Assembly: GCA_036391215.1 (NCBI GenBank) | Contig: DASWAI010000096.1 | Location: 1-35,229 of the forward strand | Reading direction: 5' to 3' | DNA length: 35,229 nt | From: Gemmatimonadales bacterium | Lineage (GTDB): Bacteria > Gemmatimonadota > Gemmatimonadetes > Gemmatimonadales > GWC2-71-9 | Shown: positions 1-35,229 of the stretch, one piece after another | Position numbering within the stretch: position 1 is the first letter of the stretch | Layout of the letters: each line of letters begins with the position of its first letter | Notes under the pieces: model-generated | The model's database searches: none | The model's input: the letters and a program-made list of their open reading frames with translations, nothing else | Told to the model about the DNA's origin: nothing | Program-made: the position numbers and the translations under genes

Positions 1-156
1 ACCCGGGTGAGCGCGCTCATGGGCGGGCCGATCGGGAAGCTGCCGGTGGCGACGCCCCGGCGCGCCGCTGCGGTGCGTGAGCTGAGCGCCCCCGAGCCCT
101 CGCAGACGGTAATCGAGGTGTATCGCGGCGGTGTGCGCACGCTGCAGAAGTTCTAG
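1..156 (+). CDS. 3' end of a CpaB/RcpC-like Flp-pilus assembly gene (5' part outside the window)
   Basis: Frame +1 is open from base 1 to TAG 154-156 (...PSQTVIEVYRGGVRTLQKF*). It lies directly upstream of the cpaC secretin, as cpaB does in tad/cpa loci. The call rests on position; the fragment is too short for motifs. Confidence 0.4.
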   Translation, partial: TRVSALMGGPIGKLPVATPRRAAAVRELSAPEPSQTVIEVYRGGVRTLQKF

Positions 157-200
157 AGTTCCCTGCAGGTCCGACGTCAACCCCAGCGGATGGGAGCGCC

Positions 201-1565
201 GTGAGCCAGCGTCTGCGTGGTCGGGTTCGGTCGTCCCTGTCTCGGTGCTTGCCGGGACTCGTTCTTCTGGCCTTGGCCGGCGCGCCCGCGCTCCGGGCGC
301 AACAGGTGTTCAGCCAGCCCGAGCGGGTGATCTCGGTGTCCAAGGGAGCCTCGGTGCTCATGGTGAACCCGGTGGCCCTGCAGCGCTTCTCGGTGGGCGA
401 CCCGGGCATCGCCGAGGCCACCATCGTCTCACCCACCGAAGTCGTGATCAACGGCAAGGGGCTGGGCTCGACCACGCTCCTGATCTGGGACAACTCGAGC
501 CAGGTGAAGGTCTACTCGGTGGAAGTGACCGCCGACGCGCCGGCGCTCGAGCGCTACCTCCGGCAGGTGATGCCCGATGAGCAGATCGCCGTCACGGCGA
601 GCGGGAACTCCGTGACCCTGAGCGGCAGCGTGAAGGACCCGAACTCGGTCCAGCGGGCCATCGACATTGCCCGGACCTCCGGTGCCACGATCATCGACAA
701 CATGGTGGCGCCGCCCGCGGTCCAGGTGCTGCTGCACGTGCGCTTTGCCGAGATCAACCGGAGCGTGCTCAAGCGGTGGAGCACCCAGCTCTCGACGGTG
801 AACCCGCAGAACCTGAGCGACAACGGCAACTACACGGCCTCGACCAACCCCAGCTCGACGGCCACCAGCATCAGCTTCCTGCTGGATAACCTCCCTGGCA
901 ACCCCCAGTTGCAGGCGTTGATCAACGCGGCCGAGCAGCGGGGCGACTTCCGCGACCTGGCGGAGCCGAACCTCATGACGCTGCCGGGCCGGGAGGCCTA
1001 CTTCCTGGCCGGTGGCCGGTTCCCCTTCCCGGCGGTGCAGGGCGGCGGGTCGTCGAACGCCATCGGGATCCAGTTCGAGGAGTTCGGCGTCCGGCTCCGG
1101 TTCACGCCGACGATCACCCGGAGCGGGGCCATCCGGCTCAAGCTTCAGCCCGAGGTTTCGGCGCTCGACTTCGCCAACGGCCTCGTGATCAGCGGGTTCA
1201 CCATTCCCTCGATTACCGCCCGGCGGGCGGAGACCGAGGTGGAGCTGCGCGCGGGGCAGTACCTCGCCATCGCGGGCCTGCTCGACAACAGCGTCACCGA
1301 CAACATCGCCAAGATCCCGTTCCTGGGGGACATTCCGATCCTGGGATCGCTGTTCCGTTCGAAGAACCTGCAGCAGAAGCGGACCGAGCTGCTGGTGCTG
1401 GTCTCGCCCGAGCTTGTGGTGGCGGGTGACCGGCCCGCGGCGCTGCCGACCGGCGAGCCGGGCGATTGGCCCTGGTCCAAGGCGCTCCAGAAGGCCGCGC
1501 CCGGCACAGTGCCGAGCCAGCCGCAGCAGGCTCCGCCGCCGCAGGAGCAACAGCAGCCGCAGTAG
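201..1565 (+). CDS. cpaC: Flp/Tad pilus secretin CpaC/RcpA
   Basis: 454-aa ORF with GTG start at 201 preceded by GGATGGGAG. It has a signal-like N-terminus (LPGLVLLALAGAPALRA) and a secretin core (GGRFPFP, IPFLGDIPILGSLFRS, RTELLVLVSP). The C-terminal tail is Q/P-rich. Confidence 0.9.
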   Translation: MSQRLRGRVRSSLSRCLPGLVLLALAGAPALRAQQVFSQPERVISVSKGASVLMVNPVALQRFSVGDPGIAEATIVSPTEVVINGKGLGSTTLLIWDNSSQVKVYSVEVTADAPALERYLRQVMPDEQIAVTASGNSVTLSGSVKDPNSVQRAIDIARTSGATIIDNMVAPPAVQVLLHVRFAEINRSVLKRWSTQLSTVNPQNLSDNGNYTASTNPSSTATSISFLLDNLPGNPQLQALINAAEQRGDFRDLAEPNLMTLPGREAYFLAGGRFPFPAVQGGGSSNAIGIQFEEFGVRLRFTPTITRSGAIRLKLQPEVSALDFANGLVISGFTIPSITARRAETEVELRAGQYLAIAGLLDNSVTDNIAKIPFLGDIPILGSLFRSKNLQQKRTELLVLVSPELVVAGDRPAALPTGEPGDWPWSKALQKAAPGTVPSQPQQAPPPQEQQQPQ

Positions 1566-1586
1566 AGCAGGCCTGAGGAGGCCCGT

Positions 1587-2957
1587 ATGCGAGAGGAGCA
1601 GAGGGGGCTGGACCGGCGTGGCGCCACCGCGGTGTTCGTCGCGGTGGCGCTGGCCGCATTGCTGGGGATGGTGGCGCTGGCGGTGGACGTGGGGATGCTC
1701 ATGAAGGTGCGCGCCGACGCGCAGCGCGCGGCGGACGCCGGTGCCCTGGCGGGCGCGCAAGAGTTTCTCCGAGGTGTGCCTGCCGCCATGAAGAACTCGG
1801 CGGCGCTCAACGCGCTGGAGTATGCCAGCCGCAACTACGTGGGCTGGAAGTACGTGGACACGAGCGGCGCGATCTTCACGGATTCGGGCAACAACCGGAT
1901 CGCGAACTCGCCCGAGGCCTACGTGCAGGTCATCACCGACAGCCAGAAGGTCCGGGTCTTCATCCGCCGGGCCACGACGGCCACCTGGTTCGGGCACATG
2001 CTGGGGATCGACTTCGTGCCGATCACGGTCAAGGCGGCGGCGCAGGCGGTGAACGCCGGCACCGGCAAGTGCGTCAAGCCGTTCGCCATCCCCGATCTCT
2101 GGGACGACAACAACGACGACCCGAACAACAACGACCTGCCGGACATCACCGGCCAGCAGGGCAAGAAGGGCGGCGAAACCTGGACCTGGAACAACGGGAT
2201 CGATACCTACTACCGGTTCCAGGACCCCGGCAACCCGAACGCGAACCAGTGGACCGGGTACGGGAGCGCATTCCGGAACAACATCAACGACTACTACAGC
2301 GCGGACCCGAATCACTATCTCTATTGGAACGACTACGGGCGTCCCTTCGCCATCAAGCTCTCGAATCCCGGGGACACGCCGTCGCCGGGCATCTTCTACC
2401 CCTGGACGATGCCGTACGATAGCACCAACCCCCAGGCGTACTGCGACCAGAACGGCTGTGCGACCCCGAACAACGGTGCCCAGTGGTACAAGTGGAGCAT
2501 CTCGCACTGCAATCCCGTCCCCGTGGCGGTGTCGGCCACCTACAAGCAGGACTCGACCTACCTGAACAAGCCCGGCAACATGATCGGGCCCACGAACCAG
2601 GGGATCAGCGATCTCATAGCGCAGGATCCCGACGCTTGCTGGGCGACCAGTCCGGATCCCAATAACACGGGGTACGTGACGGGCTCGGTGAAGAAGTTGG
2701 TGAGCGGGTCCTGCACGGGGGACTATCCGGGCTGGGAGAGCAGCCCGCGGGTGGCCATGGTCCCGCTTTTCAGTCCTAACCAGATCGACAACGGGCGGAA
2801 GTCACTCTCGTTCAACAACCTGGCCGTTATCTTCATCGAGGGCCAGCAGAACGCCCATGCCGAGGTGGATGCACGCTTCCTGTTCTTCGCGAAGAGCACG
2901 GGTCCGCTGGCGCCCGCGACGGGCTCGCTGATCAAGAAGCTTCAACTCGTCGAATAG
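1587..2957 (+). CDS. TadG-like pilus-associated protein (TadE/G-like N-terminal segment plus large N/D/W/Y-rich domain)
   Basis: ATG 1587 with GAGGAGG 6 nt upstream. The N-terminus RGATAVFVAVALAALLGMVALAVDVGMLMKVRADAQRAADAGALAG matches the TadE/TadG pseudopilin-like hydrophobic segment. 456 aa. Confidence 0.75.
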   Translation: MREEQRGLDRRGATAVFVAVALAALLGMVALAVDVGMLMKVRADAQRAADAGALAGAQEFLRGVPAAMKNSAALNALEYASRNYVGWKYVDTSGAIFTDSGNNRIANSPEAYVQVITDSQKVRVFIRRATTATWFGHMLGIDFVPITVKAAAQAVNAGTGKCVKPFAIPDLWDDNNDDPNNNDLPDITGQQGKKGGETWTWNNGIDTYYRFQDPGNPNANQWTGYGSAFRNNINDYYSADPNHYLYWNDYGRPFAIKLSNPGDTPSPGIFYPWTMPYDSTNPQAYCDQNGCATPNNGAQWYKWSISHCNPVPVAVSATYKQDSTYLNKPGNMIGPTNQGISDLIAQDPDACWATSPDPNNTGYVTGSVKKLVSGSCTGDYPGWESSPRVAMVPLFSPNQIDNGRKSLSFNNLAVIFIEGQQNAHAEVDARFLFFAKSTGPLAPATGSLIKKLQLVE

Positions 2958-2976
2958 ACGGAGAGAGACGCGTTAC

Positions 2977-4218
2977 GTGACCGAAAGTCAGATTCGGGTC
3001 GCTATCATCTCGACCGACGTCCGGTTCCGTGACCGTCTCCGCGAGGCGTTGTCGGAAAGCGGCAGGGGATTCCGGATCGTGCTGGAGTTGTCGGTGCGGT
3101 TCGGGGATTTCGGGGAAGAGCAGATCCGGGCCGTGCGCCAAGCCGGTCCGGACCTGCTGGTCGTTGATCTGGAGGACGATCCCGAGGTCGGGGTGAAGCT
3201 GGTGCAGTTCCTGGCCGAGACGAACCCCGGCCAGCGAGTCCTGGCGGCGGGGCCGGCGCTCTCCCCGGCGCTCCTCCTCGCGGCCATGCGGGCCGGCGTC
3301 TCGGACTACCTCCAGAAGCCGGTCGAGCCCGATGTGTTGTCCGAAGCGCTTCAGCGGGTGACGGTGCTGCTGGGCCGGGCCACGGAGAGCGCGAAGAAGC
3401 CGGGACAGGTCTTCTCGGTCTTCGGGGCCAAGGGCGGCACCGGGGCCACGACGCTGGCGACCAACCTGGCGATCGTGCTCCACCGGCTCACCGGCAAGCG
3501 GACGCTCCTGGTGGACCTCGACCTGGAGCTGGGCGAGGTGGCGGTGCTGCTGGGAGTGCGCCCGCGGTTCAACCTGGTGGACATGGTCCAGAACTTCCAC
3601 CGAATGGACGCCGGGCTATTGGCTTCCTACATCGAGCAGCATCCGTCGGGGGTGCACCTCCTGTCGGCGCCGTTCCATCCGGAGCGCGCCGAGGCGACGT
3701 CGGCTGACGAGATCCGGAAGATCATCCAGTTCCTGAAGCACCACTACGACTACGTGGTCGTGGACACCCCGAAGTCGTTCTCGCCGACCACGCTCGCGGC
3801 CTTTGACCAGTCGGACCTGGTGTTTCTGCTGGTGGCCCTGGATTTGCCGTCCCTCCGGAACGTCCAGCGAGGCCTGCCCCTGCTCAAGCGGGTGCTGCCC
3901 CGTGGACTGGACCAGACCCGGCTGGTGGTCAACCGCTACCAGCCGGATGAGGAGATCGGCCTCAAGGAGGTCGAGCAGACGCTGGGGCTCAAGGTGTTCT
4001 GGACGCTGAGCAACGACTACGAGGCGGTGATGCGCTCGATCAACGCGGGCAAGCCCATCGTCCTCAACGGCAACTCGAAGTACACCAAGGACGTGAAAGC
4101 GCTCGGCGCCAAGCTGGCCGGGCTCGGGGCGGCGAAGACTGTGGGCCGGCCGAGCGCGAGCCGGATCGTGGGCCAGCTCGTCGGCAAGATCGTGCGCAAG
4201 CCAGGAGACCAGGGATGA
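2977..4218 (+). CDS. cpaE: CpaE/TadZ: atypical receiver domain fused to a ParA/MinD-type ATPase
   Basis: GTG 2977. The N-terminus is REC-like (IRVAIISTD...LLVVDLEDD) and carries a deviant Walker [21 protein letters not shown]. The position between secretin and cpaF is canonical. Confidence 0.85.
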
Positions 4219-5660
4219 CGGAACCGGCCAAGCAGGACGGCGCTCCCAAGCCGCGGAGCACGACGGAGACGCGCCTCAAGCTGCCGTGGGAGCGGGTGGG
4301 CGGCGCCGATGCGGCACCGCCGCAGCGGACGGGCGAGATGCCCGTGGTTTCCTCGGCCAAGCAGCACTTCTTCCAGGAGATCAAGGGCCGGGTCCACCGC
4401 AAGCTGATCGAGCGGCTCAATCTCTCGAGCCTCGACAAGCTGTCGCGGGAGCAGGTGGTGGACGCGATCCGCAAGGTGGTGCACGATCTCCTCGCCCAGG
4501 AGTCCGCCCCGCTCAACTTCGAGGAGCGGGAGGAGCTGGTCCGGCAGGTGCTGGACGAGATCTTCGGGCTGGGGCCGATCGAGCCGCTGATGCAGGACCC
4601 CGAGGTGTCGGACGTCCTGGTCAACACCTACAAGCAGGTGTACATCGAGCGCCACGGCAAGCTCGAGCCGACCGACGTCCGGTTCCAGGACGACAAGCAC
4701 CTGCTCCAGGTGATCGACCGGATCGTGTCCGCGGTGGGGCGCCGGATCGACGACTCCTCGCCCATGGTGGACGCCCGCCTGGCGGACGGCTCCCGCGTCA
4801 ACGCGATCATCAAGCCGCTGGCGATCGATGGCCCGCACCTCTCCATCCGCAAGTTCAAGCGCGATGCGCTGAGCGGCGAGGACCTTCTGGCCAAGGAAAG
4901 CCTCACCGAGCCCATGCTCGAGCTGCTCAAGGGCATCGTGCGGGCCCGGCTCAACGTGATCATCTCGGGCGGCACCGGCGCCGGCAAGACGACGCTGCTG
5001 AACATCCTGTCCTCGTTCATTCCGGTGAACGAGCGCATCGTCACGATCGAGGACTCGGCCGAGCTGCAGCTCAAGCAGCCCCACGTCGTGCGGCTGGAGA
5101 CCCGGCCGGCCAACATCGAGGGCATGGGCGAGGTGCCCCAGCGGCTCCTCCTGATCAACGCTCTCCGCATGCGGCCCGACCGGATCATCATGGGCGAGTG
5201 CCGCGGCGGCGAGGCGGTGGACATGCTCCAGGCCATGAACACCGGCCATGACGGCTCCATTACGACGATCCACGCCAACACTCCGCGCGACGCCCTGAGC
5301 CGGATCGAGACCATGGTCTCGATGTCGAGTCTCGACCTGCCCGAGCGGGCGGTACGGCAGCAGATCGCGAGCGCGGTGCAGGTGGTGATCCAGGTGAGCC
5401 GCCTGAGCGACGGCGCCCGCAAGGTGGTCCAGATCGCCGAGATCTCCGGCATGGAAGGCGACGTCATCACCATGCAGGACATCTTCGTGTTCGACCGGCA
5501 GGGCATCGGCGAGGACGAGCGGGTGCTCGGGAAGTTCAAGGCATCCGGCATCCGGCCCAAGTTCACCGAGCGCCTCAAGGCGTACGGAATCGACCTCGGC
5601 TCGCTCCTGTTCATGAACCGGGAGAGCGGTCCCCGCATGGCGGGCGGAGGGCGCTGGTGA
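4215..5660 (+). CDS. cpaF: CpaF/TadA secretion ATPase
   Basis: The start overlaps the cpaE stop as ATGA (4215-4218). Walker [16 protein letters not shown]; typical VirB11/TadA core ([24 protein letters not shown]). Confidence 0.95.
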
Positions 5661-6646
5661 ACCTGCCGAACTCGTCCTGGATCTCCGCCGGGCTCGTCTT
5701 TCTCACGGTTGTGCTCGCCACCGTGGGCCTCGCCCTCCTGCTCGAGTTCGTGCAGGAGGCGCGGCGGCGGCGCCAGGTCGTCCGGCAGCTCCAGACCTTC
5801 GGGACGCTCGACTCGGAAGCCATGACCGGCGCCGGCGGGCTGCTCCGGCGCCCGATCGAGCAGCAGCCGGCCTGGGTGCAGGCGCTTTCGGCGTACACCC
5901 CGCGGATCGGCGACCTCGGATTCCTGATCCAGCAGGCCGGGGTCTCGTGGAGCGCGAACACGCTCCTGCTGCTCTGCCTCGGACTTGCGGCGGGCCTGTT
6001 CCTCGCCGTGCTGACCATCACCCGGTTCCTGCCGTTCGCCGGTATCGCCGCGGCGTTCGGCGCCTACCTGCCCATCTGGTACCTCAGGCGGCGGCGGAGG
6101 AAACGGGCCGACGCGTTCGAGGCTGGGCTGCCCGAGGCCATCGATCTGCTGGGCCGCGCCATCCGCGCGGGACACCCGCTCTCCGCCGGCCTCAAGATGG
6201 TGGCCGACGAGGCGCAGGAACCGATCTCGGGCGAGTTCCAGCGGACCTTCGAGGAGCAGCGGTTCGGCCTCCCGTTCGACGACGCCATCATCGCCATGGC
6301 CGACCGGGTGAATCTGGTGGACGTCCGGATCCTGGTGACCGCCATCCTGATCCAGCGCGAGGTCGGCGGCAACCTGGCCGAGGTGCTCGACAACCTCGCG
6401 ACCGTCATCCGGGCCCGCTTCACGATCCGGCGCCAGCTCCGGGTGTACACGGCGCAGGGGCGGTTCACCGGCTACACGCTGGCGGTGCTGCCGATCATCG
6501 TGGGTTCGGTCATCTACATGCTGAACCCGCCCTACATGCGGCTCCTGTTCACCCACCCGATGGGCAAGCTGATGGTGGCCATCGCCGCCGTCATGCAGGT
6601 CATCGGATATCTCTGGATCCGCAAGATCGTGGACATCGAGATCTGA
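5657..6646 (+). CDS. tadB: TadB, type II secretion system F-family inner-membrane platform protein
   Basis: GTGA overlap with the cpaF stop (5657-5660). T2SSF-type cytoplasmic domain ([22 protein letters not shown]) flanked by hydrophobic helices. Confidence 0.9.
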
Positions 6647-6653
6647 GGCCCTT

Positions 6654-7583
6654 GTGATCCTCGCCGTCGCCCTCGCGCTCATCGCTCTCTCCGTCACCTT
6701 CGCCGTGCTGTTCCTGGGCGAGGTGGCGCCGGGAAGGCAAAGCGCGCTCGGCGCCAGGCTCTCCGAGCTGGAAGGGGCCGACCCCCACGCCGCCGAGACG
6801 ATCCGCAAGCGCCGCCGGCAGCTGCGGGCGGAGAAGATGACCGCGCTGGTGCAGGCCCTGGGCGAGCGGCTCGAGCCGGGCCGAAAGGACATCCCGGCCA
6901 TCCGGCTCCGGATGCTCCAGGCCGGGTTCCCCAGCCCCTCGGCGGTTCCGGTCTTCCTGGGCTCCCGCATCGCGCTCCCGATCGCCATGGGCTTCAGCGC
7001 GGTGACGATCCTCGGGTTCCTGGGGATGACGAGCTTCGCGGGCCTCATCGCCACGGTCTGGTTCGCCGCGCTGGGGTACATCGCGCCGTCGGTCTACGTG
7101 AACGGACGGATCCGCGGCCGCCAGAAGGAGATGCAGCGCGCCCTGCCGGACGCCCTCGACCTGCTGGTGGTCTGCGTAGAGGCGGGGCTCGGGCTCAACC
7201 AGGCCATGGTGCGCGTGTCGGAGGAGATCGAACGGCTGAGCCCGGTGCTGAGCGAGCAGCTCGCGCTGGTGAACCTCGAGATCCGGGCGGGCACGGGCCG
7301 CGAGGAGGCGTTCCGCAACATGGGGGAGCGCACCGGGCTCGACGACATCAAGTCGCTGATGGCCATGCTGATCCAGACCGACCGCTTCGGCACCTCGATC
7401 GCGCAGGCGCTCCGGGTGCAGGCGGACACGCTCCGGACCAAGCGGCGGCAGCGGGCCGAGGAGGCCGCGGCCAAGACCACGATCAAACTGGTCTTCCCGC
7501 TCGTACTCTTCATCTTCCCGGCCATGTTCGTGGTGATCCTGGGCTCGGCGCTCATCCAGATCTTCGAGGCCCTCGGGCGCTAG
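6654..7583 (+). CDS. tadC: TadC, second T2SS-F-family platform protein
   Basis: GTG 6654. [22 protein letters not shown] motif with N- and C-terminal TM helices. It follows tadB. Confidence 0.9.
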
Positions 7584-7585
7584 CG

Positions 7586-7948
7586 ATGCGCGTCGTGCGG
7601 GTGCTGAACCGCCGGGGGCCGGTCCTCGGCGACCGGATCGGGGTGGCCGACCGATGGTGGCCCCGGTTCCGGGGGCTTCTGGGCCGGGCGGCGCTCGAGC
7701 CGGGCGAAGGGCTGCTGCTGGAGCCGTGCCGGGCGGTGCACATGCTGGGAATGCGGTTCGCGCTCGACGTCGCGTTCCTCGACCGGGACGGCACCGTGGT
7801 CGCTGCCTATCCGAACCTGCGCCCCGGCGCCCGGACCGGGTGGCACCGCCGGGCAACCCGGGCGCTGGAGCTGCCGGCCGGCACGCTGGCCGCCAGCGGC
7901 ACGCGGGAGGGGGACCAGATCGTGTGTACCGAGGAGGCACGTCCATGA
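7586..7948 (+). CDS. DUF192 (COG1430)-like small protein
   Basis: ATG 7586, 2 nt after the tadC TAG. 120 aa with the pattern GLLGR..L..GEGLLL.PC.AVHMLGMRFALDVAFLDRDG.VV....L.P, typical of DUF192 as I recall it. Confidence 0.7.
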   Translation: MRVVRVLNRRGPVLGDRIGVADRWWPRFRGLLGRAALEPGEGLLLEPCRAVHMLGMRFALDVAFLDRDGTVVAAYPNLRPGARTGWHRRATRALELPAGTLAASGTREGDQIVCTEEARP

Positions 7949-9294
7949 CCGCGAGCACCGCGCCAGCCGCGCCGCCGGCGCCGGCCGGCGAACCGACCCG
8001 CCCGCCGCTTCCCGAGACAATCGCCGACACCGGGCTGTCGACGGAATTCATCACGGACCTGCTGCTCAAGGCGCTGTATAGCCAGGGCGCGCGCACCGGC
8101 CAGCAGCTGATGGAGACGGTGAAGCTGCCGTTCCCGTTCGTGGACGATCAGCTGCTCTCGCTGCAGCAGCGGCGGATGGTCGAGGTGCGCGGCACCAGCG
8201 GCGCCGGCCGCGGCGGATACATGTTCGACCTCACCGGCGAAGGCCGCACCCGCGCCCGCGAGGCGCTGGAGTCGAGCCAGTACGTCGGCCCGGCACCCGT
8301 GCCGCTCAAGCAGTACCGCGAGTGGACCCACCGTCAGTCCATCTCCCGGGTGCACGTGGCCCGTGACACGGTCAAGACCGGCTTCCGCAACATGGTGATC
8401 GCCGAGCCCATCCTCGAGATGCTGGGGCCGGCCATCAACTCCGCCAAGTCGCTCTTTCTCTATGGCGGGCCGGGCAACGGCAAGACGCTCATCGCCGAGA
8501 CAATCTCCCGCCTGCTGGGCGGCGCGCTCTTCATTCCGTACGCCATCGAGGTGGAAGGGCAGATCCTGGTGCTCTACGACCCGGTCTACCATCACGAGGT
8601 GAAGGAGCCCGAGCCCGAGGTCACGGGCGACGAGCCGGCCTGGCTCAAGAGCCTGCCGGAGCACGACCGCCGCTACATCCTGATCGAGCGGCCGGTGGTG
8701 ATCACCGGCGGGGAGCTGACGCTGGACCAACTCGACCTTCAGTACGACACCTACACGAAGATGTACCAGGCCCCGTTCCAGCTGAAGGCGAACGGCGGCG
8801 TGCTCATCCTCGACGACTTCGGCCGCCAGCGGACTCCGCCGCGCGACCTGCTCAACCGCTGGATCGTGCCGCTGGAGAAGCGCATCGACTTCCTCACGCT
8901 GCACACCGGCGGCAAGTTCCCGGTGCCGTTCGACACGCTGCTGATCTTCTCCACCAACCTCTCGCCCCACGAGCTGGTGGAGGAGGCGTTCCTGCGGCGG
9001 ATCCACTACAAGCTGCACGTCTTCGGTCCCACCCAGACCGAGTACGCCGAGATCTTCCGCCGCTGCTGCGCCGAGCGCGAGATCGAGTACGAGGACTGGG
9101 CGGTGCCGCACCTGTACAAGGAGTATTACGGGCGGCGCCAGATCATCCCGCGGAACTGCCATCCGCGCGACGTGCTCGATCACTTCCTGGACATGGTCCG
9201 GTACCTGGAGGCCGCGCCGCGGCTCACGCCCGACCTGCTGGACCGGGCGTGCAACTCCTACTTCCTTGACGCGCCCCAGGAGGTATCCGCGTGA
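7945..9294 (+). CDS. AAA+ ATPase with a long N-terminal (possibly wHTH-like) extension, family unassigned
   Basis: ATG 7945 overlaps the DUF192 stop as ATGA, with GAGGAGG at 7931-7937. Walker A is LFLYGGPGNGKTL and Walker B GGVLILDDFG; also LIFSTNL...EEAFLRRIHYK. The track ORF start at 7654 would overlap DUF192 and lacks an RBS. Confidence 0.8.
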   Translation: MTASTAPAAPPAPAGEPTRPPLPETIADTGLSTEFITDLLLKALYSQGARTGQQLMETVKLPFPFVDDQLLSLQQRRMVEVRGTSGAGRGGYMFDLTGEGRTRAREALESSQYVGPAPVPLKQYREWTHRQSISRVHVARDTVKTGFRNMVIAEPILEMLGPAINSAKSLFLYGGPGNGKTLIAETISRLLGGALFIPYAIEVEGQILVLYDPVYHHEVKEPEPEVTGDEPAWLKSLPEHDRRYILIERPVVITGGELTLDQLDLQYDTYTKMYQAPFQLKANGGVLILDDFGRQRTPPRDLLNRWIVPLEKRIDFLTLHTGGKFPVPFDTLLIFSTNLSPHELVEEAFLRRIHYKLHVFGPTQTEYAEIFRRCCAEREIEYEDWAVPHLYKEYYGRRQIIPRNCHPRDVLDHFLDMVRYLEAAPRLTPDLLDRACNSYFLDAPQEVSA

Positions 9295-10004
9295 GCGGCA
9301 CGCCGGCGCCCGACGCCGCGCGTCCCGAGGACCAGGCGCGGCACCGCCCGGAGGTGGTGTTCCTCCACCGGCTGGAGGCGCTCGAGCGGGAGAACCGGCG
9401 GCTCCGCCGGTACAGCACCTATGCCTTCATGGGCCTGGCCATCCTGCTGGGCCTGATCGTGGCGCTGGTGTGGATGAGCGGCCGGCAGGGTGCGCCCGGC
9501 ACCGTCGCCGACCAGGTGGCGGCCCGCCAGTTCGTGCTGCGGGACAAGACCGGCGCCATCCGCGGCGTCTGGGGGCTGGGAGAGGACGGCGCCGTGCGGC
9601 TCGCGCTGCAGGACCCGGCCGCCCGGCCCCGGGTCAAGGTGAGCTTGCTCCGGGACGGGACCGCCGGCCTCTCGTTCGCCGACTCGGCCGGGCATCCGCG
9701 TGCCGTCTTTGCGCTGCTGCCGGACCAGACCGGCTCGGTGGCGTTCGCGGACGACGCGGGCCGGACCCGGAGCGTGCTCGGGATCTCGGCCGACGGTTCG
9801 GCCAACATCGTCTTCGCCGACCGGTCCGGCTCCACCCGGGCGGGCCTCGGCGTGGACGAGGCCGGCCACAGCACCTTCACCCTGGCCGACCGGATGAGCG
9901 ATTCGCAGGCGCCGGTCACCGAGAGCGTCGGGGGCGAGGCTCCGGACTCCCAGCCGGCCGCCGCGGCCGCCAAGGGGCACACCCCGCCGAAGCGCAAGCG
10001 CTGA
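9291..10004 (+). CDS. Single-pass membrane protein with about 5.5 tandem 23-residue repeats
   Basis: GTG 9291 overlaps the AAA+ stop as GTGA, with CCAGGAGG upstream. The N-terminus is charged and coiled-coil-like (LHRLEALERENRRLRR), followed by a TM helix (YAFMGLAILLGLIVALVWM). Repeats of the form xxxLxFxDxxGxxRxxLGxxxDG follow. Confidence 0.6.
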   Translation: MSGTPAPDAARPEDQARHRPEVVFLHRLEALERENRRLRRYSTYAFMGLAILLGLIVALVWMSGRQGAPGTVADQVAARQFVLRDKTGAIRGVWGLGEDGAVRLALQDPAARPRVKVSLLRDGTAGLSFADSAGHPRAVFALLPDQTGSVAFADDAGRTRSVLGISADGSANIVFADRSGSTRAGLGVDEAGHSTFTLADRMSDSQAPVTESVGGEAPDSQPAAAAAKGHTPPKRKR

Positions 10005-10032
10005 CGCCGCGTCCAGGCGGATGCGGCCCACG

Positions 10033-10067
10033 GGCCGGCGGACCCCAGGGTCCCGCCGGCCTTTTTT
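10033..10067 (+). terminator. Rho-independent terminator closing the tad operon
   Basis: ggccggcggacc (10033-10044) pairs with ggtcccgccggcc (10049-10061), with one bulged C and a 4-nt loop. TTTTTT follows at 10062-10067. Confidence 0.75.
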
Positions 10068-10099
10068 GATGGTAAATTGGCGCACCAGCAGATTCGAGG

Positions 10100-11551
10100 A
10101 TGCGCGAGATGCACCGACGAACCTTACTTGCCCTCGGGCTTGGCGCCTGCGCGGCCGTCGTCTGGGCCTGCGCCGTCAATCCCGTCACCGGGAAGAGCGA
10201 ACTCTCCCTCGTGTCCGAGTCCCAGGAGATCGAGATGGGCCGGCAGAGCGCGCAGAGCGTGCAGCAGAGCATCGGTTACTACGACGATGCGGCGGTTCAG
10301 GCGTACGTCGCCGGCATCGGGCAGAAGATGGCGGCTGCCTCCGAGCGGCCCCAGCTCCCCTGGGAATTCCACGTCGTGAACGACGCCGCCATCAACGCAT
10401 TCGCGCTACCGGGCGGCTTCATCTACGTGACCCGCGGGCTCATGACGTCCATCACCAATGAGGCGGAGCTCGCGACGGTGGTGGGCCACGAGATCGGCCA
10501 CGTCACCAACCGCCATTCCGTGCAGCAGATCTCCCGCGCCGAGCTCGCCCAGATCGGACTTGGCGTCGGTTCCATGCTGAACTCCACGGTCGCCCAGCTC
10601 AGCGGGGTGTTCGGGCAGGGGCTCAGCATCCTGTTCCTCAAGTACGGGCGGGATGCGGAGAACGAGGCGGACCTCGCCGGGTTCCGCTACGCACTGAACC
10701 AGAACTACGACGTTCGGCAGATGATCAACATGTTCGCGACCGTCCAGGCGGAGAGCCAGCTGAGCGGCGCCGGGCGGGTGCCGGAGTGGCTTTCCACCCA
10801 TCCCGATCCCGGCAACCGGATCCAGACCACCCAGGCCCGGCTCGACACGCTGCACAAGGATCTGAGCAAAGCGATGGTGCGCCGGGACGAGTACCTCCAG
10901 CGGATCAACGGGATGGTCTACGGAGAGGATCCTCGCCAGGGCTTCTTCCGCGGCGCGCTCTTCCTGCATCCCGACCTCCGGTTCCAGCTGCAGTTCCCGG
11001 ACGGCTGGAAGACCCAGAACACGGCGGACGCCGTGGTGGCGGCGAGCCCGAACCAGGATGCCATCATCCAGCTCCAGCTGGCGGGCAAGACCGCTCCATT
11101 GGACGCCGCCCGCCAGTTCCTCTCCCAGCAGGGCGTCACGGCGGGGCAGGGAACGACGCAGTCCATCAACGGGCTGTCGGCGGCCGCGAGCTATTTCTCG
11201 GCCCAGACCCAGCAGGGGCAGGTCGAAGGACTGGTCACGTTCGTCTCGTACGGCGGAACCACCTACGGCATCATCGGGTACACCCCGGCCGGCGGCCTGC
11301 GCAGCTACGACCAGGCTTTTCGCGCGACGGCCGGGAGCTTCCGCCAGCTCACGGACCCGACGGCGCTCAACGTGCGCCCGGCCCGGATCCAGCTGGTCAA
11401 GGTGGACCAGCCGATGACACTGGCGCAGTTCAACCAGCGCTACCCGTCCACCGTGCGGATCGAGGAGGTGGCGTTGATCAACGGAGTGGAGGGACCGGAT
11501 GCGGCCCTGCGGCCGGGACAGCAATACAAGAGGGTGGTGGCGGGAAAGTGA
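10100..11551 (+). CDS. M48-family zinc metallopeptidase, probable lipoprotein
   Basis: HEIGH zinc motif in VVGHEIGHVTNRH. Lipobox-like LGLGAC in the signal peptide. 483 aa. An alternative ATG lies at 10109. Confidence 0.9.
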   Translation: MREMHRRTLLALGLGACAAVVWACAVNPVTGKSELSLVSESQEIEMGRQSAQSVQQSIGYYDDAAVQAYVAGIGQKMAAASERPQLPWEFHVVNDAAINAFALPGGFIYVTRGLMTSITNEAELATVVGHEIGHVTNRHSVQQISRAELAQIGLGVGSMLNSTVAQLSGVFGQGLSILFLKYGRDAENEADLAGFRYALNQNYDVRQMINMFATVQAESQLSGAGRVPEWLSTHPDPGNRIQTTQARLDTLHKDLSKAMVRRDEYLQRINGMVYGEDPRQGFFRGALFLHPDLRFQLQFPDGWKTQNTADAVVAASPNQDAIIQLQLAGKTAPLDAARQFLSQQGVTAGQGTTQSINGLSAAASYFSAQTQQGQVEGLVTFVSYGGTTYGIIGYTPAGGLRSYDQAFRATAGSFRQLTDPTALNVRPARIQLVKVDQPMTLAQFNQRYPSTVRIEEVALINGVEGPDAALRPGQQYKRVVAGK

Positions 11552-11627
11552 GAAGTGAGCAGTGAGCAGTGAGAAGTGAGAAGTGAGAAGGCAGCGGCCA
11601 TCCACCTTCTCACTTCTCACTGCTCAC
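11548..11627. repeat. Inverted pair of heptamer arrays (GTGAGAA/GTGAGCA x6, spacer, TTCTCAC/TGCTCAC x3)
   Basis: Read directly. Six forward units span 11548-11589 and three reverse-complement units span 11607-11627. A perfect 21-bp stem is possible between 11562-11582 and 11607-11627. Confidence 0.9.
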
Positions 11628-12270
11628 TAACCAGCTCCCGCGCCCGCTCGAATATCGCGTGCCACATCTTCCGGGTCAGCTTCCCGGTGTTGGTGTTCTG
11701 CCGGCTGGGGTGGAACGAGGAGAGCAGGATCCTTCCGTCGGGCAGGGTGGCCTCGGCGCCGTGCGCGAACGGCGGCCGCTCAGCCGGCCGGAGCCGGTCC
11801 CACCATCCGCTCGCGCGCAGCCAGCCCTCCCATGCCACCCGCCCGAGCACGAGCACGACTTTGACCGACCCAAGCAGGCCGAGCTCCCGCTCGAGGAACG
11901 GCCGGCAGCGGTCCAGCTCCCGGCGGGTCGGCTTGTTGTCGGGCGGAGCGCAGCGGGCGGTGGCGGTGATCCAGCAGCTGGACAGGGTGAGGCCGTCGTC
12001 GCGGGCGCGGGAGACCGGACTGCTCGCAAAGCCGTACCGGTGCAGGGCCTCGTAGAGCCAGTCGCCGCTCGAGTCGCCGGTGAACATCCGGCCGGTACGG
12101 TTGGCGCCGTGGGCCGCGGGCGCGAGGCCCACGATCATGAGGCGGGCGGTGGGATCGCCGAAGGCGGGCACCGGCCGTCCCCAGTAGGTCCACTCGCGAA
12201 ACTCGCGCTTCTTCTGCCGGGCCACCTTCCGCCGGTGGGCCACGAGCCGGGGACAGCGCTCGCAGCTCAC
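11617..12270 (-). CDS. Fe-S uracil-DNA glycosylase, family 4/5 (UdgB-like)
   Basis: CERCPRL near the N-terminus and the GLAPAAHGANRTGRMFTGD motif. The stop TGA 11617-11619 lies inside the heptamer array. The true start may lie upstream (see findings). Confidence 0.85.
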   Translation of the reverse strand: MSCERCPRLVAHRRKVARQKKREFREWTYWGRPVPAFGDPTARLMIVGLAPAAHGANRTGRMFTGDSSGDWLYEALHRYGFASSPVSRARDDGLTLSSCWITATARCAPPDNKPTRRELDRCRPFLERELGLLGSVKVVLVLGRVAWEGWLRASGWWDRLRPAERPPFAHGAEATLPDGRILLSSFHPSRQNTNTGKLTRKMWHAIFERARELVSEQ

Positions 12271-12314
12271 GATCGCCCGCTCCAGCGCGGCCAGCTCGCG
12301 CGGGATGGACTGGG

Positions 12315-13604
12315 TCAGCTCACTCTCCGGGTCTTCCGCTTCATGAAGTCCATGAGGATGAACTGGCCCAGCGTCATCGTGTTGGTGAAGTACGCCTTCC
12401 CCTTGCAGATGGCCGCGACCTGCTTGACGAACTCCACCAGGCTCCGGTCGCGCGCGAGCATGAACGTGTTGATCATGATGCCGCTGCGCCGGCAGTTGGC
12501 CACCTCGCGGTAGGTGGCGGCCAGGATCTGCGGGTCGAGCCCCATCGAGTTCACGTAGATCCGGCCGTCGGGCATCGTGAGCGCGGACGGCTTCCCGTCC
12601 GTGATCATGATGATCTGGCGCATGTCCTTCTTCTGGCCCAGCAGGATGCGCCGGGCGAGCTTGAGCCCCTCGGCGGTGTTGGTGTGATAGGGCCCGACCT
12701 GCGCCGCGGCCAGCGCGCTCAGCGGGATCTCCTCCGCCGAGTCGTGGAAGAGCACGACCCGGAGGCTGTCACCCGGGAACTGGGTGCGGATGAGGTGGGT
12801 GAGCGCGAGGGCCACCTTCTTGGCCGGGGTGAACCGGTCCTCCCCGTACAGGATCATCGAGTGGGAGCAGTCGAGCATCAGCACCGTCGCGGAGGACGAA
12901 CGGTATTCCGACTGGCTCACCATCAGGTCCTCGTACTCGAGGTTGAGCGGCACCCCCAGCCCCTCGCGGGCGATCGCGCTGCCGAGCGTGGCCGGCACGT
13001 CGAGGTTGAGCACGTCGCCGAACTCGTACGGCTTGCTGGTCCCCTCGGTCTCGACGCCGGTGGCCAGATAAGGGGTCTCGTGGGCCCCGAAGCTCGACTT
13101 GCCGACGCTCCCGAGCAGGTTCTTGAGCGTCTTGTAGCCGAGGAAGTCGATGCCCTTCTCGGTGAGGTTGAAGTGCACCTGCTGGGCGGCGGACTGGGCC
13201 ATGCCCCCGGGGCCAAGGACGGACTGATAGCCGCCCGGCACCTGGGGGGCCTGGCTCACGTTCAGGTACCCCTCGTCGATCAGCCGCTGCACGATCCGGT
13301 CGAGCAGCTCGCCCAACGCCCGCTCGATCTCCTTGTCGCGATCCGGATCGCCCGTCCCTTCGCCGCGGAGCACCTTGAGCATCTCCGGCGTGAGCTGGCC
13401 GGACTCCATGAGGGCCCGAAGCACCGCCTGCTTGAGGGCGTCGAGCGAGCGGTCGCCGCCCTCCATCTCGTCCTGCCAGAACGACTGCCCCTGCCCGGCG
13501 AAGCCGGACTGGAGCAGGAAGTCGCTCAACTGGTCGAGCAGGCCCTGGAGATTGACCGCGTCGGCGAGTTCGGGGACGAATTTCGAGTACGTCGTGAAGC
13601 GCAT
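12315..13604 (-). CDS. von Willebrand factor A domain protein (COG4867-like, partner type of ChlI-like ATPases)
   Basis: ATG 13604. The C-terminal vWA domain has an intact MIDAS DxSxS motif (VLMLDCSHSM). 429 aa. Confidence 0.85.
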   Translation of the reverse strand: MRFTTYSKFVPELADAVNLQGLLDQLSDFLLQSGFAGQGQSFWQDEMEGGDRSLDALKQAVLRALMESGQLTPEMLKVLRGEGTGDPDRDKEIERALGELLDRIVQRLIDEGYLNVSQAPQVPGGYQSVLGPGGMAQSAAQQVHFNLTEKGIDFLGYKTLKNLLGSVGKSSFGAHETPYLATGVETEGTSKPYEFGDVLNLDVPATLGSAIAREGLGVPLNLEYEDLMVSQSEYRSSSATVLMLDCSHSMILYGEDRFTPAKKVALALTHLIRTQFPGDSLRVVLFHDSAEEIPLSALAAAQVGPYHTNTAEGLKLARRILLGQKKDMRQIIMITDGKPSALTMPDGRIYVNSMGLDPQILAATYREVANCRRSGIMINTFMLARDRSLVEFVKQVAAICKGKAYFTNTMTLGQFILMDFMKRKTRRVS

Positions 13605-13616
13605 GGGGCGAGCCGC

Positions 13617-13772
13617 GTAAACGGTGAACCGGGGGCCTGTGGGGGATGCCCTGCCTCCTCAATGCTATCCCCGATTCCGGGCTGGTTCAATGCGGGCGGC
13701 CGTGCCCAGGGGCCCTGGGCCATTCGCGGTTTCCGCCGTCCCCCGGTTCATTGTTCACCGCTCACTGTTTAC
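13617..13772. repeat. About 156-bp composite element: inverted heptamer arrays (GTAAACG GTGAACC ... GGTTCAT TGTTCAC CGCTCAC TGTTTAC) flanking about 110 bp
   Basis: Left array 13617-13630 plus GGGGG. Right array is CCCCC plus 13745-13772. gtgaaccggggg (13624-13635) pairs 11/12 with cccccggttcat (13740-13751). A small internal hairpin lies at 13704-13720. Confidence 0.75.
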
Positions 13773-13792
13773 TCTTGGGCGTGTCCACCGCC

Positions 13793-15034
13793 ATGACCGC
13801 CGCGTCCGCGCTCCCCCGGGCCGCCGCCCTGCGGCTCCGGTCGACGTTCGCCGCGCTCCGCCACCGCAACTTCCGCCTCTTCCTGATTGGCCAGTTCGTC
13901 TCGCTGTGCGGCACCCTGATGCAGCAGGTGGCGCTCGGGTGGCTGGTCCTCGAGATCACCAACTCGCCCTTCGCCGTCGGCCTGGTGACGACGCTCGGGT
14001 CGCTTCCCATCCTGGTGCTCACGCTCTACGGCGGCGTGCTGGCGGACCGGGTGGACAAGCGGCGCTTCGTGCTCCTGCTCCAATGCCTGATGCTGACCGA
14101 GGCCCTGGCGCTCGCCGTCCTCACCGCCTTTCACCGGATCACGGTGCACTGGATCATGGGGCTCGCGGTGTTCGCCGGCACTCTGTCCGCCTTCGAGGTA
14201 CCCACCCGCCAGGCCCTGGTGGCGGACTTGGTCGAGCGGGAAGACCTGATGAACGCCCTCGCGCTCAGCTCGATGGGGTTCAACGTGGCCCGGGTGATCG
14301 GTCCCGCCATCGCGGGCGCCCTGATCGCGCTCTGGGGCCTGGCGGCCTGCTTCTTCGGGAACGCCCTCAGCTATCTCGCGGTGGTCGCGAGCCTGGTGCT
14401 CATGCGCACAGCCCCGCCGGCGTCCGGCTCCCGCCCGAACGCGCTGGCCGCGATGAAGGAGGGGTTCCGCTACGTGATGGACAACCGGTGGCCCCGCGCG
14501 CTGGTGGTGCTGATCGCGGGCTTCGCCGTCTTCGGGTTCCCGTTCATCATCATGGCCCCGGTCTTCGCGCGGGACGTGCTCCGGGTCGGGGCCTCGGGCT
14601 ACGCCGCCCTGGTCTCGGCGATCGGCGTGGGCGCGGCCGTCGGCGCGCTCGCGCTGGCCGGGTTCGGGAAGCGCTACCGCAAGGAGCGGCTCCTGATCGC
14701 GGCGTCGGCGCTGTTCGGCGTGACGCTCGCGAGCATCGCGCTGGTCTCGAGCTTCTCGGCGTCGATCGCGCTCTTCACCCTGGCGGGATGGACGATGGCC
14801 ACCAACGGCATCCTGGGGAACACCCTGCTCCAGATCCAGGCGCCGGACCACCTGCGCGGCCGGGTGATGGGCGTGTACTCGTTCCTGGTCCTCGGCCTGG
14901 CGCCGTTCGGCTCGTTCCAGGCCGGCCTCGTCGCCGAGCATCTCGGCGTGCGCTACTCGATCGGGCTTGGCGGCGCGGTATGCTGCCTCACCGTTGCCGG
15001 CGTCGCCTGGTACCTCGGACGCACCAGACCATGA
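13793..15034 (+). CDS. MFS transporter (EntS/MFS_3-like exporter)
   Basis: Multiple hydrophobic helices. The conserved N-terminus begins at MTAASALPRAAALRLRSTFAALRHRNFRLFLIGQF and includes YGGVLADRVDKRR. The upstream part of track ORF 13646 covers the repeat element and looks non-coding. GTG 13781 is an alternative start. Confidence 0.85.
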   Translation: MTAASALPRAAALRLRSTFAALRHRNFRLFLIGQFVSLCGTLMQQVALGWLVLEITNSPFAVGLVTTLGSLPILVLTLYGGVLADRVDKRRFVLLLQCLMLTEALALAVLTAFHRITVHWIMGLAVFAGTLSAFEVPTRQALVADLVEREDLMNALALSSMGFNVARVIGPAIAGALIALWGLAACFFGNALSYLAVVASLVLMRTAPPASGSRPNALAAMKEGFRYVMDNRWPRALVVLIAGFAVFGFPFIIMAPVFARDVLRVGASGYAALVSAIGVGAAVGALALAGFGKRYRKERLLIAASALFGVTLASIALVSSFSASIALFTLAGWTMATNGILGNTLLQIQAPDHLRGRVMGVYSFLVLGLAPFGSFQAGLVAEHLGVRYSIGLGGAVCCLTVAGVAWYLGRTRP

Positions 15035-15052
15035 CCGCACCGTGAGGCAGCC

Positions 15053-15676
15053 ATGCTGATCACCGTCTCCCGCGAGTACGGCGCCGGCGGGTCCGAAGTC
15101 GCGCGGCGCGTGGCGGACGCCCTCGGCTGGCGGCTGGTGGACAACGAGCTGCTCGAGCGGGTGGCGGCCCGCGCCGGGATCTCGCCGGAAGACATGGCCG
15201 GGATCGAGGAGCGGACGCCGAGCTTCATCGAGCGGCTCGCGCGGGTGCTCGCCACCTCGACGCCAGAGCTGTTCCCGCCGCCTACCGGCACCGTGGCGGA
15301 GCTGTCGGAAGCCACGCTGGTCCGGATTACCGAGGCGGTCGTGGAGGAGGCGGCGCGGGACGGGCGGGCGGTCCTGGTGGGGCGGGCCGCGCCGGCGGTG
15401 CTGGCGCGGGAGCGGGACGCGCTCCACGTCCGGCTGGTCGCCAGCCGCGCGTTCCGCATCCGGGCCACCGCCGAGCGCCTGGGACTCGACCCCAAGGAGG
15501 CCGAGCGGATCATGGTCCAGACCGACGCGCAGCGGGAGCGGTACCATCGCGAGCACTACGCCCGCGCCTGGGCCGACCCGGTGGGCTATCATCTCGTGAT
15601 CAACACGGAGCGGCTGGGCTACGACGGAGCGGCGGCGGTGATCGTGGCGGAGGCGAGGAGGAGAGGCTGGAGGTGA
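15053..15676 (+). CDS. Cytidylate kinase-like family protein (Cytidylate_kin2 type)
   Basis: The N-terminus MLITVSREYGAGGSEVARRVA is the hallmark of this family. The stop TGA 15674-15676 lies in a heptamer unit. Confidence 0.8.
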   Translation: MLITVSREYGAGGSEVARRVADALGWRLVDNELLERVAARAGISPEDMAGIEERTPSFIERLARVLATSTPELFPPPTGTVAELSEATLVRITEAVVEEAARDGRAVLVGRAAPAVLARERDALHVRLVASRAFRIRATAERLGLDPKEAERIMVQTDAQRERYHREHYARAWADPVGYHLVINTERLGYDGAAAVIVAEARRRGWR

Positions 15677-15718
15677 GAGGTGAGAGGGACGTTCCCCCCT
15701 TACCTCTCACCTCTTACT
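15671..15718. repeat. Inverted heptamer pair (AGGTGAG x2 ... CCTCTCACCTCTTAC) forming a hairpin between convergent genes
   Basis: 15673-15687 pairs with 15703-15717, about 15 bp including one G-U. The loop is 15 nt. Confidence 0.85.
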
Positions 15719-15728
15719 CTCTCCTTGC

Positions 15729-17204
15729 TCACCCAAAGGAGATCCCGCCTTTCCCGTACCCCGGCTCCCGCCGCTCCGGCTTGGCCCGGGTGTAGCCCAG
15801 CTCCTCGCTCCGGCTGATGCGCTTCTGGGCGGCCAGGCCCTCCAGCACCAGCTCGCAGGCGGCCACCTCGTACCCCGCGTCGCCGCGGGGCGCGAGGCCC
15901 ACGTCGCTCACAAGGTCCAGAAGCCCGGGGACGACCCCGAAGCCCTTGAGGCCCACCTCGGCCCGCTCGTCGCCCGAGATCTTGAGCGCCCCGCCCTGGT
16001 CGAACCAGGCGACGACGCGCCCGAGATCGGCGCCGCCGGCCCGGTCCTCCAGCACCCGCCCCGCCGCCCGGCGGATCAGCTCGCGGGCGATGACGTCGCC
16101 GCCCTGCAGCTCGCCTTCGTACTCCAGCTCCAGCTTGCCGGTGATCGCCGGCGTGGCCGCGTAGACGTCGCTCACCCGCGGGACGGCCCGCCGCTCGTGC
16201 AGGGCGAGCGCCCGGCGCTCCGCGTTCGACACCACGCTCTCCAGCACGCTGATCGGGAGCCGCTGGCTCACGCCCGAGCGGCGGTCCACCCGCTTGTCCT
16301 CCCGTGCCTCGAACGCCACCCGCTCGACCAGCTCGAGGATGAAGTCGGGCACGGCCACCTCGGGTCCGTCCCGACGGGTCCATGCCTCCTGCGCCGTGAT
16401 CTCCATGCCGAGCTGCACGGTGCGGGGGTAGTGGGTGATGACCTCGGAGCCGATCCGGTCCTTGAGCGGGGTGATGATCTTCCCCCGCGCGGTGTAGTCC
16501 TCCGGGTTCGCGGTGAACGCGAGCAGCACGTCCAGCGGCAGGCGCACGGGATAGCCTTTGATCTGGACGTCGCCTTCCTGCATGATGTTGAACAGGCCCA
16601 CCTGGACCTTGCCGCTCAGATCGGGCAGCTCGTTGATCGCGAAGATGCCGCGGTTGGCCCGGGGCAGGAGCCCGAAGTGCATCGTGAGCTCGTCGGAGAG
16701 CAGGTGGCCGCCGCGCGCCGCCTTGATCGGGTCCACGTCGCCGATGATGTCGGCGATGGTGACGTCCGGTGTCGCGAGCTTCTCGACGTAGCGCTGCGAC
16801 CGGTCGAGCCACGCGATGGCGGTGGCGTCCCCGCATTCGGCCAGCCGGTCGCGGGCGTACTTGGAGATGGGGGCGAAGGGGTCGTCGTTCACCTCGCTCC
16901 CAGCCACGATGGGGATCCGCTCGTCCAGGAGCGAGACCAGCTGGCGCAGGATGCGGCTCTTGGCCTGGCCGCGAAGCCCGAGGAGGATGAAGTGGTGCCG
17001 GGCCAGGAGGGCGTTGACCAGCTGGGGGACGATGCTGTCCTCGTAGCCGACGATCCCCGGGAAGAGCTCCTCGCCCGAGGCCAGCCGGGCGACGAGGTTG
17101 GAGCGGATTTCGTCCCGCACCCTCCGCCCGCGGAGCGGGGGGTCGGCCCAGGGGCTGTTGCGGAGCTCCCCGAGAGTCCGGGGCTGGATGCCGTGCGCTT
17201 TCAC
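15729..17204 (-). CDS. ChlI/BchI-like (Mg-chelatase-type) AAA+ ATPase with variant Walker motifs
   Basis: [18 protein letters not shown] and [14 protein letters not shown] align to the ChlI Walker B and Walker A regions. GTG 17204 has GAGG 7 nt upstream. The extension to the track start at 17327 is Pro/Gly/Arg-rich and probably untranslated. Confidence 0.8.
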
Positions 17205-17333
17205 GAAGCTACCTCGACTCGGCGGGGCTGCGGCGACGCGCCGGGCCCCTCGTTGCGGAACGTGGCCGGATGGGACCGCCGGGGCAAGTCCGGTGCCGGG
17301 CACGACATAGCTAAGTCGGCCCCCCACGGCGGC

Positions 17334-17361
17334 TTGACAAATGCCGACGGGGCCTTAGCTT
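17334..17361 (+). promoter_or_regulatory. Candidate sigma-70-type promoter for the small lipoprotein gene
   Basis: TTGACA (17334-17339), a 16-nt spacer, then TAGCTT (17356-17361), about 80 nt upstream of ATG 17441. It is bracketed by the imperfect inverted repeat AGCTAAG..GGCCCC / GGGGCCTTAGCT. Confidence 0.4.
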
Positions 17362-17440
17362 CGCACGCCGTACGCCCGACGACAGCGGCGGCATGCGCCC
17401 TATGTCTTCCTGGACACCCAACCATTTAAGGAGCAACACC

Positions 17441-17620
17441 ATGAAGAAGACCCTATGCCTGGCCGCCGTGCTTGCGGTTATGGCCTGCGCCGGTGAGAAA
17501 AAGGCTGAGGCCCCGGCTTCGTCCGAGGCTCCGGCTGCCGCTCCTGCCGCCGGCAGCATGGACAGCACCATGATGAAGCACGACAGCACCATGGCGCGGG
17601 ACACCAGCAAGAAGATGTAA
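17441..17620 (+). CDS. Small Met-rich secreted lipoprotein (MxKDx-repeat-like)
   Basis: ATG 17441 with AAGGAG at 17428-17433. Signal peptide MKKTLCLAAVLAVMAC with a lipobox Cys. The mature part is Ala/Pro-rich and then MDSTMMKHDSTMARDTSKKM. Confidence 0.6.
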   Translation: MKKTLCLAAVLAVMACAGEKKAEAPASSEAPAAAPAAGSMDSTMMKHDSTMARDTSKKM

Positions 17621-17652
17621 GCGCGCGAGCGCCGTTCGCCGCACTGTCGCCA

Positions 17653-17686
17653 CGAGCCCCGGGGGAGCCTGCTCCGCCGGGGCTCG
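17653..17686. terminator. GC-rich hairpin between convergent genes (possible bidirectional terminator, no clear U-tract)
   Basis: cgagccccgggggagc and gctccgccggggctcg form a 16-bp stem with one mismatch. Confidence 0.45.
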
Positions 17687-17698
17687 GTCGTTCCCGCC

Positions 17699-18688
17699 TC
17701 AGCCGTCGAGATCCTCCGGGGCGAAGGGCAGGGCCACCACCCGGGCCGCCCGCCCGCCCGCCTCGACTTCCTCACCCGTCGCCACCTCGCGGCGAATGGG
17801 GGCGAGCCCCAGCAACCGGTCGTCCAGCACCAGCGTCGAGCGCACGTTGCCGACCGGCCGCCCGGCCGCGGTGACCGCGTCGCCCTCCAGCGGCGCCGCG
17901 CCCCGCCAGATCAGTCCCCTGAGCTCGCGGTTGGTATGTCCCCGGAAATGGAGCCGCGCCACCGTTTCCTGACCCACGTAGCAGCCCTTGGTGTAGGAAA
18001 CGCCGCCGAGCTGGTCGTAGCGTACCTCCTGCGGGAGCGTGCGGTCGTCGATCTCGGCACCAAGCGCCGGCCATCCGGCGAGGATCCGCGCGGCCTCCAG
18101 GTCCTCGGCGGTGCCCTGCTCGACGCCCGCGCCGCCCAGGGCCGCGATGAGCCTCTGCACCACGGCCCGGGGCCCCAGCGCAACGGCGGCAAAGGGCGCC
18201 GTCTCCGGGGCGAGGCCCAGCAGGAGCCGGCCCTCGGGGTACTCGAGGGCCACGGTGCGGCCGGCCGCGTCCGGTATCGGCTTGATGGGGGAGCGGGCGA
18301 GCGCGGCGAACGCCTGGGACCCGAGCAGCCACGCCACCTCCACCTGGCCCGTCATATCCGTGATCCGGGCCAGACGGGGCGGCACCTGCCGGCGGAAGAG
18401 GTCGTCCGACGCCAGGCGGCTCTCGATCGGCGCCACCAGCGTGAATCCTGCGGGCTCGCGGAAAACCCAGTAGTCCACCACGATCGAGCCCTTGGGAGTG
18501 AGCAGCGCGCCGTAGGTGAGGCTGTGATCACCCGGCTTGTCCAGATCGCTCGTGAGCAGGCCCTGGAGGCAGGTGAGCGCGCCCGGTCCGGCGAGCTGGA
18601 ACACCGCGGGCTCACCGGTCACCACCACCGCGCCGCGGCGCAAGCGGTCGAGCCGCGAACGATCGTATCCCAGCTCACGCGGCGGCAT
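17699..18688 (-). CDS. ygfZ: YgfZ/GcvT-like folate-binding protein
   Basis: KGCYVGQE signature (YTKGCYVGQETVARLHFRGH). ATG 18688 (MPPRELGYD...) overlaps the HAD gene end by 14 nt. The longer track ORF to 19066 runs through the HAD gene. Confidence 0.8.
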   Translation of the reverse strand: MPPRELGYDRSRLDRLRRGAVVVTGEPAVFQLAGPGALTCLQGLLTSDLDKPGDHSLTYGALLTPKGSIVVDYWVFREPAGFTLVAPIESRLASDDLFRRQVPPRLARITDMTGQVEVAWLLGSQAFAALARSPIKPIPDAAGRTVALEYPEGRLLLGLAPETAPFAAVALGPRAVVQRLIAALGGAGVEQGTAEDLEAARILAGWPALGAEIDDRTLPQEVRYDQLGGVSYTKGCYVGQETVARLHFRGHTNRELRGLIWRGAAPLEGDAVTAAGRPVGNVRSTLVLDDRLLGLAPIRREVATGEEVEAGGRAARVVALPFAPEDLDG

Positions 18689-19349
18689 CGGCCCACGGCA
18701 GGTCGGAAGGTGAGCGGCCGGCCAGGTCCGGCCACACGGCGTCCGCGGGCCCCAGCCGGTCCCCGGGGTGGGACGTGGTGAGGACGGCGCAGCGGAGCCC
18801 CGCTGCGCGCGCCGCCGCGAGTCCCGGTAGCGAGTCCTCCACCACGACACAGTCCTCCGGCGCCAGCCCGAGGGCCCGGCGGGCCCGGATGTAGCCCTCG
18901 GGGTCCGGCTTACACGCGGACACGTCCTCCGCGGACACCACGACGCCGAAGTGCCGGCGCAGGCCGGCTGTGTCGAGCACCAGATCGATCTCCCGCCGGA
19001 GCGCCCCCGACACGATGGCAAGCGCCAGCCCGTCCGCCGCGGCCGCCCGAATGAAGTCAGCCGCACCCGGGACGAGCGTCATCGCGCGCCGGATCTCGGC
19101 CGCATAGTGCGCGGCCTTCCGCTCGATCGCCTCGGCGAGCGCGGGGCCGCCTGCGGGGCGGCCGTATCGCTCGAAGGTGAAGCGGAAGCACTCGCGATCG
19201 TCGAAGCCGAGATACTCGCGGTAGTACGTCTCCCGGTCGAGTGGGATCCCGTACTCCGCGAGGGTCGCGGTCAGCGCCTCGCAGTGCTGCGGCTCGTCGT
19301 TGATGATGACGCCGTTGAAGTCGAACAGGATGGCCCGGGACATAACCAC
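18675..19349 (-). CDS. HAD-superfamily hydrolase, subfamily IA (phosphoglycolate phosphatase / beta-PGM-like)
   Basis: Motif I LFDFNGVI, motif II IVSG, then K in CKPDPEGY, motif IV VVVEDS. GTG 19349 or ATG 19343 could be the start. Confidence 0.85.
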   Translation of the reverse strand: MVMSRAILFDFNGVIINDEPQHCEALTATLAEYGIPLDRETYYREYLGFDDRECFRFTFERYGRPAGGPALAEAIERKAAHYAAEIRRAMTLVPGAADFIRAAAADGLALAIVSGALRREIDLVLDTAGLRRHFGVVVSAEDVSACKPDPEGYIRARRALGLAPEDCVVVEDSLPGLAAARAAGLRCAVLTTSHPGDRLGPADAVWPDLAGRSPSDLPWADAAA

Positions 19350-19350
19350 G

Positions 19351-19397
19351 GTGAACGGTGAACACTGAAGTGTAAACGGGGCCCCCCGCCGGCGGGG
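19351..19397. repeat. Heptamer array GTGAACG GTGAACA CTGAAGT GTAAACG followed by the 14-nt palindrome CCCCGCCGGCGGGG
   Basis: Read directly: array 19351-19378, palindrome 19384-19397. It fills the glcF-HAD intergenic gap. Confidence 0.8.
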
Positions 19398-19413
19398 AAG
19401 CGCAGGCTACCGG

Positions 19414-20730
19414 TCAGCGGTCACTGCCTCCCTCCCTGGCGTAGACCCCGGCCTCTGCGTACGACCGGTCCAGAAGCTCCACCGGGTGCACGGCGGGGAT
19501 GCCCAGCCCAGAAGCCCGCAGCCCCGCTCCGATCTGCATCAGGCAGCCGGGGTTTCCGGTGGTCACGGCATCGAGCGCGGGCTGGGCCGCGCGGAAGACC
19601 TCGATCTTGTCGTCCAGCACCGATCGGGCGAGGTCCGGGTGGAGCAGGGAATAGATCCCGGCGCTCCCGCAGCAGCGGTCGAACCCGGGGAGGAGGCGGA
19701 GCCGGAGCTCGGGGATCGCGCCGAGGACCGCGAGCGGGGCCGCGTGCACACGCTGCGCGTGCTGGAGATGGCAGGGCGCGTCGTAGGCCACCTCGAGCCG
19801 GAGCGGCGCTCCCGGGCGGGGGCCGCGCTCGGCGAGGAGCTCGGAGACGTCCCGCACCTTGGCTCCGAACCGCGCCCCGTCGGCGGTGCCGAGGAGATGG
19901 CCGTAGTCCTTGAGCAGGGCGCCGCACCCGGCGCTGTTCACGACGATCCAGTCGGCTGCGTCGAGGAGCGAGGCCACGTTCTGGACCGCCAGCGCGGCGG
20001 CGCCGGCGTGGTCACCGGCATGCTCGTGCAGCGCGCCGCAGCAGGCCTGGCCGGCTACCTCGCGGACTTCGTAGCCGTTGGCCGCGAGCGTCCGCCTGGT
20101 GGCCGCGTTCACGTGGGAGAAGAGGCCCTCCATGACGCAACCGCGGAAGAGGACGACCGACCGGCGTTCCGAGGCTCGCGACACCGACGCGCCGCCCGAA
20201 GCTCCCGCCCCCCCCGCACGCACCGCACGCCCCGCGCGCCCGTCCCCCGTCGCGGCCAGCATGGCCATCGTGAATCCGAAGCGGGTCTCCCCCGCCAGCC
20301 GGGCGGGAACGCCGGTCGCGCGGAGGAGCCGCCCGGCCCGGAAGACCGCCTGCCAGAGGGGCCGGTTCCGGAAGACACTCAGCCCGAGCCGTGCCAGGGC
20401 GGGGAGGCCACGGGTGCGGAACAGGTGGGCCCGCGCGGCCTCGAGTCCCCGCCCGTAGCCCACGCCGGAGGGACAGACCGGCTCGCAGCCCCGGCAGCCC
20501 AGGCACGCGTCGAGGTGAGTGACCAGGCCTTCGTCCTCCGGCCCGATCTCGCCCCGCTCGAGCGCGCGCATGAGCACGATTCGGCCGCGCGGGCTGTCGG
20601 CCTCGTCTCCGGTGGCCAGGTAGGTCGGGCACGCCGGGAGACAGAAGCCGCAGTGGACGCAGGGATCGAGCGCCTGGTAGCCGGACGCCGCCTCACTCAC
20701 CGCCACCCCCTCTCGCTCCTCACTCCCCAC
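19414..20730 (-). CDS. glcF: Glycolate oxidase iron-sulfur subunit GlcF
   Basis: Two 4Fe-4S motifs (CVHCGFCLPACPTY and CLGCRGCEPVCPSGV) plus C-terminal Cys-rich CCG-type repeats. GTG 20730. Confidence 0.9.
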   Translation of the reverse strand: MGSEEREGVAVSEAASGYQALDPCVHCGFCLPACPTYLATGDEADSPRGRIVLMRALERGEIGPEDEGLVTHLDACLGCRGCEPVCPSGVGYGRGLEAARAHLFRTRGLPALARLGLSVFRNRPLWQAVFRAGRLLRATGVPARLAGETRFGFTMAMLAATGDGRAGRAVRAGGAGASGGASVSRASERRSVVLFRGCVMEGLFSHVNAATRRTLAANGYEVREVAGQACCGALHEHAGDHAGAAALAVQNVASLLDAADWIVVNSAGCGALLKDYGHLLGTADGARFGAKVRDVSELLAERGPRPGAPLRLEVAYDAPCHLQHAQRVHAAPLAVLGAIPELRLRLLPGFDRCCGSAGIYSLLHPDLARSVLDDKIEVFRAAQPALDAVTTGNPGCLMQIGAGLRASGLGIPAVHPVELLDRSYAEAGVYAREGGSDR

Positions 20731-20767
20731 CTCTCACTTCTCACCTCTCACTTCTCACTCTTCTCAC
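20731..20767. repeat. Direct heptamer array (minus strand GTGAGAA GA GTGAGAA GTGAGAG GTGAGAA GTGAGAG) spanning the glcE stop and abutting the glcF start
   Basis: The plus strand reads ctctcac ttctcac ctctcac ttctcac tc ttctcac. The glcE TGA is at 20748-20750, inside the third minus-strand unit. Confidence 0.9.
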
Positions 20768-21962
20768 TCCCCTCCAGCGCCACGCTCAATGACTGCTTCG
20801 GATCGAACGTGTTCCGCAGGCGGTCCACGAGCTGTCCGACCCCCTCCCGGTAGGCGCCGAAGTGGCCCAGCGCCCGGCGGACGGGCCAGGGCGCGCGCTC
20901 GAGGGTCATCGGGATCTCCCGCGCAGCAGCCGCCCGGCGCGTGGCCCGGAGGCGCTCGACCGGGGCGTCGCCGGTCCAGCGAAGCGACCCACTGGCCGCG
21001 CCCGCGGCCACGACGCCGGTGTCGAGATCATGGGCCAGGAGATCCAGCATCTCGTCCAGCCCGTCGGTGAGCACGCCCAGGCGGAAGGTGACGGGACCGT
21101 CCAGGCTGCCGCGGGCCAGCAGCGCCCAGAACCCGGCCGTCCGGTCCGCCGGCAGCTGCTCCCACACGGCGCCGCTCTCGGCCGGCAGGCGGCGGACATC
21201 GGCCTGCACGGCGGCATCCACGCCGAGGAACCGGATGGCCAGCACCCAATCGGGGTCGGCGGCGAGCGCGGGCGAGACCAGCTCGAGGGCGGCGGGCGCG
21301 ATACGGGCCTCGAGCAGGTCGCGCGCGGCCGCCGTGAGCGCGTCGCGGCTACCCCGGGAGACCAGGGTGACGTCGGCCCGGGGGAGCGCCCGGAGCCGGA
21401 GGTGCGCCTCGGTGAGGATGCCGAACCCGCCGAACCCGCCGACGTGCAGCTTGGTGAGGTCGTACCCCGCGACGTTCTTCACGACCCGGGCCCCCGGCTT
21501 CACGATCCGTCCGTCGCCGGTAACCACGGTGCAGCCGAGGATCTGGTCGCGGACCGGGCCGAAGCCGTGGCGCAACGGTCCGCTCGTCCCGGTGGCGATC
21601 ACCGAGCCGAGGGTGCGGTCGGGCCGCCCCGGCGGGTCGAGGGCGAGCCACATGCCCTGCTCCGCCAGGCGGCGCCGGATCGCGTCGAGGGACGCGCCGG
21701 CCTGGACCGTCGCCACCAGGTCGGCCGGGTGCACGGAGACGATCTCGTCCAGCGCACGCGTGCTCACCGCCAGATCGGCCGGTGCGTCCGGGGGGAGCCA
21801 GGTAGCGAGTCCCTCGACCCGGATCTTCCAGCCCTCGTCGTGGGCGAGCCGGCAGACCAGCGCGAGCGCGTCGGTGGAGCCGGGGGCTACGCGGGGGACA
21901 TTGTCGGCGTCGCGGTCCACCGCGGCGGGCCCAAGCAGGGCGCGGAGACGGGAGAAGATCAC
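20748..21962 (-). CDS. glcE: Glycolate oxidase FAD-binding subunit GlcE
   Basis: FAD_binding_4-type sequence (GSVIATGTSGPLRHGFGPVRD, NVAGYDLTKLHVGGFGGFGILTE). GTG 21962 overlaps the glcD stop as GTGA, with GGAGGGAGG upstream. The track ORF to 23342 is read-through in an open GC-rich frame. Confidence 0.85.
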   Translation of the reverse strand: MIFSRLRALLGPAAVDRDADNVPRVAPGSTDALALVCRLAHDEGWKIRVEGLATWLPPDAPADLAVSTRALDEIVSVHPADLVATVQAGASLDAIRRRLAEQGMWLALDPPGRPDRTLGSVIATGTSGPLRHGFGPVRDQILGCTVVTGDGRIVKPGARVVKNVAGYDLTKLHVGGFGGFGILTEAHLRLRALPRADVTLVSRGSRDALTAAARDLLEARIAPAALELVSPALAADPDWVLAIRFLGVDAAVQADVRRLPAESGAVWEQLPADRTAGFWALLARGSLDGPVTFRLGVLTDGLDEMLDLLAHDLDTGVVAAGAASGSLRWTGDAPVERLRATRRAAAAREIPMTLERAPWPVRRALGHFGAYREGVGQLVDRLRNTFDPKQSLSVALEGSEKSEK

Positions 21963-23389
21963 GAGGCCTCCCTCCGCGCGCCCGGCGCCGCGCGCCACTC
22001 CCGGCAGGCGCGCGCGGGCAGCACCTTGCCCGGATTGCAGCGCTCGTCCGGGTCGAACACCCGCCGCACGGCCTGCATGGCCCCCAGCGTCTCCGGGTCG
22101 AAGATCCAGGGCATGTAGCCCATCTTGTCGTTGCCCACGCCGTGCTCGCCGGTGATGCTCCCGCCGGCCGCGACGCAGGCCGCCATGATCTCGCGGCTCG
22201 CCTCCCGCACCCGCGCGGCCAGCTCCGGGTCCCGGCGGTCGAAGCTGATGTTCGGGTGCAGGTTCCCGTCGCCCGCGTGGAAGACGTTGCTGATCGAGAG
22301 CCCGTGCCGGCGACGGATCTCCCCGATCCGGTCGAGGATGTCGGGGAGCGCGGAGCGGGGCACGACGGCGTCCTGGACCGCGAGGTCGGGGGCGATCCGG
22401 CCCATCGCGCCGAACGCCTTCTTCCGTCCTTGCCAGAGCCGGGCCCGATCGACGGCCGACGAGGCGCTCCGAACCCCGCGGGCGTGGTGCGCGCGCAGGA
22501 TCTCCTCCACCAGCGCCGACTCGGCCTCCGTCTGCTCCGGCGTCCCGTCCACCTCCACCAGGAGGACCGCGGCGGCGTCGGTCGGGTAGCCCGCGGCGTA
22601 GATGGACGCTTCCACTGCCTGCACGCAGGCCTGGTCCATCATCTCCAGCGCCGCCGGCACGACGCCGGACGCGATGATGGCGGACACCGCCTCGCTGGCC
22701 GCGCGCACGCTGGGGAAGTCGGCCAGCATGGTGCGCACGGCCGCCGGGATGGGCTCCAGCCGGACGGTGATCTCGGTGGCGATGCCGAACATGCCCTCGC
22801 TGCCGACGAAGAGTCCGACCAGGTCCGGCCCCCACGGGTCGCCCTGGGGCGAACCCAGCCGTACCACGCTCGCATCGGGCAACACCACCTCGAGTTCCAC
22901 GATGTGGTTGGTGGTGACGCCGTACTTGAGGCAGTGCGGGCCGCCCGCGTTCTCCGCCACGTTGCCGCCCACCGTGCAGGCGGCCTGGCTCGACGGGTCG
23001 GGCACGTACTGGAGGCCGAGCGAGACGATCGCCTCGGACAGGCGGGCGTTCACCACCCCGGGCTGGATCACCGCCCGCCGCGCCGCGGCATCGACCCGAA
23101 GGATCCGGTTCATCCGGGTAAGGGTCACCAGCACCGCCTCCGGGTCCGCCAGCGCCCCGCCCGAGAGCCCGGTGCCGGCGCCCCGGGCCACGAACGGCAC
23201 CTGGAGCAGGTGCAGCAGGCGGACGACCTCGACGATCTCCCCGCGGCCGGCCGGCATCACCACGGCACCGGGCAGCGACTCGTGCGTCGGCAGGCCGTCC
23301 ATCGAGTAGGTCGTGAGCTCCGCCTTGCGGTGGCGTACCCATCGCGGCCCGACGATCCGGCCGAGCGCCTCGAGCAACGCGGGCTTCAC
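21959..23389 (-). CDS. glcD: Glycolate oxidase subunit GlcD (FAD-linked oxidase)
   Basis: VPFVARGAGTGLSGGA FAD motif and full-length similarity to FAD-linked oxidases. GTG 23389 overlaps the upstream stop as GTGA. Confidence 0.9.
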   Translation of the reverse strand: MKPALLEALGRIVGPRWVRHRKAELTTYSMDGLPTHESLPGAVVMPAGRGEIVEVVRLLHLLQVPFVARGAGTGLSGGALADPEAVLVTLTRMNRILRVDAAARRAVIQPGVVNARLSEAIVSLGLQYVPDPSSQAACTVGGNVAENAGGPHCLKYGVTTNHIVELEVVLPDASVVRLGSPQGDPWGPDLVGLFVGSEGMFGIATEITVRLEPIPAAVRTMLADFPSVRAASEAVSAIIASGVVPAALEMMDQACVQAVEASIYAAGYPTDAAAVLLVEVDGTPEQTEAESALVEEILRAHHARGVRSASSAVDRARLWQGRKKAFGAMGRIAPDLAVQDAVVPRSALPDILDRIGEIRRRHGLSISNVFHAGDGNLHPNISFDRRDPELAARVREASREIMAACVAAGGSITGEHGVGNDKMGYMPWIFDPETLGAMQAVRRVFDPDERCNPGKVLPARACREWRAAPGARREAS

Positions 23390-24057
23390 AGGTCGGCGGG
23401 AAGAACGGAGTGGATGTCGCCCTTGCCGTTGTGACGGGCCCGTCGGTGCACCCGGACGGCGGACTCGAGCGACCGGGTGAGGGCCGGCAGCAGATGGAGC
23501 AGGAGCGCGACCCGCTCGTCCGTGCTCCGGGTCGCGAGGAGCTTGCGCTTGACGCCCGCGTCGCACTCCAGGGCCGCGCTCACCGCGAACGTGAGCGCGA
23601 CGGGCTCGTCCGGCAGCTCGGGGGCATCGGGCTCCTCGTCCTGGAGCGACCGAAAGACCGCCCAGTAGCGCGCGAAGAGGTCCCGGAGCTCCCCCAGCCG
23701 CTCGGCCGGCGGAAGCGTCCCGGGGCGCTCGTCGAACTCCTCCACCAGGCCGACGTGGTACGGCGCCGGGTCGTCGAGCACGTGTTGCACCACGAACCGG
23801 GGCCCGCCCGCCACCAGGATGTTCGAGCGGCCGTCGGGAAGCTGCTCGCTGGCCCGGATCTCCGCTGCGCACCCGGCCGCCCCCGCGTCCGGCGCCTCCG
23901 CCTCGCGTCCCGGCCCGACGACGCCGAAGCGCGACTCGCCCTTCAGGCAGTCGGCCAGCATCTGCCGGTACCTCGGCTCGAAGATGTGCAGCGGCAACAG
24001 GGCGCCGGGAAAAAGGACGACGTCGAGGGGGAAGAGAGCGAGAGGGTAGGGGGGCAT
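23386..24057 (-). CDS. LON N-terminal (substrate-binding, PUA-like) domain protein, no ATPase or protease domains
   Basis: LFPLDVVLFPGALLPLHIFEPRYRQM is the Lon N-domain signature. 223 aa. ATG 24057. Confidence 0.85.
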   Translation of the reverse strand: MPPYPLALFPLDVVLFPGALLPLHIFEPRYRQMLADCLKGESRFGVVGPGREAEAPDAGAAGCAAEIRASEQLPDGRSNILVAGGPRFVVQHVLDDPAPYHVGLVEEFDERPGTLPPAERLGELRDLFARYWAVFRSLQDEEPDAPELPDEPVALTFAVSAALECDAGVKRKLLATRSTDERVALLLHLLPALTRSLESAVRVHRRARHNGKGDIHSVLPADL

Positions 24058-24068
24058 GGCTGTAAGAT

Positions 24069-24223
24069 AGCCGCTGGCCGTTGGCCCTTACCCGTCGGCC
24101 GTCGGCTGTCAGGTGGCGGCTGCGCGGGGGGCCTCGATGCAACGAGGCCCCCCGCGACGCCGCGCGGAGGGCCTGTGGAGCAGCAGCTGGCAAAGCTAGA
24201 GGCTAACGGCCAACGGCTCCCTA
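24069..24223. repeat. About 150-bp composite element: inverted CGTYGGC-type heptamer arrays flanking a perfect 14-bp GC hairpin
   Basis: The left array is CCGCTGG CCGTTGG CCCTTAC CCGTCGG CCGTCGG CTGTCAG (24071-24112). The hairpin cgcggggggcctcg/cgaggccccccgcg (24123-24136 / 24143-24156) has a 6-nt loop. The right array is GCTAGAG GCTAACG GCCAACG GCTCCCT (24195-24222). 24069-24085 pairs 15/17 with 24202-24218. Confidence 0.8.
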
Positions 24224-25117
24224 CGCCGCCACCCATCCCTCCTTCAACGACTTCACGTCCGGGGATTCCCGCAGCTTCTCGAACGCCCGCTCCCGGATCT
24301 GGCGGATGCGCTCGCGGGTGACGCCGAGCAGCGCGCCGATCTTTTCGAGCGTGAGCGCCTCGGAGCCCTCCTCCAGTCCGTAGTAGAGCGACAGGATCTT
24401 CCGCTCGCGCGGCGTCAGGTGCCGCTCGAACAGACGCTCGATGAACTCCCGGCGAAGCCGGCTGTCGGTCATCTCCTCGATCTCGCCGTGCCCGGTACCG
24501 GCCACCCGCTCGCCGAAGGTGCTCGACGCCCGGTCCTGCCGCTCCACCGGGGCATCCAGGGACACCTCGGCGCCGGTCATGCGCCGGGCGGCCCGGATGT
24601 TGTCCACCGAGTCGTTGAGGGCCAGCGCGACCTCGTGATCGGTCGGCTCCCGCCCCAGCTCCTGGGCGAGGAAGCTCTCCGCGCGCGACATGCGGATGAG
24701 GGCCGAGTTCTGGTTCAGGGGAATGCGAACGCTGCGGGTCTGTTCGGCGAGGGCCTTGAGGACGGCCTGGCGCACCCACCACACGGCATACGAGATGAAC
24801 TTGACGCCGTGCTCGGGATCGAACTTGCGCACCGCCTTGAGCAGACCTTCGTTGCCGATGGCGACCAGCTCGGAAAGCTCGAGCCCGTGTCCCTGATACT
24901 TCTTGACGTAGGAGATGACGAACCGGAGGTTGGCCGTCACCAGCCGCTCGGCGGCCACCGGATCTCCCGCCTGGGCCCGTCGCGCCAACCGCTTCTCCTC
25001 CTCGGGGTCCGTGATCATCGGAAGCTTCTGGATGTCGAGCAGGTATTGGTCGAACGCGCTGGAGGGAGCGGTGCGGAACAGCGGGCGAGGGTTCCCGTTG
25101 TTGCGGACGACAGGCAT
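24221..25117 (-). CDS. Sigma-70 family factor, short RpoD-like (regions 2-4, no region 1.1 or non-conserved insert)
   Basis: Region 2 is GNEGLLKAVRKFDPEHGVKFISYAVWWVRQAV. Region 3 is RSVRIPLNQNSALIRM. Region 4.2 is TLEKIGALLGVTRERIRQIRERAFEKLR. 298 aa. Confidence 0.9.
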   Translation of the reverse strand: MPVVRNNGNPRPLFRTAPSSAFDQYLLDIQKLPMITDPEEEKRLARRAQAGDPVAAERLVTANLRFVISYVKKYQGHGLELSELVAIGNEGLLKAVRKFDPEHGVKFISYAVWWVRQAVLKALAEQTRSVRIPLNQNSALIRMSRAESFLAQELGREPTDHEVALALNDSVDNIRAARRMTGAEVSLDAPVERQDRASSTFGERVAGTGHGEIEEMTDSRLRREFIERLFERHLTPRERKILSLYYGLEEGSEALTLEKIGALLGVTRERIRQIRERAFEKLRESPDVKSLKEGWVAA

Positions 25118-25202
25118 AGACCACCCCGAGAGAGGGTTGACCTAACGACCGGCTGTGGAGATCAAGTCAAGGGAGCTGCGTCGTAAGCCGTTGCGGCTCT
25201 TG

Positions 25203-25231
25203 AATATACGGAGGCACTCCAAAACGGTCAA
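25203..25231 (-). promoter_or_regulatory. Candidate promoter of the sigma factor gene
   Basis: The minus strand reads TTGACC (25231-25226), an exact 17-nt spacer, then TATATT (25208-25203). It lies about 85 nt upstream of ATG 25117, in the lowest-GC stretch of the window. Confidence 0.45.
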
Positions 25232-25342
25232 GCAAGCGGTGTTTTCCACATCACAAAACGTTCGTTGGGAGCCGGTTTCCTCCTTTCTCCACCCGACCGG
25301 TTTCCTGGGGAAAAGTGACGCAGCCGCCGATATGACCCGGCC

Positions 25343-26470
25343 TCAGGCCCCTCCGGCGGGGGTCAGACGGTCCAGGGCGGACTCGATCGCCCGGTCGTCC
25401 GCAGCCACGGTCCACTGCTCGCCCGGGAACATGGTGCCCACGTCGCGCGGGAGGGCGAATCGCACTCTCGCCGCCCGGTTCTTCTTGTCCGCTGCCATCG
25501 CGGCCAGCACCCGGCCGCGGGGCAGCCCGTCTTCCAGCCGGACCGGAAGTCCCAGGCGCCGCAGCAGCGCGGCTACCTCGGCGGCGAGCCCCCGGCGCCC
25601 GATGCCCATCGCCTCCGCCAGCTCGCACTCCGCCACCAGGCCGAGGGCCACGGCTTCCCCATGGGCGAGAGCGTAGCCGGATGCGTGCTCGACCGCGTGA
25701 GCCACCGTGTGGCCGGCGTTCAGGATGGCGCGGCGGCCGCCCTCTCGCTCGTCCTCGCCGACCACGGCCGCCTTGATCTCGACGCTGCGGCGGACGAGCG
25801 TCGCCAGCGTGGTCTCGTCGCGCCGCGCGATCGCGGCCGCCGATTCGCCCAGCCAGGCGAAGTACCCGGCGTCGGCGATCAGCCCGTGCTTCACCGCCTC
25901 GGCCAGGCCCGCGCGGTACTCGCGCTCGGGCAGGGTCCGGAGGACGAGGGGATCGGCGACCACCGCCGCGGGCGGATGGAACGCACCGACGAGGTTCTTG
26001 CCGTGCGGCGTGTCAACGCCCGTCTTCCCGCCGACGGATGCGTCGAGCATCGCGAGCAGCGTGCTGGGCACCTGGAGGCAAGGGATGCCCCGGAGGTAGG
26101 TCGCGGCCACGAAGCCGGCCAGGTCGCCAATCACGCCGCCACCCAGGGCGACGATGGCGCTGTCGCGCCCAAACCCGCGGTCCAGCAGCTGGTCCGAGAG
26201 GGTGGCCCACTGCGCCCGGTTCTTCGACTGCTCGCCGGCGGGCACCACGAGTTCGGCGCCGAAGACGGGCGGCTCGGCGCCGGCGCCGGCCCCGCGCCAC
26301 GGGCTCGGTCCCCCGCGGAACGCGTCGAAGAGCGGGCCGACGTTGGAGTCGGTGATGAGCGCGAGCCGCCGGCCGCCCAGGTGCTCGGCCGCCAGCGCCC
26401 CGAGCCGGCTCAGGGCGCCCGGCTCGACGATGACGGGGTAGCTGCCCAGCGCGTGGCGGACGGTCACCAC
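25343..26470 (-). CDS. aroB: 3-dehydroquinate synthase
   Basis: GGGVIGDLAGFVAATYLRGI, DASVGGKTGV and NAGHTVAHAVE motifs. GTG 26470. Confidence 0.9.
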   Translation of the reverse strand: MVTVRHALGSYPVIVEPGALSRLGALAAEHLGGRRLALITDSNVGPLFDAFRGGPSPWRGAGAGAEPPVFGAELVVPAGEQSKNRAQWATLSDQLLDRGFGRDSAIVALGGGVIGDLAGFVAATYLRGIPCLQVPSTLLAMLDASVGGKTGVDTPHGKNLVGAFHPPAAVVADPLVLRTLPEREYRAGLAEAVKHGLIADAGYFAWLGESAAAIARRDETTLATLVRRSVEIKAAVVGEDEREGGRRAILNAGHTVAHAVEHASGYALAHGEAVALGLVAECELAEAMGIGRRGLAAEVAALLRRLGLPVRLEDGLPRGRVLAAMAADKKNRAARVRFALPRDVGTMFPGEQWTVAADDRAIESALDRLTPAGGA

Positions 26471-27009
26471 GTCACGTCACCGACACCGGCGCGGTGATTG
26501 GCCAGGCGCGCGAGCGTGAACAGGAGATCCGACAGCCGGTTCAGATAGACCAGGAAGAGATCGGGGACCTCGTTCTCGTGGGCCAGCCGGACCACGCTGC
26601 GCTCGGCCCGGCGGCACACCGTCCGCGCGAGGTGGAGCGCGGCCGCCTTGGGTGCCCCGCCCGGCAGGACGAAGGCCCGGAGCGCGCCGAGCTCCTGGTC
26701 CGCGGCGTCCATCACGAGCTCGAACTCGCGGATCCGGTCGGGCGAAAGCGTGGCGCGCTCGAGCGCCTTGGCGACCTTGGCCGGATCGGGAGTGGCGAGG
26801 TGGCCGCCCAGGGAGAAGAGGTCGCGCTGCACCGCCTCGAGCAACGGATCGGCCAGCTCGGCCGGCGCGGTCGCGCGGGCGAGGCCGATCACGGCGTTCA
26901 GCTCGTCCACGTCGCCGTAGGCGGCGACGCGGAGGTGGTCCTTGGGCACCCGGACGCCGCCCAGAAGGCCGGTGCTGCCGGTGTCGCCGGTGCGGGTGTA
27001 GATGGGCAT
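26464..27009 (-). CDS. PduO-type ATP:cob(I)alamin adenosyltransferase
   Basis: The N-terminus MPIYTRTGDTGSTGLLGG is diagnostic. 181 aa. It overlaps the aroB start by 7 nt. Confidence 0.9.
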   Translation of the reverse strand: MPIYTRTGDTGSTGLLGGVRVPKDHLRVAAYGDVDELNAVIGLARATAPAELADPLLEAVQRDLFSLGGHLATPDPAKVAKALERATLSPDRIREFELVMDAADQELGALRAFVLPGGAPKAAALHLARTVCRRAERSVVRLAHENEVPDLFLVYLNRLSDLLFTLARLANHRAGVGDVTW

Positions 27010-27024
27010 GGGGCGAAAGGTACC

Positions 27025-27510
27025 CTACAGCATCTTCGGGCGGAGAAAGAACCGCAGGGCGCCTCCCCTCGCTTCCACCCGGTCCGTCTCGACGCAGAGC
27101 ACGCCGCTCTTGGGGAAGTCCACCGCGACTCCCTTCGGGCTGCCGGCGAGGAGGAGCGCCGCCAGCTCGTCGATCCAGGGCGAGTGTCCCACCAGGGCCA
27201 CCGCCGCTTTCCCTTTCCGCGGCCCGACCGCGGCGTCGAGCGCCGCGAGGTCGGGATCGGCGGCGAGCGCGGGGCAGGGCACCGCCGGCGCCAGGCCCAG
27301 GCCCTGGACGATGATCTCCGCCGTCTGAGCCGCCCTGAGCCACGGGCTGGTGAGCACGATCTCCGGCACCACGCCCGCATCGCGCAGCGCCCGCGTCACC
27401 TTGGCGTGCACCTTCCGCCCCTTCTCCGTGAGCGGCCGCAGGGTGTCGTCGGGCCACTGTGCAGGGTCGCGCTCGCCCGCGTCCGCGTGGCGCACCAGCA
27501 GGAGCAGCAT
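27025..27510 (-). CDS. sixA: SixA-like phosphohistidine phosphatase (histidine phosphatase superfamily)
   Basis: LLLVRHADAGE (RH motif) and LVGHSPW. ATG 27510 with GGAGGGAGGAGG upstream. 161 aa. Confidence 0.8.
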   Translation of the reverse strand: MLLLLVRHADAGERDPAQWPDDTLRPLTEKGRKVHAKVTRALRDAGVVPEIVLTSPWLRAAQTAEIIVQGLGLAPAVPCPALAADPDLAALDAAVGPRKGKAAVALVGHSPWIDELAALLLAGSPKGVAVDFPKSGVLCVETDRVEARGGALRFFLRPKML

Positions 27511-27530
27511 GGTTCCTCCTCCCTCCGCCT

Positions 27531-28886
27531 TCAGCGCGGCCGCTCGAGGCCCCGCGCGATGTCCCCGACCAGGCTGTCGATCGCGGCGACCATCATCCGG
27601 TTCGCGAGCGTGTGGTGGTTCACCAGAATGGCAAAGGTAACCCGCCGCCCGCCGGCCAGGTCCAGGTAGCCGGCGAGACCGTTCACGCCCGTGATGCCGC
27701 CCGGCTTGGCGGTGACGCGGCCCTCGATGCTCGTGCCCAGAAACCGGTTCCGGAGCGAGCCGCGCGCGCCCGAGCGGGGCAGGGCCGAGAGCAACGGCTC
27801 CATGGCCGGGTGGCGGTGGGCGAACAGGAGCACGCCCACCAGCGCCAGCGGGCTCACGGCGTTGGACGACGCCAGGCCCGAGCCGTCCACCAGCGCGAAC
27901 CGGGTCGAGTCCAGGCGGACCGAATCGATGAGGAACCGGCGCTCGACGGCGAGGCCCCGGGCCCAGGAGCCTTCTCCGCCGAACCGCCGGCCGAGCTGCT
28001 TGAGCAGCATTTCCGCGAACCAGTTCTGGCTGCTGTTGAGGATCGGGAAGATCCAGTCCCGGAACGGGCGCGACTCCACCTCGGCGAGGGGCGCGGTGGC
28101 CCGGGCCGCGTGGTAGGCGCTCGAGTCGGTCGTCGAGCGAGTCGTGCCGCGGACCGTGATGCCCGCGCCGGCCAGCGCGGCGCCGAACGCCCAGGCCGCA
28201 TAGAGATTCGGGTCCGGCAGCGCGAAGTACTCCGTGCCGCTGCCGCCGCCCTGCGGCACCCGGCCCTCGGCGCGGATCCGATCCGTCCCCGGGTCGCGGA
28301 AGAAGTCGAGCGTGGCGCCGGTGTCGCCCGGGATCACGACGGTCCGGTTTGCGAGGGTCACGTCGCCCAGGGCCGGCGTGAACGAGATGCGGGCCGGCTC
28401 GCCCACCGGCCCGGGGCTCCAGGCGATGTCCACGCTGTTGTCGTTGAAGGCCAGGCCCGACACCGGCGCCGCGTACCACCAGTTGAGGTCGTAGCCCTCC
28501 CACGCGGGGTGGACCAGCCTGGGCTCGAGCCAGCTTCCGTCCCCCACGAGGTCGCCGGCCACGGCGCGGATGCCGATCGCCCGGAGGGTATCCGCCAGTC
28601 GGCGGAGGGGAGCGGCCGGGTCGGTGGTGCAGGCGAAGGCGAGGGTCGTGTCGAGCCCGTAGCAGCGGCGGTCCATCGTGGGATCACCCCGCCCGTAGAG
28701 CACGAGGTCGCCCCGCACGACGCCGTCCGTCACCGGGCCGGCCGCGTACACGCTGGTCCGCACCGTGCCGTCCGGCGGCAGGCGCGCCGCCGCCACCGCG
28801 CTCACGAACAGCTTGGCCGTGCTGGCGGGGGCGAAGAGCCGGTCGGCATTCCGGCCATACAGCAGCCGGCCGCGGTCGTCCACCAC
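27531..28886 (-). CDS. dacB: D-alanyl-D-alanine carboxypeptidase/endopeptidase, PBP4 (S13) family; the annotated start is only the first canonical start codon
   Basis: PASTAKLF (SxxK) and DGSGLASSN (SxN). The reading frame continues upstream through a signal-peptide-like segment with no ATG/GTG/TTG (see findings). Confidence 0.85.
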   Translation of the reverse strand: MVDDRGRLLYGRNADRLFAPASTAKLFVSAVAAARLPPDGTVRTSVYAAGPVTDGVVRGDLVLYGRGDPTMDRRCYGLDTTLAFACTTDPAAPLRRLADTLRAIGIRAVAGDLVGDGSWLEPRLVHPAWEGYDLNWWYAAPVSGLAFNDNSVDIAWSPGPVGEPARISFTPALGDVTLANRTVVIPGDTGATLDFFRDPGTDRIRAEGRVPQGGGSGTEYFALPDPNLYAAWAFGAALAGAGITVRGTTRSTTDSSAYHAARATAPLAEVESRPFRDWIFPILNSSQNWFAEMLLKQLGRRFGGEGSWARGLAVERRFLIDSVRLDSTRFALVDGSGLASSNAVSPLALVGVLLFAHRHPAMEPLLSALPRSGARGSLRNRFLGTSIEGRVTAKPGGITGVNGLAGYLDLAGGRRVTFAILVNHHTLANRMMVAAIDSLVGDIARGLERPR

Positions 28887-29079
28887 GGCGATGCCCCAGA
28901 GGAACCGGTCGAGCGGCGCCGCGTCGAGGCGGCGGTTCAGCAGGCGGGCGAGCGGGCTCTGGGCCGCCAGCGGGACGGGGGGGCGGAGGGGAAGCCAGGC
29001 GAGCGCCAGCAGCGTGGCCAGCGAGGCGAGACCCGCCCGCCTCCGGTCCCAGGTCCGCCGGGCCTCCGTGCGGCCGTTC

Positions 29080-30000
29080 CTATTCGTACGCCACCCTCGG
29101 ATCCACCTTCGCGTAGAGCAGATCCACGGCGAGGTTCACCAGCACGAACACGAGGCTCAGGAACAGGATGCTGCCCTGTACCGCGGGCAGGTCGCGCTTC
29201 TCGATCGCGGTGAGCACGTAGCGCCCCACGCCGGGCCAGGAGAAGATCGTTTCGGTGAGGATCGAGCCGGTGAGGTAGCTGCCGAAGTCGAGCGCGAGGA
29301 CCGTGATCACCGGCAGCAGCGCGTTCCGGAGTCCGTGTCCCAGGATCACGCCGGTCTCGCCCAGGCCCTTGGCGCGGGCGGTGCGGACGAAGTCGCTCTG
29401 GAGCACCTCCTGCATCGTCGCGCGGGTCATGCGGGAGAGGAACGCGACCGAGCGCATGCCGAGGGTGAGGGCGGGCAGCACGAGGTAGGCGAAGCCGCCG
29501 TACCCCGAGGGCGGGAACCAGCGGAGCATCACCGCGAAGACCAGGATCAGGATGAGCCCGACCCAGTACACCGGAAAGGACACGCCGAGGTAGGCGGCGA
29601 GCGCGCTCGCCCGGTCCACCCAGCCGCGTGGTCGCCACGCCCCGTAGACGCCGATGCCGACGCCGACCAGCGTGGCGAAGAGCATCGCCGCGCCGGCCAG
29701 GCGCAGGGTAGCGGGAAAGCGCTCGAGCAGGTCGCGCAGGATCGGCCGGCCGGTGATGTACGACGTGCCGAGGTCGCCCCGCAGCACGCCGCCGACGTAG
29801 TGCGCGAACTGCTTGGGGAGCGGGTCGTCGAGGTGCAGCTGGGCCCGCAGCCGTGCCAGGGTCTCCGGGTCGGCCCGCTCGCCCACCATGGCCTGCACCG
29901 GATCGCCCGGCGCCACGTACAGCAGCAGGAACGTGACCAGCAGGACACCGAGGAGCGTGGGGACGAGGAGCAGCGCGCGGGTGGCGAGGACGCGGGTCAC
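29080..30000 (-). CDS. ABC transporter permease, DppB/OppB type
   Basis: GTG 30000 overlaps the binding-protein stop as GTGA. EAA-loop region FVRTARAKGLGETGVILGHGLRNALLP. 306 aa and six hydrophobic segments. Confidence 0.9.
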   Translation of the reverse strand: MTRVLATRALLLVPTLLGVLLVTFLLLYVAPGDPVQAMVGERADPETLARLRAQLHLDDPLPKQFAHYVGGVLRGDLGTSYITGRPILRDLLERFPATLRLAGAAMLFATLVGVGIGVYGAWRPRGWVDRASALAAYLGVSFPVYWVGLILILVFAVMLRWFPPSGYGGFAYLVLPALTLGMRSVAFLSRMTRATMQEVLQSDFVRTARAKGLGETGVILGHGLRNALLPVITVLALDFGSYLTGSILTETIFSWPGVGRYVLTAIEKRDLPAVQGSILFLSLVFVLVNLAVDLLYAKVDPRVAYE

Positions 30001-31553
30001 CGGGCCCGCCGCACGTCGGTCCATCGCTGGCCGCTGAAGATCGCGGGGATCCGCCACCCCGAGAGCTCGGGGCGCACGGCCCACACGTCCACGGGGAACC
30101 AGAGAAAGATCCAGGGGGCCAGGTCGAAGACGCGGGCGTCGATGGTGCGGGCCAGCCGGGCCTTTTCCTGCTCGTCCCCGGTGGCCCGCATCCGGACGAT
30201 CAGGCTGTCGAGCTCCGGATCGGACAGGAACGCGTAGTTGCCGCCCGGCCCCCTGTTCTTCGAGTGGAAGAGCGGGTACGTGAAGTTCTCCGCGTCGGGG
30301 TAGTCCGCGTACCAGTCGGTGAGGAGCAGGTCCACGTCGCCGTTCCGCGCCGCAGCCCGCATGCTGGCGGGGTCGCGCTCGACGATCTCCACGGTCACCC
30401 CCACCTGGGCCAGGCTCTGCTGCACCGCCTGCGCGATCCGGGCGTACTCGGGCAGGTGCGAGCGCCACAGCTGCACCGAGAAGCCCTTGGGGTAGCCGGC
30501 CTCGGCCAGGAGTTGCCTGGCCTTGGCGGGATCCAGCGCGTACGGGGCCCGGGTCGAGTCGTAGCCCGCGAGGCCGGGCGGAATCGCGCCGGCCGCGCGG
30601 ACGCCGCGGCCGGCCATGATGTTGCCCAGGAGCGTGCCGACGTCGATCGCCTGGTTGAGGGCGCGGCGCACCCGCGGGTCCTTGAGCGGCCCCCGGGTGG
30701 TGTTGAGCGCGATATAGAGATCGCGCAGCGCCGGCCGCCGCTGGAGCTCCGTCGCATGCTGCTCTTCCCAGCGCTTCGTCTCGCCGTAGGGCACCTCGAC
30801 TACGCTGAGCCGCCCCGCCTCGTATTCGGCCGCCCGGGTGAGCGGCTCCGGAATGATCCGGATCCGGAGCGTGTCCATGTGGGGCGCGCCGCCCCAGTAG
30901 CGCGGGTTCTTTGCCAGCACGATCTGGTCGTCGTGCGACCAGGAGACGAAGCGCCAGGGCCCGCTCCCGGTCGGGTGCTCGGCGAAATCGGAGGGGGTCG
31001 GGGTCGGCACGATCGCGGCCACGGGCATGGCCAGGAGCTTGGGGAAGATGTTGAGCGGCTCCTCCAGGGTCAGCACCACGGTGGAGTCGTCGGGCACCGT
31101 GATGCCGGGCACCGAGTCCGCTTCGCCGGCCGAGTAGGCCCGGGCGCCCTTGATCGGGAAGAGCGGCCAGCCCCGGCCGCCGGTGGACGACGGAGAGAGC
31201 GCCCGCAGAAACGACGCGCGCACGTCCCGGGCGGAGATCGGCCGGGCGTCCTGAAAGGCCGGCCCGCTCCGCAGGTGGAACGTGTAGATCGTCCCGGCGC
31301 GGTCGATCTCCCAGCTTCGGGCGAGCCCGGGCACCAGCCCGCCGTTCACGTCGAACTCGGTCAGGTTGTCGAAGAGGAGGGCCGCGACCTCGCCCGTGGG
31401 CACGTCGGTGGAGAGCGCCGGATCGAGCGAGCGCGGGTCGGAGCCGAAGTAGTAGTCGAGGGTAGTGGGCGAGGGCGGCGCCGCGCCGCCGCATGCGGAG
31501 AGGACGAGGAGCAGCAGGAGCGGCGGCCAGCGAGGGCCCATTGGCGTTGACAT
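29997..31553 (-). CDS. ABC transporter substrate-binding lipoprotein, family 5 (peptide/nickel type)
   Basis: Signal peptide with lipobox LLVLSAC. Length 518 aa and overall family-5 SBP-like sequence. ATG 31553, with an alternative ATG at 31541. Confidence 0.9.
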   Translation of the reverse strand: MSTPMGPRWPPLLLLLVLSACGGAAPPSPTTLDYYFGSDPRSLDPALSTDVPTGEVAALLFDNLTEFDVNGGLVPGLARSWEIDRAGTIYTFHLRSGPAFQDARPISARDVRASFLRALSPSSTGGRGWPLFPIKGARAYSAGEADSVPGITVPDDSTVVLTLEEPLNIFPKLLAMPVAAIVPTPTPSDFAEHPTGSGPWRFVSWSHDDQIVLAKNPRYWGGAPHMDTLRIRIIPEPLTRAAEYEAGRLSVVEVPYGETKRWEEQHATELQRRPALRDLYIALNTTRGPLKDPRVRRALNQAIDVGTLLGNIMAGRGVRAAGAIPPGLAGYDSTRAPYALDPAKARQLLAEAGYPKGFSVQLWRSHLPEYARIAQAVQQSLAQVGVTVEIVERDPASMRAAARNGDVDLLLTDWYADYPDAENFTYPLFHSKNRGPGGNYAFLSDPELDSLIVRMRATGDEQEKARLARTIDARVFDLAPWIFLWFPVDVWAVRPELSGWRIPAIFSGQRWTDVRRAR

Positions 31554-33814
31554 GCGAGCGTAAGGCCGTCAAACTAAGGAGCTTAGAGCATCGCGTCAAT
31601 CGCCGGCCGGAGCTTCCGGGGCCGGTCGTCCCTCCCCCGGAGTGCCGAATTCCGATTCACCCTGCTCGCCGTCCCCGGTCCGGCCTCGGAATCCCCGGAA
31701 CCGGGTTTCTTTTTCTCCTCGGCGCACTCGCGGCGGCCGAAGGGGCCGTCGCGCAGGAGCCGCAGCGGGTGGTGCGTCAGCTCAAGTTCGAGGGCAACGC
31801 GTCCATCGACAAGACGACGCTCGCCGCCGCGATCGGCACCACCAGCTCGAGCTGGTTCGCGACCTTCCCGCTCGTGCGCTGGATCGGACTGGGCGCCAAG
31901 CGCTACTTCGACGAGACCGAGTTCCGCCGCGACGTGCTCCGCCTCCAGGTGCTGTACAAGCGGAGCGGATTTCCCGACGTCACCGTGGACACGCTGGTGC
32001 GCCGCACCGACGACGACGCCTACGTGACCTTCCGGATCAAGGAGGGCCGGCCGGTCCTCGTGACCGATCTCGCAATCAGCGGGCTCGACTCGCTGCCGGA
32101 GGGCGCGCGCGACCGGCTGCTGCTCGATCTGCCGCTGCATCAGGGGGACGTCTTCAACCGCTACCTGATGCAGGCGACGGCCGACAGCATCGCCTCCCGG
32201 CTCAAGAACCGCGGGTTCCCCGAGGCGGCCGTCTACACCGGCTTCGTGAGCACCAAGGCCCAGTACACGGCGGACGTGACCCTCGACGTGTCGCCGGGCC
32301 GGCGCGTGCGGTTCGGCCCCGTGCGGGTGGAGGGCGTCCAGCGGCTGGACTCCTCGGTGGTGCGGGACCTGCTCGTGGCGCGGCCCGGGCGCTCGTACTC
32401 GCGGGACGAGCTGTTCCAGAGCCAGCGGAACCTGTACAAGAGCGACCTGGTCCGCTCGGCCACCGTGGGCATCGATTCGGCGAACTACACCCCGGGCGAC
32501 TCGGTTCCGATCCTGGTGCGGGTGGGCGAGAGCCCGCCGTTCCGGGTCCGCACCGGCGTGGGCTACGCCACCACGGAGTGCTTCCGGACCCAGGCGAACT
32601 GGACGGTGCGCAATTTCTTCGGGCAGGGCCGGGTGTTCGATCTCTCGGGCAACGTCTCCCGGATCGGCGTGGGGCGCCCGTTCGACTTCGGGCTCGACAA
32701 GAACATCTGCAGGGTGTCGCGGGAGGATTCGATCGGCTCGTCCCGCTTCAACTGGCAGCTCGCGGCCACGGTGCGCCGGCCGGCGTTCCTGTCGCCCAAC
32801 AACATCCTGAGCCTCTCGGCGTTCGCCGAGCGGCGGTCGGAGTTCAAGGTGTACGTGCGCTCCGACATCGGCACGACCCTCGAGCTGCTGCACGAGACGC
32901 CGCGCCGCCCGCTGCCCGTCTCGCTCGGGTACACCGTGTCCTATGGCCGCACCGAGGCGACACCGGCGAGCTTCTGCGCGTTCTTCAACGCCTGCACCCC
33001 GGACGTGATCGATCAGCTCCAGCAGCGGCGGCTGCTGGCCGCGCTCACCGCCCGGGTGAGCCGCCCCCGCGCCAACAGTCCCATCGATCCGACCCGCGGG
33101 TCGAACATGAGCCTCGAGGTGACCTACGCCTCGAAGCTCATAGGGTCCTCGTCGTTCCAGCAGTTCACCCGGGTCCTGGCCGACGCCGCGTGGTACCGGT
33201 CGCTCGGGGGCGGCGTGGTCCTGAGCTGGCACCTTCGGGGCGGGCTCATCTTCTCGCCTACGGTGGCGCTGGGCAGCCAGACCAACGCGTTCCTGCCGCC
33301 GGAGCAGAGGTTCTACGCCGGCGGCCCGAACGACGTGCGCGGCTTCGGTCGCAACGAGCTGGGGCCGGTGGTCTACGTCGTGACCTCGACCGCGCTGGCG
33401 CGGGTGGCCACGCCGGACCAGCTGTCGCCGGATTCGGTGCAGGTGGCTCCTACCGGGGGAAACACCCTCGCGGTGGGCAACGTCGAGCTCCGCTTTCCCT
33501 CGCCGATCCTCTCCTCCCGGATGCGGCTCGCCGCGTTCCTGGACGCCGGGATGCTCTGGGAGCGCGGCCGCCCCGACATCGCCCCCGCCCGGCTCCGCTT
33601 CACGCCGGGGATTGGGTTCCGGCTCGCCACGCCGCTCGGTCCCGCCCGGCTCGACGTCGCCTACAACCCGTACACCCTCCTGCCGGGCACGCTCTTCAGG
33701 ACCGACTCGAGCGGCGCCCTGACGAAGGTCCAGGACGGGTTCTTCGTGGACCGGCGCTCCCGGCTCTTCGGGGTCCCGCTCACCGTGCAGTTCTCGGTGG
33801 GGCAGCCTTTCTGA
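31493..33814 (+). CDS. Omp85-family outer-membrane protein (TamA/BamA-like); start uncertain
   Basis: POTRA-like repeats (VRQLKFEGNASIDKTTL..., YKRSGFPDVTVD, IKEGRPV) and a C-terminal beta-barrel ending ...VQFSVGQPF. 31493 is the only upstream ATG/GTG; in-frame TTG codons at 31541 and 31547 lie equally within the opposite-strand SBP gene. Any of these would add about 60-80 residues before the signal peptide. Confidence 0.8.
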   Translation: MRRGRGAAGAAASEGPLALTCERKAVKLRSLEHRVNRRPELPGPVVPPPECRIPIHPARRPRSGLGIPGTGFLFLLGALAAAEGAVAQEPQRVVRQLKFEGNASIDKTTLAAAIGTTSSSWFATFPLVRWIGLGAKRYFDETEFRRDVLRLQVLYKRSGFPDVTVDTLVRRTDDDAYVTFRIKEGRPVLVTDLAISGLDSLPEGARDRLLLDLPLHQGDVFNRYLMQATADSIASRLKNRGFPEAAVYTGFVSTKAQYTADVTLDVSPGRRVRFGPVRVEGVQRLDSSVVRDLLVARPGRSYSRDELFQSQRNLYKSDLVRSATVGIDSANYTPGDSVPILVRVGESPPFRVRTGVGYATTECFRTQANWTVRNFFGQGRVFDLSGNVSRIGVGRPFDFGLDKNICRVSREDSIGSSRFNWQLAATVRRPAFLSPNNILSLSAFAERRSEFKVYVRSDIGTTLELLHETPRRPLPVSLGYTVSYGRTEATPASFCAFFNACTPDVIDQLQQRRLLAALTARVSRPRANSPIDPTRGSNMSLEVTYASKLIGSSSFQQFTRVLADAAWYRSLGGGVVLSWHLRGGLIFSPTVALGSQTNAFLPPEQRFYAGGPNDVRGFGRNELGPVVYVVTSTALARVATPDQLSPDSVQVAPTGGNTLAVGNVELRFPSPILSSRMRLAAFLDAGMLWERGRPDIAPARLRFTPGIGFRLATPLGPARLDVAYNPYTLLPGTLFRTDSSGALTKVQDGFFVDRRSRLFGVPLTVQFSVGQPF

Positions 33815-35229
33815 TGCGCCGCCGTCTGGCGCGGTTCGTCTTCGTCGTCCTGCTCGGGACCGTCGCCGGCGTCATCGGCGTCGTGACGGCGCTGGTGCTC
33901 ACGCCGCCGGGCCGGGACTTGCTGGCCCGCACCGTGTCGAGCGAGCTGAGCCGGGTGCTCGCGGGGTCGGTGGAGGTGGGGTCGGTGTCGGGCTCGTTCC
34001 TCTACGACCTGACGATCGAGCGGCTGGTCGTCCGCGACACCGCCGGCGTGCTGCTCGCGGACCTGCCGCTGGTCCGGGTGGGCTACCGGCTCCCGAACTT
34101 CTTCGCCCGGCGCTTCGTGCTGGCGCGGCTCCAAGTGGAGCATCCCACCCTCCAGCTGGTCAAGCACCGGAACGGGCGGATGAACTACGAGGACGTGCTC
34201 CGCCTCGGCGGCCCGGGCGGGGGCACCTCGCCCCTGATCGAGTTCCGTCATCTCGAGGTGCGGGACGGCACGGTCCGGGTACTGCTGCCCTGGTCGCCCC
34301 CGCCGCAGCTCAAGACCGGCGCGGAGCAGGACTCGGCGCTCGCCGCGGAGCGCGCACGCCCGGGGCGCGTGATCGAGTCCGGGCCCGAGGGGCTCCGACG
34401 GGTGATCGAGTTCGCCGATCTCACGACGAAGATGACGCGGATGCGGATCGGCACGCCGGACCACCTCCCCTTCCTGGTGGACCTCGATACGCTGGCCACG
34501 CGGGTAAGCGATCCCCAGGTCGTGCTGCGGGACGCGGCGGGCCGCGTGGTGCAGCACGGGGACAGCCTGGTCTTCAGTCTCCGGCGCGGCGCGCTCCCGC
34601 ACACGCGGTTCACCGGGGGCGGCGCCGTGACCTGGCCGCACGACACCACCCTCTACGACTTCCAGGTGGTCTCGCCCGAGGCGAGCCTGGTCGACTTGCG
34701 GTGGATCTCGCCGGACTTCCCCGACCTCACCGGGCGGGGCGTGGTCGCCGCGCACTCGGAGAGCGGCACCCGCGCGGCCTTCGTGGTCACGGGACTGCAC
34801 CTGGCGCGGGGCTCCACCCGGATCGACGGCCAGCTCACCGTGCTCGACGACCGCCGCCGCGGCATCGGCGTGCGGGACCTCAAGCTCACCCATACGGACC
34901 TCGATCTCGACGAGGTCCGTCCGTGGGTGCCCGACCTGCCCTTCTTCGGCACCCTGTCCGGCAGCACCGCGGGGTCGGGCTTCCTGGACGCGCTCGACGT
35001 GAAGCTGGACTGGGACTACACCGACGAAGAGGTCGCGGGGCACCCGGTGACGCACGTCGCCGCCCAGGGGCGGGTGAGCGCCACCCGCCAGGGCCTGGTG
35101 TTCCACGACCTCGCCGTGAGCGAGTCGGACGTGGACCTCGGCACGGTCCGCCGGCTCGCGCCCGCGATCATCCTGCCGGGCCGGCTTCGGGCCGCGGGCA
35201 CGCTCGACGGCCCGCTGCACGACGTGACC
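33814..35229 (+). CDS. TamB/AsmA-like translocation-and-assembly module protein (3' end outside the window)
   Basis: ATG 33814 shares one base with the Omp85 TGA (TGATG). I checked that the frame is open to the window end (472 codons). N-terminal TM anchor FVFVVLLGTVAGVIGVVTALVL. It is missing from the ORF track because it has no stop in the window. Confidence 0.7.
   Translation, partial: MRRRLARFVFVVLLGTVAGVIGVVTALVLTPPGRDLLARTVSSELSRVLAGSVEVGSVSGSFLYDLTIERLVVRDTAGVLLADLPLVRVGYRLPNFFARRFVLARLQVEHPTLQLVKHRNGRMNYEDVLRLGGPGGGTSPLIEFRHLEVRDGTVRVLLPWSPPPQLKTGAEQDSALAAERARPGRVIESGPEGLRRVIEFADLTTKMTRMRIGTPDHLPFLVDLDTLATRVSDPQVVLRDAAGRVVQHGDSLVFSLRRGALPHTRFTGGGAVTWPHDTTLYDFQVVSPEASLVDLRWISPDFPDLTGRGVVAAHSESGTRAAFVVTGLHLARGSTRIDGQLTVLDDRRRGIGVRDLKLTHTDLDLDEVRPWVPDLPFFGTLSGSTAGSGFLDALDVKLDWDYTDEEVAGHPVTHVAAQGRVSATRQGLVFHDLAVSESDVDLGTVRRLAPAIILPGRLRAAGTLDGPLHDVT

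Follow-up and report, generated by a model that had tools for sequence, protein, structure and literature searches.

At positions 11548-11627 of the DNA analyzed here, a stretch of 35,229 nt (the window) from a soil Gemmatimonadales bacterium, an array of GTGAGAA and GTGAGCA heptamers faces its own inverted copy in the narrow gap between two convergent genes. The locus raises the question of what kind of element this is, and whether it does anything for the two genes that end in it. The answer that we tentatively favor from comparison with orthologous junctions and with similar arrays in other phyla and in phages is that the fold-back is a hypervariable, bidirectional 3'-end hairpin for both genes that lacks a U-tract and acts as a terminator or an mRNA stabiliser, a reading to which we assign a probability of about 0.45.

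Anatomy of the fold-back and known heptamer repeats

The first of the two genes encodes a Peptidase_M48 protein (10100-11551, plus strand; E = 1.9e-38) that ends in VVAGK, and its stop codon, the TGA at 11549-11551, belongs to repeat unit 1; the M48 stop of the orthologs examined falls in unit 1 or 2. The convergent gene (11617-12270, minus strand) encodes a protein of the UDG superfamily (UDG, E = 5.8e-27) with the C-terminal sequence ERARELVSEQ, and stops on the TGA at 11617-11619 (TCA on the plus strand), inside the second minus-strand unit. The last three residues, SEQ, are encoded by the repeat and are not conserved: after the conserved ERARELV, relatives show SEQ, GQK or GTA. A preliminary description of this DNA, made without database searches, was thus right both that the two genes stop within the array and that the tail of the UDG protein is repeat-encoded.

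The purine-rich 5' arm (11548-11589, plus strand) consists of six tandem heptamers, in the order of one GTGAGAA, two GTGAGCA and three GTGAGAA. It is followed by a 17-nt spacer or loop, GGCAGCGGCCATCCACC (11590-11606), which is predicted to form a small stem of its own, and by a pyrimidine-rich 3' arm of three inverted units, TTCTCAC, TTCTCAC and TGCTCAC (11607-11627 as read on the plus strand), so that convergent arrays on opposite strands (11548-11589, plus; 11607-11627, minus) are 17 nt apart. Positions 11562-11582 are the exact reverse complement of 11607-11627, which gives a perfect 21-bp stem; on re-reading the sequence, the units, spacer and stem were all recovered as originally reported. 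TRF detects period 7 in this region (6.4 copies with 94% matches, and 3.3 copies with 93%), and an inverted-repeat search returns arms of 24 nt at 96% and of 32 nt at 88%. The stem comprises 21-25 bp with 43-57% G+C and leaves 17-24 nt between the arms. RNA folding predicts a strong hairpin on both strands, in line with the fold-back that had been proposed, at -56.0 kcal/mol (z = -7.2) for the plus strand and -60.7 kcal/mol (z = -8.6) for the minus strand, and 0 of 200 shuffles fold as well. The element is a hypervariable heptanucleotide simple-sequence-repeat fold-back, in which a GTGARNN array faces its own inverted copy.

The array strand carries six stop triplets and its complement carries none: TGA occurs in all three frames of the 5' arm, and the 3' arm is stop-free on the plus strand. 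Stops appear in every frame because the unit contains T-purine-purine. From this arrangement, the preliminary description had derived a frame-independent stop cassette. On such a reading, the array would be selected as a backup stop in any frame that catches read-through or frameshifts at the end of both genes and gives them a slippage-robust end. The factual part of the idea stands, in that the strand on which each gene arrives has TGA in all three frames and the complement never does. The idea also agrees with the observations that the M48 and UDG genes and, elsewhere in the window, a cytidylate-kinase-like gene, its convergent partner and a glcE-like gene all stop in units, and that the core common to the unit flavours of relatives, GT[GA]A plus a purine, preserves UGA or UAA in a purine context. 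A single backup stop would suffice, however, which leaves arrays of 6-18 units and the inverted partner unexplained, and the array-less relatives considered below are viable.

The preliminary description also knew of no described element class with these properties and named REP, BIME and MITE-like elements as the nearest. The former statement was wrong because heptanucleotide repeats are an already described class (Mrazek 2007, as summarised in PMC4679880), with convergent GGGAATC pairs reported from Xanthomonas (Rehm 2015, PMC4692102), and the latter has to be revised because heptanucleotide simple repeats are nearer. According to the available summaries of the survey of Mrazek, Guo and Shah (2007; PMC4679880, PMC4692102), heptanucleotide long simple sequence repeats are the most abundant class of 5-11-nt repeats (LSSR5-11) in many bacteria, and their role has hardly been studied since. 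As summarised, they are over-represented, mostly non-coding period-7 microsatellites with slippage-type length variation, typical of free-living bacteria with large genomes, as is likewise the case here; at 11548-11627 we found head-to-tail 7-nt units beyond chance, copy-number variation and a non-coding location. So far as those summaries go, the survey defines a statistical class and describes neither a fold-back architecture nor a rule of polarity or an association with gene ends.

In Xanthomonas, there are 186 intergenic GGGAATC arrays, 70-75 of which form convergent inverted pairs; they comprise 2-26 units, are approximately 90% intergenic, have a mean distance of 28 nt to the end of the upstream ORF, as opposed to 160 nt to the next ORF, and usually keep the repeat type but differ in length between related species (PMC4692102). 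The likeness to the present locus, where convergent opposite-strand arrays of one unit are close to ORF 3' ends, lies in the variable-number 7-nt tandems near ORF ends and in convergent pairs able to form stem-loops. Unlike GGGAATC, which contains a G-tract and has been studied for its G-quadruplex potential (PMC4692102), GTGAGAA and GTGAGCA contain no GG or GGG run and hence have no such potential; furthermore, the unit here contains a stop codon and overlaps gene ends, occurs in the phylum Gemmatimonadota and switches flavour between close relatives. Intergenic heptamer arrays with TGA or TAA in the unit are also represented by the TAACTGA repeats of Beggiatoaceae, Cyanobacteria and Bacteroidetes (MacGregor 2015, PMC4679880) and by the cyanobacterial STRR heptamers, the units of which differ, and Geobacter metallireducens has TGA-bearing heptamers of yet another unit as inverted pairs (MTYCTGA x5 paired sites; PMC2700814). 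The TAACTGA arrays, 169 direct sets and one indirect, precede start codons, in contrast to the gene-end location here (PMC4679880).

Other known structures were considered as well. A CRISPR was ruled out as there are no spacers, a G-quadruplex as there are no G-runs in the units, and a CRP-like TGTGA/TCACA operator as the spacing does not fit; an assignment to SD-like tandem sites holds for the GAG and GGA flavours only. At the gathering threshold, Rfam yielded no match, the sub-threshold hits being generic long hairpins (miRNA precursors; E up to 1), and no bacterial paper turned up when the full-text literature was searched for the unit strings.

Turnover at the orthologous junction and within the window

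In 13 orthologs, the hairpin at the M48-UDG junction has predicted energies of -39 to -78 kcal/mol, on both strands. Its arms are built from GTGAGAA, GTGAGAG/GTAAGAG, GTAAACA/GTGAACA, GTGAACG, GTGAAAA, GTGAGCC/GCG or GGGAGAA units, with each flavour matched by its complement in the opposite arm, down to the loop-proximal GTAAGAG that pairs with a loop-proximal CTCTTAC in L125. Among strains with 96-97.5% nucleotide identity in the M48 flank (measured with blastn), the two arms contain 6/3, 9/5 or 3/3 units, and one strain in this range has 4/4 units of a different flavour around a different loop, bearing out the suggested copy-number polymorphism. A long hairpin is retained at the junction in most relatives, whereas the sequence and number of the units and the loop are replaced rapidly, with both arms changing in concert. 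The locus and its relatives accordingly form a natural series, in which the junction is constant, the hairpin persists and the units are rewritten within about 3% flank divergence. A test for RNA-level selection, comparing G.U with A.C for strand bias, revealed no consistent bias across the 13 orthologs.

The element is dispensable, since the junction of three relatives, L129-L131 (82-83% protein identity), lacks the array, and the two genes there lie almost end to end. These relatives also differ in both gene tails, and neither a clean empty site nor a target-site duplication is readable. In more distant relatives, the same junction is occupied by another dispersed palindrome, GTCATCCTGAGCGAAGCGAAGG..., and in L157 this palindrome is nested within heptamer arms.

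The claim of a dispersed intergenic family was upheld within the window. Three consecutive GTGARNN units with at most one mismatch produced 13 matches compared with 0.01 expected (100 shuffles of the 35-kb window), and the phased matches, at 11548-11627, 13747-13772, 19351-19369 and 20719-20765, are all between genes or on stop codons. Hence, the heptamer arrays in the window are non-random and intergenic. The five additional sites that had been listed as related fall into three kinds. Two belong to the same unit family. One is a second fold-back, GGTGAGAGGTGAGAGGG / CCTTACCTCTCACCTC (15661-15732), between a cytidylate-kinase-like gene (plus) and a convergent hypothetical gene (minus), which stop on unit TGAs at 15674-15676 and 15729-15731, respectively; the window has (GTGAGAG)2-3 at this site versus (GTGAGAA)7/(TTCTCAC)5 in L121. 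The other is an unpaired, sense-oriented array of GTGAGAA and GTGAGAG (20709-20772, minus strand) between co-directional glcE-like and glcF-like genes, which encodes the SEKSEK tail and the stop of the upstream glcE-like gene and is followed by a purine-rich SD-like run and the GTG start of the downstream gene, a position just upstream of a start codon that resembles that of the TAACTGA arrays (PMC4679880).

Two further sites, 13617-13773 and 19351-19378, carry GTRAACN units, a flavour that relatives have in place of GTGAGAA at orthologous sites. In the divergent intergenic region at 13617-13773, the arms GTAAACG GTGAACC GGGGG and CCCCC GGTTCA TTGTTCAC CGCTCAC TGTTTAC enclose about 100 nt; at 19351-19420, GTGAACG-flavour units and a GC hairpin lie between HAD and glcF-like genes, both on the minus strand, and the orthologous site in L122 is a clean fold-back. 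The fifth site does not fit the family: the heptamer fold-back at 24069-24217, which surrounds a GC-rich hairpin (24116-24163), is built from the unrelated unit GCCGTTG ... CCAACGG.

Dispersal and flavour switching could also reflect a mobile or DNA-level element, either a REP/REPIN- or MITE-like palindrome that a transposase or gene conversion has propagated, or a set of GTGAR sites with 7-nt spacing to which a DNA- or RNA-binding protein would attach. REPs are fixed sequences of 20-40 nt with a GTAG head that are spread by RAYT transposases, and those of E. coli have been proposed to stabilise upstream mRNA. Similar to REP, BIME and REPIN elements, the heptamer fold-backs are dispersed extragenic palindromes at gene 3' ends and in convergent gaps, with inverted doublets that form hairpins. 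Moreover, several sites use the same few flavours (GTGAGAR, and GTRAACN with a GGGGG/CCCCC clamp), flavours swap at orthologous sites between close relatives with the loop included, and the M48-UDG junction is a palindrome hot spot, as the unrelated palindrome of distant relatives illustrates. Unlike REP-type elements, however, the arms are variable-number microsatellites without a common loop or head. The copies in the window agree in the repeat unit alone, their loops differ, and neither a GTAG head nor near-identical palindrome copies of 20-40 nt, a target-site duplication or a clean empty site was identified among them or in the array-less relatives. The units drift continuously and are not fixed copies, and neither a RAYT nor any other transposase-family match was obtained for the ten proteins scanned in the 35-kb window or among the Pfam labels of neighbouring genes. 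A mobile or binding-site origin is, in our judgment, very unlikely.

Polarity and position across phyla and phages

Arrays of GTGAG units were collected from wider sets, namely bacterial genomes across phyla and viral or phage contigs, with the stop-free unit GGATG as a control; at least 120 GTGAG arrays were obtained from the genomes, and at least 120 GTGAG and at least 120 GGATG arrays from the viral contigs, lower bounds that give no ranking of the units. Two rules emerge among the matches listed. First, the purine-rich arm is always 5', in 69 of 69 inverted pairs: of the arrays in the three sets, 18/109, 24/126 and 27/128 have their inverted partner downstream, and none has it upstream. 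Second, the pairs are found preferentially between convergent genes, with 9/14, 12/22 and 13/25 of the listed fold-backs flanked by convergent ORFs of at least 120 codons, the baseline being an ORF end on a given strand at 15-19% of random positions. In the cross-phylum set, an ORF of 100 codons or more precedes 76% of the listed arrays, compared with 17% of random positions. The flavours of the two arms agree in 11/19, 14/24 and 15/28 of the fold-backs listed, whereas independent draws would yield 1.7, 2.2 and 6.5. Most of the listed cross-phylum arrays are unpaired.

Both rules apply regardless of stop codons. Among the matches listed, the stop-free GGATG heptamers and the period-8 fold-backs GGACGGAA/GGCGCACA share with GTGAG the purine-arm-first polarity and the location between convergent genes, and GGCGGAC and the GGGAATC repeats of Xanthomonas (PMC4692102) behave equally. 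The stop cassette is therefore not a general rule, and selection for a backup stop appears quite unlikely as the reason for these arrays. Stop codons do leave a trace in orientation: among the matches listed, unpaired GTGAG arrays that follow an ORF are sense-oriented by 45:8 in genomes and 35:11 in viral contigs, against 31:20 for the stop-free GGATG. The all-frame stops probably account for this preference for stop-bearing units in the sense orientation and are probably not the primary function.

The arrays could instead be functionless by-products, heptamer microsatellites that are born and expand by polymerase slippage in short untranslated stretches able to bear them, that acquire inverted partners and keep them complementary through hairpin-templated strand switching (quasi-palindrome correction), and whose biases in position and orientation mark harmless sites. 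The extreme turnover and the presence/absence variation among close relatives agree with this, as do the many unpaired arrays and the fact that the arbitrary control GGATG is as easily found as GTGAG (each at least 120 arrays). In 407 kb of Gemmatimonadales contigs, period 7 is also the commonest, with 30 arrays compared with 8 each for periods 5 and 6 and 2 for period 9, which fits the slippage idea attributed to Mrazek 2007 in PMC4679880. A strand-symmetric DNA process, however, leaves unexplained why the purine-rich arm is 5' in every listed pair, why half of these pairs lie between convergent ORFs, and why a hairpin persists at one junction through at least five unit flavours, and we regard the absence of any role as somewhat unlikely. 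Should there be none, the locus would still serve as a hypervariable strain-typing marker and as a caution that repeats here encode the 3' ends of genes and the C-terminal tails of their proteins.

Since slippage alone, being strand-symmetric, does not explain them, the two rules indicate a role at the RNA level, at the 3' ends of transcripts. A Rho-related role is highly improbable. It would have the pyrimidine-rich arm, or the complement of an unpaired array, load Rho to stop antisense transcripts that enter the neighbouring gene; UUCUCAC repeats are indeed rich in YC dinucleotides and poor in G, and sense-oriented unpaired arrays place the C-rich strand in the antisense RNA. In a fold-back, however, transcription reaches the C-rich arm when the complementary arm has already been made, and pairing in the stem would render the C-rich arm unavailable, and the pyrimidine-first order, which would suit Rho better, has 0 cases among the matches listed.

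The case for and against a 3'-end hairpin

If the fold-back is a 3'-end hairpin, units would be gained and lost through replication slippage, and selection on the hairpin, strand switching templated by the hairpin, or both would keep the arms complementary; template switching without selection could suffice. Once transcribed, the hairpin would act in both directions at the 3' ends of the M48 and UDG genes, either terminating transcription or blocking 3' exonucleases. In this genome of 71% G+C, the AT-rich, pyrimidine-rich 3' arm would form an unusually weak RNA:DNA hybrid that stands in for a U-tract, and the purine-first polarity would correspond to the A-tract-hairpin-U-tract layout of classical bidirectional terminators. 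The all-frame stops would let the array abut or overlap the gene ends.

With bidirectional intrinsic terminators, the fold-back shares a hairpin between convergent genes, purine 5' and pyrimidine 3' sides on both strands and a relatively weak RNA:DNA hybrid at the 3' side, and terminators that combine an A-tract with a hairpin do act bidirectionally (PMC4824070). Such terminators have a U-tract and a stem of approximately 5-14 bp, whereas here there is no U-tract, stems are 21-42 bp long with loops of 8-24 nt, and the arms are tandem repeats with stop codons inside or beside the stem. Stems of this length are much longer than those of typical terminators and would be substrates of RNase III; together with the array-less relatives, the stem length counts against the 3'-end element. 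The array at 20709-20772 and most of the cross-phylum arrays, being unpaired, cannot act through a hairpin.

As had been noted in the preliminary description, the fold-back is not a classical intrinsic terminator. No T-tract follows the stem, where the sequence is TAACCAGCTCCCG; a terminator consensus scan returned no match at 11548-11627; and the U run and the short, G+C-rich stem with a loop of 3-8 nt that characterize canonical terminators are absent there. Canonical terminator-like sites in general are at chance level between 9500 and 25500 (4 found, 4.3 expected). With Sugimoto nearest-neighbour parameters, the hybrid formed by the 3' arm (rUUCUCACU) amounts to -8.0 kcal/mol and that of rGUGAGAAG to -9.95 kcal/mol, compared with a mean of -12.6 (sd 2.1) for 8-mers of the window, 1.3% of which are weaker than the 3' arm. 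A U8 hybrid has -1.5 kcal/mol, and the far stronger 3' arm hybrid counts against substitution for a U-tract. The requirement for a U-tract in high-G+C bacteria is itself disputed. The distance between stop codons and stem weighs against a terminator as well: in E. coli, a terminator is repressed when a ribosome occupies a stop codon only a few nucleotides away, and full efficiency requires more than 27 nt between the stop codon and the terminator (PMC4824070), whereas here only about 10 nt separate the M48 stop from the stem that follows, and the UDG stop falls within the stem.

A broader proposal, which we consider unlikely, is that purine-first tandem-repeat fold-backs of period 7-8 are general bidirectional terminators, independent of a U-tract, cross-phylum and phage-borne, with slippage as a tuning knob. 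Termination without a U-tract, if true, would bear on how transcription ends in high-G+C and poorly studied phyla and on the prediction of terminators in metagenomes. Mechanistically, the pyrimidine-rich 3' arm would give the weak RNA:DNA hybrid, the repeats would offer many pairing registers, and slippage in unit number would tune both read-through and the distance from stop codon to hairpin, fast in evolution. The absolute polarity of 69:0 among the matches listed would then be the signature of the mechanism.

The fold-back at the M48-UDG junction and other repeat sites

The array lies between the convergent Peptidase_M48 (10100-11551, + strand) and UDG-superfamily (11617-12270, - strand) genes and, exactly as in the preliminary description, comprises a 5' arm of six heptamers (GTGAGAA, GTGAGCA twice, GTGAGAA three times; 11548-11589), the 17-nt spacer GGCAGCGGCCATCCACC and a 3' arm of three inverted units (TTCTCAC, TTCTCAC, TGCTCAC; 11607-11627). 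Tandem Repeats Finder assigned period 7 to both arrays, a repeat finder aligned the arms over 24 nt at 96% and 32 nt at 88% complementarity, and 11607-11627 is the exact complement of 11562-11582. The predicted RNA fold reaches -56.0 kcal/mol (z -7.2) on the + strand and -60.7 (z -8.6) on the - strand, with 0 of 200 shuffles matching its energy. Both genes stop within the array as claimed, M48 (...VVAGK*) on the TGA of the first unit and UDG (...ERARELVSEQ*) on that of its second. Since the residues following the conserved ERARELV vary among relatives (SEQ, GQK, GTA), the UDG tail is array-encoded, as proposed earlier, and unconstrained. Repeat units contain 43-57% G+C, the window 70.8%; the pattern GTGARNN x3, with at most one mismatch, has 13 matches in the window vs 0.01 expected from 100 shuffles, at four loci, all intergenic. 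Rfam gave no match at gathering score, and below threshold only generic long-hairpin (miRNA precursor) matches.

Five further sites had been assigned to the same dispersed family, and four of them belong to it. A second fold-back (GGTGAGAGGTGAGAGGG / CCTTACCTCTCACCTC, 15661-15732) separates convergent genes that both stop on a unit TGA; at this cytidylate-kinase junction the window carries (GTGAGAG)2-3 vs (GTGAGAA)7/(TTCTCAC)5 in contig L121, and contig L122 carries GTRAACN units. An unpaired array in sense orientation (20709-20772, - strand), between co-directional glcE-like and glcF-like genes, encodes the ...SEKSEK* tail and stop of the upstream gene and continues into a purine-rich stretch 5' of the downstream GTG start. 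The sites at 13617-13773 and 19351-19420, built of GTAAACG/GTGAACG units, are members of the same broad family because their flavour substitutes for GTGAGAA at orthologous sites of relatives. The fifth site, a heptamer fold-back at 24069-24217 enclosing a strong GC hairpin (24116-24163), has the unrelated unit GCCGTTG / CCAACGG; its CCGTTAG flavour was seen again in another Gemmatimonadales contig (L166, 444-471). Canonical hairpin-plus-T-run terminators occur at chance level between 9500 and 25500 (4 vs 4.3 expected).

Several other features of the window were recorded. Between the GTRAAC arms of the divergent VWA/MFS intergenic region, the core (13640-13735) contains the stretch CCTGCCTCCTCAATGCTATCCCCGAT, a possible promoter or leader element kept in L121 and L122 while the flanking arms vary. 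A 59-aa small ORF with a lipoprotein-like signal (MKKTLCLAAVLAVMACAG..., 17441-17620) is likewise kept in both contigs; 3' of it, an ordinary GC-rich hairpin (17653-17686) is shared with a convergent GCV_T-like gene, so that not all convergent junctions in the window use a heptamer fold-back. Upstream, a complete tad/Flp-type pilus operon (81-10000) encoding RcpC, a secretin, a TadZ-like response-regulator ATPase, a T2SSE ATPase and two T2SSF proteins is tightly packed and free of heptamer arrays.

Turnover at the same junction in relatives

The array is non-random, forms a predicted hairpin on both strands and turns over fast in unit number and flavour, with co-varying arms. M48 protein homologues number in the thousands, the named ones from Gemmatimonadales MAGs; M48-downstream regions were gathered from more than 80 relatives, and gene order is kept (tad pilus operon, M48, UDG, VWA, MFS, and so on). 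At 96-97.5% nucleotide identity in M48, strains have markedly different arrays, with 6 / 3 units (5' arm / 3' arm) in the window, 9 / 5 in L121, 3 / 3 in L445 and 4 / 4 in L444, the last of GTGAGAG flavour and with a different loop. Two other sites of the window show like turnover between relatives, the cytidylate-kinase junction (above) among them. Units would be gained and lost by slippage, and the whole element may be a neutral by-product of that process, a possible but rather doubtful reading; complementarity of the arms would be maintained by selection for the hairpin, hairpin-templated strand switching, or both.

Other flavours, each facing its own complement, occur in more distant relatives: GTGAGAG/GTAAGAG x6-7 with CTCTYAC x4 (L125, L446), GTGAGAG with CTCTTAC (L128), GTAAACA/GTGAACA with TGTTCAC (L127), GTGAACG with CGTTCAC (L123, L132, L138), GTGAAAA with TTTTCAC (L139), GTGAGCC/GTGAGCG with complementary units (L142) and GGGAGAA-like with TTCTCCC-like units (L136). 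Variant units pair in register, the loop-proximal GTAAGAG of L125 standing opposite CTCTTAC, and an inner GGGGG...CCCCC hairpin is also present in many of these junctions. All 13 of the 13 junctions folded are predicted to form hairpins on both strands (-39 to -78 kcal/mol). The array is missing from three relatives (L129-L131), in which the M48 and UDG genes almost abut; still more distant ones carry period-8 fold-backs or a different dispersed palindrome. This palindrome (GTCATCCTGAGCGAAGCGAAGG...CCTTCGCTTCGCTCAGGATGAC) lies 3' of the M48 stop in L143, L145, L147, L150, L157, L159, L169, L170, L176, L177, L179 and L182, is nested within heptamer arms in L157, and appears to be a REP/MITE-like family of soil bacteria. 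The VWA-domain gene is called at 187 aa in the 97% relative L121 (12241-12804) vs 429 aa in the window (12315-13604) and L122; the DNA across the difference is homologous, and the short call probably reflects a frameshift or an error in the assembly of that MAG.

Polarity, position and wider occurrence

In 185,579 species genomes, at least 120 loci match (GTGAGNN)x3+GTGAG; the matches listed span 31 to 72% G+C and include Gemmatimonadota, Bacteroidota, Acidobacteriota, Planctomycetota, Cyanobacteria, Chloroflexota, Proteobacteria, Campylobacterota and others. Viral contigs gave at least 120 GTGAG arrays, and the same-composition control unit GGATG likewise at least 120, so GTGAG is not shown to be privileged among units. 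Among the viral matches listed (IMG/VR contigs L205-L443), heptamer arrays and convergent pairs of both units are common, and array-bearing contigs include giant-virus GVMAG bins (e.g., L231, L232, L245). In 407 kb of Gemmatimonadales contigs picked via M48, arrays of at least three units were most often of period 7 (30), apart from very short period-4 arrays (27, mostly ~12 nt), followed by periods 8 (15), 5 (8), 6 (8) and 9 (2), with none of 10-11.

Such fold-backs are invariably purine-first and favour 3' ends between convergent genes. In the three sets of listed matches, an inverted partner within 150 nt lay downstream in 18/109, 24/126 and 27/128 arrays and upstream in 0 of each; the purine-rich arm is therefore 5' on both strands. 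Each arrangement maps onto itself on strand exchange, so a strand-symmetric process would be blind to purine-first versus pyrimidine-first order, and the 69:0 polarity among listed matches points to a process reading one strand 5' to 3'. Both variable unit positions agreed between arms in 11/19, 14/24 and 15/28 listed pairs, far above the 1.7, 2.2 and 6.5 expected under independent draws. An array-strand ORF (open frame of at least 100 codons) ended -90 to +21 of the array start for 76% of listed GTGAG arrays, compared with 17% at random positions and 29% on the other side, and listed paired arrays lay between convergent ORFs in 9/14, 12/22 and 13/25 cases.

Listed unpaired GTGAG arrays were sense-only rather than antisense-only at 45:8 and 35:11, GGATG arrays at only 31:20. 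The TGA in all three frames on which the preliminary description founded its stop cassette is real and may explain this stronger sense bias of stop-bearing units; it cannot be what governs the arrays in general, because the same rules hold for stop-free units, purine-first polarity extending to GGATG and to stop-free period-8 fold-backs of Gemmatimonadales contigs. A selected stop cassette is improbable. Examples of the latter fold-backs, with units GGACGGAA/TTCCGTCC, GGTCGGAC, GGCGCACA/GCGCCCGT and CGCCTGTC, were seen at L146 3360-3453, L161 4846-4961, L150 3760-3896, L183 2617-2835 and L186 1607-1654.

Known class and a putative 3'-end role

The earlier observation is confirmed and its interpretation partly supported; the statement that no described element class has these properties does not hold. 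As cited in PMC4679880 and PMC4692102, Mrazek, Guo and Shah (2007) found that heptanucleotides outnumber all other classes of longer simple repeats in many prokaryotes and suggested a polymerase-slippage basis. Rehm et al. 2015 described 186 GGGAATC arrays in Xanthomonas campestris, 89-93% intergenic, at mean distances of 28 nt (upstream ORF) and 160 nt (next ORF), varying in length between species, with 70-75 cases of two arrays "with convergent orientation", one per strand (PMC4692102); MacGregor 2015 reported TAACTGA arrays 5' of start codons (PMC4679880), and inverted pairs of MTYCTGA x5 sites are listed in the genome paper of Geobacter metallireducens (PMC2700814). Given these papers, the element is part of a described, little-studied class, bacterial heptanucleotide repeat pairs. 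A REP/MITE-like or protein-binding element is unlikely. A full-text literature search returned no paper on bacteria with GTGAGNN unit strings. The unit, the phylum, the stop-codon overlap and the orthologous series are new, as is, as far as could be found, the generality of the polarity rule. The 11548-11627 locus is itself ordinary for its class.

Transcription is the most economical candidate for the single-strand-reading process. Classical bidirectional terminators have the same layout, a hairpin flanked by an A-tract 5' and a U-tract 3' (PMC4824070), and the 3'-arm RNA:DNA hybrid rUUCUCACU (-8.0 kcal/mol, Sugimoto nearest-neighbour values) is 2 kcal/mol weaker than the reverse polarity, only 1.3% of window 8-mers being weaker (window mean -12.6). 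On polarity, layout and hybrid weakness we favour a putative U-tract-less bidirectional 3'-end hairpin, acting as a terminator or 3' exonuclease block, at slightly below even odds (about 0.45); Rho loading is very unlikely. Several points speak against the favoured hairpin reading: the hybrid greatly exceeds a U-tract (-1.5) in strength; the stop codons are 10 nt ahead of the stem or within it, positions at which ribosomes of E. coli repress a terminator (PMC4824070); stem length suffices for RNase III; the array is absent from some relatives; and unpaired arrays require another explanation. The rules of polarity and convergent-gene position amount to a specific, testable claim on transcript 3' ends.

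In several other phyla (L037, L040, L066, L106, L024), an unpaired GTGAGNN array lies between a stop codon and a canonical hairpin-plus-T-run terminator, which it could keep apart as a spacer of variable length.
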